Assembly (NCBI RefSeq): GCF_023264895.1
Contig: NZ_JAHFUY010000019.1
Span: 25,013 to 89,012 of the forward strand
Length of the DNA: 64,000 nucleotides
Direction of reading: 5' to 3'
Source of the DNA: Herbiconiux sp.
GTDB lineage: Bacteria; Actinomycetota; Actinomycetes; Actinomycetales; Microbacteriaceae
Part shown: piece by piece, positions 1 to 64,000 of the stretch
Position numbering within the stretch: position 1 is the stretch's first letter
Layout: each line of letters begins with the position of its first letter
Program-made: the position numbers and the translations under genes
Notes under the pieces: generated by a model
The model's input: only the letters and a program-made list of their open reading frames with translations
Told to the model about the DNA's origin: nothing
Database searches by the model: none

Positions 1-438
1 GGGGCCGGCCACAGCACGAAGCTGCTCAACAACTTCCTGAACGCCATCAGCCTCGCGGCCACCGCGGAGGTCATGGTGGCGGCGAAGAAGGCGGGGCTCG
101 ACCTCGCCACGGTGCTCGACGTGCTGAACTCCAGCTCGGGCGTGAACTTCGCCACCCTCAACCGGTTCCCCAAGATCATCACGGGCGACTACCTCAAGGG
201 CGGCCTCACGAACGCGCTGATGATGAAGGACGTCGTGCTCTACGTCGACCACCTGCACGAGCTGGGCGTCGCCTCGCTCAACTCCGCCGGACCGCTCGCG
301 AGCTTCGGCCTCGCCCAGTCGCTCGGCTACGGCCAGGAGATCAGCAACACCGTCGTCGACGCGATCGGAGACGTCTCGGGGCGCGTGCGACTGCACGAGC
401 CGGAATCGACCCCACGACACGAAGGACAGAAGCCATGA
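1..438 (+). CDS. NAD(P)-dependent oxidoreductase, 3-hydroxyisobutyrate/6-phosphogluconate dehydrogenase family, C-terminal part (5' end lies outside the window)
   Basis: Frame 1 is open from base 1 (GAGHSTKLLNNFLNAISLAATAEVMVAAKKAGLD...), typical of the helical C-terminal domain of HIBADH-type enzymes. The stop overlaps the next start (ATGA at 435-438). Confidence 0.8.
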   Translation, partial: GAGHSTKLLNNFLNAISLAATAEVMVAAKKAGLDLATVLDVLNSSSGVNFATLNRFPKIITGDYLKGGLTNALMMKDVVLYVDHLHELGVASLNSAGPLASFGLAQSLGYGQEISNTVVDAIGDVSGRVRLHEPESTPRHEGQKP

Positions 439-884
439 CCGACCAGGAGACCACGAAGCAGGATGCCCCTCGCAGCGCTTCGAAGCACGACGCCACGCGG
501 GGTGAGACCTACGAGGCGGGTCTGAACGTGCGCCGCGAGGTGCTCGGGGCCGCCCACGTCGACCGCTCACTCGGTGCCGTCACGGAGTTCTCCCGCCCCA
601 TCCAGGAGCTCGTCACGGAGTACTGCTGGGGTGCGGTCTGGACCGACGACGGCATCGACCGCCGCACCCGGAGCCTGCTCAACCTCGTGATGCTCACGGC
701 ACTCAACCGCTCGCACGAGCTGGGCGTGCACGTGCGCGGCGCGATCCGGAACGGCGTCACGATCTCCGAGATCCAGGCGACCCTCATGCAGACCGCCATC
801 TACGTGGGCGTGCCGGCGGCGCTGGAGTCGTTCCGCGTGGCCGAGGCCAAGCTCGACGAGATGAAGGCGGCCGGCGAGCTGTGA
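435..884 (+). CDS. carboxymuconolactone decarboxylase (CMD/AhpD-like) family protein
   Basis: 149 aa. Contains ELVTEYCWGAVWTDDGIDRRTRSLLNLVMLTALNRSHELGVHVRGAIRNG...IYVGVPAA, the pattern of gamma-carboxymuconolactone decarboxylases. Start and stop are coupled to both neighbours. Confidence 0.85.
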   Translation: MTDQETTKQDAPRSASKHDATRGETYEAGLNVRREVLGAAHVDRSLGAVTEFSRPIQELVTEYCWGAVWTDDGIDRRTRSLLNLVMLTALNRSHELGVHVRGAIRNGVTISEIQATLMQTAIYVGVPAALESFRVAEAKLDEMKAAGEL

Positions 885-1825
885 GCGATGTGAGTGAGCC
901 CGAAGTGAATCAGCCCGAGGTGAAGAAGCCCGAGGTGAAGCAGACCGTCGGCTTCGTCGGCCTCGGCAACATGGGCGGCCCGATGTCGGAGCGCCTCGTG
1001 GCCGCCGGCTACCCCGTTGTGGGGTTCGACCTCGCGCCCGCCGCCCGCGAGCGGCTGGCCGCAGCCGGCGGTGCCGCGGCCGAGACGGCGGGCGACGTCG
1101 TGTCGCAGTCGGACGTCGTCATCCTCATGCTGCCGAACTCCGACATCGTCGAGAGCGTGCTGACCGGCGAGGACGGCGTGCTCGCCGGTGCTCGCCCGGG
1201 CACGCTGTTCGTCGACATGAGCTCGTCCGAGCCGCTCCGCACGCGCGCCCTCGCCGAGGTCGTCGACGCGGCCGGATCGCGCCTCATCGACGCCCCCGTC
1301 TCGGGCGGCGTCAAGGGAGCCGTCGCCGGCACCCTCACGATCATGGTGGGCGGTGCCGAGGAGGATCTCGCCCGCGCCGTCGGCGTGCTGGAGGTGCTCG
1401 GCAAGCCCGCCCTCATCGGCGGCATCGGCGCCGGGCACGCGCTCAAGGCCATCAACAACCTCATGTCGGCCGCGCACCTCTGGGTGACGAGCGAGGCGAT
1501 GCTCACGGGCATCGAGTTCGGTCTCGACCCGAACGTCATGCTCGAGGCCATCAACACCTCGAGCGGGCGCAGCGGATCGACGCAGCTGAAGTGGCCGAAC
1601 TTCATCGTGGGCGAGACCTACGACTCGGGCTTCGGGCTGAGCCTGATGCTGAAGGACATGAAGATCGCGACCGGACTCGCCGAGAGCCTCGGCGTGCCGC
1701 ATACGCTGAGCGACAAGGCCGTGGAGCACTGGAGCGCCGCGAGCGGCGACCTGGGCCCCGCCGCCGACCACACCGAGGTGGCGCGCTGGCTGCGCGAGCG
1801 CGAGAACGAAGGGAGCGGCAAGTGA
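881..1825 (+). CDS. NAD(P)-dependent oxidoreductase, 3-hydroxyisobutyrate dehydrogenase family
   Basis: Rossmann motif VGFVGLGNMGGPMSERL and a HIBADH-like C-terminal domain. The GTG start overlaps the upstream stop (GTGA), so the exact start is uncertain. Confidence 0.85.
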   Translation: MSDVSEPEVNQPEVKKPEVKQTVGFVGLGNMGGPMSERLVAAGYPVVGFDLAPAARERLAAAGGAAAETAGDVVSQSDVVILMLPNSDIVESVLTGEDGVLAGARPGTLFVDMSSSEPLRTRALAEVVDAAGSRLIDAPVSGGVKGAVAGTLTIMVGGAEEDLARAVGVLEVLGKPALIGGIGAGHALKAINNLMSAAHLWVTSEAMLTGIEFGLDPNVMLEAINTSSGRSGSTQLKWPNFIVGETYDSGFGLSLMLKDMKIATGLAESLGVPHTLSDKAVEHWSAASGDLGPAADHTEVARWLRERENEGSGK

Positions 1826-2592
1826 CCGACGAGACTGGCAAGGCCGAGACCCGCAAAGCCGACATCCGGCGCGAGTACGAGGAGTCCCACGGGGAGTGGG
1901 ACGGCAGCACCCAGGCCGTGCTCGACCTCGACCCCGAGTTCCTCGCCGCCTACTCCAAGCTCGCGGGCGTGCCCGCGAAGGTCGGCGCACTCCCGGAGAA
2001 GGTGCAGCACTTCGTGCGCCTCGCCGTGGCGGCGAACTCGACCCACCTCTACCTGCCGCCCGTGCGCGGTCACATCCGCCGTGCCCTCGCCGCCGGAGCG
2101 ACCCCCGAGGAGGTCATGGAGGTGCTGGAGTGCTGCGCCACCCTCGGCATCCACTCGATGAACATCGGCGTGCCGATCCTCGTCGACGTGCTCGAGCAGG
2201 AGGGCAAGCGCACCGAGGCCGCCGAGCTCGACGAGTACCAGGAGCGGCTGAAGGCCGAGTTCACCGAGAAGCGCGGCTACTGGCACTCGTTCTGGAACGA
2301 GATCCTCGAGCTCGCACCCGAGTTCTTCGACGCCTACACCGAGTTCTCCTCGGTGCCCTGGGTGAGCGGCACGCTCGAGCCCAAGGTCAAGGAGTTCATG
2401 TACATCGCCTTCGACACGGCGGCGACGCACCTCTACACCTCCGGCCTCCGCCTCCACATCGAGAACGCGGTGCGCTACGGCGCCACCGCGGCCGAGATCG
2501 TGGAGGTCATGGAGATCGCGGCGACCCTCGGCATCCACGGTGTCTTCGAGGCCGCTCCCATCCTCGTCGAGGAGGCGCGGAAGCTCTCATGA
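1822..2592 (+). CDS. two-domain CMD/AhpD-like family protein
   Basis: The GTG at 1822 overlaps the upstream stop. Two internal repeats of the CMD-type helical unit are visible (...EEVMEVLECCATLGIHSM... and ...AEIVEVMEIAATLGIHGV...). The longer ORF-track start at 1591 lies inside the previous gene. Confidence 0.75.
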   Translation: MTDETGKAETRKADIRREYEESHGEWDGSTQAVLDLDPEFLAAYSKLAGVPAKVGALPEKVQHFVRLAVAANSTHLYLPPVRGHIRRALAAGATPEEVMEVLECCATLGIHSMNIGVPILVDVLEQEGKRTEAAELDEYQERLKAEFTEKRGYWHSFWNEILELAPEFFDAYTEFSSVPWVSGTLEPKVKEFMYIAFDTAATHLYTSGLRLHIENAVRYGATAAEIVEVMEIAATLGIHGVFEAAPILVEEARKLS

Positions 2593-4154
2593 CCCCCGAC
2601 ACCACCCCCTACGAGCTCAGCGACGGAACCGCAGCGCGCTTCCGCGAGCTGCTCGGCGACGAGGCGGTCGTGACCGACCGCGCGGGCCGCGACGAGTACT
2701 CCGATCCGTACTGGGTCAAGGGCGACCGCACCTACGACTCCTCCGCCGTGCTCTACCCCACGAGCACCGAGGAGGTGCAGGCCGTCGTGCGCCTCGCCGA
2801 CGAGCTCGGCGTGCCGCTCTGGGTCTCGTCCCAGGGCCGCAACAACGGCTACGGCGGCCCCTCGCCGCGCGTGGCCGGATCGGTGCTCGTGAGCCTCCGC
2901 CGCATGAACAAGGTGCTCGAGATCAACGCGCAGCTCGCCTACGCCGTGGTGGAGCCCGGCGTGAGCTGGATGGACCTGCACGCGGCGATCGCCGAGGCCG
3001 GGCACGACGACCTCCTCATCTCGGTACCCGACCTCGGCTGGGGCTCCGTGGTGGGCAACTCGCTCGACAGCGGCATGACCTACCTGCCGCTCGGCGTCGA
3101 CTTCCAGGCCCCCACCGGCATGGAGGTCGTGCTCGCCGACGGGTCGCTGCTGCGCACAGGCATGGGCGGCATCCCGAACTCGAAGTCGTGGCACGCCTAC
3201 AAGCGCGGCCTCGGCCCGTCGCTCGATCCGCTGTTCGTGCAGTCGAACTTCGGCATCGTCACGAAGATGGGCTACTGGCTCATGCGGATGCCCGAGGCCT
3301 ACGCACCGCTCTTCCTCACCGTGCCACGCGACCACCAGCTCGAGCAGGCCATCGACATCCTCCGCGAGCTCCGGCTCGACGGCGTCATCCGCGGTGTGCC
3401 CGTGATGCAGAACACGCTCACGCTCGCCTCGCACTTCCCGGAGCTGCTCGGCCAGATGCAGGCCGGCGGAACCCTCGGCCCCGAGCAGCTCGACGAACTC
3501 GCCGACATCTCGGGCGTGGGCCGCTGGGGCATGCGCACCGCGGTCTGGGGTGACGAGGTCGTCGTGGCCCGGCACGTGGAGAAGATCACCGAGGCCTGGT
3601 CGGCGATCGAGGGATCCCGGGTCGACCACCACCGCACCTACCTGCGCGACGAGTGGGACCAGATCGAGCACTTCGTCGACAAGGTGCAGGCGGGCATCCC
3701 GAACCTCGACATGCTCGAGTCGCTGCCGCCGGACTTCGGTCACGTGGGCTTCTCGCCCGCCGTGCCCCTCGTCGGCTCCGAGATGCGGAAGGTCATGGAC
3801 ACGCTCGAGGAGATCGTGACCCGCGACACCGGCAACAGCTTCCTCGTGGGCATCTGCGTCTCGAGCGAGCGCAGCGCGCTCGTGGTGAGCGGCTTCGGCT
3901 TCAACACCGCCGACGTCGACGAGACCCGCAACGCCTACGCCACCGTGAAGACGATGATCCGGGAGGTGGGCAAGCTCGGCTACGGCGAGTACCGCGCCCA
4001 CCTCGACTTCATGGAGGAGGCGACCGCCGAGTTCTCCTTCGGCGACCACGCCTACCGCCGCTTCGTGGAGCGGATCAAGGACGCCGTCGACCCCAAGGGC
4101 ATCCTCTCGCCCGGCCGGCACGGCATCTGGCCGTCCTCCCGACGAAAGCCCTGA
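2589..4154 (+). CDS. FAD-binding oxidoreductase, vanillyl-alcohol oxidase / p-cresol methylhydroxylase (VAO/PCMH) family, paralog 1
   Basis: The ATG at 2589 overlaps the upstream stop (ATGA). Shows PCMH-type FAD-binding region motifs (SSQGRNNGYGGPSP, VVEPGVSWMDLH) and the VAO-type C-terminal end (GYGEYRAHLDFM...DPKGILSPGRHGIWP). Confidence 0.9.
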   Translation: MTPDTTPYELSDGTAARFRELLGDEAVVTDRAGRDEYSDPYWVKGDRTYDSSAVLYPTSTEEVQAVVRLADELGVPLWVSSQGRNNGYGGPSPRVAGSVLVSLRRMNKVLEINAQLAYAVVEPGVSWMDLHAAIAEAGHDDLLISVPDLGWGSVVGNSLDSGMTYLPLGVDFQAPTGMEVVLADGSLLRTGMGGIPNSKSWHAYKRGLGPSLDPLFVQSNFGIVTKMGYWLMRMPEAYAPLFLTVPRDHQLEQAIDILRELRLDGVIRGVPVMQNTLTLASHFPELLGQMQAGGTLGPEQLDELADISGVGRWGMRTAVWGDEVVVARHVEKITEAWSAIEGSRVDHHRTYLRDEWDQIEHFVDKVQAGIPNLDMLESLPPDFGHVGFSPAVPLVGSEMRKVMDTLEEIVTRDTGNSFLVGICVSSERSALVVSGFGFNTADVDETRNAYATVKTMIREVGKLGYGEYRAHLDFMEEATAEFSFGDHAYRRFVERIKDAVDPKGILSPGRHGIWPSSRRKP

Positions 4155-4202
4155 CCCTCCACCCACCTCTTCCCCACTTCCCCACTTCCCCAAGGAGCAA
4201 CG

Positions 4203-5594
4203 ATGCCCCAGGTCTCCGACGCGGATCTCTCCGCCCTCCGTTCCGAGCTGAACGGCCCCCTGTTCGAGCGCGGCGACGAGGGCTACCAGCCCGAGATCGA
4301 CGGCTTCAACTCGCTCTCGCCCATGCGGCCCGACTACGTGGTGGGCGCCACCTCGGAGGCCGACGTGCAGGCGGCGGTGCGCTTCGCCGCCGCGCACGGC
4401 CTCGAGGTGAGCGTGCAGGCCACCGGGCACGGCTCCTACCGGGGTGTCGACCACGGCGTGCTCATCCGCACCCACCGGCTCGACTCGGTGACGGTCGACC
4501 CGGCGGGGCCGACGGGGCCGACGTTCACGATCGGGGCGGGAGCGCGCTGGATGGGGATCCTGCCCCACCTCGGCGAGCACGGCCTCGCCGCGGTGACCGG
4601 CTCCTCCCCGAGCGTGGGAGCCGTGGGCCTCGTGCTCGGCGGGGGCATCGGGCCGCTCAGTCGCACGCTCGGCTGGGCCGCCGACCGCGCCGTGTCGTTC
4701 CGCGTGGTGATCGGCGACGGATCGGTCGTGGTGGCGAGCGCCGAGAGCGAGCCCGACCTGTTCTGGGCGCTCAAGGGCGGCAAGGTCGGCCTCGGGATCG
4801 TCACGGAGCTCACTCTCGAGGCGCTCGAGCTCACCGAGATCTACGGCGGCGGCCTGTTCTTCGCGCAGGAGGACATCGCCACCGTGCACCGCGCCTGGCT
4901 GCCGTGGGCGAAGAGCCTGCCCGAGTCGGCGAACACCTCCATGTCGATCGTGCGGCTGCCGCCCGTCGGCGTGCCCGAGCCGCTGGCCGGGCGCACGCTC
5001 GCGCACGTCCGCTTCGCCTACGTGGAGCAGGGAGCCGACGCGGCCGCACTCTCCTCGCGGGGCGCCGAGCTGCTCGCCCCGATGCGCGAGGTGGCGCCGG
5101 TCTACATCGACGGCGTCGACGTCATGCCCTTCACCGACGTGGGCACGATCCACGCCGAGCCTTTCGGCCCGCTGCCCATCTGGGAGCGCGGCGAGTTCCT
5201 CGATGACATCGACGAGACCTACGTCGAGCGCATCCTCGAGCACGCGGGCGGTGATGTCGAGGCGCCCTTCGCCAACGTCGAGACGAGGCTCCTCGGCGGC
5301 GCCATCGCGCGCGACGCCGCGCTGCCCAACGCGATCGGCGGTCGCGGGGCCCAGTTCTCGCTGCTCACCATCGCGGCCGTCATCCCCGGGGTCAACGACC
5401 AGGCGCTCCCCGTGGCCGGTCCCGCCCTCTACGACTCGGTGGCCGACTACTCGCACGACGAGATCAACTACAACTGGGCCGGGCACCCGAGCCCCGAGGT
5501 CTTCGCGCGGCTGTGGCCCGCCGACATCGCAGCCCGGCTCGCCCAGGTGCGCGAAACCTACGACCCGGCGGGCGTCTTCGCCTACGGGAACTGA
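4203..5594 (+). CDS. FAD-binding (PCMH-type, BBE-like) oxidoreductase
   Basis: AAGGAG ribosome-binding site 7 nt upstream. Shows a FAD_binding_4-like N-terminal part (VSVQATGHGS, TGSSPSVGAVGLVLGGGIGPLSR). Confidence 0.85.
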   Translation: MPQVSDADLSALRSELNGPLFERGDEGYQPEIDGFNSLSPMRPDYVVGATSEADVQAAVRFAAAHGLEVSVQATGHGSYRGVDHGVLIRTHRLDSVTVDPAGPTGPTFTIGAGARWMGILPHLGEHGLAAVTGSSPSVGAVGLVLGGGIGPLSRTLGWAADRAVSFRVVIGDGSVVVASAESEPDLFWALKGGKVGLGIVTELTLEALELTEIYGGGLFFAQEDIATVHRAWLPWAKSLPESANTSMSIVRLPPVGVPEPLAGRTLAHVRFAYVEQGADAAALSSRGAELLAPMREVAPVYIDGVDVMPFTDVGTIHAEPFGPLPIWERGEFLDDIDETYVERILEHAGGDVEAPFANVETRLLGGAIARDAALPNAIGGRGAQFSLLTIAAVIPGVNDQALPVAGPALYDSVADYSHDEINYNWAGHPSPEVFARLWPADIAARLAQVRETYDPAGVFAYGN

Positions 5595-5614
5595 CAGAGA
5601 CCCACCTACGACCG

Positions 5615-5649
5615 CGTACGCGTAGACCACGTACGCGTAGACCACGTAC
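5615..5649. repeat. 2.3 tandem copies of a 15-bp unit CGTACGCGTAGACCA, each carrying the palindrome TACGCGTA
   Basis: Read directly: units at 5615-5629 and 5630-5644, partial unit at 5645-5649. The repeat ends 15 nt upstream of the SDR start codon. Confidence 0.8.
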
Positions 5650-5664
5650 AAGAGGAGTGCACGC

Positions 5665-6522
5665 ATGACCAGCATCGCCGGACGGGTGGCCGTCGTCACC
5701 GGCGGCGCCAGCGGCATCGGCCGCGGCATCGCCGAACAGCTGATCGCCGAGGGCGCGCAGGTCGTGATCGCCGACGTGCAGCAGGATGCGCTCGACGCGA
5801 CGGCCGCCGAGATCGGCGCCACGGGCATCCGCGTCGACGTCACCGACCCCGCGAGCGTCGAGGCGCTCGCCGCCGAGGTGATCGAGCGGTTCGGCTCGGT
5901 CGGCATCGTCGTGAACAACGCGGGCATCGGAGCGCTCGGGCGCCTCGCCGACCTCTCGCTGGCCGACTGGAAGTGGATGATCGACGTCAACCTGTGGGGC
6001 GTCATCCACGGCGTCACCACGTTCCTGCCGCTCCTGAAGGCGAACCCGGATGGCGGCCACATCGTGAACACCGGATCGATGGCCTCCTTCTCGCCCATGG
6101 CGGGCGGCGGGGCCTACGCCGTCACGAAGTACGGCGTGGCCGCGCTCACCGAGGCGCTCGCGATCGAGCTCGAGGAGGACGGCGTGCCCGTGCACGTCAC
6201 GCTCCTCGCGCCCGGCACCGTGCGCACCAACATCAAGAACAGCACCCGCAACCGTCCGGCCGAGCTCGCGGGCGGGCTCGCCGACGTCGACATCTCGGAG
6301 GGCGTCGCCGCCGACCTCCGCTGGATCGACCCGATCGAGGCGGGGCGGATCGTGACCCGTTCCATCCGCAACGACGATCTGTACGCGCTCACGCATCCGG
6401 ACTGGTGGCACATCGTCGAGGGGCGGCAGACCGCCATCCGCACCGCCTTCGAGAAGTACCCGGTCGAGGATGCTGCAGCACTCTCGGCGGCTCCGTCGGC
6501 GGCTCCGGTGGTGGCGTCATGA
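5665..6522 (+). CDS. SDR family oxidoreductase
   Basis: GAGGAG ribosome-binding site. Shows VAVVTGGASGIGRGIA (TGxxxGxG), NNAG, and the YAVTK catalytic Y-x3-K. Confidence 0.9.
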   Translation: MTSIAGRVAVVTGGASGIGRGIAEQLIAEGAQVVIADVQQDALDATAAEIGATGIRVDVTDPASVEALAAEVIERFGSVGIVVNNAGIGALGRLADLSLADWKWMIDVNLWGVIHGVTTFLPLLKANPDGGHIVNTGSMASFSPMAGGGAYAVTKYGVAALTEALAIELEEDGVPVHVTLLAPGTVRTNIKNSTRNRPAELAGGLADVDISEGVAADLRWIDPIEAGRIVTRSIRNDDLYALTHPDWWHIVEGRQTAIRTAFEKYPVEDAAALSAAPSAAPVVAS

Positions 6523-7640
6523 CCACGTGGCGGGGGCGCGCCGGTGTGCTGCGCGCGATCAAGGAGCCGTTCTCCATCGAGGAGGTCGACCTGCTGCCGC
6601 TCGATCCGCACCGGGTCGTGGTGAAGACCCACGCGAGCCCGTTCTGCTCGACCGACGTGAAGAACTGGAAGGGCAAGCTCTACAAGATCCCGCCCACCAT
6701 CCTCGGTCACGCCTCGATCGGCGAGGTCGTGGAGGTCGGCTCGGCCGTCTCCGGCGTACGCGTGGGGCAGCGCGTCGTCGTGCCGGGAACCCCCGAGTGC
6801 GGCGTCTGCTACTACTGCAGCATCGGCGAGCCGTGGCAGTGCGGCGAGCTGTTCGATCTCGGTGGCATCTACCCCGACATCGCCGCGGGCGACGACGGTG
6901 CGCGCATCTCGTGCGCCGGCTGCGTGGGCGGCTACGCCGAGTACATGTCGATCTCGGGCAACCAGGTGTTCCCGGTGGAGTCTGATCTCGACTCCGACGT
7001 GCTCTCGATGCTCGGCTGCGGCATCTCGACGGGGGTCGGATCGGTGTTCAACGTCGCACAGGTGCAGCCGGGGGAGTCGGTGGCCATCGTGGGTGCCGGG
7101 CACCTGGGGCTCTGGATGCTGCAGGCCGCGCGGCTCGCGGGAGCGGGCAGCATCACGGTCGTGGAGCCGCACGCCGAGCGGCTCGCGCTCGCCGGTTCGC
7201 TGGGCGCGGATGTGCTCGTCGATCCGGGCTCCACGCCCGAGGAGGCCGCCGAGGCGCTCGCCGCCGTGCGGGCCGCCACCGGGGGCCGGGGTGCCGACGT
7301 GGTGCTCGAGGCCGCGGGCCCGGCGGTCTCGCAGGCCTTCGCCGTGCAGGCGTCGCGGCGGGGTGGCCGCACGGTGCTCACGGGCTTCGAGATCGGTGGG
7401 GCCACGCTGCCGCTGCCGCAGGTCGAGACCGCGCTGCAGAGCCGGCGCATCCTGAGCTCGCAGAACGGGCAGGTGCACATGAAGAGCGACCTGCAGCGCT
7501 ACACGGGGCTGCTCGAGCGGGGACTGCTCGACGCGGCGCCGATCCTGACGCGGCGCTACCCGCTCGAGGAGCTCGACCTCGCACGTGATCGCTCGGGGAG
7601 TCTCGACGACGTGTGCGGGGTGATCGTCTTCGACCACTGA
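6519..7640 (+). CDS. zinc-binding alcohol dehydrogenase family protein
   Basis: The ATG at 6519 overlaps the SDR stop. Shows CSTDV...GHASIGEVVEVG and the structural Zn motif ECGVCYYCSIGEPWQC, followed by a GAGHLG Rossmann motif. Confidence 0.9.
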   Translation: MTTWRGRAGVLRAIKEPFSIEEVDLLPLDPHRVVVKTHASPFCSTDVKNWKGKLYKIPPTILGHASIGEVVEVGSAVSGVRVGQRVVVPGTPECGVCYYCSIGEPWQCGELFDLGGIYPDIAAGDDGARISCAGCVGGYAEYMSISGNQVFPVESDLDSDVLSMLGCGISTGVGSVFNVAQVQPGESVAIVGAGHLGLWMLQAARLAGAGSITVVEPHAERLALAGSLGADVLVDPGSTPEEAAEALAAVRAATGGRGADVVLEAAGPAVSQAFAVQASRRGGRTVLTGFEIGGATLPLPQVETALQSRRILSSQNGQVHMKSDLQRYTGLLERGLLDAAPILTRRYPLEELDLARDRSGSLDDVCGVIVFDH

Positions 7641-7719
7641 GGTCGCGGGCTCTCGCGCCCGGGTCTTTTCTGGGTGGCGCCCGCGAGCGGTTCGGGCTCG
7701 GGCGGAGCACACTCGTCCC

Positions 7720-8736
7720 ATGCGCATCGTCATCGTGGGAGCCAGCGGCAATCTCGGAACGGCACTGCTCCGGCGGGCCCTGCCGGAGCCGGAGGTGCAG
7801 CTCGTGGGGGTGTCCCGCCGGCGACCGGCCGACGAGGCGCCCTACTCGGCTGCGGAATGGCATCCGCTCGACATCGCCGAGGGCGGTGCCACCGACCGGC
7901 TGCGCGCCGTGTTCAGCGGTGCGGATGCCGTGGTGCACCTCGGCTGGAAGCTGCAGCCCAACCATGACGAGCCCGAGATGGCCCGCACGAACGTGCACGG
8001 CACGGCAGTTGTGCTCGACGCGGCTGCGGCGGCAGGGGTGCCGCACGTGCTCGTGGCGTCGTCGGTCGGGGCCTACAGCTTCGGGCCGAAGCACGCGCGG
8101 GTGTCGGAGGACTGGCCGACGGGTGGGGTGCACACCTCGCACTACGCGAGGCACAAGGCCATCAACGAGCGGCAGATGGATGCCTTCGAGGCTACGCACC
8201 CGTCGATTGTGCTCACGCGAATGCGGCCGGGGCTCGTGTTCCAGCCGGATGCCGCGCGGGAGATCGCGCACCTGTTCGCCGGCCGGCACATCCCGGTGCC
8301 GCTGCTCGCGCTCGTCAAGCGGCTGCCCGTGCTGCCGCTGCCCACCTCCCTCATCTCGCAGGCTGTGCACGCCGACGACGTGGCGGATGCGTTCTGGCGT
8401 GCCATCGAGCGGCGTGCGGGCGGGGCGTTCAACATCGCGGCCGAGCCGGTGCTGGGGCCATCGGAGGTGGTGGGGGCGTTGGGGATCCCGCGCACGGTGC
8501 CGTTGCGTCGTCAGGTGCTGAGGGCGATCGTGGACGTCTCGTGGCGGCTGCGGCTGCAGGCGTCGGACCCGGGGTGGATCGACATCGCCACGTCGGTGCC
8601 CGTGATGTCGACGGCGCGTGCTCGGGCGGTGCTGGGGTGGGAGCCGACGGTGTCGTCGACGGCGGCGCTGCGGTCGCTGGTGGATGCACTCGGGGTGAAT
8701 CGGGGGCATGAGCCTTCGCCGTCGTTGGGGGCGTGA
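7720..8736 (+). CDS. NAD-dependent epimerase/dehydratase family protein
   Basis: N-terminal MRIVIVGASGNLG Rossmann motif and the YARHK catalytic Y-x3-K. Confidence 0.8.
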   Translation: MRIVIVGASGNLGTALLRRALPEPEVQLVGVSRRRPADEAPYSAAEWHPLDIAEGGATDRLRAVFSGADAVVHLGWKLQPNHDEPEMARTNVHGTAVVLDAAAAAGVPHVLVASSVGAYSFGPKHARVSEDWPTGGVHTSHYARHKAINERQMDAFEATHPSIVLTRMRPGLVFQPDAAREIAHLFAGRHIPVPLLALVKRLPVLPLPTSLISQAVHADDVADAFWRAIERRAGGAFNIAAEPVLGPSEVVGALGIPRTVPLRRQVLRAIVDVSWRLRLQASDPGWIDIATSVPVMSTARARAVLGWEPTVSSTAALRSLVDALGVNRGHEPSPSLGA

Positions 8737-8838
8737 GCGGCTGAGGGGATAGGCTGCCGCGCGCTTCGCGCTTGCCTTCGATGGGCGTGGTTCGGTTTTC
8801 AGGAGCCGGTGTCGGTGGGTACTGATTGAATAAAGCTC

Positions 8839-10188
8839 ATGAAGACGACGTTCGGATCACCTCCCGGGGCACCCCTGGATGCTCTCGAGCGTGCGATCTC
8901 GGATGAGGTGGCGGGCTTCGCTCGGGATGATCGGAAGATCGCGAGGCTGCAGGCCCGGCAGGCGCGGCGGTTGGCGCGGGCGGTCGGGTTGGCGGAGTCT
9001 CGGGCGGAGTTGCTGCAGGGTGGGTTGACGCCGAAGGCGCGCGAGTGGGCTCGCCGGTCGCTGCGGGCCGAGGTGGCGTGCGCTACCCGGCGTTCGGAGG
9101 GTGCGGTGTCGCGTCTGATCGCGGATGCGGAGGCGTTGGTGGCGGATCTGCCTTCGACGCTCGCCGCGCTCGAGGCGGGCGAAGTCTCCTACGCCCACGC
9201 CCGTTCGGTGGTGATCCATGCGGGCTCGCTCCCGATCGAGGCGCGTGGCGCATTCGAGCACGCGGTCCTGCCGCAGGCGCGGGAGAAGAACCCGGCCCGC
9301 TTCGACGACGTGGCCCGGCGTCTGCGTGAGGTGCATCATCCCGAGTCGATCACCCGCCGAGCGGTGCTCGCCCGTGAAGAGCGTGCCGTCTGGTTGGACG
9401 CGGAGCGGGACGGAATGGCGACCCTCCATCACCATCTGCCCGCAGTGGACGCGCTCGCGATCCACGACATCATCGACCAGGCGGCCCGCGCCGCACGGAG
9501 TGACACTGAGCCGCGCACGCAGGCGCAGCTGCGCTCGGACATCCTCGCCGACCGAATTCTCGGCCGCTCCGATGGCCTGGCTGGCTTCGTGCCGAGCGTG
9601 ATCGTGACGGTGCCGGCGCTGGTGCTGGCCGGGTGCGAATCGGCACCCTCCACGTCGCCCACGTTCACCCCACCCAAGTGCCCGTCGTTCATCTCCACCC
9701 CGCCCACTTGCACCCCGGCGGACTCACCTGCGGAGTTGCACGGGTACGGCCCCATCGACCCCGCGACTGCCCGCCGGATCGCCGCGTCGGCGCCCACGTT
9801 CCTCCGCGTGCTCACCCACCCGGTCACCGGCGACGTCATCGAGGCCGCCGGACGCTATCGCATCCCCACCGCGCTGCGTGAGGTGCTGGTCGTGGCAGAC
9901 CAGCACTGCCGGTTCCCCGGCTGCGGTCGCCGGGCCGCACGGTGCGAACTCGATCACACCGTGGACTGGGCGCACGGAGGCCGGAGCGTCGCCTCGAACC
10001 TCGCCCATCTCTGCACGAGCCACCATCACCTCAAACACGACGGTGGCTGGCAGGTGACCCGCCCACCCGACACCGGGCCCGCATCCCGCGCCCTCGAATG
10101 GCGATCACCTCTCGGCGCCACCTACCGCACCAATCCACCCGGAGCGGCCCTTACCGCTGGGCACATCGCCGACCCGCCACCCTTCTGA
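8839..10188 (+). CDS. DUF222 / HNH endonuclease domain protein (actinobacterial 13E12-repeat type)
   Basis: Long helical N-terminal region. C-terminal HNH core: CRFPGCGRRAARCELDHTVDWAHGGRSVASNLAHLCTSHHHLKH. Confidence 0.85.
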   Translation: MKTTFGSPPGAPLDALERAISDEVAGFARDDRKIARLQARQARRLARAVGLAESRAELLQGGLTPKAREWARRSLRAEVACATRRSEGAVSRLIADAEALVADLPSTLAALEAGEVSYAHARSVVIHAGSLPIEARGAFEHAVLPQAREKNPARFDDVARRLREVHHPESITRRAVLAREERAVWLDAERDGMATLHHHLPAVDALAIHDIIDQAARAARSDTEPRTQAQLRSDILADRILGRSDGLAGFVPSVIVTVPALVLAGCESAPSTSPTFTPPKCPSFISTPPTCTPADSPAELHGYGPIDPATARRIAASAPTFLRVLTHPVTGDVIEAAGRYRIPTALREVLVVADQHCRFPGCGRRAARCELDHTVDWAHGGRSVASNLAHLCTSHHHLKHDGGWQVTRPPDTGPASRALEWRSPLGATYRTNPPGAALTAGHIADPPPF

Positions 10189-10268
10189 TGCGCCGAATGA
10201 TGCACCGACGGGTGCCGAAGGATGGCGGGCGCGATGGGCGCCAAAGGCGCGGCGGGATCGCCGGCGGG

Positions 10269-11840
10269 TCAGGCCTCGTCGCGGTACTTGGCCGGCCAGA
10301 CGCCGTGGCGGCCGGGGGAGAGGATGCCCTTGGGGTCGACCGCGTCCTTGATCGCCTGGGTGAAGCGACGGTAGGCGTGGTCGCCGAAGGAGTACTGCTC
10401 CGAAGCGAGGTCCATGAAGTCGAGGTGCGCGCGGTACTCGCCGTAGCCGAGCGCCGCGACCTCCTCGATCAGGATCTTCACCGTCTCGAACGTGCGCGCC
10501 ACATCCTCGGCATTCGTGCGATCGAAGCTCACCGAGCTCACGATCATCGCACTCCGATCATTGGTCGGGAAGATCGCGCACACGAAGTTCGTGCCCGTGC
10601 GCTCGATCACCCGTGCCTTGATCCGGTCGACGACCTCCACGACCTCCGCACCCTTCAGCGGCACGATCGGCGAGAAGCCCACGTGCCCGACCCAGTCGGG
10701 CATCTGCTCCATCATCTCCATGGTGGGGATGCCCGCCGAGATCTTCTGCATGAACGTCGAGATCTCATGCCAGTTCGACGCCCCGAACCGGCCCAGCTCA
10801 TCGATCCGCGACCCCTCGATCGCCGACCAGGCCTCCCGGATCCGCGCGAGATGATGATCGATCACCGGCCCGTCACCCCACAGCGCCGTGCGCACACCCC
10901 AGCGACCGATGCCCGTGGCATCCGCCAGCGCATCGAGCCTGTCCTCCGACCACGTCGCATCCGCCCCCGGGAACATGCCCATGTGCTCCGGGAACTGCGT
11001 GCCCATCGTGATGAGGTTCTGCAGATTCGGCACCCCGCGGATGACACCGTCGAGCCGGAGCTCCCGGATGATGTCGATCGCCTGCGCCAGCTGGTGGTCA
11101 CGCGGCACCGAGAGGTAGAGCGGCGCGTACTCCCGCGGCCGCCGCATGAGCCACACACCCATGCGCGTGACGATGCCGTAGTTCGACTGCGTGAAGAGCG
11201 GATCGAGCGTCGGACCGAGCCCTCGCTTGTAGACGTGCCACGACTTCGAATCCGGGATCGCCCCCATGCCCGTGCGCAGCAGCGAACCGTCGGCGAGCAC
11301 GACCTCCATGCCCGTGGGCGCCTGGAAATCCGAACCGAGCGGCAGGTAGGTCATGCCGTTGTCGAGCGAGTTGCCGATGATCGAGCCCCACCCGATGTCC
11401 GGCACCGAGAGCATGAGCTCGTCACCCAGCTCGTGCAGCGCCGCGTGCAGATCGAGCCAGCGCACCCCGGGCTCCACCACCGCGTAGGCGAGCTCGGTGT
11501 CGATCTCGAGGATGCGGTTCATCTGCCGTAGGCTGATCAGCACCGAACCGGCCACCCGCGGCGACGGCCCGCCGTAGCCGTTGTTGCGGCCCTGCGACGA
11601 GGTCCACACCGGCACCTCGTAGCGGCCGGCGATCCGCACGATCTCCTGCACCTGCTCCACACTCGTGGGGAAGACGACCGCCGACGAGTCGTAGGTGCGG
11701 TCGTCGTGGTGCCAGTACGGGTCGCGGAAGGTGTCGCGCTCCTCCTCGGTGAGCAGGATGTTCTCGCGGCCGACCACCGCGACGAGCTCGTCCCGCGCGG
11801 CGTCCGGCAGCGTGGCGGGCGCCGGATGACGGGTGCTCAC
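10269..11840 (-). CDS. FAD-binding oxidoreductase, VAO/PCMH family, paralog 2
   Basis: Aligns by eye along its whole length with the 2589-4154 product at roughly two-thirds identity. The GTG start at 11840 overlaps the cupin stop (GTGA). The ORF-track extension to 12143 runs through the cupin gene. Confidence 0.9.
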   Translation of the reverse strand: MSTRHPAPATLPDAARDELVAVVGRENILLTEEERDTFRDPYWHHDDRTYDSSAVVFPTSVEQVQEIVRIAGRYEVPVWTSSQGRNNGYGGPSPRVAGSVLISLRQMNRILEIDTELAYAVVEPGVRWLDLHAALHELGDELMLSVPDIGWGSIIGNSLDNGMTYLPLGSDFQAPTGMEVVLADGSLLRTGMGAIPDSKSWHVYKRGLGPTLDPLFTQSNYGIVTRMGVWLMRRPREYAPLYLSVPRDHQLAQAIDIIRELRLDGVIRGVPNLQNLITMGTQFPEHMGMFPGADATWSEDRLDALADATGIGRWGVRTALWGDGPVIDHHLARIREAWSAIEGSRIDELGRFGASNWHEISTFMQKISAGIPTMEMMEQMPDWVGHVGFSPIVPLKGAEVVEVVDRIKARVIERTGTNFVCAIFPTNDRSAMIVSSVSFDRTNAEDVARTFETVKILIEEVAALGYGEYRAHLDFMDLASEQYSFGDHAYRRFTQAIKDAVDPKGILSPGRHGVWPAKYRDEA

Positions 11841-12274
11841 GCGCGCGCAGCCGAACCGGCCGCCGAGCTGTCGCCCGCGATCCCCGTCGTCACGGCGGCC
11901 GCCGCGTACTCCTCCTCGGAGACCTCCTCGAGCCACACCGTGTCGCCGAGCGTGATGGCCGTGTGCCCGAGCAGCGACTCGGCGGTGCCGCCGTGCCAGT
12001 GCCGCTCTCCGGGCTCGATCCAGACCGTGTCGCCCTCCGAGATGAGCTGCGGCACCCCGTCCGCACCGGCCACGAAGCCGCGACCGCGGAAGACCTGGAG
12101 GATCTGCCCGTGCGAGTGGTGGTGCCAGTACGTGCGCGAGCACGGGGTGAACAGCACCGTGTTGATCTTCACGTCGGCGCGATCCGTGATCACCGGATCC
12201 TGGAGCACCTGCCCCGTGAACGTGCCGCTGGCAGTGATGGAGGGGGCACCGGATCGGCCCGAGATGATGCGCAT
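11837..12274 (-). CDS. cupin domain protein
   Basis: Cupin metal motif TYWHHHSHGQILQV...GERHWHG. The start at 12274 is preceded by GGAAGAGAG. An alternative in-frame ATG lies at 12295. Confidence 0.8.
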   Translation of the reverse strand: MRIISGRSGAPSITASGTFTGQVLQDPVITDRADVKINTVLFTPCSRTYWHHHSHGQILQVFRGRGFVAGADGVPQLISEGDTVWIEPGERHWHGGTAESLLGHTAITLGDTVWLEEVSEEEYAAAAVTTGIAGDSSAAGSAARA

Positions 12275-12305
12275 GTCGCTCTCTTCCGTGAACATCGTCG
12301 TCCAG

Positions 12306-12318
12306 ATTGTCAGACAGT
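12306..12318. promoter_or_regulatory. operator-like palindrome ATTGTCAGACAGT (site A of the ATTGTC-N-GACA motif)
   Basis: Lies in the AT-richer divergent region between the cupin/VAO operon and the flavin-reductase::GntR gene. TGTC-A-GACA is a perfect odd palindrome. Confidence 0.45.
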
Positions 12319-12431
12319 ACTATAGCTCTCAGTCGAGGCCTGAAACTAGTTGTAGCTGTTGTAACTAAATGCTAGCATCGGCGACACCGCGGGTCCATGC
12401 CCGCATCCGAGTCAGCGCAAAGGGGCGAGAC

Positions 12432-13574
12432 ATGACTGCAGTCGAGACCAGCACGGAAGAGATGAGCACGGACGGGCCCAGCAAGGGCGAGTTCCGCGAC
12501 GTCATGGGACGGTTCGCGAGCGGCGTGACCGTCATCACCACGAACTTCGAGGGAGAGGACCTCGGCGCCGCCGCGAGCGCCGTCTCGTCCCTCTCGGATG
12601 AGCCGCCGAGCCTGCTCATCTGCCTCAACGTCACCTCCACGACGGCGCAGGCCATCGTGAAGAACGGCACCTTCGCCGTCAACGTGCTCGCCGAGGACTC
12701 CGCACCCATCGCGCAGCGCTTCGCGAGCAAGGCGCCCGACAAGTTCGCCTCCATCGCCTTCGAGCGCGGCCACGCCGACGTCCCGCTCATCGCCGGAAGC
12801 ATCGCCCACTTCGAGTGCGTGGTCGACGAGACCGTGCGCGGCGGCACCCACCTCGTGTTCCTCGCCCGCGTGGTGAGGGTCTCCTCGAAGCCGGGAAACC
12901 CGCTCGCCTACTTCCGCGGGTCCTTCGGCCGCATGGAGACGGCCCCGGATGCCGCAGCGCTCCACGCCGTGCGCGACTACGTGGTGGCGGCGGTGACGGA
13001 TGAGACGGTGCCGCTCGACGCCGAGAGCATCGCGGCCGAGCTCGAGATCGAGGTGGGCCGCACGTTCCAGGCGCTCGTCGCCCTCTGCAACGAGGGGCTC
13101 GTGCGCCGCGCCGGCGGCACCTTCGAGGTCGAGCCGGTGCCGGACGAGGTCATCTACGACTACTACGCCGCCAAGCTCGCGATCGAGGTGGGGGCTGCCG
13201 CCCAGACCGTCGGATCGGTCGAGCCCGAGCAGCTCGCGGAGCTCCGCCGGCTGCTCGACGAGACCCTCGGGTTCAGCGTCGACGAGCAGTTCAGCGACCC
13301 CAAGGGCTGGATCCGCGCGAACGCGGACTTCCACGAGTACCTCGTCGGCCTGGCCGGCAGTGTCATCCTCACCGAGACCTACAAAGGGCTGCAGCTGCCC
13401 GCCCTCGAGCAGCGCTCGATCAAGCCCTCGACGAAGGCCACGACCGTGCTGCACGACGACCATCGAGCCATCGTGGAGGGCTACGAGAGCGGCGACGTCG
13501 AGCTCGTGCTGCGCACCCTCACGGCCCACGCCCGCCGCCCGCAGGAGATGCGGGCGGGCGACGCCGGGGCCTGA
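12432..13574 (+). CDS. flavin reductase-like domain fused to a GntR/FadR-type (wHTH + FCD) transcription regulator
   Basis: The N-terminal ~170 aa resemble a flavin reductase (FRDVMGRFASGVTVITT...SLSDEPPSLLICLN...HLVFLARV). A GntR-like wHTH follows (ESIAAELEIEVGRTFQALVALCNEGLVRRAGGTFEV), then an FCD-like helical domain (ADFHEYLV..., DDHRAIVEGYESGD). The ATG at 12432 is preceded by AAAGGGG. Confidence 0.8.
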   Translation: MTAVETSTEEMSTDGPSKGEFRDVMGRFASGVTVITTNFEGEDLGAAASAVSSLSDEPPSLLICLNVTSTTAQAIVKNGTFAVNVLAEDSAPIAQRFASKAPDKFASIAFERGHADVPLIAGSIAHFECVVDETVRGGTHLVFLARVVRVSSKPGNPLAYFRGSFGRMETAPDAAALHAVRDYVVAAVTDETVPLDAESIAAELEIEVGRTFQALVALCNEGLVRRAGGTFEVEPVPDEVIYDYYAAKLAIEVGAAAQTVGSVEPEQLAELRRLLDETLGFSVDEQFSDPKGWIRANADFHEYLVGLAGSVILTETYKGLQLPALEQRSIKPSTKATTVLHDDHRAIVEGYESGDVELVLRTLTAHARRPQEMRAGDAGA

Positions 13575-13617
13575 GTCCCGGCGCCGGCCCCAGGCCGCGC
13601 CATGGCTGCATCCTGCC

Positions 13618-14457
13618 TCACATCACCATGCCGCCGTTGGAGTTGACGGTCTGCCCGGTGATGAACTGCGCCTCGTCGCTGCAGAGGTAGACGATGGTCG
13701 CGGCCATCTCCGAGGCCGGCACCACGCGCGCGATCGGCTGCAGCGCGACCATGCTCGCGAGCAGCTCCTCGTCGTCGGGCAGCATCGCGGTCTTCGTGGC
13801 GGCCGGGGCCACAGCATTGATCCGGATGTTCTCCGACCCTACGAGGGCCGCGATCGCCCGGGTCATGCCCAGCACCCCGGCCTTCGAGGCGGGGTAGGCG
13901 GCGGCGAGCGGATACGGCGCGAGCGCGCCGACGCTCGAGATGGTGACGACGGCGCCGCCCCGGCCCTCGTTCTTCCGCAGCAGCGGCAGCGCGGCGCGCA
14001 CGCAGTAGAAGGTGCCGGTGAGGTTGACCCGGATCACGAGATCCCACGCGGCGTCGTCGATGGTCGACGGATCGGGGTCGCTGTTGCGGTCGGAGAGCCG
14101 CCACGGCGCATCCGAGATGCCGGCGGCCGTCACGAGCACGTCGAGCCGGCCGTGGTCGGCGGCGACCCGTTCGAACGCCGCGTTCACCTGGGCGCTGTCG
14201 CCCACGTCGACCGCCTGCGTCACGACTTCGTCGACACCGGCCCACACCGCGTCGAGCGCGTCGGCCGAGAGGTCGAGGGCGTAGAGGACGGCGCCTTCGG
14301 CGACGAGGCGTTCGACGACGGCCCGGCCGATGCCCGACGCGGCTCCCGTGACGACGGCGATCCGGCCGGGGAAGCGGCGGGCTCCCCAGGTCTCGACATC
14401 CGCCGCCCCGACTCGGACGGTCGTGGTCGCGGGGGTGGTCTCTTCGTGGTTCGGCAT
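13618..14457 (-). CDS. SDR family oxidoreductase
   Basis: Shows IAVVTGAASGIGRAVV and the YPASK catalytic motif. The start is taken at the ATG at 14457 (MPNHEE...). The ORF-track start at 14556 lies in the promoter region. Confidence 0.85.
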   Translation of the reverse strand: MPNHEETTPATTTVRVGAADVETWGARRFPGRIAVVTGAASGIGRAVVERLVAEGAVLYALDLSADALDAVWAGVDEVVTQAVDVGDSAQVNAAFERVAADHGRLDVLVTAAGISDAPWRLSDRNSDPDPSTIDDAAWDLVIRVNLTGTFYCVRAALPLLRKNEGRGGAVVTISSVGALAPYPLAAAYPASKAGVLGMTRAIAALVGSENIRINAVAPAATKTAMLPDDEELLASMVALQPIARVVPASEMAATIVYLCSDEAQFITGQTVNSNGGMVM

Positions 14458-14486
14458 CGTCGCCCTCCAGGGTTGCAATATGTCTG

Positions 14487-14499
14487 ATTGTCGTACAAC
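14487..14499. promoter_or_regulatory. operator-like site ATTGTCGTACAAC (site B, one half-site mismatch)
   Basis: Lies in the divergent region between the SDR (-) and the Zn-ribbon/hyuAB operon (+). Confidence 0.35.
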
Positions 14500-14570
14500 A
14501 ATGATGCCGATGGTAGACGCGCCTCCCGCGCCGACGCCAGCATCCGCAGATTTCAAAGGAGAGATCGAAC

Positions 14571-14840
14571 GTGCACACCTTCCCCAGGCCCCGGGCGGAA
14601 CGACTCTCCGTCGAGCGTGACCACGTCGAGGCCACCTGCCCCGAATGCGGCGGCACCGACATCGCCAGCTACCGCGCCCTCAGCGAGGGCGGGTGGTGGA
14701 CGGTCGTGAAGTGCCAGGACTGCCTCGCCTCGCTCGAGCGGACCCCCGCGCCGGCGCTCGGGTCGTTCGTGCCGCTCGGCACGACCGTCGCGAACACCCC
14801 GAGCACCACCCCTACCGCCACCGCAGGAGGCCGCGCATGA
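14571..14840 (+). CDS. small zinc-ribbon protein (89 aa), candidate third subunit of the HyuA/HyuB enzyme
   Basis: GTG start preceded by AAAGGAGAG. Shows CPEC-x21-CQDC. The stop overlaps the hyuA start (ATGA at 14837-14840). Confidence 0.65.
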   Translation: MHTFPRPRAERLSVERDHVEATCPECGGTDIASYRALSEGGWWTVVKCQDCLASLERTPAPALGSFVPLGTTVANTPSTTPTATAGGRA

Positions 14841-16873
14841 TCGGCGTGGATGTCGGCGGCACGTTCACCGACGTCGTCGCGATCCGCGACGGCAAGGTCA
14901 CCGTCACGAAGGTGCCCTCCGGCCGCACCGACCCGGCCGGCTCGGTGGTCGAGGGCGCCCGGCGCCTCGGCGTGGAGGGCAGCGCCGTGTTCAACCACGC
15001 GAGCACCATGGGCCTGAACGCCGTGCTCGAGCGCCGGCTGCCGAAGATCGCCTTCCTCACCACCGAGGGCTTCCGCGACGTGCTCGACCGCGGCTCGGTG
15101 CACCGGCCGCTCGCGGCGCAGACCGACCCGTCGTGGCGGCGCACCTTCGGCGACGCGGCCCGCCCGCTCGTGCCGCGCTACCTCCGCCGCGGCATCGTGG
15201 AGCGGAAGACCGCCGACGGCGGCACCCTCATCCCGCTCGACGAGGCGCAGGCCCGGCACGAGCTCGAGATCCTCAGCCGGATGGACATCGACGGCGTCGC
15301 CATCTGCCTGCTCAACGCCTACGTCGACGACAGCCACGAGCTGCGCCTCCGCGAACTCGTGCGCGAGGTGCTCGGCGGCGACGTGGAGGTGTCGATCTCG
15401 TCGGCCACCTCCCCGCTCGCCAAGGAGTACGAGCGCGCCTCGACCACGGTGATCGACGTCATCATGAAGCTGCTCTTCAGCGACTACTCCGAGCAGCTGC
15501 AGGCGGGCCTCGGCGGCCTCGGCTTCGACGGCCAGCTGAACTTCGCCGACTGCGCCGCCAACCTGCTGCCCTGGCAGGAGGCTCTCGAGCGCCCCTTCCG
15601 CATCCTGTTCGCCGGCCCCGCCGCGGGCACCGTCTCGAGCGGCCACCTCGGAGCCGCGATCGGCCGCGCCGACATCCTCTGCGCCGACGTCGGCGGCACC
15701 TCCACCGACGTCTCGATCATCGTGGGCGGTGCGCCGTTCGTGCAGAACACCTTCGAGATCGAGCACGACCTCATCATCAACGCCCTCTCCACCGAGGTGT
15801 CGAGCGTGGGAGCGGGCGGCGGCAGCCTCGTCACCGTCTCCTCCTCGGGCGGCATCCTCGTGGGCCCCGGCAGCGCGGGCGCCGAGCCCGGCCCCGCCTG
15901 CTACGGCCGCGGCGGCACCGAGCCGACGGTCACGGATGCCGCGCTCCTCATCGGCATCCTCGATCCGGCCGGATTCGCCGGCGGCGAGTTCGAGCTCGAC
16001 CGCGAGGCCGCGCGCCGGGCGTTCGAGTCGCTCGACACCCCGGTGCCCTTCGACGAGCGGGTGCGCACGGCGTACCGGCTCGCGGTGGCGCACATGGCCG
16101 AGGAGATCCTCAACGTGGCCGTGCGGCACGGTGTCGACATCCGCGACTTCAGCCTCATGGCCTACGGGGCGGCGGGCGGCATGCTGCTGCCGGCCGCACT
16201 CGACCTGCTCCCGCTGAAGGAGGTCGTGATCCCGCCGCACCCCGGCCTCTTCTCGGCCATCGGTCTGCTCTCGGCCGACCAGGTCTACTACGAGGCCGAG
16301 AGCGCCTACGTGGTGTTCGGGCCCGAGAGCGCCGAGGGCATCGAGGCCGTCTACCAGCGCATGGAGGAGCGCCTCCGCGAGCGCCTCGGCGAGGCGGGCG
16401 AGGGGCTGCCGGTGCGCCGGAGCTTCGACGGCCGCCTGATGGGGCAGAGCTGGGAGACGCCGTTCGTGCAGATCCCGGAGGGCGCCATCACGGCCGAGAC
16501 CATCGGCCGGGCCGTCGCCGGATTCCACGACACCTACGAGCTGCGGAACGGCAACCGCTTCGACGCGTTCCCCGTGGAGGGCGTGACCTACCGGGTCGAG
16601 CTCGTGGTGCCCTCGGAGAAGGTCGACTACACCCCGGCCGAGGCCCGCGATCCGTTCCCCGCCGTGCCCGAGGGCACCACGACGCTCAGCCATCTGACCG
16701 GCGAGCCGGTCGAGGCCGAGTGGTTCTCGCGGCCCGCCCTCGAGACCGGCGCGACCGTCACAGGTCCCGCCATCATCCGCGAGGAGCTCAGCACCACGTT
16801 CGTCGCCGCCGGGCAGTCCGCCGTCGTGGGCCGCTGCGGCGAGCTCATCATCACCACGAGGAGCGCATCATGA
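14837..16873 (+). CDS. hyuA: hydantoinase/oxoprolinase family protein, A (HyuA-like) subunit
   Basis: Begins MIGVDVGGTFTDVV, the hallmark N-terminus. 678 aa. The ORF-track start at 14645 is in-frame read-through inside the small upstream gene's region. Confidence 0.9.
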   Translation: MIGVDVGGTFTDVVAIRDGKVTVTKVPSGRTDPAGSVVEGARRLGVEGSAVFNHASTMGLNAVLERRLPKIAFLTTEGFRDVLDRGSVHRPLAAQTDPSWRRTFGDAARPLVPRYLRRGIVERKTADGGTLIPLDEAQARHELEILSRMDIDGVAICLLNAYVDDSHELRLRELVREVLGGDVEVSISSATSPLAKEYERASTTVIDVIMKLLFSDYSEQLQAGLGGLGFDGQLNFADCAANLLPWQEALERPFRILFAGPAAGTVSSGHLGAAIGRADILCADVGGTSTDVSIIVGGAPFVQNTFEIEHDLIINALSTEVSSVGAGGGSLVTVSSSGGILVGPGSAGAEPGPACYGRGGTEPTVTDAALLIGILDPAGFAGGEFELDREAARRAFESLDTPVPFDERVRTAYRLAVAHMAEEILNVAVRHGVDIRDFSLMAYGAAGGMLLPAALDLLPLKEVVIPPHPGLFSAIGLLSADQVYYEAESAYVVFGPESAEGIEAVYQRMEERLRERLGEAGEGLPVRRSFDGRLMGQSWETPFVQIPEGAITAETIGRAVAGFHDTYELRNGNRFDAFPVEGVTYRVELVVPSEKVDYTPAEARDPFPAVPEGTTTLSHLTGEPVEAEWFSRPALETGATVTGPAIIREELSTTFVAAGQSAVVGRCGELIITTRSAS

Positions 16874-18822
16874 CAGACACCATCTCCCGCCCGGCTCCGC
16901 GGGCGGCCTCGCAGATCCGCGACCTCGACGAGGCGGCCTTCCAGGCCCACTACGACTGCGACCGCTACACCGCCACCGTGCTCGGCAACCGCTTCGACTA
17001 CCTCGTCGAGCACATGAGCGCGCGCCTGCTCACGGGCGCCTTCTCGCCCGTGCTGCGCGACTTCTACGACCTCGCCTGCACGATCGCGGGCCCCGCCGAG
17101 CTCGGCTATCCGGTGCCCGCCGCGAGCAACGGCATCGTGCTGATGGCCGGCACCACGATCGACGCCGTGCCGAACATGGTCGACGAGTTCGGCGCCGACC
17201 GGCTGCGCCCGGGCGACGTGCTCATCGCCAACGACCCGTACCGCACCGGCAACCACAACAACGACCTCGTCTTCACCCGGCCGGTCTTCGTCGACGGGCG
17301 GATCGTGGCCTACGTCACGCTCAACGCCCACCAGCTCGACATGGGCGGCACGGTGCCCGGCGGCTTCAGCGCCACCAAGCAGAACGTGTTCGAGAACGGC
17401 CTCGTGCTCTCGCCGCGCCTGCTCGTCCGTGAGGGCGTCAACGTGCCCGAGACCTGGAGCGTGATCTTCGACAACGTGCGCATGGCCGAGGTGCTCTACC
17501 CCGACATGAAGACCGTCTGCTCGAGCCTCGAGCTCGGCGAGCGGCTCGTGCTCGAGTCGATCGAACGCTACGGCCTCGGCGCCTTCCACGGCGCCATGCG
17601 CTACGCCACCGACGTGGCGGCGGAGCGGATGGCGCTCGGCATGGCCGAGCTGCCCGACGGAGACTGGGAGGCCGAGCACGGCGTCGACGCCGACGGCATC
17701 GACGACAGCGAGAGCTACCCCGTGCACGTCGCCATCCGCAAGCGCGGCGACCGCATCGAGGTCGACTTCTCGGGCACGCACCGGCAGGCCCGCACCTCGA
17801 TCAACGCCACCGCGTGGGAGGTGAAGACCGCCATCGGCGTGGCCCTGAAGTACAACTTCGACCCCCGCGGCCGCTTCAACTCCGGGCTCTTCCGCAACAT
17901 CGACATCGTCATCCCCGAGGGCAGCGTCGTCTCGGCGCTGCCGCCGGACGGCGCGGTGTTCCTCTACTTCGAGCAGAGCCAGGTCATCCTCGCCACCGTG
18001 CTCATCGCCCTCGAGAAGGCTCTCGGCGAGCGGGCCATCGCGGGCGACCGCGCCGGCACCAACCTGCACACCGCGTTCGGTGCGCATCCGGATGGCACGC
18101 CCTGGGTCTCGGCCATGCAGTGCGGCGGCGAGATCGGCCCCTTCGGCGCCAACCGGCACGGCGACGCCGACACCCAGTGCATGTCGTACCTCGCCAACGG
18201 CGTCGCCCCGTCGGTGGAGGCCATCGAGAAGGAGAGCCCCGTGGTGATGCTCCGGCACGAGCCCGTGGCCGACACGGCGGGGCCCGGCGTCAACCGGGGC
18301 GGCAACGCCATGCTCCGCGACACCCTCTGGCTCACGGATGCCGCGCACTCGATCATCGAGCTCCGGCACAAGTCGGTCACCGGCTTCGGCGTGCACGGCG
18401 GCGGCAGCGGCGTCAACGGCGGGGTGTGGATCTTCCCGCCCGACGCCGAGGGCGCGGCAGCCGTGCCCGGCACCGGGCGAGACTCGTTCGGCGGCGGAAC
18501 CGCCTGGGCGGGCGTCATCGACCCCGAGTCGAACGCCCCGTCGGCCGAGGGGGAGTACGTGTACCCGTTCTCGAACGCCAACACGAGCACGAAGCAGTCG
18601 GTGCTCCGCTACATCACGAACGGCGCCGGAGGCTGGGGCGATCCGCTCGCCCGGGAGCCGGAGCGCGTGCTGGTCGATGTGCGCGACGAGTACGTCACGA
18701 TCGAGGGTGCAGCGAGGCTGTACGGCGTCGTCGTGTCCGGTGACCCGCACGAGGATCCCGAGGGGCTCGTGCTCGACCTCGACGCCACCACCGCTCTCCG
18801 CCAGCAGCTCCGCGCCTTGTAA
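16870..18822 (+). CDS. hyuB: hydantoinase B/oxoprolinase family protein (HyuB-like) subunit
   Basis: The ATG at 16870 overlaps the hyuA stop. Shows the HyuB-type core (...NDPYRTGNHNNDL...). 650 aa. Confidence 0.9.
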   Translation: MTDTISRPAPRAASQIRDLDEAAFQAHYDCDRYTATVLGNRFDYLVEHMSARLLTGAFSPVLRDFYDLACTIAGPAELGYPVPAASNGIVLMAGTTIDAVPNMVDEFGADRLRPGDVLIANDPYRTGNHNNDLVFTRPVFVDGRIVAYVTLNAHQLDMGGTVPGGFSATKQNVFENGLVLSPRLLVREGVNVPETWSVIFDNVRMAEVLYPDMKTVCSSLELGERLVLESIERYGLGAFHGAMRYATDVAAERMALGMAELPDGDWEAEHGVDADGIDDSESYPVHVAIRKRGDRIEVDFSGTHRQARTSINATAWEVKTAIGVALKYNFDPRGRFNSGLFRNIDIVIPEGSVVSALPPDGAVFLYFEQSQVILATVLIALEKALGERAIAGDRAGTNLHTAFGAHPDGTPWVSAMQCGGEIGPFGANRHGDADTQCMSYLANGVAPSVEAIEKESPVVMLRHEPVADTAGPGVNRGGNAMLRDTLWLTDAAHSIIELRHKSVTGFGVHGGGSGVNGGVWIFPPDAEGAAAVPGTGRDSFGGGTAWAGVIDPESNAPSAEGEYVYPFSNANTSTKQSVLRYITNGAGGWGDPLAREPERVLVDVRDEYVTIEGAARLYGVVVSGDPHEDPEGLVLDLDATTALRQQLRAL

Positions 18823-18888
18823 AGCCCCGGCGCACAGAGGGGTGGAATTCCCTCTGGTAATCGTGCACCGCGAGTGTATGATTACCCC

Positions 18889-18915
18889 ATTGTCCGACAA
18901 TTATTGTCCGACACT
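18889..18915. promoter_or_regulatory. two adjacent operator-like sites, ATTGTCCGACAAT (18889-18901, perfect 6+1+6 palindrome) and ATTGTCCGACACT (18903-18915)
   Basis: Lie 36-62 nt upstream of the first binding-protein gene, 14 bp centre to centre. An extra GACAAT half-site lies at 18918-18923. Confidence 0.5.
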
Positions 18916-18950
18916 ATGACAATGACGTCACCCAGAAAGCGAGCAATCAC

Positions 18951-20135
18951 ATGCAAAGACGCACCACAGCAGCTCTGCGTACCGCCGCCGTTCTCGCCTC
19001 CGTCGCCCTCGTCGCCACCGGCTGTTCCGCCGGCGGCGGTGAGTCAGGTGAAGGAGGATCGGGCGAGGAAGTCGCCCTCACCTACCAGACCCCCGACGGC
19101 CAGTGCGAAGCCGGCCCCACCGAGGGCGTCGACTACGACACCGCGAACGAGCTGATCCAGTCGTTCCAGGAGCCCTCCACCGGCCTCATCCAGACCGAGC
19201 CCCTGCCCACGCCCGTCGGGCCCGACTTCACGGTCGCCTTCCTCAACAACGACACCGCCGTGGCCGGCATCATGTACGCGAGCATGGAGCTCGCCGCCGA
19301 CGCAGCCGGGGTCGAGCTCGTGAACGTGAGCACGGGCACCGACGCCCAGAGCATCAACAGCGCGCTGAACTCGGTCGTCGAGCTCGAGCCCGACGCCGTC
19401 ATCTCGGTCGCCATCGACGCCACCTTCTACCAGGACCAGCTCGAGCAGCTCGAGGCCAAGGGCATCCCGGTCGTCTACGCCTCCCAGGGCAACGCCGAGG
19501 AGTTCGGCCTCGACGACACCCTCGGCGGGCTCAACGCCTCGCTCGTCAACGGCCAGGTGCTCGCCGCCGGCGCGGTGGCCTTCACCTGCGGCACTGGCGA
19601 CGAGTTCGTGTTCTACAACGTGCCCGAGCTCACCTTCTCGGCCATCCAGCTCGAGGCGGCCCAGGAGTACCTCGCCGAGCTCTGCGCCGACTGCTCGCTC
19701 CGCGTGGTCGACATCTCGATCATCGACCCGAGCCCGGCCGACAAGATCGTGAGCGACCTGCAGTCGAACCCAGAGACCGACTTCTTCATCACCCCCGTCG
19801 ACCAGTACCAGATCGGTCTCGGCGACAAGGCGCAGCTCGCCGGCCTCACCAACGCCTACGGCTTCGGCCAGTCGTCGCTGCCGCCGAACGTGCAGCAGCT
19901 CGCCGACGGCCTGCAGACCGCCGGCTTCGCCGTGGACCTCAACATGTTCATGTGGCTGCTCCTCGACGAGGCGTTCCGCAAGGCGCAGGGCGTCTACGAG
20001 CCCTACACCGACTGGGATGCCGTCAACCGCTCGGTCTCGCTCGTGCTGACCCCGGAGAACGCCGGCCAGTACGTCGCGGGCTTCGAGGCCTACCCGGGCA
20101 TGGAAGACGACTTCAAGGCCCTCTGGGGCAAGTAG
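18951..20135 (+). CDS. ABC transporter substrate-binding lipoprotein (type I periplasmic binding fold, sugar-like), copy 1
   Basis: Signal peptide plus lipobox (LVATGC). Alternating beta-alpha pattern typical of RbsB/LacI-type binding proteins. Confidence 0.85.
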   Translation: MQRRTTAALRTAAVLASVALVATGCSAGGGESGEGGSGEEVALTYQTPDGQCEAGPTEGVDYDTANELIQSFQEPSTGLIQTEPLPTPVGPDFTVAFLNNDTAVAGIMYASMELAADAAGVELVNVSTGTDAQSINSALNSVVELEPDAVISVAIDATFYQDQLEQLEAKGIPVVYASQGNAEEFGLDDTLGGLNASLVNGQVLAAGAVAFTCGTGDEFVFYNVPELTFSAIQLEAAQEYLAELCADCSLRVVDISIIDPSPADKIVSDLQSNPETDFFITPVDQYQIGLGDKAQLAGLTNAYGFGQSSLPPNVQQLADGLQTAGFAVDLNMFMWLLLDEAFRKAQGVYEPYTDWDAVNRSVSLVLTPENAGQYVAGFEAYPGMEDDFKALWGK

Positions 20136-20209
20136 CAGCACCCGCGGCCGCCGGCCCAGCACCGGCCGGCGGCCACACCCCTCATCCGCACTAGAAAGCG
20201 AGCAATCAC

Positions 20210-21412
20210 ATGCAACGACGCATCACGAACGCACTCCGAGCCGCAGCGGTTCTGGGTGCGGTCTCCCTGCTGGCCGCAGGCTGTTCCTCCGGAGGAACCG
20301 ACGGCGGCGGTGGCGGCGACGCGGCCGGCGGCGACGTCCCCCTGACCTACATGGCCGAGGACGGCTCCTGCGCCGAGGGCCCCGCCGAGGGCATCGACTT
20401 CGCCGCGGCCGACGAGGTCGTGAAGAGCTTCGAGACGCCGAACGAAGCCATCCTCGCCACCGAGCCCCTCAAGGAGCCGGTCGATCCGAACACCACCGCG
20501 GTCTACCTCAACAACGGCACCCCGGTCGCCGGGCTCTTCCAGGCCGGCCTCCAGGCCGCCTCCGAGGCCGCCGGCATCAAGTTCGTCAACGTCGACACCG
20601 GCACCGACGCGCAGAGCATCAACTCGGCGCTCAACTCGGTCGTCGAGATGAAGCCCGACATCGTCTTCGACCAGTCGGTCGACGCCCGCTTCTTCCAGGA
20701 CCAGCTCACGCAGCTCCAGGACCAGGGCACCGCGATCGTCTACGGCGGTCAGCTCAACGCCGAGGAGTTCGGCCTGCGCGACTCGCTCGGCGGCGCCGGC
20801 AGCATCGAGGTCAACAGCGATGTTCTCGCGAATGCCGCCGTCCAGCTCACGTGCGGCACGGCGACCGAGTTCGTGATGTACTCCATCCCCGAGATCCCGG
20901 CCTCCGAGATCCAGAACGAGGCCGTGCCGGCCGCGCTCGCCGAGCTCTGCCCCGAGTGCACGCTGCGCATCGTCGACATCTCGATCGCCGACGCGAGCCC
21001 CGCCGACAAGATCGTCTCCGACCTGCAGGCCAACCCGCAGACGGAGTTCTTCATCTCGCTCGCCGACCAGTTCCAGATCGGCCTCTCCGAGAAGGCGCAG
21101 CTCGCCGGACTCACCAACGCCTACGGCGTGGGTCAGTCGTCGCTGCCGCAGAACATCCAGCAGATCGCCGACGGCACCGAGGTGGCGGGCTACGTGGTCG
21201 ACTTCAACATGTTCATGTGGCTGCAGGTCGATGAAGGACTCCGCACGATGCAAGGCATGGAGGTCCCCTACCTCGACGGCGACTGGGAAGCCGCGGCCAA
21301 GGCGATCTCGCACATCGTGACCATCCGGAACGCCGACGAGTACCTCACCCCTGCGGGTTACGTGGCCCTCGAGGGCTTCGAGGACCAGTTCCTGGAACTC
21401 TGGGGCAAGTGA
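20210..21412 (+). CDS. ABC transporter substrate-binding lipoprotein, copy 2 (tandem paralog)
   Basis: Lipobox LLAAGC. Collinear similarity to copy 1, including the 5' leader AGAAAGCGAGCAATCACATGCAA. Confidence 0.85.
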   Translation: MQRRITNALRAAAVLGAVSLLAAGCSSGGTDGGGGGDAAGGDVPLTYMAEDGSCAEGPAEGIDFAAADEVVKSFETPNEAILATEPLKEPVDPNTTAVYLNNGTPVAGLFQAGLQAASEAAGIKFVNVDTGTDAQSINSALNSVVEMKPDIVFDQSVDARFFQDQLTQLQDQGTAIVYGGQLNAEEFGLRDSLGGAGSIEVNSDVLANAAVQLTCGTATEFVMYSIPEIPASEIQNEAVPAALAELCPECTLRIVDISIADASPADKIVSDLQANPQTEFFISLADQFQIGLSEKAQLAGLTNAYGVGQSSLPQNIQQIADGTEVAGYVVDFNMFMWLQVDEGLRTMQGMEVPYLDGDWEAAAKAISHIVTIRNADEYLTPAGYVALEGFEDQFLELWGK

Positions 21413-21416
21413 TCCG

Positions 21417-22946
21417 ATGACGAACGAGTCGACGAACGGGTCGCCGATGGGCGCCCCACCGCTGCTGAGCATCGAGGGGATGATCAAGGACTTCCCGGGC
21501 AACCGGGCCCTCGACAACGTCTCCCTCGAGGTCGCCAGCGGTGAGGTGGTCGCGGTGGTGGGCCACAACGGGTCGGGCAAGTCGACCCTGGTGAAGATCC
21601 TCGCGGGGGTCTACACCTCCGACGGGGGCACGGTGGAGCTGTCGTCCCAGGACGGCTTCGACACCGAGCTGCACATCATCCATCAGGATCTCGGCCTCGC
21701 CAACGAGCTGACGGGCATTGAGAACCTGGGCATCACGCACTACCACGGCGCCTCGTCGTTCGCCCCGTTCGACCGCAAGAAGGAGCGGGCCAAGGCGCGC
21801 GAGCTCATCGGCCGCTTCGGCGAGCCGTTCGACGTCGACATCCCCATCTCCAAGCTCGCCCCCGCCCAGCGCTCGATCATCGGCATCGCCCGAGCGCTGG
21901 ACGGGTGGCAGCACCCCCGCAACGTGCTCATCCTCGATGAGCCCACGGAGGCGCTGCACGCCACCGAGGTGCGGGTGCTGTTCGACGCCGTGAAGAAGCT
22001 CGCCGCCGACGGCGCGGGCGTCATCTTCATCTCGCACCGACTCGACGAGGTGCTCGACCTCGCCGACCGCGTCGTCGTGCTCCGCGACGGGCGGAAGGTG
22101 GCCGACGAGCCCCGATCCGACCTCGACCACGACCGTCTGGTCTCCTACGTCACCGGCATCCCCGTGGGCGAGGCCGAGCACGGCGAGAACGCGCGGAACG
22201 CGGGGGAGGTGGTGCTCGACATCAAGGGCCTCACGGGCGAGATCCTCGATGGGGTCGACCTGCAGGTGCGCTCCGGCGAGGTCGTCGGTGTCGCGGGCGT
22301 GCTGGGCTCGGGCCGCGAGGCGCTGCCCGCCATGATCTACGGATCGATCGACGCCGACGTGGAGTCGTTCACCCTCGACGGGAGGCCCTACCTCAAGCGG
22401 TCGCCGCGGGAGAGCATCCGCCGAGGCACCGCGTTCGTGCCGGGCGACCGGGCGAAGTTCGGCTCGGTCAGGCCCATGACGGCGCGGGAGAACGTGACGC
22501 TGCCGGAGCTGAAGTCGATGACCGGTGCCGGAGGCGCCATCAACCTCAAGCGCGAGCGCGAGCACGCTCAGACGCTCATGCAGGAGTACGACGTGAAGCC
22601 GCCGCGTGCGGAGCAGGTGTTCGCACAGTTCTCGGGCGGCAACCAGCAGAAGATCGTGTTCGCGAAGTGGCTGCGCAACAAGCCCTCGCTGCTGCTCCTG
22701 GAGGAGCCGACACAGGGCGTCGACATCGGCGCCAAGCAGGCCATCTACGACGCCATCGATCGAGCGGCCTCCACGGGCGCCGCGGTGCTCGTGTGCTCGT
22801 CGGAGGCGAAGGAGCTCGTGCGCCTGTGCGACCGGGTGCTGGTGCTGCGCGATGGACGGATCGCCGCCGAACTGGCGGGCGACGAGCTGACGGAGACGCA
22901 GCTCGTCATCGAAGGCTATGGATTGAAGAGCGAGGACGAACTGTGA
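21417..22946 (+). CDS. sugar-type ABC transporter ATP-binding protein (two fused ABC domains)
   Basis: Walker A GHNGSGKST and the degenerate second-domain arrangement of RbsA-like ATPases. 509 aa. Confidence 0.9.
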   Translation: MTNESTNGSPMGAPPLLSIEGMIKDFPGNRALDNVSLEVASGEVVAVVGHNGSGKSTLVKILAGVYTSDGGTVELSSQDGFDTELHIIHQDLGLANELTGIENLGITHYHGASSFAPFDRKKERAKARELIGRFGEPFDVDIPISKLAPAQRSIIGIARALDGWQHPRNVLILDEPTEALHATEVRVLFDAVKKLAADGAGVIFISHRLDEVLDLADRVVVLRDGRKVADEPRSDLDHDRLVSYVTGIPVGEAEHGENARNAGEVVLDIKGLTGEILDGVDLQVRSGEVVGVAGVLGSGREALPAMIYGSIDADVESFTLDGRPYLKRSPRESIRRGTAFVPGDRAKFGSVRPMTARENVTLPELKSMTGAGGAINLKREREHAQTLMQEYDVKPPRAEQVFAQFSGGNQQKIVFAKWLRNKPSLLLLEEPTQGVDIGAKQAIYDAIDRAASTGAAVLVCSSEAKELVRLCDRVLVLRDGRIAAELAGDELTETQLVIEGYGLKSEDEL

Positions 22947-24025
22947 AGAAGACCGAAGCCATCCAGACGGTCGATCCGGCGGTCGCGGATCGCGGACCGG
23001 CGAAGAAGAACGGGGTGCTGGCGGCGCTGTCGTTCCGCAACATCAGCGCGATCTACATCTTCGTCGTGCTGTTCGCGATCTTCGCGATCATCACGCCGCG
23101 CACGTTCCTCACCCCGGGCACCTGGCTCGTGCTGCTGGACGCGCAGTCGATCACGGTGCTCGCGGCGATCGCGGTGCTCATCCCGCTCGTCAACGGCGTG
23201 TTCAACCTGGCGATCGGCGCGGAGGTCGGCTTCGCCGTCATCCTCGTGGCCGTGCTGCAGACGAAGCTCAACATGCCGTGGGGCCTCGCCATCGCGGTCG
23301 CGATCCTGATCGGGGCCTTCATCGGCCTCGTCTCGGGCCTCATCATCACCAAGGGCAAGATCGACTCGTTCATCGCGACCCTCGGCATGAGCTCGATCCT
23401 GCTGGCGGGCCTCGCGTTCCTCTCCGAGAACCGCCAGATCATCGGCCTGCAGGACGGCTTCCGCCTGTTCGCCACGGGGGGTCTGCCGCTCGTCCCCGAC
23501 AACCCGAACTTCAAGCTCACGAACCCCGTGTTCATCATGCTGATCGTGGCGTTCATCGTCTGGTACCTGCTCGAGCGCACCCCCGTCGGCCGCCGCATGT
23601 ACGCGGCGGGCTACAACCCCGACGGCGCCCGGCTCTCCGGTGTCAACGTCGGCCGGCTGCAGATCGCCTCGCTCGTGGCCGGCGGCATCATCGCCGCCCT
23701 CGCGGGTGTGCTGCTCGCCTCGCGCATCAACGCCGGTGACCCGACCGTCGGCCCGGGCCTCCTGCTGCCGGCGCTCACCGCGGTGTTCCTCGGATCGACC
23801 CAGTTCAAGGGCGGCCGGTTCAACGTGTGGGGCACCGTCATCTCGGTCTACGTGCTCGCCGTGGGCATCAAGGGCCTGCAGCTGCTCGGTGCGCAGAACT
23901 GGGTGAGCGACCTGTTCAACGGTGTCGCCCTGCTCGCCGCCGTCGGTCTCTCCCGCTGGGAGCGCACCGCCAAGCGCGGAAGCGCCATCAAGCGGGCGAC
24001 GCCCAAGTTCGGCCGCGGCAAGTAA
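22943..24025 (+). CDS. ABC transporter permease (RbsC/BPD type)
   Basis: The GTG at 22943 overlaps the ATPase stop. Multiple hydrophobic segments. The ORF-track start at 22667 lies inside the ATPase gene. Confidence 0.85.
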   Translation: MKKTEAIQTVDPAVADRGPAKKNGVLAALSFRNISAIYIFVVLFAIFAIITPRTFLTPGTWLVLLDAQSITVLAAIAVLIPLVNGVFNLAIGAEVGFAVILVAVLQTKLNMPWGLAIAVAILIGAFIGLVSGLIITKGKIDSFIATLGMSSILLAGLAFLSENRQIIGLQDGFRLFATGGLPLVPDNPNFKLTNPVFIMLIVAFIVWYLLERTPVGRRMYAAGYNPDGARLSGVNVGRLQIASLVAGGIIAALAGVLLASRINAGDPTVGPGLLLPALTAVFLGSTQFKGGRFNVWGTVISVYVLAVGIKGLQLLGAQNWVSDLFNGVALLAAVGLSRWERTAKRGSAIKRATPKFGRGK

Positions 24026-24098
24026 CCCCTCCCACGAGTGGTCGGTTTCGGTCCCTAGAAGCAATTCTTGGGACCGATTCTGACCACTCGTGGGATGG
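24026..24098. repeat. REP-like palindromic element, copy 1 (core CCCTCCCACGAGTGG)
   Basis: The arms at 24026-24055 and 24070-24098 are imperfect reverse complements. The element fills the gap between convergent genes. A second copy of the core lies at 53577-53649. Confidence 0.7.
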
Positions 24099-24100
24099 AA

Positions 24101-24133
24101 GAAGCCCCCTCCACGTCGTGTGGAGGGGGCTTC
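24101..24133. terminator. 14-bp perfect GC-rich hairpin (GAAGCCCCCTCCAC / GTGGAGGGGGCTTC, 5-nt loop), candidate bidirectional terminator
   Basis: Read directly. Lies between convergent genes. There is no clear U-tract, which is common in high-GC actinobacteria. Confidence 0.55.
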
Positions 24134-24145
24134 TCGGCGTGCGGG

Positions 24146-25030
24146 CTAGAGCAGGTCGCGGCGGGAGACCTCGGCGATGGCGCTCCAGTCGGCGTCCTTG
24201 AGATCCGGATCAGCGAGGGCCGCGTCGAACACCTGGATGAGGGCCGGGAGCGTCGCCGCGGTCACGCCGCCGGCCTCCGCGACCTCCTGGGCGAGCCCCA
24301 GATCCTTCCGCCCGAGGGCGATGTGGAAGCCGGGCGGGGTGTACTCGCCGCGCGCGATCATGCCGCCGTAGCCGGAGTAGACGACCCCACCGAAGAGCGT
24401 CGACGAGAGCAGCTCGGTGAAGAGCTCGGGATCGACCCCCTGGCGCTCGGTCATCGCGACCGACTCGCCGATCGCCTGCATGGCGTGGATGATGTTGTAG
24501 TTCACCGCCGCCTTCACGGCGTTGGCGGCCGAGGGCCGCTCGCCGAGCCGCCAGGTGCGCTTGCCGAGCTCGGCGAAGTACGGCTCGAGGGCGTCGAGCG
24601 CCTCGGCCGGGCCCGCCGCCAAAATGTTCAGCTGGCCCGCGGCCGCCACCGGCGGGCGGCCGAGCACGGGGGCGCCCACGTAGGTGGCGCCCTCCGCGTC
24701 GAACGCCGCCACGAGCCGATCCGCCAGCGACGGGCTGATCGAGGCCATCACGACGTGCGTGCGGCCCTTCAGCGACCGGATGGCGGCCTCGTCGAGCACC
24801 GACTGCACGGCCTCGTCGTTGGCGAGCATCGAGAACGACAGCTCGGGCTCGAGGGCCTCGGCGGGCGTCTGGGCCCGCCGGGCCCCCGCGGCCACGAGCT
24901 CGTCGGCGGCACCGGGCGAGCGGTTCCAGACGACGACGTCGTGGCCGGCGTCGAGAAGGCGCCTCGCCATGCCCTGGCCCATCGAGCCGAGGCCGAGGAA
25001 TCCGACCGTGGTCACGGTGTCGCTCGTCAC
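24146..25030 (-). CDS. NAD(P)-dependent oxidoreductase, 3-hydroxyisobutyrate dehydrogenase family
   Basis: Shows VGFLGLGSMGQGMARRL. The GTG at 25030 overlaps the upstream stop (GTGA). Confidence 0.85.
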   Translation of the reverse strand: MTSDTVTTVGFLGLGSMGQGMARRLLDAGHDVVVWNRSPGAADELVAAGARRAQTPAEALEPELSFSMLANDEAVQSVLDEAAIRSLKGRTHVVMASISPSLADRLVAAFDAEGATYVGAPVLGRPPVAAAGQLNILAAGPAEALDALEPYFAELGKRTWRLGERPSAANAVKAAVNYNIIHAMQAIGESVAMTERQGVDPELFTELLSSTLFGGVVYSGYGGMIARGEYTPPGFHIALGRKDLGLAQEVAEAGGVTAATLPALIQVFDAALADPDLKDADWSAIAEVSRRDLL

Positions 25031-26409
25031 GCTTCGCCGCGCCCCCAGGTGGTGTTGAGGTGCGACTGCGAGTCGCGCTCGAGGTTGAGCGGGCCGTCGA
25101 TCGTGTAGTAGCGCTTGCCCGCCACGAGCAGCTCCTCGGCCGGGAACTTCGTGATGACCTCGCAGCCGTCGGCCGTGACCACGACCTCCTCCTCGATGCG
25201 CGCGGCGCCCCAGCCGTCGGCCGAGGGCCAGTAGGTCTCGAGGGCGAAGACGTTGCCCTCCTGCAGCACCTCCGGGTGGTCGAGCGAGGTGAGGCGCGAG
25301 AAGATCGGCTTCTCCCAGATCGACAGGCCCACGCCGTGGCCGTACTGCAGGGCGAACGCGGCCTCCTCGTCGGCGAAGCCGAACTCCTCGGCCTTCGGCC
25401 ACACCTTCACGATGTCGGCGGTGGTGGCACCGGGCTTCACGAGGGCGATCGCGCGGTCCATGTACTCGCGGGCGCGGGTGTAGGCGTCGCGCTGGGCCGA
25501 CGACGCCGAGCCGACCGCGAAGGTGCGGTAGTAGCAGGTGCGGTAGCCGTTGAACGAGTGCAGGATGTCGAAGAACGCCGGGTCGCCCGGGCGGATCAGG
25601 CGGTCCGAGAACACGTGCGGGTGCGGCGAGCAGCGCTCACCGGAGATCGCGTTCACGCCCTCGACGTACTCCGAGCCGAGGTCGTAGAGGGTCTTCGCCA
25701 CGAGGCCCACGGCCTCGTTCTCGCGGACGCCGGGGCGGAGGAAGCGGTAGAGGTCCTCGTAGGCCGCGTCGACCATCGAGGCGGCCTGGGTGAGCAGGCG
25801 GATCTCATCCGGCGTCTTCACGCGGCGGGCCTCCATGAAGACCTGCTGGCCGTCGACGACCTGGATGCCCTCCTGCTGCAGGGCGAAGAGGATGGGCAGC
25901 TCGATCACGTCGACACCGAGCGGCTGGTTCGCGAGCCCGAACTTCTCGAGCTCGCGCTTGATCTTCTTGGCCACCTTCTGCGCGATCTCCGCCTCGGGCG
26001 GGAACGCGCCGCGGAGGGTGGAGATGCCGGCGCGGGCGCCGGACTCGAGCCGCGGCCGCTTGGCGCCCTCGTGCGGGGCGTTGGGGTCGGCATCCATCTC
26101 GGCCGTCGTGGTGTCGAGCCACGGGTTGTAGAGGGCGTGGTGCTTCGCCGCCGAGCCGAAGTCCCAGACGATCGGATCGGTGTTGCGCGTGAGCAGCGAG
26201 AAGCGGATGAGCTTGTCCATCGCCCAGGTGCCGATGTGGGTGGCGCTCATGTAGCGGATGTTGGAGAAGTCGAACGCGAGCACCGCACCGAGCGAGGAGA
26301 TGTCGAGCTCCGCCTTCAGTCGGGCGAGGCGGGCGTCGCGCAGCCGATCCATGTCGACGCGCTCCTCCCAGTCCACGGCGTTGGTTCCGGTGGTGCCGGT
26401 GCTCTTCAT
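25027..26409 (-). CDS. M24 family metallohydrolase (creatinase/prolidase-like, with creatinase-type N-terminal domain)
   Basis: Strong AGGAGG ribosome-binding site before the ATG at 26409. Shows pita-bread fold motifs (…GVNAISGERC…, HGVGLSIWE, …FALETYW…EEEVVVT). The specific substrate cannot be told by eye. Confidence 0.8.
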   Translation of the reverse strand: MKSTGTTGTNAVDWEERVDMDRLRDARLARLKAELDISSLGAVLAFDFSNIRYMSATHIGTWAMDKLIRFSLLTRNTDPIVWDFGSAAKHHALYNPWLDTTTAEMDADPNAPHEGAKRPRLESGARAGISTLRGAFPPEAEIAQKVAKKIKRELEKFGLANQPLGVDVIELPILFALQQEGIQVVDGQQVFMEARRVKTPDEIRLLTQAASMVDAAYEDLYRFLRPGVRENEAVGLVAKTLYDLGSEYVEGVNAISGERCSPHPHVFSDRLIRPGDPAFFDILHSFNGYRTCYYRTFAVGSASSAQRDAYTRAREYMDRAIALVKPGATTADIVKVWPKAEEFGFADEEAAFALQYGHGVGLSIWEKPIFSRLTSLDHPEVLQEGNVFALETYWPSADGWGAARIEEEVVVTADGCEVITKFPAEELLVAGKRYYTIDGPLNLERDSQSHLNTTWGRGEA

Positions 26410-26542
26410 CGAGTCCTCCTTGGGGTCGCGCCGACGATCTGGTCGCGCTGACGATCTGACTGGCTTGGCGGCGCCGCACTTTACACGCGTACAGCCCGAC
26501 TTAACACTACAACACCGATCTCGCGTACGCTCGGGCTCTACT

Positions 26543-27259
26543 ATGGAGACCATGCCGGACGGATTGGGCGCACGACTGCGCGAAGCACGACTGAAGCAGG
26601 GAATGAGCCTGCGCAGCGTCGCGCAGAGCCTCGGTGTCTCGGCTTCCCTCATCTCTCAGGTCGAGATCGGCAAGACGCAGCCCTCGGTCTCGACCCTCTA
26701 CGCCATGGCGAACCACCTCGGGGTCTCGCTCGACGAGCTCGTGGGCATGCAGCCCGCGCCGGTGGCTCCCGACGAGGCGCCCGTGTCGATGTTCGGTCAC
26801 ACCGGCCCCGCCCTGCCCGACGTGCAGCGCGGCGCCGAGAACCCCGTGATCGAGATGGAGAACGGCGTGCGCTGGGAGCGGCTCGCGGCCGGCGCGGGCG
26901 GCCCCGTCGATGCGCTGCTCGTGACCTACGAGCCCGGAGCGTCGAGCTCGGTCGAGGGCAAGCTGATGCGGCACGCCGGCACCGAGTACGCCTACCTGCT
27001 CGAGGGCGAGCTCACCCTGCACATCGACTTCGACACCCACGTGCTCGGCCCGGGCGACTCGCTGCAGTTCGACTCCGTGCGCCCGCACCTCTACTCCAAC
27101 CGCGGCTCGGTGCCGGCGAAGGGCGTGTGGTTCGTCTTCGGCCGCCGGCAGCAGAACCTCGCCATGCGCGATGCTCCGCAGGGGGAGTCCGGCGCTCCCG
27201 AGGGCGCGCCCGGATCGGCGGTCGACGTGCTGCGGCAGATGGACGGGCTCGGCGCCTAG
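26543..27259 (+). CDS. XRE-family HTH regulator with C-terminal cupin domain
   Basis: Shows LGARLREARLKQGMSLRSVAQSLGVSASLISQVEIGKTQPSVSTLYAMANHLG followed by a cupin barrel. Divergent from the M24 gene. Confidence 0.85.
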   Translation: METMPDGLGARLREARLKQGMSLRSVAQSLGVSASLISQVEIGKTQPSVSTLYAMANHLGVSLDELVGMQPAPVAPDEAPVSMFGHTGPALPDVQRGAENPVIEMENGVRWERLAAGAGGPVDALLVTYEPGASSSVEGKLMRHAGTEYAYLLEGELTLHIDFDTHVLGPGDSLQFDSVRPHLYSNRGSVPAKGVWFVFGRRQQNLAMRDAPQGESGAPEGAPGSAVDVLRQMDGLGA

Positions 27260-27312
27260 CCCCCTCGAGGTGCCTGGCGCCGAGCCCGTCGTCGTCGTGT
27301 TGGCCGTTCGTG

Positions 27313-28368
27313 TCAGCTGCGGGTGTGCACCGCGGGCCGCGGCTCGGCGATCCACGGGTCGACGAGCGTCTTGATCTGCGTGGAGCGGCCCTCGAGCAGC
27401 GGCTGCAGCGCATCCTCGCCCACGGTGTCGAGCGGGATGACCTCGCTCGCGATGTCGGACCAGTCCGGCCGGGTGCCGAGCAGTCGCACGGCCTCGGGGA
27501 AGTCGGTCCGGTAGACGTGCGCGACGGTGCCGATGATCGTGTACTCGCTGAGCGTCCAGCGCCCGAGCGGCAGGGCGGGCTCGCCGCGCTGCACGCCCAC
27601 GGGCACGATCGTGGCGCCGGGCTTGGCCGCATCGAGCACGGAGGCGAGGCCCGGGGCCGAGCCGCTGACCTCGAAGAACACGTCGATGTCCATGCCGAGC
27701 TCCTCGATCCGCTCGGCGAGGCTCGCGGTGCCGCCCTTCAGTGTCTCGGTCGCGCCGAGGCGCTTCGCGAGCTCGAGCCGGTCGTCGTTGAGGTCGACCA
27801 CGAGCACCCGTGCGCCCGTGGCCGCGGCGGCGACCGTGATGAACGCGCCGATGCCGCCCACGCCGATCACCACGGCGTCCATGCCGGCGGCCAGGCCGCT
27901 CCGGCGCACGGCGTGCACCGCGATGGCCATCGGCTGGGTGAGCCCGAGGGTGTCGAGGGGGAGGCCAGAGTCGGAGGCGTCGAAGGTGATGGCGGCCGGC
28001 GAGATCACGTAGCCGGCGAGACCGCCGTCGTGGTGGAAGCCGATCGTGCTGTAGCTGCGGCACAGGTTGGTGCGGCCCTGGCGGCAGGGCTTGCAGTCGC
28101 CGCACGAGATGCCGGCGCCGCTCACCACGGTCGCCCCCACCTCGAGGTCGGTCACGCCGGGGCCGACGGCCGCGACGGTGCCGGCGAGCTCGTGGCCGAG
28201 GGCCACGGGAGGGGAGGCGAGCACGAGGCTGCGACCGAACTCGGTCGCGTCGCTGCCGCAGACGCCGCAGACGCCCACGCGGATGAGCACCTCGCCGGGG
28301 CCGGGCTCGGGCACGGCCAGCTCGTCGACCCGCAGGTCGCCGACGTCGTGCAGCACGACAGCGCGCAT
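27313..28368 (-). CDS. zinc-binding alcohol dehydrogenase family protein
   Basis: Shows GVCGSD...GHELAG...CGDCKPCRQGRTNLC and a GVGGIG Rossmann motif. GGAGG ribosome-binding site before the ATG at 28368. Confidence 0.9.
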   Translation of the reverse strand: MRAVVLHDVGDLRVDELAVPEPGPGEVLIRVGVCGVCGSDATEFGRSLVLASPPVALGHELAGTVAAVGPGVTDLEVGATVVSGAGISCGDCKPCRQGRTNLCRSYSTIGFHHDGGLAGYVISPAAITFDASDSGLPLDTLGLTQPMAIAVHAVRRSGLAAGMDAVVIGVGGIGAFITVAAAATGARVLVVDLNDDRLELAKRLGATETLKGGTASLAERIEELGMDIDVFFEVSGSAPGLASVLDAAKPGATIVPVGVQRGEPALPLGRWTLSEYTIIGTVAHVYRTDFPEAVRLLGTRPDWSDIASEVIPLDTVGEDALQPLLEGRSTQIKTLVDPWIAEPRPAVHTRS

Positions 28369-28403
28369 GGTCGCCTCCGGCACGAGGGAGTCCGGGACGG
28401 TCG

Positions 28404-28715
28404 TCACGCGAACGATCCGGACTCGATCGGCAGCTGCACCGCGGAGCGCTCCGCGATCATGCGGCCGAGGTGCTTCTCGTAGACCGCGACGTGGTCGGGG
28501 TGGTCGAGGTAGGCGTCGAGGCCCGCGGCGTCGTCGAGGATCGCGACGACCCCGTAGTCGGAGCCGGCCGGGCGGAGGTGCAGGTTGGGGCCCGCGGTGT
28601 ACGACTTGATCTCGGGGATGCCCGTGGCCATCTCGGAGAGGGCTGCCGTGAGCGCGCTCACGTCGGCTTCCGTGACGTCGTCTTTCCAGCGGAATGCGGC
28701 GAGGTGGAGGATCAT
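28404..28715 (-). CDS. Dabb (stress-responsive alpha/beta barrel) domain protein
   Basis: 103 aa. Begins MILHLAAFRWKDDVT... and contains ...HPDHVAV..., typical of the Dabb family. Confidence 0.8.
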   Translation of the reverse strand: MILHLAAFRWKDDVTEADVSALTAALSEMATGIPEIKSYTAGPNLHLRPAGSDYGVVAILDDAAGLDAYLDHPDHVAVYEKHLGRMIAERSAVQLPIESGSFA

Positions 28716-28749
28716 CGGTCTCTGCTCTCTTCGTCGAGGATGTCAAGCG

Positions 28750-28763
28750 ACAATGTACATTGT
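28750..28763. promoter_or_regulatory. perfect 14-bp palindrome ACAATGTACATTGT (operator-like), with a related TTGTACATCG at 28804-28813
   Basis: Read directly in the AT-richer divergent region between the Dabb/ADH operon and the ketopantoate-reductase-like gene. Confidence 0.4.
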
Positions 28764-28859
28764 GGGGCTCTGGCCTTCAATTTATCAGGGGATTGTGTGA
28801 CGGTTGTACATCGTTGCTGTATTCTCGACAGCGTTGCCGATGAGGGCTGGAGGACACCG

Positions 28860-29888
28860 ATGAGCGGACCGCGGATCGCCGTGCTGGGAGCCGGAGCGAA
28901 CGGAGCCTCGATCGGAGCCGATCTCACGGCGGCCGGCCTCGACCCGGTGCTGATCGAGCAGTGGCCCTCTCACGTCGAGCGGATGCGTGCCGACGGCATC
29001 CGCATCATCACCCCCGACAGCGAGCTGCACGTGCGGCCCCGGGTGCTGCACCTCTGCGAGGTCGCCGAGCTCAAGCAGCCCTTCGACGTCGTGCTCATGC
29101 TCATGAAGGCCTACGACTCGCGGTGGGCCGCCGAGCTGATCCGGCCGTACCTGGCCGCCGACGGCCTCATGGCCGGCGTGCAGAACGGCATGACCGCGGG
29201 TGTCGTGGAGGACGTGGTGGGCGCCTCCCGCACCATCGGCACCGTGATCGAGTGCTCCGCCACCATGGACGAGCCGGGCGTCGTGCACCGGCACACGGGC
29301 GTCGACCGCTCGTGGTTCGCGGTGGGGGAGCTCCCGGGCGGGCCGGCCGGCCGCGCCGAGGAGGTGGCGGCCCTGCTGCGGCACTCCGGCACGGTGCAGC
29401 ACTTCGACGACATCGAGGCGGCGAAGTGGATGAAGCTCGTCTCCAACAGCACGCTGCTCGTCACGAGCGCGATCCTCGGCTTGCCGATGCTCGACGCCCT
29501 GCACACGCCCGGGTACCGCGAGGTGATGGTGACCGCCGGAAACGAGGCGCTCGCCGTGGGGGCCGCCGCGGGGCATCCGGTGCTGCCCATCTTCGGGCTC
29601 ACCCCCGACGAGATCGCCGACCCCGACCAGGTGGTCGAGATCATGACCGACAAGCTCTTCACCGGATTCGTGGTGCCGGGCGCCACCACCACCGTGCTGC
29701 AGGACTGGGTGAAGGGGCGGCACAGCGAGGTCGACGACCTCAACGGGCACGTCGTCGCGCGCGGCGCCGAGCTCGGGGTGCCGACGCCCGTGAACGCGGC
29801 CGTCGTGGAGCTCGCCCACGCCATCGAGCGCGGGGAGCTCGAGCCCTCGCCGGCGCACCTCGACGCGATGTCGCGGGCGCGCGGGTGA
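28860..29888 (+). CDS. 2-dehydropantoate 2-reductase (ketopantoate reductase, ApbA/PanE) family protein
   Basis: GGAGG ribosome-binding site. Shows the IAVLGAGANGASIGADL Rossmann motif and the KWMKLVSN motif of the family. Confidence 0.8.
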   Translation: MSGPRIAVLGAGANGASIGADLTAAGLDPVLIEQWPSHVERMRADGIRIITPDSELHVRPRVLHLCEVAELKQPFDVVLMLMKAYDSRWAAELIRPYLAADGLMAGVQNGMTAGVVEDVVGASRTIGTVIECSATMDEPGVVHRHTGVDRSWFAVGELPGGPAGRAEEVAALLRHSGTVQHFDDIEAAKWMKLVSNSTLLVTSAILGLPMLDALHTPGYREVMVTAGNEALAVGAAAGHPVLPIFGLTPDEIADPDQVVEIMTDKLFTGFVVPGATTTVLQDWVKGRHSEVDDLNGHVVARGAELGVPTPVNAAVVELAHAIERGELEPSPAHLDAMSRARG

Positions 29889-30994
29889 CGACGGGCCCGG
29901 ACTCGCAGGCTGCCGCACCGGCGTCGGAGCCGGCGTCGGAGCCGGCGTCGAAGCCGGGCCCGGCGAAGCGGTCGCGGCCCGTCGTCGCGACGATCGCCGC
30001 CCTGGTGGCCGGGTGCGCCGTGGCCGCCCAGACCTCCATCAACGGGCACACGAGCGTGGCGGTCGGATCTCCCGTGCTCGCGACCGCGGTCAACCACGGG
30101 TCGGCGCTGCTGCTCTCGCTCATTGTGGCGCTCGCCATGGGGGCGCTGCCCCGGGCGGCCCGCGCCCTCCGGCAGCGGCGCTCGGAGCTCCGCTGGTGGT
30201 GGTTCCTCGGCGGCCTGATGGGCTTCGTGGCCGTGCTCGCCATCATCACGGTCACGCCCACCGTGGGAGTGGTCGCGGTGGCGGTGGCCGTCACCCTCGG
30301 GCAGCTCATCGGCTCGGTGATGGCCGACTCGCTGAACCTCGGGCCCGGAGGCCGGCGACCGCTCAACCTGCTCCGCACGGTGGGGCTCGGCGTGGCGGTG
30401 ATCGCCGTCGTCGTGGGAGCGGTCGGCCGTTTCGAGGTCGAGAACCTCGTCGTCATCCCGGTCGTCATCGTCGCCGGCATCATCATCGCCGTGCAGCAGG
30501 CCTGGAACGGCTGGATCGTCGTGGTCTCGGGCGAGTTCGCCGCCATGTCGGTCATCAACTTCGCCACCTCGGCGATCTTCGTGGGCACGGCGCTCGTGAT
30601 CTCGATGCTCAACGCGCCCATCGACTTCGCCGCGCTGCCGCCCTGGGCGCCCCTCGGCGGCGCCGTGGGGGCCGTGATCGGAGTGGTCACGGCGCTCACC
30701 CTGCGCATCATCGGCGTGCTGAGCGTGATGCTCTGCATCGCCGCCGGGCAGGCGATCGCGGCGGTCGTGCTCGACCTCGTGGTGCCCGTCGACGCGATCG
30801 GGTTGACGCCGGGCGCCGTGCTCGGCGCGGTGCTCGCGGTGGCCGCGGTGGGGATCGCGGGACTCGGGGCGCTCACGGGTGCTCGGCGGCGGGCGGCGGA
30901 TGCTCGTGATGCTGCGGGGGCGGGTGCGGGGGCGGATGCCGGTGCGGGCGCTGGTGCCGATGCCGTGCCGCTGCCCGGGAGCCAGACCCCCTAG
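29885..30994 (+). CDS. DMT-superfamily membrane protein (DUF606/YdcZ-like duplication)
   Basis: The GTG overlaps the upstream stop. About 10 hydrophobic segments in two similar halves. Ala/Gly/Asp low-complexity tail. Confidence 0.75.
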   Translation: MTTGPDSQAAAPASEPASEPASKPGPAKRSRPVVATIAALVAGCAVAAQTSINGHTSVAVGSPVLATAVNHGSALLLSLIVALAMGALPRAARALRQRRSELRWWWFLGGLMGFVAVLAIITVTPTVGVVAVAVAVTLGQLIGSVMADSLNLGPGGRRPLNLLRTVGLGVAVIAVVVGAVGRFEVENLVVIPVVIVAGIIIAVQQAWNGWIVVVSGEFAAMSVINFATSAIFVGTALVISMLNAPIDFAALPPWAPLGGAVGAVIGVVTALTLRIIGVLSVMLCIAAGQAIAAVVLDLVVPVDAIGLTPGAVLGAVLAVAAVGIAGLGALTGARRRAADARDAAGAGAGADAGAGAGADAVPLPGSQTP

Positions 30995-31038
30995 ACAACA
31001 CGCAGGCCGGCACCGCCGCCGGGCCAGGAGGAGATGCC

Positions 31039-32145
31039 ATGCCGACCACCGTCGATGCCGCCGTCACCCACATGGGTGCGCTCGAGCTCAGCGTGGAGCC
31101 GCTCGTGCTCCGCGATCCGGGCGAGCGCGACGTCGTGGTCGAGATCGACGCCACGGCGTTCTGCTACAGCGACTGGATCGCGGTCGCCGGCGGCACGGGA
31201 CTGCCCGAGCTCGACCTCTACCCGGTGGTGCTCGGTCACTCCGCGGTGGGCCGCGTGGTCTCCGCGGGCTCGTCGGCACGGCACCGCGAGGGCCAGCGCG
31301 TGCTCATCACAGCCACGCCCGAGTGCGGTGAGTGCTTCTGGTGCAGGAGCGGGCGAATCGACCAGTGCGAGGGCCTCTTCGTGCCCGCGCCCGTGATCGG
31401 GGCGCTCGAGGACGGCCGCGAGGTGCGCGCCCCCGGCTCCTCGGCGACCTACGCCGAGCTCAGCGTCATCCGCGACATCCAGGTGTTCCCGGTCGAGAGC
31501 GATCTTCCCGACACCTGGCTCGCGATGTTCGGCTGCGGCATCATCTCGGGCATGGGCGCCGTGGCGAACGTGGGGCGGATCGAGCGGGGGAGCTCGGTCG
31601 TGGTGGTCGGCTGCGGGCAGGAGGGGCTGTGGATGGTGCAGGCCGCGCGGGCCCTCGGAGCCAGGCGGATCGTCGCGGTCGAACCGATCGCCGCTCGGCG
31701 CGAGCTCGCTCTGCGGCTCGGGGCGACCGACGCCGTCGATCCTTCAGGGCTCGGTGAGGCCGAGCTGCGGGATGCGGTGGTCGGGCTCCTCGACGGCCGC
31801 GGCGCCGACTACGGCTTCGATGCCGGCGGCTCGATCGCCTCCGTGCAGCAGGCGTTCGCGTTCACCCGGCTCGGTGGGGTCGTGACGATGACCAGCTACG
31901 TGCGGCGCGACAGCACCGTCGACCTGCCGCTGTTCGACCTCGCGCTGCGCGGCCGCGACGTGCGGAGCTCGCAGAGCGGGCGGCTCGACATGCGCCGCGA
32001 CCTCGCGCAGTTCCTGCCGTGGCTGGAGTCGGGCGCGGTCGACTCGGAGGCCATGCTCGGCGAGGTCCGCCCCCTCGCCCGTGCGAACGAGGCGCTCGCC
32101 GCCTCCCGCGACCGCACCGAGCTCACGCCGATCCTGCTCCCCTGA
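31039..32145 (+). CDS. zinc-binding alcohol dehydrogenase family protein
   Basis: AGGAGGAG ribosome-binding site. Shows CYSD...GHSAVGRVV...ECGECFWCRSGRIDQC and GCGQEG. Confidence 0.85.
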   Translation: MPTTVDAAVTHMGALELSVEPLVLRDPGERDVVVEIDATAFCYSDWIAVAGGTGLPELDLYPVVLGHSAVGRVVSAGSSARHREGQRVLITATPECGECFWCRSGRIDQCEGLFVPAPVIGALEDGREVRAPGSSATYAELSVIRDIQVFPVESDLPDTWLAMFGCGIISGMGAVANVGRIERGSSVVVVGCGQEGLWMVQAARALGARRIVAVEPIAARRELALRLGATDAVDPSGLGEAELRDAVVGLLDGRGADYGFDAGGSIASVQQAFAFTRLGGVVTMTSYVRRDSTVDLPLFDLALRGRDVRSSQSGRLDMRRDLAQFLPWLESGAVDSEAMLGEVRPLARANEALAASRDRTELTPILLP

Positions 32146-32155
32146 GCAGCCTGCT

Positions 32156-32233
32156 CCTGGCCCCTGGCCCCTGGCCCCTGGCCCCTTGCCCCCTGCCCTC
32201 TCTGCTCCCTGCTCCCTGCCCCCTGCCCTCTCT
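32156..32233. repeat. C-rich microsatellite: CCTGGCC x4 perfect (32156-32183) plus degenerate copies, then a ~30-bp direct repeat (TGCCCCCTGCCCTCTCT at 32187 and 32217)
   Basis: Read directly. Intergenic, between convergent genes. Confidence 0.8.
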
Positions 32234-32243
32234 CCACCTCTAT

Positions 32244-32299
32244 CGAGCCGTCACTTCTCACGCCAAAACGCGAGCAGAAGTGTGAGAAGTGACGGCTCG
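32244..32299. terminator. 18-bp perfect inverted repeat (CGAGCCGTCACTTCTCAC / GTGAGAAGTGACGGCTCG, 20-nt loop), candidate bidirectional terminator
   Basis: Read directly. The loop contains a further AGAAGTG copy that allows alternative pairing. Confidence 0.5.
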
Positions 32300-32315
32300 G
32301 CGGAGGGGGGTGGGG

Positions 32316-33692
32316 TCAGGCGCGCCAGACCGACTTGAGGGAGACGAACTCGCGGATACCCTCGATCGAGAGCTCGCGGCCGATGCCCGAGTCCTTCGTG
32401 CCGCCGAAGGGCAGCTCCGGGTAGGAGATCGACATGCCGTTCACGAAGACGGCGCCCGCGGTGAGGCCCGCGATGAGACGCTCCTCCTCCTCGGCGTCGT
32501 TCGTCCAGACGGCCGAGCTGAGCCCGAAGGTGGTGTCGTTGGCGATGGCCAGCGCCTCGTCGGCATCCGTCACCCGGAACACCGTCGCCACGGGCCCGAA
32601 GGCCTCCTCGGCGTAGAGCCGCATGCTCGTGTCGACGCCCGTGACCACGGTCGGCGGGTAGAACCAGCCGGCACCCTCGGGAGCCGCGCCGCCGGTGGTG
32701 ACGGTGGCGCCCTTCGAGCGCGCGTCGTCGACCAGGCCGGCGAGGTCGTCGCGGCCGGATGCCGTGGCGAGCGGACCGACATCCGTCGCGTCGTCGGTGG
32801 GGTCGCCCACCGTGAGCGCCGCCATCGCGCTCGTGAACTTCGCCACGAACGCGTCGTAGACGTCGCCGTGCACGAGGAATCGCTTGGCGTTGATGCAGGC
32901 CTGGCCGTTGTTGGAGGTGCGGGAGCTGACCGCGGTCGCCACCGCGGCATCCAGGTCGGCGCTCGGCATCACGATGAACGGGTCGGAGCCGCCGAGCTCG
33001 AGCACGACGTGCTTGACCTCGGAGCCCGCGATCGAGGCGAGCGAGCGGCCGGCCGGCTCGGATCCGGTGAGGGTCGCGGCAACGACGCGGCGGTCGCGCA
33101 TGACCTTCTCCACCCGAGCGGCCGGGATGAGCAGGGCCCGGAACGAACCGGTGGGGAACCCGCCGCGCTCGAACAGGGTGTCGAGGTAGAGCGCGGCCTG
33201 CGGCACGTTCGAGGCGTGCTTGAGCAGCCCGGTGTTGCCGGCCATGAGCGCGGGGGCGGCGAAGCGGATGACCTGCCAGATGGGGTAGTTCCAGGGCATG
33301 ACCGCGAGCACGGGCCCGATGGGCTCGTAGCGCGTGTAGGCGCCAGAGGCGTTCATGCGCTCGGGCTCCTCGATGGTGCGGCCGGTGAGGAACGACTCGG
33401 CGTTGTCGGCGTAGAAGCGCATGGTCTTGGCCGACTTGAGGGCCTCGGCGCGCGCCTGGGCGAGGGTCTTGCCCATCTCGGTGGTGAGCATCCGCGCCAC
33501 CTCCTCGGCCTCGGCCTCGAGCACGTCGGCGGCCGCGCGCATCCAGCCGGCGCGCTCGGCGAAGCTCGTGCCGCGGAGGGTGCGGAACGCGGCGACGGCC
33601 TCGTCGATGCGGGCGTCGACCTCGGCCTCGGTGTGCGCCTCGAACTCGCGCTCGGTGACGCCGGTGGCGGGGTTGATGGTGGCGATCGCCAT
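32316..33692 (-). CDS. NAD(P)-dependent aldehyde dehydrogenase (succinate-semialdehyde dehydrogenase-like)
   Basis: Begins MAIATINPATG.... Shows ELGGSDPFIV and the catalytic-Cys region NNGQACINAKR. 458 aa. Confidence 0.9.
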   Translation of the reverse strand: MAIATINPATGVTEREFEAHTEAEVDARIDEAVAAFRTLRGTSFAERAGWMRAAADVLEAEAEEVARMLTTEMGKTLAQARAEALKSAKTMRFYADNAESFLTGRTIEEPERMNASGAYTRYEPIGPVLAVMPWNYPIWQVIRFAAPALMAGNTGLLKHASNVPQAALYLDTLFERGGFPTGSFRALLIPAARVEKVMRDRRVVAATLTGSEPAGRSLASIAGSEVKHVVLELGGSDPFIVMPSADLDAAVATAVSSRTSNNGQACINAKRFLVHGDVYDAFVAKFTSAMAALTVGDPTDDATDVGPLATASGRDDLAGLVDDARSKGATVTTGGAAPEGAGWFYPPTVVTGVDTSMRLYAEEAFGPVATVFRVTDADEALAIANDTTFGLSSAVWTNDAEEEERLIAGLTAGAVFVNGMSISYPELPFGGTKDSGIGRELSIEGIREFVSLKSVWRA

Positions 33693-33758
33693 GGGGGTGC
33701 CTTTCGTGGGGGAGCTGCGGGGTTCGTGTGGGTCGGGCGGTTCGGATGCCGGTGCGCG

Positions 33759-34463
33759 TCAGCGCGCGTCGGCGCGGGTCGGCTGGGCGGCGGGGGCGTC
33801 GAAGATCTCGGGGTGCCGCGCGAGCTCGAGGCGGGTGCGGCGGATGTGCGAGGCGAGCACGCGCTCGGCCTCGTCGGCATCGCCTCGGCGGAGGGCGGAG
33901 ACGATGAGGTGGTGCTCGTGGTGGGCGCTCCGGTCGCCGGCCGAGCGGAACACGGTCGTGTAGGCGCGACGGTAGGGCTGGGTGCGGTTCCAGAGCCGCA
34001 GCACGGTGTCGTGCAGCATCGTGGTGGTGGCCTCGGTGTAGCACGAGAGGTGGAACTCGCGGTCGAGGTGGAGGAAGGTCTCCACGTCGTCGGAGCGCTC
34101 CATCTCGTGGGCGAGGGCGTCGAGCCCGTCGACCTGCTCGGGCGTGAGCAGCGGCACGTTGAGGCGCAGCAGCAGCGGCTCGAGGCGCTCGCGGATCTGG
34201 TAGATCTCCTCGCACTCCGCCAGGTTGAGGCTCGTGACCCAGGCCCCCGTGTTGGCCACGACCTTCACGAGCCCCTCGGACTCGAGCAGTCGCAGGGCCT
34301 CGCGAGCGGGCACGCGGCTGGCGCCGTGCCTGCCCGCCACGTCCTCCTGCCGGATGCGCGTGCCGGGCGGGTAGGTGCCCGCGAGGATCGCGTCGCGGAG
34401 CTCGGCGGCCACGCGGGTGCCGGCCGAGCCGTGCATGATGAGGTCGGTGGTCATGACCGTCAT
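33759..34463 (-). CDS. GntR family (FadR/FCD type) transcription regulator
   Basis: Shows a wHTH (QEDVAGRHGASRVPAREALRLLESEGLVKV) plus an FCD domain. The ATG at 34463 overlaps the upstream stop (ATGA). Confidence 0.85.
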   Translation of the reverse strand: MTVMTTDLIMHGSAGTRVAAELRDAILAGTYPPGTRIRQEDVAGRHGASRVPAREALRLLESEGLVKVVANTGAWVTSLNLAECEEIYQIRERLEPLLLRLNVPLLTPEQVDGLDALAHEMERSDDVETFLHLDREFHLSCYTEATTTMLHDTVLRLWNRTQPYRRAYTTVFRSAGDRSAHHEHHLIVSALRRGDADEAERVLASHIRRTRLELARHPEIFDAPAAQPTRADAR

Positions 34464-35008
34464 TCTGCCGGGCGGGCGGGGTGCCAGAGGCGCACGACGG
34501 CCTCCTTCTCGTAGGCCTTGCCCTGCGGGAAGCTCACGAGCTCGAACTGCATGCCCCAGGGAGCGCGGAAGTAGAGCCAGCGCTGGCCCTCGGCGGCCTG
34601 TTTGCTCGCCACGGGCGAGCCCATGACCTCCACGCCCTGCTCGCGCAGGTAGGCCTCCGCCACGTCGATGTCGTCGACGTAGAGGGCGAGGTGATGGCCC
34701 CCGATGTCGCTGTTGAGCGGCTGCGGCGCCTGGGGTCGGCCGTCCTCCGGCACCGCGTACTCGAACACCTCGAGGTTCGTGCCGTGGCCGAGGCGGTAGA
34801 AGCGGATCTCGCGGATCTCGGTGCGCGGATCGACCCCGATCTGCACCTGCATGAAGTCGTCGTCCGGGCCGGAGGCGCGCTTCGCACCGAGCGTGTAGAC
34901 GGGGACCGCGCCGAGCACGTCGACGAGGAAGCGCTCGGCCTCCTCGAGGTCGGTCACCGTGAAGCCCACGTGGTCGATACCGCGCGAGCCCGGGATTCCA
35001 GCGGACAT
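34460..35008 (-). CDS. VOC (glyoxalase/bleomycin resistance/dioxygenase) family protein
   Basis: Strong AAGGAGG ribosome-binding site before the ATG at 35008. Shows IDHVGFTVTDLEEAERF and HHLALYVDDID. Confidence 0.85.
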   Translation of the reverse strand: MSAGIPGSRGIDHVGFTVTDLEEAERFLVDVLGAVPVYTLGAKRASGPDDDFMQVQIGVDPRTEIREIRFYRLGHGTNLEVFEYAVPEDGRPQAPQPLNSDIGGHHLALYVDDIDVAEAYLREQGVEVMGSPVASKQAAEGQRWLYFRAPWGMQFELVSFPQGKAYEKEAVVRLWHPARPAE

Positions 35009-35169
35009 GCGACCTCCTTGACGCTCGATTGGATCCATTGTGCGTCATCCGCTCGAGAAAATCCATCGATTTCAGGATCAGGCGTTGATATTGGATGCAA
35101 TCCCTCGTATCGTCGTGGGCAAGCGAGAGGCACCGCCGGGTGCCGCCGTGCGGAAGGAACGTGGCGAAG

Positions 35170-37374
35170 ATGCCGAAGACCCGTCGACTGCAGACCGGAG
35201 TGGAGTGGCAGGAGCTCACCACCACGCCCGCCGATTGGAAGGCCGCCGACCCGGCGCTGCTCGGAACCATGCTGGCCGAGCTCCATCTCATCCGGGCCTT
35301 CGAGGAGACCGTGCTCGAGCTCGCGGGCGAGGGCCTCGTGCACGGGCCCGCCCACTCGAGCATCGGGCAGGAGGGCGGCGCGGTCGGCTCGATTGTGGGG
35401 CTCTCGTCGGCCGACGCCGTGAACGGCTCGCACCGCGGCCACCACCAGTTCCTCGCCAAGGCGCTCACCCACGTCTCCGACGGCCGCATCGACCCGGCCC
35501 ACGCGGTCACCGAGCCCATCCAGGCGGTGCTGCAGCGCACGCTCGCCGAGATCCTCGGCCTCGCCCAGGGCTACTGCTCGGGCCGCGGCGGCTCCATGCA
35601 CCTGCAGTGGTTCGAGGCCGGAGCCCTCGGCACCAACGCCATCGTCGGCGGCGGCGCCCCCATGGCGGCCGGCAACGCCTGGGCGCAGAAGCACTCGGGC
35701 ACCGACAACATCACCATCAACTACTTCGGCGACGGCGCGGCCCAGATCGGCTCCGTGCTCGAGTCGATGAACCTCGCGGCGGCGTGGAAGCTGCCGGTCA
35801 TGTTCTTCATCGAGAACAACATGTACGCGGTCTCCACGAAGTCCGACGAGATCACCGCCGACACCCGGTTCTCCGTGCGCGGCCAGGGCTTCGGCATCCG
35901 CTCGTGGCGCGTCGACGGCATGGATCCGCTGGCCGTGCACCTGGCCATGAAGGCCGCCGAGGAGCACATGCGCTCGGGTGAGGGCCCCGCCATCATCGAG
36001 GCCGAGGTCTACCGCTTCTTCCACCAGAACGGCCCCTACCCGGGCAGCGCCTTCGGTTACCGCCCCAAGGAGGAGGAGGGTCAGTGGAAGGCGCGCGATC
36101 CGCTCGACCGCCTGGCCAAGGAGATGATGGCCCTCAAGCTCATCGACGAGGCGGGCGTGGTCGCGCTGCGCGAGCAGGCGAAGGCCGCCATGAGCGCCGC
36201 GGTCGCCGAGCTCGTCGAGGCCGACCCGGAGTCCGACGGCAAGCGCCGGATCATCCCGTCGCTCTGGCCCGACGTCGGCTACGTCAACGTGGGCGTGCGC
36301 GGCGACGCGAGCGAGCTCGCCGAGCTCGACTCCTCCGACCCCACCGCCTACGAGGGCGAGTGGCGCGACCTCAAGTTCGTCGACGCGGTCGCCGGGGTGA
36401 TGGACCGCCGCATGGCGGAGGATCCGCGCATCGTCGTCATGGGAGAAGACGTGCACCGCCTGAACGGCGGCACGAACGGCGCCACCAAGGGCCTGGCCAA
36501 GAAGTACGGGTCGGATGCGCTGGGCGACGGCCGCGTGCTCGGCACCCCCATCAGCGAGAACGCCTTCACCGGCCTCGGTGCGGGTCTCGCGCTGGACGGC
36601 CGGTTCCGGCCCGTCGTGGAGTTCATGTACCCCGACTTCATGTGGGTGGCCGCCGACCAGGTGTTCAACCAGATCGGCAAGGCGCGGCACATGTTCGGCG
36701 CCGACACCCCCGTGCCGTTCGTGCTGCGCACGAAGGTCGCGATGGGCTCGGGCTACGGCTCGCAGCACCTCATGGATCCGGCGGGCATCTTCGCCACGAG
36801 CCCCGGCTGGCGGATCGTCGCGCCCTCCACGGCCGCCGACTACGTGGGCCTCATGAACGCGGCGCTCGCGCTGGAGGATCCGGTGCTCGTGATCGAGCAC
36901 GTCGACCTCTACGGCACCGCCGACAAGGTGCCGGAAGGCGACCTCGACTACATCCTCCCCCCGGGCCGCGCGGCCGTGCGGCGCACCGGATCGGACGTGA
37001 CGGTGATCAGCTACCTCTCGATGGTGCGCCACGCGCTCGAGGCGGTCGAGCAGACCGGCATCGACGCCGACGTCATCGACCTGCGCTGGCTCGACCGCGC
37101 GTCGATCGACTGGGACACCATCGGGGAGTCCATCAAGAAGACCAACAGCGTGCTCATCGTGGAGCAGGGCGCCCAGGGCACCTCGTACGGCGGCTGGCTC
37201 GCCGACGAGATCCAGCGCCGCTACTTCGACTGGCTCGATCAGCCGATCGAGCGGGTGCACGGAGGTGAGGCGTCGCCCAGCATCTCGAAGGTGCTCGAGC
37301 GCGCCGCCATCGCCCGCACCGAGGAGGTCGTCGCCGGCCTCGAGCGCGTGCGACTCGGATTCGGAGAGCGCTGA
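35170..37374 (+). CDS. thiamine-diphosphate-dependent 2-oxoacid dehydrogenase E1 component, fused alpha and beta subunits
   Basis: Alpha part: TPP motif GDGAAQIGSVLESMNLAAAWKLPVMFFIENNMYA. Beta part: EDPRIVVMGEDV... and the transketolase C-terminal domain. The start is uncertain (ATG 35170 or GTG 35161). Confidence 0.9.
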   Translation: MPKTRRLQTGVEWQELTTTPADWKAADPALLGTMLAELHLIRAFEETVLELAGEGLVHGPAHSSIGQEGGAVGSIVGLSSADAVNGSHRGHHQFLAKALTHVSDGRIDPAHAVTEPIQAVLQRTLAEILGLAQGYCSGRGGSMHLQWFEAGALGTNAIVGGGAPMAAGNAWAQKHSGTDNITINYFGDGAAQIGSVLESMNLAAAWKLPVMFFIENNMYAVSTKSDEITADTRFSVRGQGFGIRSWRVDGMDPLAVHLAMKAAEEHMRSGEGPAIIEAEVYRFFHQNGPYPGSAFGYRPKEEEGQWKARDPLDRLAKEMMALKLIDEAGVVALREQAKAAMSAAVAELVEADPESDGKRRIIPSLWPDVGYVNVGVRGDASELAELDSSDPTAYEGEWRDLKFVDAVAGVMDRRMAEDPRIVVMGEDVHRLNGGTNGATKGLAKKYGSDALGDGRVLGTPISENAFTGLGAGLALDGRFRPVVEFMYPDFMWVAADQVFNQIGKARHMFGADTPVPFVLRTKVAMGSGYGSQHLMDPAGIFATSPGWRIVAPSTAADYVGLMNAALALEDPVLVIEHVDLYGTADKVPEGDLDYILPPGRAAVRRTGSDVTVISYLSMVRHALEAVEQTGIDADVIDLRWLDRASIDWDTIGESIKKTNSVLIVEQGAQGTSYGGWLADEIQRRYFDWLDQPIERVHGGEASPSISKVLERAAIARTEEVVAGLERVRLGFGER

Positions 37375-38888
37375 TGTCGACCGTCATCCGTATGCCGGAG
37401 GTTCTCGCGGGAGCCGCCGAGGGCGCCATCCAGTCGTGGCTGGTGCAGGTCGGGCAGTCGGTCGTGGTGGGCGAACCGCTCGCCGAGGTCGAGACCGAGA
37501 AGGCCACCGTGGAGTACGCCGCCGAGATCGGGGGCACGCTGCTGAAGGTGCTCGTCGAGGAGGGGGTCTCGGTCAACGTGGGCGAGCCGATCGCCGTGGT
37601 CGGCGAGCCCGGTGAGAGTGCCGACGACGCGGAGGCGCCCTCGGGTGGTTCTGCTTCGAGTGGTTCGGCGTCGGGCGATTCTGCCTCGGGGGCGTCGACT
37701 GTGGAGGCGGGCACGTCGGTGCCTGCGGGGTCGAAGCCGGCCGACGGTGCGTCGCCCTCCGAGCCTCGGACCGCGCCCGAGCCCGAGACCGCGCCGGAGG
37801 GCGAGAGCTCGCCGGTGGCGGATGCGCCGGCGGATCTGAGCGGGGGAGCCGGTGCGCCCGGTGCCGCTGGATCGGGGTCCGGTGGGTCCGGGTCCGGCGA
37901 ATCGGAGTCTGGTGAGTCCGGATCGGGCGAGTCCGGGTCGCGACTGTTCGCGAGTCCCATCGTGCGTCGGCTGGCGAAGGAGCGCGGGGTCGACCTCGCG
38001 TCGCTGCGCGGCACCGGGCCCGGTGGGCGGATCGTGCGGGCCGACCTCGAGCGGGCGCCCGAGAGCGCTCCGGCGGCGGCCGGGAGCGGCGGGGCCGGTG
38101 CCAGCGGTGCCAGTGCACCCGCAGCATCCGCGTCCCCGGCATCCGCTGCGCCTGCGAAGGAGGCACCTGCTGCCGCCCAGGCTGCCGCACCTGCCGCTGC
38201 CGGCGGCGCCGGGTTCACCGAGGTGCCCCACACGGGCATGCGGCGGGCCATCGCGCGGCGGCTCACCGAGAGCAAGTCGACGGTGCCGCACTTCTACCTC
38301 GTGGCCGACTGCCGGGTCGATGACCTCATCGCCCTGCGCAAGACGGTCAACGAGGCGGCGAGCATCAAGGTGTCGCTCAACGACTTCGTGCTGAAGGCGG
38401 CTGCGGCGGCGTTCGGCGACGTGCCGGAGGCCAACGCCACCTGGGGCGACACCGCGGTGCGCCGCTACGACACCGTCGACATGTCGGTGGCCGTGGCCAT
38501 CGAGGGCGGGCTCGTCACTCCGGTGCTCCGCTCGGTCGAGAAGCTCCCGCTCACCGAGGTCGCGCGCACCGTCGCCGATCTGGCCGGTCGTGCCCGCGAG
38601 GGCAAGCTCCGCCAGAACGAGCTCGAGGGCGGCAGCTTCGCCGTCTCGAACCTCGGCATGTACGGGGTCACCGAGTTCTCGGCGATCATCAACCCGCCGC
38701 AGTCCGCGATCCTCGCGGTCGGTGCCGCCCGGCAGCAGCCGGTCGTCGTCGACGGGGAGCTCGCGGTCGGCACGGTCATGACCGTCACCCTCTCGGCCGA
38801 CCACCGCGTGCTCGACGGCGCCCTCGCGGCCCAGTGGCTCGCGGCCTTCGTCAAGCGCATCGAGAACCCCCTCACGATCCTGATCTAG
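37374..38888 (+). CDS. dihydrolipoamide acyltransferase E2 component
   Basis: Lipoyl domain (EVETEKATVE), a long Ser/Gly/Ala/Pro linker, a subunit-binding domain (ASPIVRRLAKERGVDL) and a catalytic domain (SADHRVLDGA). The TGATG overlaps the E1 stop. Confidence 0.9.
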   Translation: MSTVIRMPEVLAGAAEGAIQSWLVQVGQSVVVGEPLAEVETEKATVEYAAEIGGTLLKVLVEEGVSVNVGEPIAVVGEPGESADDAEAPSGGSASSGSASGDSASGASTVEAGTSVPAGSKPADGASPSEPRTAPEPETAPEGESSPVADAPADLSGGAGAPGAAGSGSGGSGSGESESGESGSGESGSRLFASPIVRRLAKERGVDLASLRGTGPGGRIVRADLERAPESAPAAAGSGGAGASGASAPAASASPASAAPAKEAPAAAQAAAPAAAGGAGFTEVPHTGMRRAIARRLTESKSTVPHFYLVADCRVDDLIALRKTVNEAASIKVSLNDFVLKAAAAAFGDVPEANATWGDTAVRRYDTVDMSVAVAIEGGLVTPVLRSVEKLPLTEVARTVADLAGRAREGKLRQNELEGGSFAVSNLGMYGVTEFSAIINPPQSAILAVGAARQQPVVVDGELAVGTVMTVTLSADHRVLDGALAAQWLAAFVKRIENPLTILI

Positions 38889-38933
38889 CCCCGGCTCGGC
38901 GCCTCGCTCGCGCCACGCTCGCGCCAGCGCGGA

Positions 38934-38971
38934 AGGAGGAGTTCTGCGGCCACCGGGCTGCAGAACTCCTC
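38934..38971 (+). terminator. rho-independent-type terminator: 13-bp stem GGAGGAGTTCTGC / GCAGAACTCCTCC, 12-nt loop, followed by GTTGCCGTTTTCGG
   Basis: Read directly, 46 nt after the E2 stop. Confidence 0.6.
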
Positions 38972-39033
38972 CGTTGCCGTTTTCGGGCGCCAGATTCCTC
39001 CGTTGCGGTGGCGGGTTCGGGGCGTGGCGGGGG

Positions 39034-40251
39034 TCAGGTGCGGAGCAGCGCCGAGGCCGCCGTGGCCGCTGCCCGGCCCGCACGATTCGCGCCCACCGTC
39101 GACTGCGACGGGCCGAAGCCCACCAGCTGCACGCGCGGGTCGGCCTCGACGGCCGTTCCGCGCATCCGGATGCCACCGGCGGCGTTCCGCAGGTGCAGCG
39201 GATCGAGATGGGCGAGGTCGGCGCGGAAGCCCGTGGCCCACAGCACCGTGTCGACCGAGGTGAACGAGCCGTCGGCCTCACGCACGCCGTGGGGCTCGAG
39301 CGCGGTGAACATCGGCCGCCGCTCGAGGGCGCCGCGCTCGCGGGCGGCGAGGGCGTAAGGGGTCCAGAACAGGCCCGTGTAGGAGACGACGCTCGAGGCC
39401 GGGCGCCCCGCCTCGACGTCGGCGGTCACCCGGGCGATCGTGTCGCGGCCGGTCTCCTGGCCGAAGGGCCCCTCGAGGAAGACCGGTTCGCGCCGTGTGT
39501 ACCAGGCTGTCCAGGCCACGCGGGAGATCTCCTCGAGCTGCTGCACGGCCGAGATCCCGCCGCCGACCACCGCCACCCGATGCCCCCGGAACTCCTCGAG
39601 CGACACGTAGTCGCGCGTGTGCATCTGACGACCGAGGAACACGTCGCTGCCGGGGAAGTCCGGCCGCAGCGGGTTGCCCCAGGTGCCGGTGGCGTTGATG
39701 ACCACGTGCGTCAGCCACGCGCCGGGCGCGTCGTGGGGTGCGCGGGTGCCGGCCGCGGCCGGGGAACCGCCGGTGGTCTGCGCCGCGCTCGAGGTCGCCG
39801 CGCTCGAGGTCGCCGTGTTCGTGGTCGCCGTGCTCACGGTCTCCACGAGCAGGAGGCCGGCGGGGTCGTGGTCCACGGCCCGCACCGATCTCACGCGCAC
39901 GGGGCGGAGGATCGGGAAGGCGTTCCGCTCCTCGTAGTCGGCGAAATAGCGCGGAACGGCGGTGCGGCTGGGCTCCTCGTCGTCGATCGGCGGCTTGGCG
40001 AAGCCCGGCAGGTCGAAGATCCCGTTGACCGTCGCCATCCGCAGCGACTCCCACCGGTGCTGCCACGCACCTCCGGGGGCCGTCTCGGCGTCGAGCACCA
40101 CGAACGTCCGGAGATCCTGGTCGGCGCTCGCCGGATGCTCGAGCGCGCTCTCGAAGCCGAGCCGCCGCAGATGGAAGGCCGCCGAGAGCCCCGCCTGGCC
40201 GGCCCCGATCACGACGACCGTCGCGAAGCGCTGGGGCGGGCGGGTGGTCAT
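39034..40251 (-). CDS. FAD/NAD(P)-binding flavoprotein monooxygenase-like protein (ArsO-like)
   Basis: Shows VVVIGAGQAGLSAAFHLRRLG...LDAETAPGGAWQHRWESLR and a second dinucleotide motif VAVVGGGISA. Carries a Thr/Ser/Ala-rich insertion. Confidence 0.8.
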   Translation of the reverse strand: MTTRPPQRFATVVVIGAGQAGLSAAFHLRRLGFESALEHPASADQDLRTFVVLDAETAPGGAWQHRWESLRMATVNGIFDLPGFAKPPIDDEEPSRTAVPRYFADYEERNAFPILRPVRVRSVRAVDHDPAGLLLVETVSTATTNTATSSAATSSAAQTTGGSPAAAGTRAPHDAPGAWLTHVVINATGTWGNPLRPDFPGSDVFLGRQMHTRDYVSLEEFRGHRVAVVGGGISAVQQLEEISRVAWTAWYTRREPVFLEGPFGQETGRDTIARVTADVEAGRPASSVVSYTGLFWTPYALAARERGALERRPMFTALEPHGVREADGSFTSVDTVLWATGFRADLAHLDPLHLRNAAGGIRMRGTAVEADPRVQLVGFGPSQSTVGANRAGRAAATAASALLRT

Positions 40252-40274
40252 GCCCGGTACAACGTCACGGGGCG

Positions 40275-40346
40275 GCGGATGTTCCCGGCGCCGTGGGTGG
40301 GAGGTGCGCTGCGGATGTTCCCGGCGGCGTGGGTGGGCGGTGCGCT
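40275..40346. repeat. tandem direct repeat, 2 x 36 bp (GCGGATGTTCCCGGCGCCGTGGGTGGGAGGTGCGCT, 34/36 identical)
   Basis: Read directly. Lies between the gluconokinase stop and the start of the ArsO-like gene. Confidence 0.85.
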
Positions 40347-41001
40347 ACGGCGTATCCGCGGCACCTGCTGCACCTGCTGCACTCGCTGCGCCCGCTGCGC
40401 CCGTTGCGCCCGCGGCATCACCGGCATCCGGGCTGCGGGTGAGGAACGCCCTCACCTCCGCGATGACCGCCTCGGGTGTGTCGGCGGCGTCGACCGTGAG
40501 GCCGGGCTCCTGCGGACCGAGGGGTTCGAGCGCATCGAGCTGCGAGTCGAGCAGCGATGCGGGCATGAAGTGGCCGGTGCGGGAGCGCAGCCGGCCGAGG
40601 AGCATCTCGCGATCACCCTGCAGCAGCACGAAGCGCGTGCCCGGAGCCCGCTCCAGGATGGCGTCGCGATAGCTCACCCGCAGTGCGGAGCACGCCACGA
40701 CCACGCCGGTCGCGGGAGTGGAGGCGTCACCGCTGCCGGCGCCTGAGCCTGTGCCGGTGCCCGTGCCGCTGTTCGTGCCCGTGCTGGCCGCCCGGATCGC
40801 GTCGCCCACGGCCCGCAGCCACGGCCACCGGTCGTCGTCGTCGAGCGGCAGGCCCGCCCGCATCTTCTCGATGTTCGTGAGCGGGTGCAGATCGTCGGCA
40901 TCCACGAACGGAACACCGAGCGCCCCGGCCAGGGCGGCTCCGACCGTCGACTTCCCGGATCCGCTGACCCCCATCACGACGAGAGCAGGAGGCGGGTTCA
41001 T
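40345..41001 (-). CDS. gntK: gluconokinase (shikimate-kinase-like P-loop kinase) with low-complexity insertion and tail
   Basis: Shows GVSGSGKSTVG and DADDLHPLTNIEKMRAGLPLDDDDRWPWL, typical of GntK. GGAGG ribosome-binding site. Confidence 0.8.
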   Translation of the reverse strand: MNPPPALVVMGVSGSGKSTVGAALAGALGVPFVDADDLHPLTNIEKMRAGLPLDDDDRWPWLRAVGDAIRAASTGTNSGTGTGTGSGAGSGDASTPATGVVVACSALRVSYRDAILERAPGTRFVLLQGDREMLLGRLRSRTGHFMPASLLDSQLDALEPLGPQEPGLTVDAADTPEAVIAEVRAFLTRSPDAGDAAGATGAAGAASAAGAAGAADTP

Positions 41002-41036
41002 GCCTCCACCGTACCCACTGCGGGCGCGGGCCGGCT

Positions 41037-41387
41037 TCAGCGCAGGTGGCTCTGCCAGTCCGCGGGCACGCGGTCGGCGGGCCCCGGCACGGTCTGGTCG
41101 AGCGGATGCGCGTGCGGCGGCGCGAGGACGGGGCCGTCGGCGTAGTCACCGGCCGTGTAGTCCCAGAACCAGTCCTCCCCGGGCTCGAAGCTCTGGATCA
41201 CCGGATGCCCGGTCGACTCGAAGTGGGCGGTGGCGTGGCCGCTCGGCGAGGAGTCGCAGCAGCCCACATGGCCGCAGAGGGCGCAGCGGCGGAGGTGCAG
41301 CCACCAGCCGCCGGTCTCACCGCACTCGAGGCATCCCGTTCCGCTCGGCGGGACGGTGGGGTCGATGGACTGCTCGCGCTCGCTCAT
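41037..41387 (-). CDS. UBP-type zinc-finger domain protein
   Basis: Shows CLECGETGGWWLHLRRCALCGHVGCCDSSPSGHATAHFESTGHP. Start taken at MSERE (41387). Confidence 0.75.
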   Translation of the reverse strand: MSEREQSIDPTVPPSGTGCLECGETGGWWLHLRRCALCGHVGCCDSSPSGHATAHFESTGHPVIQSFEPGEDWFWDYTAGDYADGPVLAPPHAHPLDQTVPGPADRVPADWQSHLR

Positions 41388-41487
41388 GCGGTGATTCTGC
41401 CCGCTGCGGTGCTCTCGGGCAACCGAGGTGCCGTTCGCCACGCAACGCCGCCGGCCAGGCCGGCCGTCCGCCGCGCATCGCCGCCGG

Positions 41488-42288
41488 TCAGGCCGTGATG
41501 CCCGGCATCGCACCCATGCTGCGGAGGGTGAGGTCGACGACGTAGACGATCACGACGATCGTGATCACGAACGACAGCGCCACGATCCCGAACGCCACCC
41601 ACATGGGTGCGATGCCGCCACCGCTCTGCCGGCGCACGACGATCGAACGCCCGATGGCGTAGACCGGCGCCACGAGGCCGAGGAACGCGAAGGCCCAGTG
41701 GAACGGCTGCGCATACCCGCGGGCGAGGAGCCACTTGCGGTCGAAGGAGGCGAGCACGATGCCCGCGCCGTAGACCACCCAGCCGATGACGCCGGCCACG
41801 GCCTGCGCCACGAGCGCCGTGGTGGACATGCCCCCGAACGGATCGACCGAGGTCGGGTCGGTCGAGTACGGCGTGCTCAGCTGCTGCTCGAAGTCGGCGA
41901 ACGACAGGGGCAGCGTGAGCAGACCGATGAGGGGGAGGAGCGTGATGATCCAGATGAAGGGGCCGTAGGCGGGCGTCCCCGGAGCCACCTTCGGGGGCGC
42001 CGCGGGCGCGAACTGCTGCGCGGGGTAGGCGTAGCGATCCGGCTGTGCCGGGTACGCGGACTGTGCCGGGTACGCGGACTGCGCCGGGTACGCGGGCTGC
42101 GCCGGGTACTCGGGCTGCGCCGCGTGGGCAGGCTGCGCCGGGTATGCCGGCGGCGCGATGGGGGCGGGCGGCGCCGCCACCGGCTGCAGGTGCCCGGTCC
42201 ACGCGGTCCCGTCCCACCAGCGCTGGGAGGCCGAGCCGGCCGGGTCCGGGTACCAACCTGCGGGCGTCCGCCCATCCGCTGTGCTCAC
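41488..42288 (-). CDS. DUF2510 domain membrane protein with Tyr/Pro/Ala/Gln hexapeptide repeats
   Basis: Shows GWYPDPAGSASQRWWDGTAWTGH (DUF2510), a repeat tract, then four hydrophobic segments. The GTG start at 42288 is chosen after GAAAGG, and the start is uncertain. Confidence 0.7.
   Translation of the reverse strand: MSTADGRTPAGWYPDPAGSASQRWWDGTAWTGHLQPVAAPPAPIAPPAYPAQPAHAAQPEYPAQPAYPAQSAYPAQSAYPAQPDRYAYPAQQFAPAAPPKVAPGTPAYGPFIWIITLLPLIGLLTLPLSFADFEQQLSTPYSTDPTSVDPFGGMSTTALVAQAVAGVIGWVVYGAGIVLASFDRKWLLARGYAQPFHWAFAFLGLVAPVYAIGRSIVVRRQSGGGIAPMWVAFGIVALSFVITIVVIVYVVDLTLRSMGAMPGITA
42043..42150. repeat. six tandem 18-bp units (CTGYGCCGGGTACGCGGR and variants) inside the DUF2510 gene
   Basis: Read directly. 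On the minus strand they encode the (Y)PAQ(S/P)A repeats. Confidence 0.85.
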
Positions 42289-42404
42289 CGCGTGCCTTTC
42301 GAGGAGTGGATCTGCGCATGCCCTGCGCCGTAGCCAGCTTAGGGTCGCGACCGTGAGCAACCGTTCCGGAGGGAGCGGTATCCTCGTGGGGGGAATTCGA
42401 CGGG

Positions 42405-43628
42405 ATGCACATGACCACCACCGGCAACGCCACGACACCCGCAGCAGGCGGATCCGCACTCGGGGACCCTGTGCACGGCGCCCCGGTTCACGGCACCCCC
42501 GCGCGCGGCGCCGAGTTCGATGCCCCCGTGCTCGATGCCCCCGTGCTCGATGCCCCCGTGCTCGACGACTCGGTGCGGGTCGAGGGCGGGGTCGTCCGCA
42601 TCCTCGACCGCCGGGTGTTCCCCGAGACGGTGAGCTGGGTCACCGCCACCGATGCCGAAGAGGTGGGCGCCGCCATCGCGGGCATGGTGACGCAGAGCTC
42701 CGGGCCGCTGTTCGCCGCCTACGCCGGTCTCGAGATGACGGCGCTGCAGGTCGCCGACCTCGCTCCGGATGCGGCACGCGAGCGGCTGCGCGAGGCCGGC
42801 CGGGTGCTCGAGAGCGCCCGACCCACGAACAACCACCCCCGCGAGGCCGTCGCCCACGTGCTCGCGGCGGTCGATGCCGCCGACGCCGGCACCGCGTCCA
42901 TCGTCGAGGCCGCCGTCGACGCCGCGCGCGAGGGCGCCGCGATCTACCGCGCTCGCAGCCGCCGCCTCGGCGAGGCCACGGTGGAGCTGCTGCCGGACGG
43001 TGCCCGCATCCTCACCCACTGCTGGATGGACACGTACCTGATCGAGTTCGTGCGCGCCGCCCGCGCGGCCGGCAAGCGCTTCGAGTGGGTGGCCACGGAG
43101 ACCCGCCCCTACCTGCAGGGTGCTCGGCTGACGGCCCACACGCTCGCAGAGTTCGGGGAGCACGTGACCCTCATCACCGACGGCATGGGCGCCGCCGCGC
43201 TCGCCGCCGGTCACGACGCCGACTCGGGCCTCGAGCCGGGAGCGCGGCACACCGCGGGCATCGGTCCGATCGACGCGCTCGTGACCGCGGCCGACCGGGT
43301 CTCGCTCGATGGCAGCGTCGTGAACAAGGTGGGCACCCTCGGCCTCGCGGTGGCCGCCCATGCCTTCGGGGTTCCGTTCTACGCGCTCGTCCAGGCTCCG
43401 GATGCCGAGGCGCCCACCGCGGCCGACATCGTCGTGGAGTCGCGCGATCCGGGTGAGGTGCTGCACACGCTCGGCCGCCGCACCGCGTCGTCGCTCGTGA
43501 CCGAGGCCTGGTACCCGGCCTTCGACGTGACCCCCTCGCGGTTCGTGTCGCGCATCGTCACCGACCGGGGCGCGTTCGAACCCGCCCGCGTCGGCGAGCT
43601 GTACGCGGCGGCGGGGGAGCACGCGTGA
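42405..43628 (+). CDS. mtnA: S-methyl-5-thioribose-1-phosphate isomerase (eIF-2B alpha/beta/delta family)
   Basis: Shows ...TETRPYLQGARLTAH... and ...GSVVNKVGTLGLAVAAHAFGVPFY.... The N-terminal extension contains DAPVL x3. Confidence 0.85.
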   Translation: MHMTTTGNATTPAAGGSALGDPVHGAPVHGTPARGAEFDAPVLDAPVLDAPVLDDSVRVEGGVVRILDRRVFPETVSWVTATDAEEVGAAIAGMVTQSSGPLFAAYAGLEMTALQVADLAPDAARERLREAGRVLESARPTNNHPREAVAHVLAAVDAADAGTASIVEAAVDAAREGAAIYRARSRRLGEATVELLPDGARILTHCWMDTYLIEFVRAARAAGKRFEWVATETRPYLQGARLTAHTLAEFGEHVTLITDGMGAAALAAGHDADSGLEPGARHTAGIGPIDALVTAADRVSLDGSVVNKVGTLGLAVAAHAFGVPFYALVQAPDAEAPTAADIVVESRDPGEVLHTLGRRTASSLVTEAWYPAFDVTPSRFVSRIVTDRGAFEPARVGELYAAAGEHA

Positions 43629-45655
43629 CCGAGGAGGCGTCGGCCGGGTACGCCCTGCTGATCGACCGTGACGACGTGATCGCGCACCTGCACGAGCGGG
43701 GGCTGCTGCACCTCGTGGCGGGGGATGCCGCTGTGCAGGGCGGTACCGTCGGCGACGCAGCCGTAGCCGGTGACGCTGCGGTCGTCGGCGCATCCGTCGA
43801 CGTCGTCGAGGTGACCGCGGGCAACATGAACCGCGTCTTCATCGCCCGCGGGCCGGCTGGTTCGCTCGCCGTGAAGCAGGCTCCGCCGTGGGTGCAGGTG
43901 GCGGGCCCGGAGTGGCCGATCGATCCCTCGCGCATCGTCTCGGAGGCCCGCACCTACGAGCGCCTCGCCGAGCGCGTGCCCGAGTCGATCCCGCAGATCG
44001 TCGACTTCGACGAGAGCCGGTACGTGCTCGTCATGGAGGACCTCTCGGCACTCGAGGTGCTCCGCGACGCCCTCGTGCGCCGCATCGCGACTCCGGACGA
44101 CGCGCTCGAGATCGACTTCGAGGCCCTCGGCGCGGTCGTCGGCCGCTTCGTCGGCTCGCTCGCGGCGGCCACCTCGAGGCTGGCCCTCGGCGACGAGGAG
44201 CACGCGCGGCTCGTGGAGCTCGCCGCCAACCCGGAGCTCTGCGCGCTCACGGTCGACGTGGTGCTCGACGAGCCCTACCGCGAGCACGAGCACAACCACT
44301 GGCATCCGGTGCTCTCGTCGCGGGTGCGTTCGCTGTATGCCGACGACGACGTGCGCGAGGCGGTCGCCGCGGTGCGTGAGGCGTTCGAGACGCGGCACGA
44401 GGCGCTCGTGCACGGCGACCTGCACAGCGGATCGGTGATGATCGGGCGAGACGGCGGGTCGCAGCGGGTCGTCGTCTTCGATCCCGAGTTCAGCTTCGTG
44501 GGGCCCATCGGCCTCGACCTCGGTCTCTTCTGGGCCAACCTCGAGCTCGCGGCGATCGCGGCATCCGCGGTCGGCGACGAGGAGCTGGCCCGCGCCCGCT
44601 ACTCCGCCGTGCCGGCCTCGTGGGCAGCGTTCGCCGAGGTGTGGAGCGCCGCGGGGCATCCGCCGACGTCGCTCGAGGCGATCGAGCGCGACGCCTGGCG
44701 CTTCGCCGGGGTCGAGGGCATCCGCCGCGCGGCGGGCTACTCGCACGCGGCCGACATCGAGTCGCTGCCCTCGGCACTGGCACCGGACGCCTCGGTGCGG
44801 CTCTTCGACGCCGCCCGCCACCACCTGCTCACGGGCGAGCCGCTGCGGTCGCAGCCGTTCGCCGGGAGCCCCACCCACCACCCCGATCCCCTCGAGGAGC
44901 GCACCGTGACCGAAGACCACACCCCCGCCCCCACACCCGATCCACTCGCCGTCTCGGCGCGCACCGTCGTCGTCGACATCGAGGGCACCACGAGCGCCGC
45001 CGGCTTCATCCTCGGCGACCTCTACGACTACGCCCGTCCCCGCCTGGCGTCCTGGCTCGACGACCACGCCGACGACCCCGCCATCGCCGAGGCGCGGCAG
45101 CAGGTCGTTCACGACGCCTCTCTCGCCACCGACGCCTCCACCGACGAGGTCGTGGCGGTGCTGCACGAGTGGATGGAACGCGACGTCAAGGCCACCCCGC
45201 TGAAGACCATCCAGGGGCAAATCTGGGCGGAGGGCTTCGCGAAGTCCGAGATCTCGTCGCACTTCTTCGACGACGTCATCCCGAAGCTCCGCGACTGGCA
45301 CACCCACGGCGTGGGCCTCGCCGTGTTCTCGTCGGGATCCATCGCCTCGCAGGTGCCGTGGTTCCGGCACTCGCCCGACGGCGACCTCACCGGCCTCATC
45401 ACCGACTTCTTCGACACCGTGAGCGCGGGGCCCAAGAAGGAGTCCGCCTCCTACGACGCGATCGCGTCGTCGCTCGGTGTCCCCGCCGGCGAGCTCGTGT
45501 TCTTCACCGACAACCCCGGCGAGGTGGCGGCAGCCCTTGCGGCGGGGTGGCAGGTCGTGGCCTTCTCGCGCGAGGGTGAGCCCTTCTTCGAGGCCGACTT
45601 CGGCGAGGCCGCCGTGGTGTCGTCGTTCGCCGAGGTCGAGGTCGTCGCCCCGTGA
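43625..45655 (+). CDS. fusion protein: MtnK-like 5-methylthioribose kinase domain (N-terminal ~430 aa) plus enolase-phosphatase E1 / acireductone synthase MtnC domain (C-terminal ~235 aa)
   Basis: N-terminal part: AGNMNRVF...VHGDLHSGSVMI...DPEFSFVGPIGLDLG (MtnK/APH kinase core). C-terminal part: VVVDIEGTTS...LKTIQGQIWAEGF...VFSSGS...FFTDNPGE (HAD enolase-phosphatase). The GTG overlaps the mtnA stop. Confidence 0.85.
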   Translation: MTEEASAGYALLIDRDDVIAHLHERGLLHLVAGDAAVQGGTVGDAAVAGDAAVVGASVDVVEVTAGNMNRVFIARGPAGSLAVKQAPPWVQVAGPEWPIDPSRIVSEARTYERLAERVPESIPQIVDFDESRYVLVMEDLSALEVLRDALVRRIATPDDALEIDFEALGAVVGRFVGSLAAATSRLALGDEEHARLVELAANPELCALTVDVVLDEPYREHEHNHWHPVLSSRVRSLYADDDVREAVAAVREAFETRHEALVHGDLHSGSVMIGRDGGSQRVVVFDPEFSFVGPIGLDLGLFWANLELAAIAASAVGDEELARARYSAVPASWAAFAEVWSAAGHPPTSLEAIERDAWRFAGVEGIRRAAGYSHAADIESLPSALAPDASVRLFDAARHHLLTGEPLRSQPFAGSPTHHPDPLEERTVTEDHTPAPTPDPLAVSARTVVVDIEGTTSAAGFILGDLYDYARPRLASWLDDHADDPAIAEARQQVVHDASLATDASTDEVVAVLHEWMERDVKATPLKTIQGQIWAEGFAKSEISSHFFDDVIPKLRDWHTHGVGLAVFSSGSIASQVPWFRHSPDGDLTGLITDFFDTVSAGPKKESASYDAIASSLGVPAGELVFFTDNPGEVAAALAAGWQVVAFSREGEPFFEADFGEAAVVSSFAEVEVVAP

Positions 45656-46512
45656 CCGCAGCGGATGCGCCGGGCGGGCCGGGCTCGTCCGGGCACGTGT
45701 TGGGGGCCGGCGTCGTCGACGACGCGTCGCTCACGGCGGCGGGGCTCGCGCTCGCGGCCGAGTCGGCGCGCTTCGCGGGCCTCGGCTGGATGCCCGGCAC
45801 CGCGGGCAACCTCTCGGTCACCCTCGCGCGCGATCCGCTGCGGCTCGCGGTCACGGCCTCGGGCCTCGACAAGGGCGAGCTCACCGCGAGCGACATCGTG
45901 CTCATCGACGGCGACGGCGAGTGGGTCCCGGATGCGCCGGGCGTGCCGGGCGGCTCGGGCGGGCCGGGTGGCTCTGGCGAGCCGGGCGGCTCGGGCGTCC
46001 CGGACGGCGACGGGGTGGCCACCGGCCGGCTGGGTGACGCGGTCGACGACCACCCGGCATCCGGCGGGTTCACGGAGCGGCTCGGGCTCGCCCGACGCCC
46101 GTCGGCCGAGGCGGGGCTGCACGCGCGGATCGCGGCGGTCACCGGAGCGGGTGCGGTCATCCACGTGCACGCCCTCGCGGCGGTGCGCGCGGCGCACGCA
46201 TGGCCGGAGGGCGTGGTGCTGCACGACCTCGAGATGCTGAAGGGCATCGGGCACTCGGCGCACGGCGAGCGCGTCGTCCTCCCCGTGGTGCAGAACCACC
46301 AGGACATGCGCGTGCTCGGCGACGACTTCGAACGCGTCTACCTCCGGCCCACCGCCGCCGACCCCGCGGCGGGCACGAGTGCGGTCGCCGAGGTGCCGGC
46401 GCTGCTCGTGGCGAGCCACGGCATCTACGCGTGGGGCGCCGACCTCCGCCAGGCCCGCTGGCACCTCGAACTCACCGAGGCCCTCCTCCAGATCGCCCTC
46501 GCGACCCGCTGA
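45652..46512 (+). CDS. mtnB: methylthioribulose-1-phosphate dehydratase (class II aldolase/adducin fold) with a ~55-aa Gly/Pro-rich insertion
   Basis: Shows GWMPGTAGNLSV, IHVHALAAV and ASHGIYAWG. The GTG overlaps the upstream stop. Confidence 0.8.
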   Translation: MTAADAPGGPGSSGHVLGAGVVDDASLTAAGLALAAESARFAGLGWMPGTAGNLSVTLARDPLRLAVTASGLDKGELTASDIVLIDGDGEWVPDAPGVPGGSGGPGGSGEPGGSGVPDGDGVATGRLGDAVDDHPASGGFTERLGLARRPSAEAGLHARIAAVTGAGAVIHVHALAAVRAAHAWPEGVVLHDLEMLKGIGHSAHGERVVLPVVQNHQDMRVLGDDFERVYLRPTAADPAAGTSAVAEVPALLVASHGIYAWGADLRQARWHLELTEALLQIALATR

Positions 46513-46693
46513 GCAGCCGCCCCGCCCCGCCCAGCCCCGAGCCGCCCCGAGCCGCTCCCCACCGAGCCGCGCCGGATCGAGCCGCGCGGCGCCGGATCGC
46601 GCCGGACCGGTTCGAAAGCGCAGAGCTCGCGGGCATCGGGGCGCTCCACGGCGCGGAGGGCGGGAGGAGTGCGGTTCTGAACCTGCTGAACCG

Positions 46694-47611
46694 CTAGAGG
46701 CCGAACGTGCGCTCGAGGAGCGTGCGGGTGAAGTCGGCGTCGACGGGGAGCGGGCGGCCGTCGAGCTCGCGCACGGGGGCCAGGAGGCGCCCGCTCGAGA
46801 GCAGCCAGAGGCCGTCGGCGGTGGCGAGCTCGGCCGGAGTGATCACGGCCTCCGCGGTCTCGAAGCCGAGTGCGCCGAGCGTCTCGAACACGGCGGCCTG
46901 CGTGGTGCCCGCGAGGATGCCGAGGTCGGGTCGCGGGGTGCGGAACACGTCGCCGTGGCGCACGACCACGTTCGAGGTGGGTCCCTCGAGCACGACGTCG
47001 TCGGTGCTGACGAAGATCACGTCGTCGGCGTCGCGGCGGGCCGCCTCGCGGAGGGCGGCCTTGTTGAGCGCGTAGGAGAGCGTCTTCGCGCCCTGCAGCA
47101 GCCACGGCGAGGTCTGCGCGATGTCGTGCCGGTAGCCGCGGTCGAGCGTCACCACGCGGATGCCCGTGCTGCGTGCCGCGCTGTGGTCGGTCCCGGCGAG
47201 CACCTGCACCCACCCGCTCGCTCGGTCCGCGCCCTCGATGCCGCGGCTGTGCAGGAGCTTCACGAGCAGCTCGCGCTGCGGGGCGTGCGCGGCGAGTGCG
47301 AGCCGGGCGGCGCGTTCGAACGCCTCGACGTCGGGCTCGGGCAGGTCGAGCATGGCCGACGAGTGCTTGAGGCGCGCGAGGTGCCGGGGCAGCTCGATGA
47401 ACCGTCCGTCGATCACCCCGATCGACTCGAACACCCCGTCGCCCCGCGTCACGGCGAGATCGGCCACGTTCACGGCCGCCTCCCGCATCGGCAGCACTGG
47501 TCCGACGCCGCCCCCGGCCACTGCCGCCGCCCCGCCGCCTGCTCCGCCCCCGGCCTCCGCTCCGTCGCCCACGAACACGACCAGATCCTCAACCGCCACG
47601 CCACCGCTCAT
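46694..47611 (-). CDS. class IV (branched-chain / D-amino acid / ADC-lyase type) aminotransferase family protein
   Basis: Shows TRGDGVFES...GAKTLSYALNKAA...EGPTSNVV. Gly/Ala-rich insertion near the N-terminus. Confidence 0.8.
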   Translation of the reverse strand: MSGGVAVEDLVVFVGDGAEAGGGAGGGAAAVAGGGVGPVLPMREAAVNVADLAVTRGDGVFESIGVIDGRFIELPRHLARLKHSSAMLDLPEPDVEAFERAARLALAAHAPQRELLVKLLHSRGIEGADRASGWVQVLAGTDHSAARSTGIRVVTLDRGYRHDIAQTSPWLLQGAKTLSYALNKAALREAARRDADDVIFVSTDDVVLEGPTSNVVVRHGDVFRTPRPDLGILAGTTQAAVFETLGALGFETAEAVITPAELATADGLWLLSSGRLLAPVRELDGRPLPVDADFTRTLLERTFGL

Positions 47612-47758
47612 CCCTCAAGTCTCCCCCACCCCGCGGACTCCGCCGCCCCGCCTCGCCCGCCCGCCGCCTCACCCACTTGACACAACTTGTGCCAAGTCGA
47701 GCGTTTTGAGCGCATCTACTGTCAAGTCGGAGGGAGTCACAGAGGCGCGGGGGCTCCC

Positions 47759-49090
47759 TCAGGCACGGAGGGCGGCGCGCACCGTCGCGAGGGTCTCGGC
47801 TGAGAGGGCCTCCACCGTGCGGATGCCGTGGCGGGTGAGCGCGAGCGCACGACCGGCGTGGAGGGCACCGCGCGCCGCCCGCTCACGGAGCTCCGGCGGG
47901 AGGGTCTCGATGTCGCTCGCCTTCGCGAAGCCCACGATGCGGCGGATCGTCTTCGCCGCCGCGAAGATCGCCGCGTCATCGCGGATGCCCTCGAGCAGAC
48001 TCTCGAGCACGTCGTCACCCCACACCCGCGGATCGACCCGCGAGGGCCACAGCGCCCGGTACTCCGCCTCGAAGGCGGACCAGAGCCGGCCGGGCAGCTC
48101 GAGGATCAGTTCGGCCCGGTCACCCTCACCGAGCGCCTCGGCCCGCGCCGCCGCGAGCACGAGGTTGGCCCACAGCGCCCCCAGGTCGAACCCGGTGGGC
48201 CCGACGAACCCGAACTCGCTGTCGAACGCCCGCACCGACGCAGAAGCGGAAGCGGCAGCGGAACCAGCGGAAGCAGAAGCAAAAGCCGAACCAGCGGAAG
48301 CAGAAGCAGAAGCGGACACAGCCGACGAACTCTCCGCCCCCCACGCATCCGCCCCGCCCGCCGCCGGCCGCACGAAGACCGAACCGGTGTGCAGGTCGCC
48401 GTGGATGAGGGACTGCGCCGTGGTCATGAACCGCCACTTCGCGAGCCCCATCTCGCGCACGAGCGCCGCATCGCCCCGCAGCGCCTCGACGTCGGCGACG
48501 TTGCCGGGCAGCACCACGTTGTGCGGATGCGGGATGTACGGCTCCGTGAACACGAGATCCTCGGTGATCTGCGCGAGCTCCGGGTTGACGGCCCGCGCCA
48601 CGAGCGCCTTGTGCTCGAGCGGATCCATGCCGAGCGGCGACGTCGCGAACGCCGTGCGCGCCACGTACCGGCCGATCTCCGCGGCCGCGTAGCCGTGCAC
48701 GCGGCCCTCGTTGAGTTCGTTCCGCCACACCCGGTGATCGCTGAGGTCCTCGATGGCCAGCACGTAATGCACGGCATCGAAGTCGAAGAAGCCCGGCACG
48801 TGCGTCGGATCGGCGGCGGCGTGCGCCCCCAGCACGGTGGCCTCGCGCGCCGACCGCTCCCTGGTCATCGGCCACGACGGATCGGTGCGCACGTGCGGCA
48901 GCGACTGCTTGAGCACCACGGACGCCCCGGACTCGTCGTGGATGATGAACACCAGGTTGAGATTGCCGTCGCCGACCTCGCGCACCGAGGCGATGCGGGC
49001 CGCATCGATGCGCGTCGCGAGCACCGGCCGGCTCGCGAGGTAGGCGCCGACGGTCGCGGAGGTGAGCTGAGAGAAGTCGGAGTCGTTCAT
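47759..49090 (-). CDS. mtnK: S-methyl-5-thioribose kinase
   Basis: Shows VGDGNLNLVF...LKQSLPHVR...IHGDLHTGSVFV...DSEFGFVGPTGFDLG. Carries a Ser/Ala-rich insertion. Confidence 0.9.
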   Translation of the reverse strand: MNDSDFSQLTSATVGAYLASRPVLATRIDAARIASVREVGDGNLNLVFIIHDESGASVVLKQSLPHVRTDPSWPMTRERSAREATVLGAHAAADPTHVPGFFDFDAVHYVLAIEDLSDHRVWRNELNEGRVHGYAAAEIGRYVARTAFATSPLGMDPLEHKALVARAVNPELAQITEDLVFTEPYIPHPHNVVLPGNVADVEALRGDAALVREMGLAKWRFMTTAQSLIHGDLHTGSVFVRPAAGGADAWGAESSSAVSASASASAGSAFASASAGSAAASASASVRAFDSEFGFVGPTGFDLGALWANLVLAAARAEALGEGDRAELILELPGRLWSAFEAEYRALWPSRVDPRVWGDDVLESLLEGIRDDAAIFAAAKTIRRIVGFAKASDIETLPPELRERAARGALHAGRALALTRHGIRTVEALSAETLATVRAALRA

Positions 49091-49102
49091 CGGATCCCTG
49101 GA

Positions 49103-50152
49103 CTACGAGGCGGACGTGGTCGACCCGGCGGTCACCACGGTGCGCCGGCGCGAGAAGGTGAAGCTGAACAGGAGGGCGATGAGCAGCACGATGCCCTTGC
49201 CGAAGTCCTGCGCGTAGTACGGCAGGCCGAGCATCGTGAACCCGGTCACCATGACCGCGATCAGCACGGCCCCGAGCGCCGTGCCCCACGCGTTCGGCCG
49301 CCCGATGCCGAGCACCGAGACACCGACGAGGGCCACCGCCACCGCATCGAGCAGGAGCGAGTTGCCGGCACTCACGTCGCCCTGACCGATGCGCGCGGCG
49401 AGGAGGAGCCCCGCCACCGAGGCCAGCAGACCGCAGCCCATGTAGGCGAGCGTGCGGTACCACTGCACCCGGATGCCGGCGAGCCGCGCGGCCTCGGGGT
49501 TGGCCCCCACCGCGAACAGCGCGCGCCCCCACCGGGTGCGCTCGAGCAGGAACCACAGCAGTACGGTGATCACGACGAGGATGATGACGGGCACCGGCAC
49601 GGGCCCGATCGACCCCCGGTCGAGCCAGAGGAAGTCGGCCGTGAAGCGCCCGGGAGCCGTGGTGCCGTTCGACAGCGTCATCTGCGACGAGATCGACTTG
49701 CCGTCGACGATGATGAGCTTGAGCCCCACGATCACGAACATCGTGGTCAGGGTGGCCAGCAGGTCCGGGATGCGTGCCACCACGATGAGGAACGCGTTGA
49801 GTGCTCCGATCAGCAACCCGCAGACCAGCACGACCGAGACGGCGACGCCGCCGACCTGGTTGCCGATCACCATCGTCCACGCCGCGATCGACACCGCGAA
49901 GCCCGCGGAGGCGCCCACCGACAGGTCGATGCCGCCGACGGTCATGGCGAGCATCACGCCGAGACCCGCGATGGCCGTCGGGGCGATGAACTTGAGCATG
50001 CCGAAGAAGTTCTCGGGCGTGCGGAAGCTCGGCTCCGTGATGACGAAGAAGAGGATGAGGGCGACCGTGACCGCCACGAACCCCCACTTCACGACGAAGG
50101 CGGCCACCCGCTCGGAGGTCTTCGTGGACGAGATGCGAGGGCGGGCGGTCAT
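49103..50152 (-). CDS. ABC transporter permease (RbsC type)
   Basis: The ATG at 50152 overlaps the ATPase stop (ATGA). Multiple transmembrane segments. The ORF-track start at 50983 lies inside the ATPase gene. Confidence 0.85.
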   Translation of the reverse strand: MTARPRISSTKTSERVAAFVVKWGFVAVTVALILFFVITEPSFRTPENFFGMLKFIAPTAIAGLGVMLAMTVGGIDLSVGASAGFAVSIAAWTMVIGNQVGGVAVSVVLVCGLLIGALNAFLIVVARIPDLLATLTTMFVIVGLKLIIVDGKSISSQMTLSNGTTAPGRFTADFLWLDRGSIGPVPVPVIILVVITVLLWFLLERTRWGRALFAVGANPEAARLAGIRVQWYRTLAYMGCGLLASVAGLLLAARIGQGDVSAGNSLLLDAVAVALVGVSVLGIGRPNAWGTALGAVLIAVMVTGFTMLGLPYYAQDFGKGIVLLIALLFSFTFSRRRTVVTAGSTTSAS

Positions 50153-51720
50153 TCGGGGGCTCCTTCGGGGGAGGACGGGTGCGCGGCGCCGAGGAAGGCG
50201 CCGATGACGCTCGCGCGGTCGGTCTCGTCGGCGTAGCGGTCGAGCTCGATGCGGCCGGCGACGAGCACGACGATGCGGTCGGCCACCTCGAAGATCTCGT
50301 CGACGTCGCTGGAGAGCACCACGGCGGCGGCGCCTCCCGCGGCGATCTCGGCGAGGCGGGTGCCGATCTCGCGCCGGGCGGCGATGTCGACCCCGCGGAA
50401 CGGCTCGTCGAGCAGCGCCAGCCGGGGCCCTGCCGAGAGCCAGCGGCCCACGACGACCTTCTGCTGGTTGCCGCCGGAGAGGTCGTCGATCGACTCGTCG
50501 GGCCCGGTGGTGACGACCGAGAGGCTGTCGATGACGCCCTCCGCACGCGAGCGCTCGAGGCGCTTGGTGAGGAGGCCGCCGACACTCGAGGAGCGGAGGA
50601 ACGGCACCGTCACGTTCCGCTGCACCGACCAGCCCGGCAGGATGCCCTGCCGCTGACGGTCTTCGGGCACCAGGACGACCCCGGCGTCGATCGCGTGACG
50701 GGGCCGCTTGGGGGAGTAGGGCGCGCCCGCGAGGGTGAGCGATCCGCCGAGGGGAGCGGCGAGGCCCGCGAGCGCCTCCGCGATCTCGGTCTTGCCCGCT
50801 CCGATCAGGCCGAGCACGCCGAGCACCTCGCCCGCACGGATCTCGAGCGAGACGGGCTCCGACTCGGGCAGCAGCGTGACGCCGTCGAGCGTGGCCACGA
50901 CCTCGTGCCCGCGCTGGGCGGCCCCGCGGTCGTGCGAGAGCTCGGCGGCGCGGCCGAGCATGTCGTGCAGGATGCCGTGCCACTCGAACGGACGGGCGGA
51001 GTCGCTCTGCACCCGGCCGTCGCGGAGCACGACGACGCGGTCGGCGAGGGCCTCGATCTCTCCGAAGCGGTGTGAGACGTAGATGATCGAGAGGCCCTTG
51101 GCGCGGAGGGCGCGGAGCACCTCGAACAGGCGCTCCGCCTCGGCCGCGGTGAGGGCCGAGGTGGGCTCGTCGAGGATGAGCAGCTGCGGGGTGCCGCGGA
51201 GGGCACGCGCGAGCACCACGAGCTGCGCGTCGGAGATGGCCAGGCCCGCGGCGTCGCTGCCGAGCACGCCGTCAGACCACGACAGCCCGAGCGTGTCGAG
51301 AGCGGCGCGGGCGTCGGCGAAGGCCGAGCCGCGGGAGCGGAGCGGCCGGCGGGTGGCTTGGGCGAGGTCGTCGAGGGTGAGGTTCTCGGCCACCGAGAGG
51401 CCGGGCACGATGCCGTCTGCCACCTTCTGGTGCACGGCCGAGATGCCGAGTCGTCGGGCCTGCACCGGCGAGCTGAGGTGCACGGCGTCTCCGCCGATCC
51501 GGACCTCGCCGCTGTAGCGGGGGTTGGCGCCCGAGAGCGCCTTGATGAGCGTGGACTTGCCGGCACCGTTCGCGCCGAGCAGCGCCACGATCTCGCCGGG
51601 GTGGAACTCGAGCGAGACGTCGGTCAGCACCACGTTGGATCCGTAGGCCACCGAAACGCCCGCGAGGGACACGACGCCGGCGCCGTGCCCCTCGTGGGCG
51701 TTCAGAGAAGGGGAGGTCAT
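50149..51720 (-). CDS. sugar-type ABC transporter ATP-binding protein (two ABC domains)
   Basis: Walker A GANGAGKST. The ATG at 51720 overlaps the binding-protein stop (ATGA). Confidence 0.9.
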   Translation of the reverse strand: MTSPSLNAHEGHGAGVVSLAGVSVAYGSNVVLTDVSLEFHPGEIVALLGANGAGKSTLIKALSGANPRYSGEVRIGGDAVHLSSPVQARRLGISAVHQKVADGIVPGLSVAENLTLDDLAQATRRPLRSRGSAFADARAALDTLGLSWSDGVLGSDAAGLAISDAQLVVLARALRGTPQLLILDEPTSALTAAEAERLFEVLRALRAKGLSIIYVSHRFGEIEALADRVVVLRDGRVQSDSARPFEWHGILHDMLGRAAELSHDRGAAQRGHEVVATLDGVTLLPESEPVSLEIRAGEVLGVLGLIGAGKTEIAEALAGLAAPLGGSLTLAGAPYSPKRPRHAIDAGVVLVPEDRQRQGILPGWSVQRNVTVPFLRSSSVGGLLTKRLERSRAEGVIDSLSVVTTGPDESIDDLSGGNQQKVVVGRWLSAGPRLALLDEPFRGVDIAARREIGTRLAEIAAGGAAAVVLSSDVDEIFEVADRIVVLVAGRIELDRYADETDRASVIGAFLGAAHPSSPEGAPE

Positions 51721-52814
51721 CCGGAGACCGCGGGGAGCCAATCCGCCACGACCACGTCGGAGAGCTCGAGGCTCGGCTCGGCGGCACGCAGCTCGGTGAC
51801 GTTGGTGACCTCGTTCTCGGCGAGGAAGTCCTGCGTGATCGTGATCGCCGGGAAGAGCACCTCGGTCTCGTCGAGCTCACCCGCGAGGCTGAGGGCCAGC
51901 GTGCGCACGACCGCGGCGCCCACGGCGGCCGGGTCGGTGGCCGAGGTGGCGACCCAGGGGCTGCCCTCCGCGTTCATGACCTCGAGGTCGGCGTTGGAGA
52001 TGTCGATCCCGTACACCTTCACCTTGTCCTGGAGGTTGTTCTGCTGCACAGCCAGAACTGTACCCTTCGTGATCTCGTCGTAGGGGGCGAAGATCGCCTG
52101 CACATCCGGGTTCTGCTTGAGCGCCGCGTCGACCAGCGGCACGTTGTCGCTCGCCGTGGAGTCGGAGACCTCACCGGTGGAGAACACGACGTCGAGGTCG
52201 TTGTCGGCCACGACCTGATCCCACACCTCGGCACGGCGGTCGAGCGGGGCGAAGCCGGTGGCCGAGACGTAGCCGACCTTGGCGCCCTCGCCGACATCGG
52301 CGATGAGCTGCTCGAGCACGCCCTCGGCCATCGACTTGTCGGACTGCGCGGTGACGATGACGCCCTCGCTGTCGGTGAGCGCGAGGTCGTAGATGACCAC
52401 GGGGATGCCGGCCTCGACGGCCTTCGTGACGAGGGGCTGGATGGTGTCGGTCTGCCCGTGGTCGACGATGATGGCGTCGGGCTTCGAGGCGATGGCCTGC
52501 TCGAGGTCGCTCGCGTGCTTGGCGTTGTCGTTGCGCGCATCCGTGACCTGCAGGTCGATGTTCGCGAAGGAGGCCTGCGCCTCGGCCCCGGCGCCCCAGG
52601 CCTCGAAGAAGTCGCCGGCACCGCTCTGGCGAACGACGGCCACGGTGACGGGGTCGGCGTCGAAGGGCGCGGGCAGCTCGGCCGAGGCGGTGGGCGCGGT
52701 GCTCGCACCGGTGGTGGCGGCGGGGCTGCCGCTGGACTGCGCGCAGCCGGTGACGGCGAGGGCGCCGGCGGCGACGAGGGCGGTGACGACCGCTGCTCTG
52801 CGGAGGATGGCCAT
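51717..52814 (-). CDS. ABC transporter substrate-binding lipoprotein (ribose-type); predicted ligand is 5-methylthioribose or a related 5-deoxypentose
   Basis: AAGGAG ribosome-binding site, lipobox AVTGC and a type I binding-protein pattern. The ligand is inferred only from operon context with mtnK. Confidence 0.85.
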   Translation of the reverse strand: MAILRRAAVVTALVAAGALAVTGCAQSSGSPAATTGASTAPTASAELPAPFDADPVTVAVVRQSGAGDFFEAWGAGAEAQASFANIDLQVTDARNDNAKHASDLEQAIASKPDAIIVDHGQTDTIQPLVTKAVEAGIPVVIYDLALTDSEGVIVTAQSDKSMAEGVLEQLIADVGEGAKVGYVSATGFAPLDRRAEVWDQVVADNDLDVVFSTGEVSDSTASDNVPLVDAALKQNPDVQAIFAPYDEITKGTVLAVQQNNLQDKVKVYGIDISNADLEVMNAEGSPWVATSATDPAAVGAAVVRTLALSLAGELDETEVLFPAITITQDFLAENEVTNVTELRAAEPSLELSDVVVADWLPAVSG

Positions 52815-52992
52815 GGGAGTCTCCTTCAGGAGGACGGGGTGCTCGGGATGGGTGCGCCGGGGACCGGCAGGGTGCTGTGACTGCGAGTCGATTCAACCGC
52901 GCGGGCGAGCCGCCGCACGAATCGTGTTGCGCTCTGTTACTCGTGCGCGCCCGAGAGGGGACTGTGCAGGAGAGGAGGAATAGCATGGAAGT

Positions 52993-53568
52993 ATGACCCT
53001 CCTGACCGTGTGGAACGACAACGACCCCTCGACGCCCGAGCTGCAGACTCGCGACTTCGACACCATCCATGACGTGCTGGCCGGCCTCGGCGCCCGCTTC
53101 AGCCGATGGGAGCTCAAGGAGCTGCCCGAGAACGCCACGCAGGAGCAGGTGCTCGAGCTCTACCGCGCCGAGATCGACGCCGTGAACGCCGAGCACGGCT
53201 ACACCCTCGTCGACGTGGTGACGATCGAGCGGGAGGACACCGAGGAGTACCGTGCGCAGGCCGATGCCGCGCGCCAGAAGTTCCTCAACGAGCACCAGCA
53301 CGACGACGACGAGGACCGCTTCTTCGCGAGCGGATCCGGTGTCTTCTACCTGCACGTCGGCGGCAAGGTGCACGCCGTGTTCTGCGAGGCCGGAGACCTG
53401 CTCTCGGTGCCGAAGGACACGACGCACTGGTTCGACATGGGCACGAACCCCGAGTACGTCTCGGTGCGCTTCTTCCACGACGACGACGGCTGGGTGGGCA
53501 ACTTCACCGGCAGCGACGTCTCGAGCCGCTTCGCCACCTACGACGAGCTGGCCTCGGTCTCGGCCTAG
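52993..53568 (+). CDS. mtnD: acireductone dioxygenase (ARD)
   Basis: Shows the cupin metal motif EHQHDDDEDRFF and THWFDMG. 191 aa. Confidence 0.85.
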   Translation: MTLLTVWNDNDPSTPELQTRDFDTIHDVLAGLGARFSRWELKELPENATQEQVLELYRAEIDAVNAEHGYTLVDVVTIEREDTEEYRAQADAARQKFLNEHQHDDDEDRFFASGSGVFYLHVGGKVHAVFCEAGDLLSVPKDTTHWFDMGTNPEYVSVRFFHDDDGWVGNFTGSDVSSRFATYDELASVSA

Positions 53569-53576
53569 CGCCGAAT

Positions 53577-53649
53577 CCCTCCCACGAGTGGGCAGTTGAT
53601 GCTCAGGTGGCCGACTCTGAGCAGCCGAAGTCGCCCACTCGTGGGAGGG
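53577..53649. repeat. REP-like palindromic element, copy 2 (17-bp perfect arms CCCTCCCACGAGTGGGC / GCCCACTCGTGGGAGGG with inner GCTCAG/CTGAGC hairpin)
   Basis: Read directly. Fills the gap between the convergent mtnD and VIT genes. Shares the 15-nt core with 24027-24041. Confidence 0.75.
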
Positions 53650-53650
53650 G

Positions 53651-54874
53651 TCAGCCCAGGGAGGCGCCGAAGAGGAGGCCCAGGAGGTAGGTGACGGCCG
53701 CGGCGCCGTAGCCGATCGCGAGCTGGCGGAGGGCTCTGCGAAGGGGCGGGCCGCCCGAGAGCAGGCCCACCACGGCTCCCGTGCCGAGCAGGGCGAGGCC
53801 CACGAGAGCGGATGCCACGAGCACCGCGGGCAGGCCGGTCAGCCCGAACAGGTAGGGCAGCACCGGGATGATCGCCCCCGACGCGAAGAAGCAGAACGAC
53901 GAGAACGCGGCCTGCCAGGCGGTGCCGATCTCCTCGTGCTCGTCGGAGGCGAGGCTGAGGGAGCCCGTGCCCGTGCCGAGCGCACCTCCGCCTCCGGCCG
54001 GCCCCTCGCTCCCCGGGGCCGTGACGCCGGCGTCGCCCGCCCGCGGCAGCCGGATGGCCGAGGTCGCGGTCGTGAGACCGCCGAAGACGTCGAGCGCTCG
54101 CGCCTCCGCCGCCTCCTGGCTCATGCCGCGCGCCCGGTAGACGAGGGCGAGCTCGTTGGCGTCGACGTCGAGCAGCGGTACCGCCGTGCTCGCCGAGGGG
54201 TCGGGCGTCGACGCGGCCAGCAGCTCCCGCTGGGAGCGCACCGACACGAACTCGCCCGCGCCCATCGAGAGCGCGCCCGCGAGGAGGCCCGCCACCCCCG
54301 TGGCGAGCACGACGCTCGCGGGCACGCCCGTGGCGCCGATGCCGAGCACGAGGGCGAGGTTGGAGACGAGTCCGTCGTTGGCGCCGAAGACCGCTGCCCG
54401 GAAGGTGCCCGAGAGGCGGCTGCGGCCCTTCGCGGCCAGCCCGCGCACGACCTCGCCGTGGATGCGTTCGTCGGCCGCCATCGCAGCGGTCGCGTCGTCG
54501 TCGGTGTCGTAGGGCGAGCGGGCCTCGGCGCGCTGCATGAGGGCGAGCACGAACACCGACCCGAAGCGCCGGGCGAAGACGCCGAGCAGACGCGTGCGGA
54601 TGTCGGCGCGGCGGGGCTTGCCCACGTCGTCGCCGAGGAGCTCCAGCCAGTGCGACTCGTGCCGCCCCTCCGCGTCGGCGAGCGCCTCGAGGATGGCGCG
54701 CTCGGAGCCCGTGCGCCGCTGCGCCAGCTCGCGGTACACCTGGGCCTCGGCGCGCTCGTCGGCGAGGTACTGCCGCCACCGGCGGAGGTCGGCGGGCGTC
54801 GGCCCGGAGGCAGACGAGGGCCCGGAAGCGCGCGAGGGCCCGGAAGCGGGCGCGGAGGAAGAAGGAGACGTCAT
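53651..54874 (-). CDS. ferritin-like domain fused to VIT1/CCC1 family iron/manganese transporter
   Basis: Ferritin-like part: ERAEAQVYRELA...EGRHESHW. VIT part: FGANDGLVSNLALVLGI and C-terminal transmembrane segments. Confidence 0.85.
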   Translation of the reverse strand: MTSPSSSAPASGPSRASGPSSASGPTPADLRRWRQYLADERAEAQVYRELAQRRTGSERAILEALADAEGRHESHWLELLGDDVGKPRRADIRTRLLGVFARRFGSVFVLALMQRAEARSPYDTDDDATAAMAADERIHGEVVRGLAAKGRSRLSGTFRAAVFGANDGLVSNLALVLGIGATGVPASVVLATGVAGLLAGALSMGAGEFVSVRSQRELLAASTPDPSASTAVPLLDVDANELALVYRARGMSQEAAEARALDVFGGLTTATSAIRLPRAGDAGVTAPGSEGPAGGGGALGTGTGSLSLASDEHEEIGTAWQAAFSSFCFFASGAIIPVLPYLFGLTGLPAVLVASALVGLALLGTGAVVGLLSGGPPLRRALRQLAIGYGAAAVTYLLGLLFGASLG

Positions 54875-55014
54875 GGGGATCCCCACCATCCTGGCAGTCT
54901 CCGTGCACCCCTCAGGCCCCGGATGCCGCGACTCCCAGAATTTCGAGCTCCCGAAACGACCTCACCCGGGCCCCGCGCCAGTCCGGGCCACCCGCCCCTC
55001 GGCACCCCCGGCCA

Positions 55015-55071
55015 CGAACCGGCAGTTCGTCCCGCTCAGCGCGCTCCAAAGCGGGACGAACTGCCGGTTCG
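55015..55071. terminator. 22-bp perfect inverted repeat (CGAACCGGCAGTTCGTCCCGCT / AGCGGGACGAACTGCCGGTTCG, 13-nt loop)
   Basis: Read directly. Lies 48 nt downstream of the last gene of the Ter-linked operon on the minus strand. Confidence 0.5.
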
Positions 55072-55118
55072 ACGGCGGGAAGGGAGGAAGGGCGCGGAAG
55101 GTGCGGCGGGTGGGGGCT

Positions 55119-55922
55119 CTACGCGCGGGCCGCGGCCTGCAGGAGGTGCAGCAGCTCCTCGCCTGCGAGGATGCCGCGGAGGGTCGTCACCTCGAGGTTG
55201 CCCGCCCGGTACTCCGCATCGTGGAGCTCGCCGTGTGCGGGGCGGAAGGCGGCATCCGCACCCTCGAGCATGGGCTGGTCGAGCAGCGAGTCGCCCGCCG
55301 CCAGGATGCACGGGCCACCGAGCCGCCTCGCGACCTCGGTGACCGCCTCGCGCTTCGTGAGCACCTTCGGCACGCAGTAGAGCTTCCGCCCCTGCACCGA
55401 GACCGACCAGCCGAACGCCTCGCAGGTGAGCCGCAGCTCCTCGAGCCACTCGCCCGGCATGAGGTCGCGGTCGACGATCGAGTAGACGAAGAGGTCGTCG
55501 GCGATGTTGGTCTTGAGGATCCAGGCCGCCGCCGCGAGGTCGCCGAAGAGCGCGTGCACCTCGGCGAGCGGCGCGCTCTCGGCCGCGAGCCGTGCCCGCA
55601 CGCCGTCGCCCCAGTCGGCGTCGCGCTCGCCGTCGACGAGGATCTCGCCGCCGTTGCTCGTGACCGCGAACCGGGGTGCGGCGCCGAGCTGCACGCGCCG
55701 GTACTGCGCGATGGTGCGGGTGGTCACGGGCACGAACTCCGCCTCCTCGCGGAGAGCGGCGAGGAGGCGCTCGGACTCGCGCGTCATGAACGAGATCGGC
55801 ACCCCGTTCCAGAGCTCGGAGACCACGATCGACGGCGCGAGGTCGTCCGGCGTCTCGAGCCAGAAGGCCTTGGGCGAGTAGATGAGCGTGCGGTCGAGGT
55901 CGCACGCGACCAGCGGCCTCAC
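55119..55922 (-). CDS. HAD-superfamily phosphatase (Ter-associated type)
   Basis: Shows VACDLDRTLIY (DxD motif) and ...LAAGDSLLDQPM.... The GTG at 55922 overlaps the upstream stop (GTGA). Confidence 0.8.
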   Translation of the reverse strand: MRPLVACDLDRTLIYSPKAFWLETPDDLAPSIVVSELWNGVPISFMTRESERLLAALREEAEFVPVTTRTIAQYRRVQLGAAPRFAVTSNGGEILVDGERDADWGDGVRARLAAESAPLAEVHALFGDLAAAAWILKTNIADDLFVYSIVDRDLMPGEWLEELRLTCEAFGWSVSVQGRKLYCVPKVLTKREAVTEVARRLGGPCILAAGDSLLDQPMLEGADAAFRPAHGELHDAEYRAGNLEVTTLRGILAGEELLHLLQAAARA

Positions 55923-57076
55923 TGCTCGCTCCCCGCGGGCGCGCCGGCGACCGGGTGGATGAGGCCCACGCAGCTGTACGGCAGCTCCGGCACGTACTCC
56001 ACGGGCACCCCGCGCTGCTCGGCGAGCAGCAGCACGTGGGCCACGTCGTCGAGGGCGTCTGGCCGCACGAGCACCTTCCACGGCACGCGCCGGAGGAGCA
56101 CCCGCGTGGTCTCGCCGACGCCCGGCTTCACGAGGTTGATGCTCTCGATGCCGTAGGCCTGCCGGATGCGCTCGACGGCCTCCCAGCCGGCCCAGGTGGG
56201 CGTGCGGTCCTCGGCGAGGGCGGTCTCGACCTCGCGGGCGACCTCCTCCTGCACGTCGTCGAAGTGCGCGCAGACGGTGTCGAGCAGCTGCTCCGAGACG
56301 TCGTGGCCGGCGAGCTCCCGGTAGAACTTGGCGCCGTGGAACTGGTCGTCGGCGATCAGGTCGCGGTTGTAGACCGTGCGGGAGACGAGGCCGGAGACCG
56401 TCGAGTTGAGGCACGCGGAGGGGATGAGGTAGTCGTCGCGGGTGCCGAAGATGCGCACGCAGTGGCCAGGATCGGCGAGCACCGCGAGGTCGTCGGGAAA
56501 GCGCACGCCCTCGGTCTGCGCGTGCAGCTCGAGCGCGGCGGTGAGCTCGCGCGCGATCGCGCCCTTGCCCGTCCAGCCGTCGACGAAGGCCACCCGGGCG
56601 GGGTCGTGATGGGCGGCGAGATAGCGCAGCGCCGTACGGTCGACCCCCACGCCGCGCACGATGCTCATCGTGTAGTGCGGGGCGTCGACCCCGCGCATCC
56701 GCTTCGCCCAGCGGCGCATCAGGATGCCGATGGGGGTGCCGGCGCGGGCGAGCGAGACGAGCACGGGCGCGTTCCCGCGCTCGGCGAGCACGAGGTCCGT
56801 GACAACACCCACCGCCACCGCGAGGCGCCGGCTCGAGCGGGCGAGAGCGTCGCGGTAGAGCTCCTCGTACTCGGGCGAGGGCAGGTACTCGATCGGCAGC
56901 GATTCGGCGTAGTGCGCCTGACCGCTCTGGATGGCCTGCTCGCGCTCGGCGGCGGGCGCCTCGAGCACGGTGTCGCCGAGGTCGGTGAGCAGCCACTCGA
57001 CGTCGTCGGCCGAGTAGGAGCCGAAGGCCGGGCCGGTGAGCGGCTGGGGGAGGGCCGGTGCGGGGGCATCGGTCAT
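55919..57076 (-). CDS. Ter-associated phosphoribosyltransferase-like protein (PRTase_1 type; I believe NCBI labels this family cysteine protease StiP)
   Basis: Shows a PRPP-loop-like motif RVAFVDGWTGKGAI. The ATG at 57076 overlaps the upstream stop (ATGA). The family name is recalled from memory and was not searched. Confidence 0.7.
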   Translation of the reverse strand: MTDAPAPALPQPLTGPAFGSYSADDVEWLLTDLGDTVLEAPAAEREQAIQSGQAHYAESLPIEYLPSPEYEELYRDALARSSRRLAVAVGVVTDLVLAERGNAPVLVSLARAGTPIGILMRRWAKRMRGVDAPHYTMSIVRGVGVDRTALRYLAAHHDPARVAFVDGWTGKGAIARELTAALELHAQTEGVRFPDDLAVLADPGHCVRIFGTRDDYLIPSACLNSTVSGLVSRTVYNRDLIADDQFHGAKFYRELAGHDVSEQLLDTVCAHFDDVQEEVAREVETALAEDRTPTWAGWEAVERIRQAYGIESINLVKPGVGETTRVLLRRVPWKVLVRPDALDDVAHVLLLAEQRGVPVEYVPELPYSCVGLIHPVAGAPAGSEQ

Positions 57077-58722
57077 GCGGAGGTGGTCCGTTCGTTCGGG
57101 CGGTCGAGGGCGTAGGGACGGGTGGGATGCTGCACGGCGGATGCGGATGCGGCGGGTGCGGTGGATGTGCCGGACGCGGATGCGGGTGCGGCGGGCCGGC
57201 TCTCGGGCAGGAGGGCCACCACCACGCGGTCGGTGACCCGGCGGAGGGCCTCCACGGCGCCACCGGGGGCGAGGAGCAGCTCGCGGTCGACCCCGGGCTC
57301 CGGGAAGAGCACGATGGCGCCGAAGCGCGTGCCGGCGCGGGTGAGGTTGTAGGCGAAGCGGGGGCCGGGGCCGTCGAGCGTCGCGTCGTGGCTCGTGAAG
57401 GCGATGGCCGACGCGATGGCGTAGTCGGGGCGGTCGGTCGCGGCGATGGGGGAGCGGGTGGTGGTGGAGAAGCGCACCCCGCCCACCAGGCGGTCGAGCT
57501 CGGCGGCCACGGTGAGCGGCACCGCGATGAACTCCTCCGAGCCGACCACGAGCACAGTGGTCACATCGGCATCGCCACCCGCACCCGGCAGGGCCGAGCG
57601 GATGCGCCGTGCGACATCTGCAGCGAAGGCGGTGTCGAGGCGGCCGTCGACCCCGAATCGCGCACTCCGCACCGGTGCGACGTCGAGCTCCAGCGTCACG
57701 ACCTCACCGAACGCCATCGCCGCCGCATCCGCATCCGCCGCCGCATCCGCATCCGGGACCGGCGACAGCGCCGGCAGCGCGTCGATCACCGCACGGGCAC
57801 GCTGCAGCACATCCGCCGGCAGCGCGATCGAGCCGACCCCCAGCGCCACGACCGTGATGCGGGTGCCGAGCTCCGCGGCGAGCCCGTCCAGGGCGGCGCG
57901 GTCGGCCGCCGAGCGCAGGTCGATGAGCGAGGCCACCACCCAGTGCTCCTGCGGGGAGTCGTGGTGGAGCGCGGTGATCGTGTTGCGCACCGTGCGGCCC
58001 GTGCTCAGCTCGTCGTCGACGAGCACGGTCGTGCCGCCGGCCGGCAGCCACGACGCACCCGTGCCGAAGCGAGCGGGGTCGGGATAGAGCCGGTGGTCGC
58101 TCGCGTGCGAGTGCTCCTCCTCGAACGCGGTGAAGTGCGCGCCGGGCACGTCGTGCCGGGTGGAGTGCAGGTAGGGCGAGCCGAGGGCGTCGCCCACGAG
58201 GTGCCCGAGCCCGGTGGCGGTCTCGGCGTAGCCGATCGTCACGACCTCCGGATGCGACGTGCCGGCTCCCGCGCGGTGCAGCAGTTCGACGAGGCCGTCG
58301 AGCTCGGCCCGCTCGTCGGCGCTCAGGGGGCCGGTGGAGGCGAGCAGGCGGCCGAACGTCTCGAAGGGAGTCGGGTCGAGCGGATCCCGAGCCGCCTCGA
58401 CAACCCCCGCACCGGTCCCTTCGACCTCCGTCCGCACGAGCAGCCCCAGCAGCCCGCCCGCCGCGACCGCGAGCCCCGGCACGGTCGGCACGTGCTTGGC
58501 CAGGACCGTCGACACGAGCAGCTGCGCCCGCTTGGGGTTGTCTCGGAGCGCGAGCCCCACGAGCGCCTCGAGCGGAACGAGGCTCCGCGACGCATCCGTC
58601 TGCACCGAGATGCCCACGGCCTCCTGCACGAAACCACCGGTCCAGACGCGGCTACGCGCATCCGCGTGCGCATCCGCACTCGCCTCCGCATCCGGAGCCG
58701 GCAGGCCGGGCAGACGGCTCAC
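57073..58722 (-). CDS. phosphoribosyltransferase domain protein with C-terminal extension (PRTase_2 + TRSP-like architecture)
   Basis: Classic PRPP-binding motif TTVLVDDELSTGRTV. The GTG at 58722 overlaps the upstream stop (GTGA). The ORF-track start at 59136 lies inside the lyase gene. Confidence 0.8.
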   Translation of the reverse strand: MSRLPGLPAPDAEASADAHADARSRVWTGGFVQEAVGISVQTDASRSLVPLEALVGLALRDNPKRAQLLVSTVLAKHVPTVPGLAVAAGGLLGLLVRTEVEGTGAGVVEAARDPLDPTPFETFGRLLASTGPLSADERAELDGLVELLHRAGAGTSHPEVVTIGYAETATGLGHLVGDALGSPYLHSTRHDVPGAHFTAFEEEHSHASDHRLYPDPARFGTGASWLPAGGTTVLVDDELSTGRTVRNTITALHHDSPQEHWVVASLIDLRSAADRAALDGLAAELGTRITVVALGVGSIALPADVLQRARAVIDALPALSPVPDADAAADADAAAMAFGEVVTLELDVAPVRSARFGVDGRLDTAFAADVARRIRSALPGAGGDADVTTVLVVGSEEFIAVPLTVAAELDRLVGGVRFSTTTRSPIAATDRPDYAIASAIAFTSHDATLDGPGPRFAYNLTRAGTRFGAIVLFPEPGVDRELLLAPGGAVEALRRVTDRVVVALLPESRPAAPASASGTSTAPAASASAVQHPTRPYALDRPNERTTSA

Positions 58723-59912
58723 CGCATGCTCGTCTCGAGGAGGTCGACGAAGGTGGTCTCCTCGGCGGCGACCCCGAAGGCCTCGGCCCGCAGCAGCGTC
58801 TTGCGGGCCCACGCCTGGTGCGGCTTCATCTCGTTCATCTTGTTGCGGTACGGCGACGCGGTGGCCCCGCCACCCGGGCCGTCGGCGATCGCCAGCGCGT
58901 CGAGGTACTCCTCGTGGCTGACCACCGAGAGCGCGTGCACGACCGGCACATGGGTGGGGTGGATGACCGTCTTGCCGAGCAGCCCGTTGGCCTGGTCGAG
59001 CGAGATCTCGCGGATGAGCCCGTCGAGGCCGGCGAGCACGAGCCGCTGCCGCAGCTTCTTCTCGTTGGCCTCGGCGAACGGTGTCATGCGGAGCTGTGGT
59101 CGCAGCAGGCGCTCGGCGGTCTGGAAGTGCTCCCACACGGGCCCCGTGATCACGAAGTCGTCGGCGGGCCGGCCGAACACGTTCACGATCTCGGCGATCA
59201 CGAACGACACGAGCGTGACGTCGTAGACCGTGAGGTCGCGGGAGCGCCGGAGCCCGAACGCGCTCGAGAGGTCGGTGGCGCCGATCCGCACCGCGAGCAC
59301 GTCGTCGCGGTGCGCCTTCGTGACGTCGACGATGCCCTGCATCGCGCGGTCGCGGGTCTCGGCGTGGATCATGGCGGGCGACTCGAGGATCGGCATGACC
59401 CTCAGCCGCCGCCCGCCGCTCTCACCCGACTGGCCGAACTCGGCGTGGATGTCGTGCAGCGCGTCGAAGAACTCCTGCGCGTAGCCGTCCTCGTTCTGGT
59501 ACTTCGGGATGACGAAGCCGCTCAGCAGGTCGAGACCGGCTCCGCAGAGATCGGCCATCCGCCGCATCTGGTCGGCCGATCGCACCCGGATGAACAGCAG
59601 GGGCAGCACGGGCGGCTCGTCGCTCGCCGCGAGCCGGGCGAGCACCGAGAGGGCCGCGGCCACGTTGGCCTCGGCGAACTCCACCACGTCGTCGGCGATC
59701 GAGTCCTCGAGGCAGAGCACCATGCTGAAGCAGCCGTAGGCGCCCTGCTTGACGACGTCGGCGACGAGGGTGGGCCGGGTGCCCGGGCTGTAGAGCGTGC
59801 CGCCGAGGGCGGAGGCGAGCAGCGCCGGAGGCGAGTCGACCTGGAGGTCGGCGGGCTGGCGGTGGAAGAGGCGGGCTGTCTCGTCCGGGTCGACGAAGCT
59901 GAAGTGGCGCAC
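58719..59912 (-). CDS. HpcH/HpaI aldolase / citrate-lyase-beta-like TIM-barrel C-C bond lyase (Ter-associated type)
   Basis: Shows LCLEDS, ILESPAMI and RIGATDLS, resembling CitE/HpcH active-site strands. The GTG start at 59912 lies 1 nt after the upstream stop. Confidence 0.75.
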   Translation of the reverse strand: MRHFSFVDPDETARLFHRQPADLQVDSPPALLASALGGTLYSPGTRPTLVADVVKQGAYGCFSMVLCLEDSIADDVVEFAEANVAAALSVLARLAASDEPPVLPLLFIRVRSADQMRRMADLCGAGLDLLSGFVIPKYQNEDGYAQEFFDALHDIHAEFGQSGESGGRRLRVMPILESPAMIHAETRDRAMQGIVDVTKAHRDDVLAVRIGATDLSSAFGLRRSRDLTVYDVTLVSFVIAEIVNVFGRPADDFVITGPVWEHFQTAERLLRPQLRMTPFAEANEKKLRQRLVLAGLDGLIREISLDQANGLLGKTVIHPTHVPVVHALSVVSHEEYLDALAIADGPGGGATASPYRNKMNEMKPHQAWARKTLLRAEAFGVAAEETTFVDLLETSMR

Positions 59913-59913
59913 G

Positions 59914-60738
59914 TCAGCTCGTCCGCGACCGACGAGGTGCCACCGAGGTGGTGGGAACGAAGCCGAACTGACGCAGCACGGCCTCGAGCGGCAGCGGCTC
60001 GTCGAGCGGTTCTGCGCGCAGCTCGAGCACACCGTCGATGCGCAGCAGCGAGAGCACGACCGGATGCGCGGGGTCGCCCGGGTGCACCGTGAAGCTCTCG
60101 TCGTCGAACAGCTGCACGCCGAGAGGGGCGCCGCTGCCCACGAAGAGCGCGCGCCGGAGCGAACGCACGTGCCGGAGGGCGACGACCGCATCGCCCTCGT
60201 CGAAGCCCACGAGGGGACGGTTGCCGGGTGTGACGACGGGTGTGCCCTGGGCGGTACCGTCGAGCGTGAGCGATCCGGTCACGAGATCCGTCGACTCCCA
60301 CGCCGCGGCCGTGGCCCCGGAGACGATGAGGCTGCCGATGGCCGACTGTCGGGCGTCGAGCCGCAGCACGGGCTCGTCGGGGCCCAGCTCGCGCACGTCG
60401 TGGGCCGTGGGCGCGGGGAACGGCTGCGGGCCACGGGGGCGGGTGGTGACGGGGGCTGAGGGTGTAGGGGCGCTGGAGCCGCCGCCCAGATCGAGCCCGA
60501 CCGACGGAGCCGGGCGGCTCGCGGGAACGGGAACGGGAGCAGGAGCGGCAGGAGCGGACCGCCCCCCACCCAGGTCGAGCCCGGTGGAGGCCGGAGCGGA
60601 GGGCGCAGGAGCCGCCGCCGCGGGCACAGGCGGCGCGACACTCGCCGCCGCAGCCGGCTCCGCCACGACCGCACGCGGCTTGAGGCGCCGGCGCATGAAG
60701 ACGAGATCCGCCCGCTCAGGCGAGGTGTTGCGCGGCAC
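59914..60738 (-). CDS. hypothetical protein: Pro/Ala-rich N-terminal region with GLDLGGG(R/S)SAP repeat plus a C-terminal beta-rich domain that looks like a degenerate TerD fold
   Basis: The GTG start lies 3 nt after the TerD stop. The C-terminal ~150 aa align by eye with the TerD strand pattern but lack the acidic Ca-binding GDNxTGxGxGDDE segment. An alternative ATG start lies at 60696. Confidence 0.6.
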   Translation of the reverse strand: MPRNTSPERADLVFMRRRLKPRAVVAEPAAAASVAPPVPAAAAPAPSAPASTGLDLGGGRSAPAAPAPVPVPASRPAPSVGLDLGGGSSAPTPSAPVTTRPRGPQPFPAPTAHDVRELGPDEPVLRLDARQSAIGSLIVSGATAAAWESTDLVTGSLTLDGTAQGTPVVTPGNRPLVGFDEGDAVVALRHVRSLRRALFVGSGAPLGVQLFDDESFTVHPGDPAHPVVLSLLRIDGVLELRAEPLDEPLPLEAVLRQFGFVPTTSVAPRRSRTS

Positions 60739-60741
60739 GGC

Positions 60742-61293
60742 TCAGACGTCGATTCGGAAGTCGGAGGCGATGCCCGCGAGCCCGGACGAGTAGCCCTGCC
60801 CGAGGGCCCGGAACTTCCAGTCGTCGCGGTGCCGGTAGAGCTCGGCGAGCAGGAGCGCGCGCGTGCTGCGTGCCTCGGCCAGCGGCACGTCGAACCGCAC
60901 GAGCTCACGGCCGTCCGGGGTCGACACCTTTACCGAGGCGGAGCGCACGGGCGAGAAGTCACCTGGCCCCCGCACATCCGGATCGACGTAGACGAAGAAC
61001 GCGATCTTCGCGACCTCGGCGGGGATGCGCGAGAGGTCGACGTCGATCTCCTCGTCGTCGGCCTCCGAGGCGAACGACACCGAACCGTCGTCGCTCACGA
61101 TCTGGTTGAAGAACACGAGGTGGTCGTCGCTCAGCGCCTTGCCGTCGTCGCCGCAGAGCACGGCGATCGGCACGAGCTCGGTCTGCGGGCCGCGGCTCGG
61201 GATGATGTCCCAGCTGAAGCCGACCATCACCGAGGTGAGCCCGGGGTTCTCGGCGGTGAGCGCGGCGTTGGCGCCCGCGACGAGCGAGGCCAT
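60742..61293 (-). CDS. TerD family protein (divergent)
   Basis: Shows VGFSWD...LVFFNQ...DDEEIDVDL...LYRHRDDWKFRALGQGYSSGLAGIASDF. The start shares 1 nt with the upstream stop (TGATG). Confidence 0.85.
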   Translation of the reverse strand: MASLVAGANAALTAENPGLTSVMVGFSWDIIPSRGPQTELVPIAVLCGDDGKALSDDHLVFFNQIVSDDGSVSFASEADDEEIDVDLSRIPAEVAKIAFFVYVDPDVRGPGDFSPVRSASVKVSTPDGRELVRFDVPLAEARSTRALLLAELYRHRDDWKFRALGQGYSSGLAGIASDFRIDV

Positions 61294-61871
61294 CAGCGGC
61301 CGCCCAGCACGAGGCCCTCGTCGGGCGTCTGGAACTTGTCGGCGAGGAAGCGGCCGTGGGTGGAGAGCTCGGCGATCGCGCCGATGCGGATCTGGTTGAG
61401 CAGGTCGTGGATCGTCTCCTCGATCAGCTCGAGCTGCCGGGCGAAGAGCTCGGTGCCGCGCGACTCGTCGACCCGGTCGGAGGCGGGCAGCGCGAGGAAG
61501 GCGCGGAGCGGGGTGCTGATGTAGTCGGTGATCATGGCCTCCAGCAGCACGCGCTGCTCGGTCGAGGCATCCTGAGCCGCGATGGTCGCCACGACCACGC
61601 GCAGCAGATCGTCGATCTGCCGGAGGCGGGACGACACGATGGCGGGGAGCTCCCGGCCCGCGCGGCGCTCGAGGTCGCGCAGGTCGTCGAGCTCGCGCGC
61701 GCTGCGCTCGTCGTCGGACTCGTTCGCCGGCGGGCGCGAGCGGCGCACGCCGTCGACACCGGGGGTGCCGGCGGCGAGGGCCTCCGCGTGCTCGTCGCCC
61801 GTGGGCCGCACGTGCTCCGCCGGAGGGGTCGCGCCGTTGAGGATGGAATTGACCAGTCGTCCTAGCGCCAT
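61293..61871 (-). CDS. hypothetical helical protein (192 aa) between TelA and TerD
   Basis: Good coding periodicity and coupling to the downstream TerD. No motif I can assign. No transmembrane segment. Confidence 0.6.
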   Translation of the reverse strand: MALGRLVNSILNGATPPAEHVRPTGDEHAEALAAGTPGVDGVRRSRPPANESDDERSARELDDLRDLERRAGRELPAIVSSRLRQIDDLLRVVVATIAAQDASTEQRVLLEAMITDYISTPLRAFLALPASDRVDESRGTELFARQLELIEETIHDLLNQIRIGAIAELSTHGRFLADKFQTPDEGLVLGGR

Positions 61872-61912
61872 GATCGTCCTTCAGTCGTTCTCGGGATCCA
61901 GCGGGTCGCGGG

Positions 61913-63133
61913 TCAGCGCAGCTCGCCGAGGTCCTTGTTCTCCGACTGGCGGCTGCGCTCGAGGTAGGGCTTCGCGCGCTCGAGGCCCGTCTCGAGGGCG
62001 GTGACCGTGCCCTGCATGTTCTTGGCGGCCTCGGCGCGGAAGGTGTCGATGGCATCCATCGTCTGGAACACGTTGTCGAAGGCCTTCTGCAGGGTCTCGA
62101 CGCTCACGCCCGAGGTGGAGGCCTGCTGGTGGATGCGCGTGGTCTGGTCCTTCAGCATCTCGCTGGTCTGCAGGATCATGTTGTTCGTCGTGGTGTTGAT
62201 GGCGTCGATCTGGTCGAGCACCATCTTCTGGTTCGCGAGCGCCTGGGCCACGATCACGGCCGTGCGGAGCGCGGCGATGGTGGTGGTGCGCGCGCGGTCG
62301 ACACCCTTGATGAGCTCGGTGTTGTTCTTGCGGATCAGGTCCATCGCGAGGTAGCCCTGCACCGAGACGGCGAGCTGGGTCAGGATGTCCTGGTGGCGCT
62401 GGCGCACCGGGAACAGCACGTCGGCCTCGAGCTTCTGCGCCTCCTCGATGCGGCCCGCGGCACGGCTCGCCTCGATCTTCTCGACGCACGCGGCGTCGAG
62501 AGCCTTGGCGAACACCGCGTACTCGCTGAGCTGCTGCATGGTCTCCCAGAGCTGCACCTTCTCGCCGGCGAGCGAGGCGTTGTCCTTCAGCAGCTCGTCC
62601 TGACCGGCCATGAGCGACTTGATGATCTTGTCGAGCTGGGTCTGGGCCGACTCGTACTTCTGGAAGTACTTCGCGAGCTTGTTGCCGCCGGGGATGAAGC
62701 CGAGGATCTTGCGCCCCACGCCGAGGTCGGCCTGGTTGGGCGTGAGGTCTTCGACCGTGCTGCGCAGGTCGCCCAGGGTGGTGGCCACCTTGACCTGGGC
62801 GCTGTCGCCCGAGCGCTTGGCGCCGGCCACCGAGGTGGAGGAGCGCTCGAGCATGCGGCTGGAGTAGCCCGAGGACTGCACCATCTCCTTGCCGCCGATC
62901 TGGGTGATCCCCTCCACCTTCGTGGTGAACTCGGGTGCCCGCGGATCCAGGCTCGCCACCTCGGCGATGAAGGCGCGCGCCTGGGCCTGGATCTCGGTCT
63001 GCCGCTCGACGGGGACCGGCACCATGCCGGGGGCTTCGTCGGCCTTGACGATCTCCGGGGCCTCGGGGGCCTGCAGCACGAGCGAGGCCGCCTGGGTCTC
63101 GTCGGCGCTCGGGGGAGTGAGGGGCGTGCTCAT
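61913..63133 (-). CDS. telA: toxic anion resistance protein TelA family
   Basis: 406 aa, all-helical. Typical TelA stretches (…KYFQKYESAQTQLDKI…, …LAMDLIRKNN…). Start at MSTPLT (63133). Confidence 0.85.
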   Translation of the reverse strand: MSTPLTPPSADETQAASLVLQAPEAPEIVKADEAPGMVPVPVERQTEIQAQARAFIAEVASLDPRAPEFTTKVEGITQIGGKEMVQSSGYSSRMLERSSTSVAGAKRSGDSAQVKVATTLGDLRSTVEDLTPNQADLGVGRKILGFIPGGNKLAKYFQKYESAQTQLDKIIKSLMAGQDELLKDNASLAGEKVQLWETMQQLSEYAVFAKALDAACVEKIEASRAAGRIEEAQKLEADVLFPVRQRHQDILTQLAVSVQGYLAMDLIRKNNTELIKGVDRARTTTIAALRTAVIVAQALANQKMVLDQIDAINTTTNNMILQTSEMLKDQTTRIHQQASTSGVSVETLQKAFDNVFQTMDAIDTFRAEAAKNMQGTVTALETGLERAKPYLERSRQSENKDLGELR

Positions 63134-63191
63134 GGCGATCAGCTGCTCTCGTGTCAGAGGATTCGAAAGAGGGGGTGTCGGGGAGCCCGGA

Positions 63192-63770
63192 TCAGCCGAG
63201 CGGAACGCCGAAGTCGCCCGCGATGCCGGCGAGACCGGTGGTGTAGCCCTGGCCGACGGCCTTGAACTTCCACTCGGCGCCGTTGCGGTAGATCTCGGAG
63301 AAGAGCATCGCCGTCTCGGGAGCCGCGTCTTCACTCAGGTCGAAGCGCACGATCTCCTGGCCGTCCTGGTCGACCACGCGGCAGTAGGCGCCACGCACCT
63401 GGCCGAAGTTCTGGCGGCGCTCGTCGGCCTTGTCGATCGACACCGCGAAGATCACGCGCTCGACGTCGGCCCCGATCGACTGCAGGTCGACCGTGATCTG
63501 CTCGTCGTCTCCGTCGCCCTGGCCCGTGCGGTTGTCACCGAGGTGCACCACGGAGCCGTCGGCCGCGGAGGGCTGGTTGTAGAAGATGAAGTCGGCGCCG
63601 GAGCGCACCTTGCGGTTCGCGCCCACGAGGAGCGCCGACGCGTCGAGGTCGAACTGCTCGCCGCTCGTGGAACGCGGGTCCCAGCCGAGGCCCACGGTCG
63701 CGACCGTGAGGCCGGGGCTGGTCTTGGTGAGAGAGAGGTTGCTGCCCTTTTCGAGGCTGAGTCCTGCCAT
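63192..63770 (-). CDS. terD: TerD family stress protein
   Basis: AAGGAG ribosome-binding site. Shows LSLEKGSNLSLTK...VGLGWD...GDNRTGQGDGDDEQITVDL...NGAEWKFKAVGQGY. Confidence 0.92.
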   Translation of the reverse strand: MAGLSLEKGSNLSLTKTSPGLTVATVGLGWDPRSTSGEQFDLDASALLVGANRKVRSGADFIFYNQPSAADGSVVHLGDNRTGQGDGDDEQITVDLQSIGADVERVIFAVSIDKADERRQNFGQVRGAYCRVVDQDGQEIVRFDLSEDAAPETAMLFSEIYRNGAEWKFKAVGQGYTTGLAGIAGDFGVPLG

Positions 63771-63790
63771 GATGATGCTCCTTCGTCGAG

Positions 63791-64000
63791 TTAGAGAGTC
63801 TGGGCGGCCGGGCCGAGCAGGTCCATGACCGAACGGCCGTTGGCGCGTTCACCGATCGCCTTGAAGCTCCAGCCGGCGCCCTCGCGGGAGACCTTGGACA
63901 TGATCATGGCGGTGTGCGGGCCGGAGTCGGTGAGCTGGTAGCGGGCGACCTCGGGCGAGCCGGGGGTCGAGTCGTCGACCACGCGGCTGAAGGCGTTCTT
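63791..64000 (-). CDS. TerD/TerZ family protein, C-terminal part (5' end lies outside the window)
   Basis: The frame is open to the window end (…KNAFSRVVDDSTPG…REGAGWSFKAIGERANG…). TAA stop at 63791. Confidence 0.8.
   Translation of the reverse strand, partial: KNAFSRVVDDSTPGSPEVARYQLTDSGPHTAMIMSKVSREGAGWSFKAIGERANGRSVMDLLGPAAQTL

What the first reader, a model, noticed from the sequence alone, without database searches (positions are those of the whole stretch)
55119..64000. Ter (TerD/TelA) stress cluster welded to a two-PRTase / C-C lyase / HAD small-molecule module, with two unassigned ORFs
Ten genes lie on the minus strand: TerD(partial), TerD, TelA, a 192-aa unknown, TerD, a 274-aa unknown, a CitE/HpcH-like lyase, PRTase+extension, a second PRTase-like protein and a HAD phosphatase. 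The last six are joined by stop-start overlaps or gaps of 3 nt or less (GTGA at 55919-55922 and 58719-58722, ATGA at 57073-57076, TGATG at 61291-61295), so they are almost certainly made stoichiometrically from one mRNA. From memory, comparative genomics (Anantharaman, Iyer and Aravind, 2012) predicted that this PRTase/lyase/HAD set builds an unknown nucleoside-like metabolite coupled to TerD calcium-binding proteins. To my knowledge the product, its target and the physiological trigger have never been determined experimentally. This version has no TerC, TerB, TerY or ATP-grasp gene in the window, and it has two extra ORFs. That makes it a compact and tractable variant of an essentially uncharacterised system. 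Ter loci have also been linked to phage and colicin resistance in enterobacteria.
Basis: partly seen in the sequence, partly recalled or inferred. Interest (0 to 1): 0.72.

Follow-up and report, generated by a model that had tools for sequence, protein, structure and literature searches.

The report
Ter stress operon with unnamed triad
This is the larger part of an ordinary, widely conserved actinobacterial "tellurite-resistance" (Ter) stress operon whose four enzymes are predicted to make an unidentified nucleoside-like molecule, and its only new feature is a conserved trio of genes: two unnamed proteins flanking a TerD copy that has lost its calcium-binding motifs.

Summary
Ten co-directional genes lie at the stated coordinates and every stop-start junction is as described. 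Pfam places them in TerD (four copies), TelA, C-C_Bond_Lyase, PRTase_2+TRSP and PF11202+PELOTA_1. PF11202 is the former PRTase_1, now named "StiP cysteine protease". The last gene is a HAD-IIB phosphatase with intact catalytic motifs.

The claim of a compact, TerC-less variant fails. The source contig differs from the window at 3 of 14,087 bases. It carries terC 515 nt beyond the window edge on the same strand, followed by a divergent marR.

The gene order recurs unchanged in 58 of 58 complete Micrococcales loci, so the locus is not special.

The two "unassigned ORFs" are real and conserved. Together with the TerD between them they form a translationally coupled triad:
- X, a helical bundle.
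- TerD*, which lacks both canonical Ca2+ motifs in 66 of 66 copies.
- Y, with a basic N-terminal peptide, GLxL-motif repeats and a beta domain with no relative found in PDB or BFVD.

The triad also occurs in distant lineages of 40-65% GC. It is absent from the Nocardia, Rhodococcus and Bacillales versions, one of which has TerB instead.

The product and the trigger remain unknown. Verdict: a new variant of a known kind, of moderate interest.

The parts
63791..64000 (-). C-terminal 69 codons of the first TerD (TerD1), cut by the window edge. The full gene would span 63791-64384 in window-equivalent coordinates.
   Evidence: Pfam TerD 5.5e-9 on the fragment. The full 197-aa gene is labelled TerD in source contig L081. 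Coordinates were mapped.
63192..63770 (-). TerD2, a canonical TerD (192 aa) with both Ca2+-site motifs (DLDASA and GDNRTGQGDGDDE).
   Evidence: Pfam TerD 3.1e-77. Motifs are visible in alignment A4.
61913..63133 (-). TelA (406 aa), a toxic-anion-resistance family protein with a conserved N-terminal tail (PLTPP...ALVLxAPDAP...APGMVPVP).
   Evidence: Pfam TelA 1.2e-88. N-terminal conservation was seen in 15 orthologues.
61293..61871 (-). X, an unnamed 192-aa protein. It has a disordered N-terminus and a five-helix bundle (residues 53-181). Invariant motifs are STEQ (103-106) and ELSTHGRFLxDKF. The C-terminal tail is PDxGLxLGGR. It is the first gene of the triad.
   Evidence: No Pfam, NCBIfam or PADLOC hit. 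145 homologues, all hypothetical. AF2 pLDDT above 90 for the bundle. No PDB relative by fold or sequence. hhalign against TerB gave probability 0.2%. Present in every complete Micrococcales locus.
60742..61293 (-). TerD*, a 183-aa TerD paralogue without the canonical Ca2+-site motifs. ELVPxA replaces DLDASA, and a 7-residue deletion removes GDNxTGxG. It is the middle gene of the triad.
   Evidence: Pfam TerD 1.6e-44. Alignment A4. 66 of 66 triad-type TerDs lack both motifs, against 201 of 218 other TerDs that have both.
59914..60738 (-). Y, an unnamed 274-aa protein. It has a conserved N-terminal peptide (xLNxSxxRxDxxYLRRRVKP) and a Pro/Ala-rich disordered linker carrying repeated GLxL motifs (two in the window protein). 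Its C-terminal all-beta domain (about 115-260) has invariant W147 E148, G172 N173 R174, R189 H190, R196, E239 R241 and F258. It is the last gene of the triad.
   Evidence: No Pfam, NCBIfam or PADLOC hit. Alignment A1. AF2 pLDDT above 90 for the beta domain. No Foldseek match in PDB or BFVD. hhalign against TerD gave probability 0.3%. 181 clusters at 50% identity in 1.84 billion representatives. Motif present in 35 of 39 linkers against about 0.06 per shuffled linker.
58719..59912 (-). CitE/HpcH-like TIM-barrel C-C bond lyase (397 aa) of the Ter-associated family.
   Evidence: Pfam C-C_Bond_Lyase 3.3e-110. E69, D70 and D214 are invariant in 20 diverse orthologues. Weak malyl-CoA lyase and CitE similarity.
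57073..58722 (-). PRTase_2 + TRSP protein (549 aa), a type-I-like phosphoribosyltransferase with an intact PRPP loop.
   Evidence: Pfam PRTase_2 1.6e-53 and TRSP 3.5e-23. V233-LVDDExxTGxT-244 and T422-R-S-P425 are invariant.
55919..57076 (-). PF11202 (former PRTase_1, now 'StiP') + PELOTA_1 protein (385 aa).
   Evidence: Pfam 3.5e-103 and 2.3e-36. Invariant D166-GWTGKG-172, C222, H134, H247 and C369. Fused to PRTase_2-TRSP in one 823-aa protein in L088.
55119..55922 (-). HAD-IIB-type phosphatase (267 aa), the last gene of the operon.
   Evidence: Trehalose-6-P phosphatase 6cj0, E 2.2e-10 over residues 2-229. Weak HAD-IIB NCBIfam hit. D8xD10xT12, T67-T68, K180 and G210-D211xxxD215 are invariant.
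55013..55071 (-). Near-perfect hairpin with a stem of about 23 bp, starting about 48 nt after the HAD stop codon. It is the probable transcript end.
   Evidence: RNA fold of -61.9 kcal/mol, z = -8.0 against shuffles. Its function as a terminator is inferred.

Best explanation
The region is the 3' ten genes of a chromosomal Ter stress-response operon of a Herbiconiux (Microbacteriaceae). The full operon has eleven genes plus a divergent marR: marR <> terC - terD - terD - telA - X - terD* - Y - lyase - PRTase_2/TRSP - PF11202/PELOTA - HAD.

Shown here:
- The family memberships of the named genes.
- Intact catalytic motifs in the enzymes.
- Translational coupling of the last seven genes.
- Conservation of the whole array across Micrococcales.
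- The X-TerD*-Y triad as a separate conserved unit.

Inferred, following Anantharaman et al. (2012):
- The four enzymes make a small ribosylated product from PRPP. PRTase_2 joins phosphoribose to an unknown acceptor.
- The CitE-like lyase makes or trims a carbon side chain.
- The PF11202/PELOTA protein acts as a second PRTase-like or processing subunit, working with PRTase_2. In some genomes the two are fused.
- The HAD-IIB enzyme removes the 5'-phosphate to release a nucleoside-like molecule.
- TerD proteins (Ca2+-binding), TelA (sub-membrane) and TerC (membrane, cation transport) form the response arm.

My own inference concerns the triad. It is the adaptor between the two arms in lineages that lack TerB. 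TerD* has given up Ca2+ binding and serves as a scaffold. X is a helical partner. Y tethers an Arg/His-rich beta domain, a candidate binder of the anionic product or precursor, through a flexible linker studded with GLxL docking motifs.

The confidence of 0.6 is a blend: about 0.95 for the identity of the locus, about 0.5 for the nucleoside-like product and about 0.2-0.25 for the adaptor role of the triad.
For: Identity:
- Pfam and NCBIfam results.
- PDB sequence match for the HAD.
- Invariant catalytic motifs in 20 orthologues spanning Actinomycetota, Bacillales and unclassified lineages of 40-65% GC.

Operon:
- Overlaps and short gaps between genes.
- A strong hairpin after the HAD gene.
- terC and marR in the source contig.

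Conservation:
- 58 of 58 complete Micrococcales loci have the identical order.
- A TerC-family gene heads the array in most of them.

Triad:
- X and Y homologues flank a TerD* in L083, L086, L087 and L088. In L085 the triad occurs without the lyase.
- TerD*-Y junctions overlap or are 3 nt or less apart in all six contexts.
- TerD* lacks both Ca2+ motifs in 66 of 66 copies.
- HMMs find no X or Y in 18 Nocardia, Rhodococcus and Bacillales loci.
- The one Paenibacillus locus examined instead has a TerD-TerB fusion, a TerD-vWA protein and YceG.
- The gene lists of the triad loci carry no TerB label.

Functional link of the two PRTase-like proteins: they are fused in L088.

Pathway model: quoted in PMC7824862 and PMC11994780.
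Against: - No product, substrate or trigger is known for any member of this module, so every chemical step is inference.
- Pfam now describes PF11202 as a cysteine protease (after Reichert et al. 2013, cited). An invariant Cys and invariant His residues exist, so the 'second PRTase' role is contested.
- The adaptor role of the triad rests only on gene order, coupling and complementary distribution with TerB. That distribution was checked by Pfam in just one non-triad locus.
- Y's beta domain could equally be an enzyme.
- Co-transcription from terC to the HAD gene was not shown. Promoter and terminator consensus scans were uninformative in this 72% GC DNA.
- The primary paper (Anantharaman 2012) could not be read. 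I cannot exclude that the triad was already drawn there as unnamed boxes.
Confidence: 0.6

Rival explanations
1. One reading: a compact Ter variant that works without TerC, TerB, TerY or ATP-grasp, and is therefore a minimal and especially tractable system.
For: No TerC, TerB, vWA or YceG homologue lies anywhere in the 64-kb window. No ATP-grasp gene appears in the Pfam-labelled gene lists of the locus.
Against: terC (402 aa, Pfam 1.7e-50) sits on the same strand 515 nt beyond the window edge in a contig that differs from the window at 3 of 14,087 bases. TerC or DUF475-type genes head the array in most related loci. With eleven operon genes plus marR the locus is no smaller than other Ter loci.
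Confidence: 0.03
2. The locus is primarily an anti-phage or anti-invader defence system. The enzymes would make a nucleotide-like alarm signal or toxic nucleoside analogue on infection. TerD, TelA and TerC would then alter the membrane to block entry or abort infection.
For: Iyer et al. 2021 describe the Ter system in these terms and note Ter genes in jumbo phages. Phage and colicin resistance are classic phenotypes of plasmid ter operons (abstract). NERD and restriction-like genes lie near the array in L083 and L087.
Against: No PADLOC model matches any of the nine proteins. The Y domain is absent from IMG/VR contigs. The array is syntenic and apparently vertically inherited across two families of Micrococcales. 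In the window it sits among housekeeping genes (VIT1, ARD, a sugar ABC transporter, acyl-CoA dehydrogenase) with no composition anomaly.
Confidence: 0.2
3. PF11202 is a stress-induced cysteine protease (StiP), not a PRTase. The module would then combine one PRTase pathway with a protease. The substrates of that protease could include the GLxL-studded linker of Y or the tail of X.
For: Pfam's current name and description, and the Acinetobacter baylyi work cited. C222, H134, H247 and C369 are invariant. A repeated short motif in a disordered linker is what a processing site might look like.
Against: The same domain keeps an invariant PRPP-loop-like D-G-W-T-G-K-G. It is always adjacent to PRTase_2, sometimes fused to it, and followed by a phosphatase. 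The protease paper could not be read, so its catalytic residues could not be mapped. No protease family appears in any search.
Confidence: 0.2
4. Y is a biosynthetic enzyme rather than an adaptor or receptor. It would take the place of the ATP-grasp enzyme of the five-gene module and act before the lyase.
For: Y lies one nucleotide upstream of the lyase. It has a constellation of invariant polar residues (W-E, N-R, R-H, R, E-x-R) typical of active sites. No ATP-grasp gene is present.
Against: In L085 the X-TerD*-Y triad occurs without the lyase downstream. Y is always coupled to TerD*, and Nocardia, Rhodococcus and Bacillales run the same four enzymes without any Y. Half of the protein is a disordered linker with docking-type motifs.
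Confidence: 0.15

Closest known systems
Ter-associated biosynthetic module (C-C lyase, PRTase_2-TRSP, PRTase_1/StiP-PELOTA, HAD) defined by Anantharaman, Iyer and Aravind 2012. One example is the four-gene form described next to terD/terC in Bacillus altitudinis 3W19 (PMC11994780).
   Same: The same four Pfam families occur in the same order with intact catalytic motifs, physically linked to TerD, TelA and TerC genes.
   Different: There is no ATP-grasp gene, so this is the four-gene form rather than the five-gene form. There is no TerB. Between telA and the lyase sits the X-TerD*-Y triad, which the Bacillales, Nocardia and Rhodococcus versions lack.
Classical terZABCDEF tellurite-resistance operon of IncHI2 plasmids and E. 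coli O157.
   Same: It has multiple TerD-family paralogues and a TerC membrane protein, and belongs to a general stress, tellurite, phage and colicin resistance context (for the composition of that operon).
   Different: There is no TerB, TerA/Z/E/F naming set or TerF vWA protein. TelA and an enzyme module are present. The locus is chromosomal in a Gram-positive actinobacterium. The tellurite phenotype is untested.
Bacillus yceCDEFGH-type loci (TerD x3, TerC, YceG, TelA/YceH) and the Paenibacillus locus L068.
   Same: It shares the TerD-TerD-TerD plus TelA core with the same enzyme module.
   Different: The Firmicute loci carry YceG, TerD-vWA and TerD-TerB fusion proteins and no X or Y. The Micrococcales loci carry X and Y and none of those.
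TerB (PF05099), the helical protein proposed to link TerD and TerC to the biosynthetic module.
   Same: X is also a small helical-bundle protein encoded next to a TerD. It occurs in loci that have the module but no TerB, which makes it a possible functional analogue.
   Different: No detectable homology was found. There is no Pfam TerB hit in 38 family members at E<=10, hhalign probability is 0.2%, and Foldseek found no match to any PDB chain.

Membership tests
Ter-associated biosynthetic module (Anantharaman et al. 2012) | TIM-barrel C-C bond lyase of family PF15617 | tested here: met
   E 3.3e-110, full-length match. Metal-site E69, D70 and D214 are invariant.
Ter-associated biosynthetic module (Anantharaman et al. 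2012) | PRTase_2 domain followed by a TRSP domain, with a PRPP-binding loop | tested here: met
   PF15609 1.6e-53 and PF12500 3.5e-23. VLVDDExxTGxT and T-R-S-P are invariant.
Ter-associated biosynthetic module (Anantharaman et al. 2012) | PRTase_1 (PF11202) domain followed by PELOTA_1 | tested here: met
   PF11202 3.5e-103 and PF15608 2.3e-36.
Ter-associated biosynthetic module (Anantharaman et al. 2012) | HAD-superfamily phosphatase with catalytic motifs I-IV | tested here: met
   No Pfam hit. However, trehalose-6-P phosphatase matches at E 2e-10, and DxDxT, TT, K and GDxxxD are invariant.
Ter-associated biosynthetic module (Anantharaman et al. 2012) | ATP-grasp amide-bond synthetase (five-gene form only) | tested here: not met
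   No ATP-grasp label appears among the called genes of L081, L083, L087 or L088. This is the four-gene form, as in Bacillus altitudinis.
Ter-associated biosynthetic module (Anantharaman et al. 2012) | Physical linkage to TerD, TelA and TerC genes | tested here: met
   Same strand and the same array in 58 of 58 complete loci. terC is adjacent in the source contig.
Ter-associated biosynthetic module (Anantharaman et al. 2012) | Produces a nucleoside-like metabolite from PRPP | not testable with these tools
   This is a prediction only. No experimental identification was found in the literature searches.
TerD family (PF02342) | TerD domain over its full length | tested here: met
   Three complete copies and one cut copy. 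The full first copy is present in L081.
TerD family (PF02342) | Two Ca2+-site motifs (DLDAS-type and GDNxTGxGDGDDE-type; their role is known from the Klebsiella TerD structure, recalled from memory) | tested here: not met
   The motifs are met for TerD1 and TerD2 but not for the third copy (60742-61293). That copy has ELVPIA and a 7-residue deletion. 66 of 66 orthologues lack both motifs.
TelA (PF05816) | Full-length TelA domain | tested here: met
   E 1.2e-88, profile positions 3-332 of 332.
Classical terZABCDEF operon | TerB and TerC together with TerD paralogues; tellurite resistance | tested here: not met
   TerC is present just outside the window. No TerB lies in the window or in the L081 gene list. 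The phenotype is not testable.
Known anti-phage defence systems (PADLOC-DB 2.0) | Any component matching a defence-system model | tested here: not met
   0 hits for nine proteins at E<=0.01.
StiP cysteine protease (Pfam's description of PF11202) | Catalytic Cys/His and peptidase activity | tested here: inconclusive
   Invariant C222, C369, H134 and H247 exist, but so does a PRPP-loop-like DGWTGKG. The defining paper is not held. Activity is not testable.
TerB (PF05099), considered for X | Sequence or fold similarity to TerB | tested here: not met
   No Pfam hit in 38 members. hhalign probability 0.2%. No Foldseek match.
TerD fold, considered for the beta domain of Y | Profile or fold similarity to TerD | tested here: not met
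   hhalign probability 0.3%. No TerD structure appears among the Foldseek PDB matches; the best E is 0.03 with TM below 0.25.

The most novel reading that the evidence does not exclude
X-TerD*-Y is a previously unnamed three-protein adaptor or receptor unit of Ter systems. In this reading a TerD paralogue that has lost its Ca2+ sites scaffolds a helical partner (X) and a tethered beta domain (Y). The beta domain has no relative among solved or viral structures and would bind the still-unknown nucleoside-like product, or its phosphorylated precursor. The unit would couple the enzyme module to TelA and TerC in lineages that lack TerB. The repeated GLxL motifs in Y's linker resemble the first beta strand of canonical TerD (GLSLEKG) and would dock by strand addition onto TerD-type domains.
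Probability: 0.2. Interest if true: 0.65.

Novelty: new variant of a known kind. Interest (0 to 1): 0.45.

Why it matters
The Ter system is widespread in bacteria, plasmids and some phages. It has been linked to tellurite, oxidant, envelope-antibiotic, colicin and phage resistance. Its mechanism is still unknown, and the small molecule predicted in 2012 has never been identified.

This window does not solve that problem and is not a privileged entry point. The same locus exists in many cultured Arthrobacter, Plantibacter and Curtobacterium strains.

What it adds is a cleaner parts list for the actinobacterial form: an operon of eleven genes with a MarR neighbour. It also adds a conserved triad made of two protein families that no library names and a TerD copy that has lost its calcium-site motifs.

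If the triad is the link between metabolite and membrane response, its beta domain would be a natural bait for fishing out the unknown product. The degenerate TerD would show that not all TerD copies act as calcium binders.

Tried and rejected
- VIT1 (53651-54889) as a TerC substitute: rejected. The adjacency holds only in the two Herbiconiux loci, and terC is present anyway.
- X as a divergent TerB: rejected.
- X as PspAA-like: only 6 of 38 members hit PF22743, best E 0.012. This was not pursued further. A literature search for PspAA and TelA returned only unrelated 'TelA' papers.
- Y's beta domain as TerD-like: rejected.
- Y related to FG-GAP_2 propellers: large FG-GAP proteins match profile positions 30-80 repeatedly. 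This is a local GNRxLxG/SLxxSG motif resemblance in repeat proteins, not a shared domain.
- Defence-system membership: PADLOC gave no hit.
- Phage association of Y: none in IMG/VR. The lyase has one weak hit in an unannotated 'phage' contig.
- Riboswitch or other RNA upstream of terC or inside the operon: Rfam found nothing on the 20-kb source stretch at E<=0.1.
- Sigma-70 promoter and T-tract terminator scans: uninformative in this high-GC DNA.
- Solved-structure relatives by sequence for PRTase_2, the PF11202 domain, the lyase, X and Y: none significant.
- The profile search of X in the 5.8-billion-protein set gave only hypothetical proteins.
- The two key primary papers could not be read: Anantharaman 2012 (PMC4104200) and Reichert 2013 (PMID 24206355). 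Their content is cited only through later papers.

Full report
**1. Observation**

ORF listing and direct translation confirm ten co-directional genes on the minus strand between 55119 and 64000.

- StiP/HAD: GTGA at 55919-55922.
- PRTase_2/StiP: ATGA at 57073-57076.
- Lyase/PRTase_2: GTGA at 58719-58722.
- 274-aa ORF to lyase: a 1-nt gap.
- Third TerD to the 274-aa ORF: a 3-nt gap.
- 192-aa ORF to the third TerD: TGATG at 61291-61295.

Seven genes, not six, are therefore translationally coupled.

Pfam gives the following matches:

| Family | E-value |
|---|---|
| TerD (three complete copies and one cut copy) | 3e-77, 2e-44, 5e-9 |
| TelA | 1e-88 |
| C-C_Bond_Lyase | 3e-110 |
| PRTase_2 + TRSP | 2e-53 / 4e-23 |
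| PF11202 + PELOTA_1 | 4e-103 / 2e-36 |

Pfam now calls it 'StiP, tellurite-like stress resistance cysteine protease', after work in Acinetobacter baylyi (cited).

The last gene hits no Pfam HAD model. It aligns over residues 2-229 with solved trehalose-6-phosphate phosphatases at E 2e-10. It also has weak HAD-IIB NCBIfam hits.

**2. Enzymes look active**

I aligned 20 orthologues from Micrococcales, Nocardia, Rhodococcus, Bacillales and two unclassified metagenomic lineages. The following residues are invariant:
- HAD: D8xD10xT12, T67-T68, K180 and G210-D211xxxD215.
- PRTase_2: the PRPP loop V233-LVDDExxTGxT-244.
- TRSP: T422-R-S-P425.
- Lyase: E69, D70 and D214.
- PF11202 domain: a PRPP-loop-like D166-GWTGKG-172, and also C222, C369, H134 and H247.

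The sequence therefore does not decide between 'second PRTase' and 'cysteine protease' for PF11202.

In one metagenomic locus (L088) the PRTase_2-TRSP and PF11202-PELOTA proteins are fused into a single 823-aa protein. This argues that the two work together.

None of PRTase_2, the PF11202 domain or the lyase has a significant sequence relative among solved structures.

**3. Where the window comes from, and what lies beyond its edge**

A scan of one genome per species with the lyase returned 80 loci. The best is Herbiconiux oxytropis at 98% identity.

A look-up by exact protein found the ENA metagenome contig ERZ27280021:k141_1705069 (L081). It differs from the window at 3 of 14,087 overlapping bases.

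In that contig:
- The cut first TerD is completed at window-equivalent 63791-64384.
- It is preceded on the same strand by a 402-aa TerC (Pfam 1.7e-50) at 64515-65723.
- A divergent MarR regulator lies at 65786-66280.

Nothing else in the window resembles TerC, TerB, the TerF vWA domain or YceG.

Downstream of the HAD gene is a near-perfect hairpin at 55013-55071. It folds at -61.9 kcal/mol with z = -8 and probably ends the transcript.

The next gene, a VIT1-family transporter, is adjacent only in Herbiconiux and is not part of the system.

**4. The locus is common**

tblastn of all the proteins against the 80 loci shows the same order and strand in all 58 Micrococcales loci with enough flanking sequence. 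That order is TerD, TerD, (TerD), TelA, 192-aa, TerD, 274-aa, lyase, PRTase_2, PF11202, HAD. Four further loci are cut contigs.

The taxa are:
- Microbacteriaceae: Herbiconiux, Plantibacter, Subtercola, Frigoribacterium, Frondihabitans, Curtobacterium.
- Micrococcaceae: Arthrobacter, Pseudarthrobacter, Paenarthrobacter, Specibacter.

A TerC-family gene heads the array in most of them. It is classical TerC in 13 loci and a DUF475/TerC type in about 34.

The four-enzyme block alone, in the same order, also occurs in 18 Nocardia, Rhodococcus, Bacillaceae and Paenibacillus loci. It has been described in Bacillus altitudinis.

No PADLOC defence model matches any protein. Rfam finds nothing on the source stretch.

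**5. The two unassigned ORFs**

Both are real and conserved. The 274-aa protein, which I call Y, has 95 homologues. The 192-aa protein, X, has 145. All are annotated as hypothetical and none carries a Pfam label.

*Y has three parts.*
- A conserved N-terminal peptide, xLNxSxxRxDxxYLRRRVKP. It supports the GTG start at 60738 over the shorter database gene call.
- A Pro/Ala-rich disordered linker with repeated short GLxL motifs (two copies in the window protein). The motif is present in 35 of 39 family members, against about 0.06 matches per shuffled linker.
- A C-terminal all-beta domain predicted with pLDDT above 90. It carries invariant W-E, G-N-R, R-H, R and E-x-R residues.

This domain has no relative by any of these tests:
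- Foldseek against PDB or BFVD.
- A PDB sequence profile search.
- Pfam at E<=10.
- hhalign against TerD, probability 0.3%.

*X is a five-helix bundle* with pLDDT above 90. Foldseek finds no informative match. There is no TerB relationship.

**6. A conserved triad**

A profile of Y's beta domain was searched against 1.84 billion representative proteins. It found 181 clusters, 114 of them at E<=1e-10. Distant members of 190-330 aa share the same three-part build.

Gene contexts of five of these members were informative; a sixth look-up (L084) fell on a 1-kb contig with no context. All five show a TerD immediately upstream, either overlapping or 3 nt or less away. An X homologue, with hmmsearch E values from 3e-15 to 3e-46, sits before that TerD.

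Loci L086 (48% GC), L087 (41% GC) and L088 (65% GC) carry TelA, X, TerD and Y in that order; L087 and L088 go on to lyase, PRTase_2, PF11202 and HAD, while L086 ends just after Y. In L085 the triad occurs without a lyase downstream.

HMMs of X and Y find nothing in the 18 Nocardia, Rhodococcus and Bacillales loci.

The TerD inside the triad is a distinct subfamily:
- ELVPxA replaces the DLDASA motif.
- A 7-residue deletion removes GDNxTGxG.
- 66 of 66 triad TerDs lack both motifs, while 201 of 218 other TerDs in the same loci have both.

From memory, these motifs form the Ca2+ sites in the solved Klebsiella TerD structure. The triad TerD has therefore probably lost Ca2+ binding.

The one non-triad locus I annotated is a Paenibacillus locus. 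It has a TerD-TerB fusion, a TerD-vWA protein and YceG instead. None of the triad loci has a TerB label.

Later papers quote Anantharaman et al. as proposing that TerB links TerD and TerC to the enzyme module. The triad may play that part where TerB is missing. This is inference from gene order and distribution only.

**7. Mechanism**

What is shown:
- The family memberships.
- The intact catalytic motifs.
- The translational coupling.
- The conservation of the array.

What follows from the published model:
- PRTase chemistry on PRPP, followed by HAD dephosphorylation, gives a nucleoside-like product.
- TerD, TelA and TerC form the sensing and membrane-response arm.

What is my inference: the triad acts as an adaptor or receptor.

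Rivals:
- A defence function is plausible from the literature but unsupported by PADLOC, by mobility or by the neighbouring genes in this window.
- A protease role for PF11202 cannot be excluded.
- An enzymatic role for Y is made less likely by the lyase-less triad in L085 and by the Y-less modules elsewhere.

**8. Novelty and score**

The Ter cluster and its enzyme module are a known kind, and this instance is an ordinary member. The TerC-less 'compact variant' reading is wrong.

The X-TerD*-Y triad appears to be unnamed. There is no Pfam, NCBIfam or PADLOC model for X or Y, and all source annotations are 'hypothetical'. That makes the Micrococcales form a distinct variant.

I could not read the 2012 paper to check whether the triad was already noticed.

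A specialist would be mildly rather than strongly surprised. The open question of the product is no more testable here than in many cultured strains. Interest: 0.45.

Noticed in passing
window 53651-54889 (-): A 412-aa VIT1-family (Fe/Mn transporter-type) protein with a long N-terminal extension lies directly downstream of the operon's hairpin. The adjacency is conserved only in the two Herbiconiux genomes.
   Followed up: partly
window 52993-53568 (+) and 51717-52814 (-): An ARD/cupin (acireductone dioxygenase-like) gene and the periplasmic binding protein of a sugar ABC transporter flank the Ter region. These are ordinary housekeeping neighbours with no island signature.
   Followed up: no
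L088:5261-7732: PRTase_2-TRSP and PF11202-PELOTA are fused into one 823-aa protein in a 65% GC metagenomic contig. This is a Rosetta-stone link between the two PRTase-like proteins.
   Followed up: partly
window 59914-60738 (linker, residues about 22-104), 61293-61871 (C-terminal tail) and 63192-63770 (N-terminus): The GLxL(G/R) motif repeated in Y's linker also ends X (PDEGLVLGGR). It resembles the first strand of canonical TerD (MAGLSLEKG). TelA orthologues have a conserved ALVLxAP in their N-terminal tail. Whether these are docking motifs for one partner is unknown.
   Followed up: partly
proteins P0300, P0318, P0320 and similar: Large FG-GAP_2 repeat proteins match positions 30-80 of the Y-domain profile many times each, with summed E down to 3e-16. 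This is probably a local motif resemblance (SLSGNRALIGA against TPGNRPLVGF), but it is unexplained.
   Followed up: partly
L041 (JADHDY010000001.1, labelled Sporosarcina beigongshangi): This locus carries the full Arthrobacter-type array and has 66.5% GC, which is far from a Sporosarcina genome. The contig is probably a contaminant or the assembly is mislabelled.
   Followed up: partly
L062:8697-9902 (+), Nocardia acididurans: In Nocardia and Rhodococcus a 401-aa helical protein without any Pfam match sits directly upstream of the lyase, where Micrococcales have the triad. A DUF475/TerC-TerD pair is transcribed divergently. It may be another unnamed accessory protein.
   Followed up: partly
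L083:1-4297 and L087:12917-13678: NERD-domain, bPH and HSDR_N-like genes lie within a few kb of the Ter array in an Arthrobacter genome and in a 41% GC contig. This hints at defence-island neighbourhoods in some lineages, though not in this window.
   Followed up: no
L081:3734-4291 (window-equivalent about 65723-66280): A MarR-family regulator is transcribed divergently from terC with only a 62-nt spacer. It is conserved in the Herbiconiux, Plantibacter and Subtercola loci and is the likely local regulator of the operon.
   Followed up: partly
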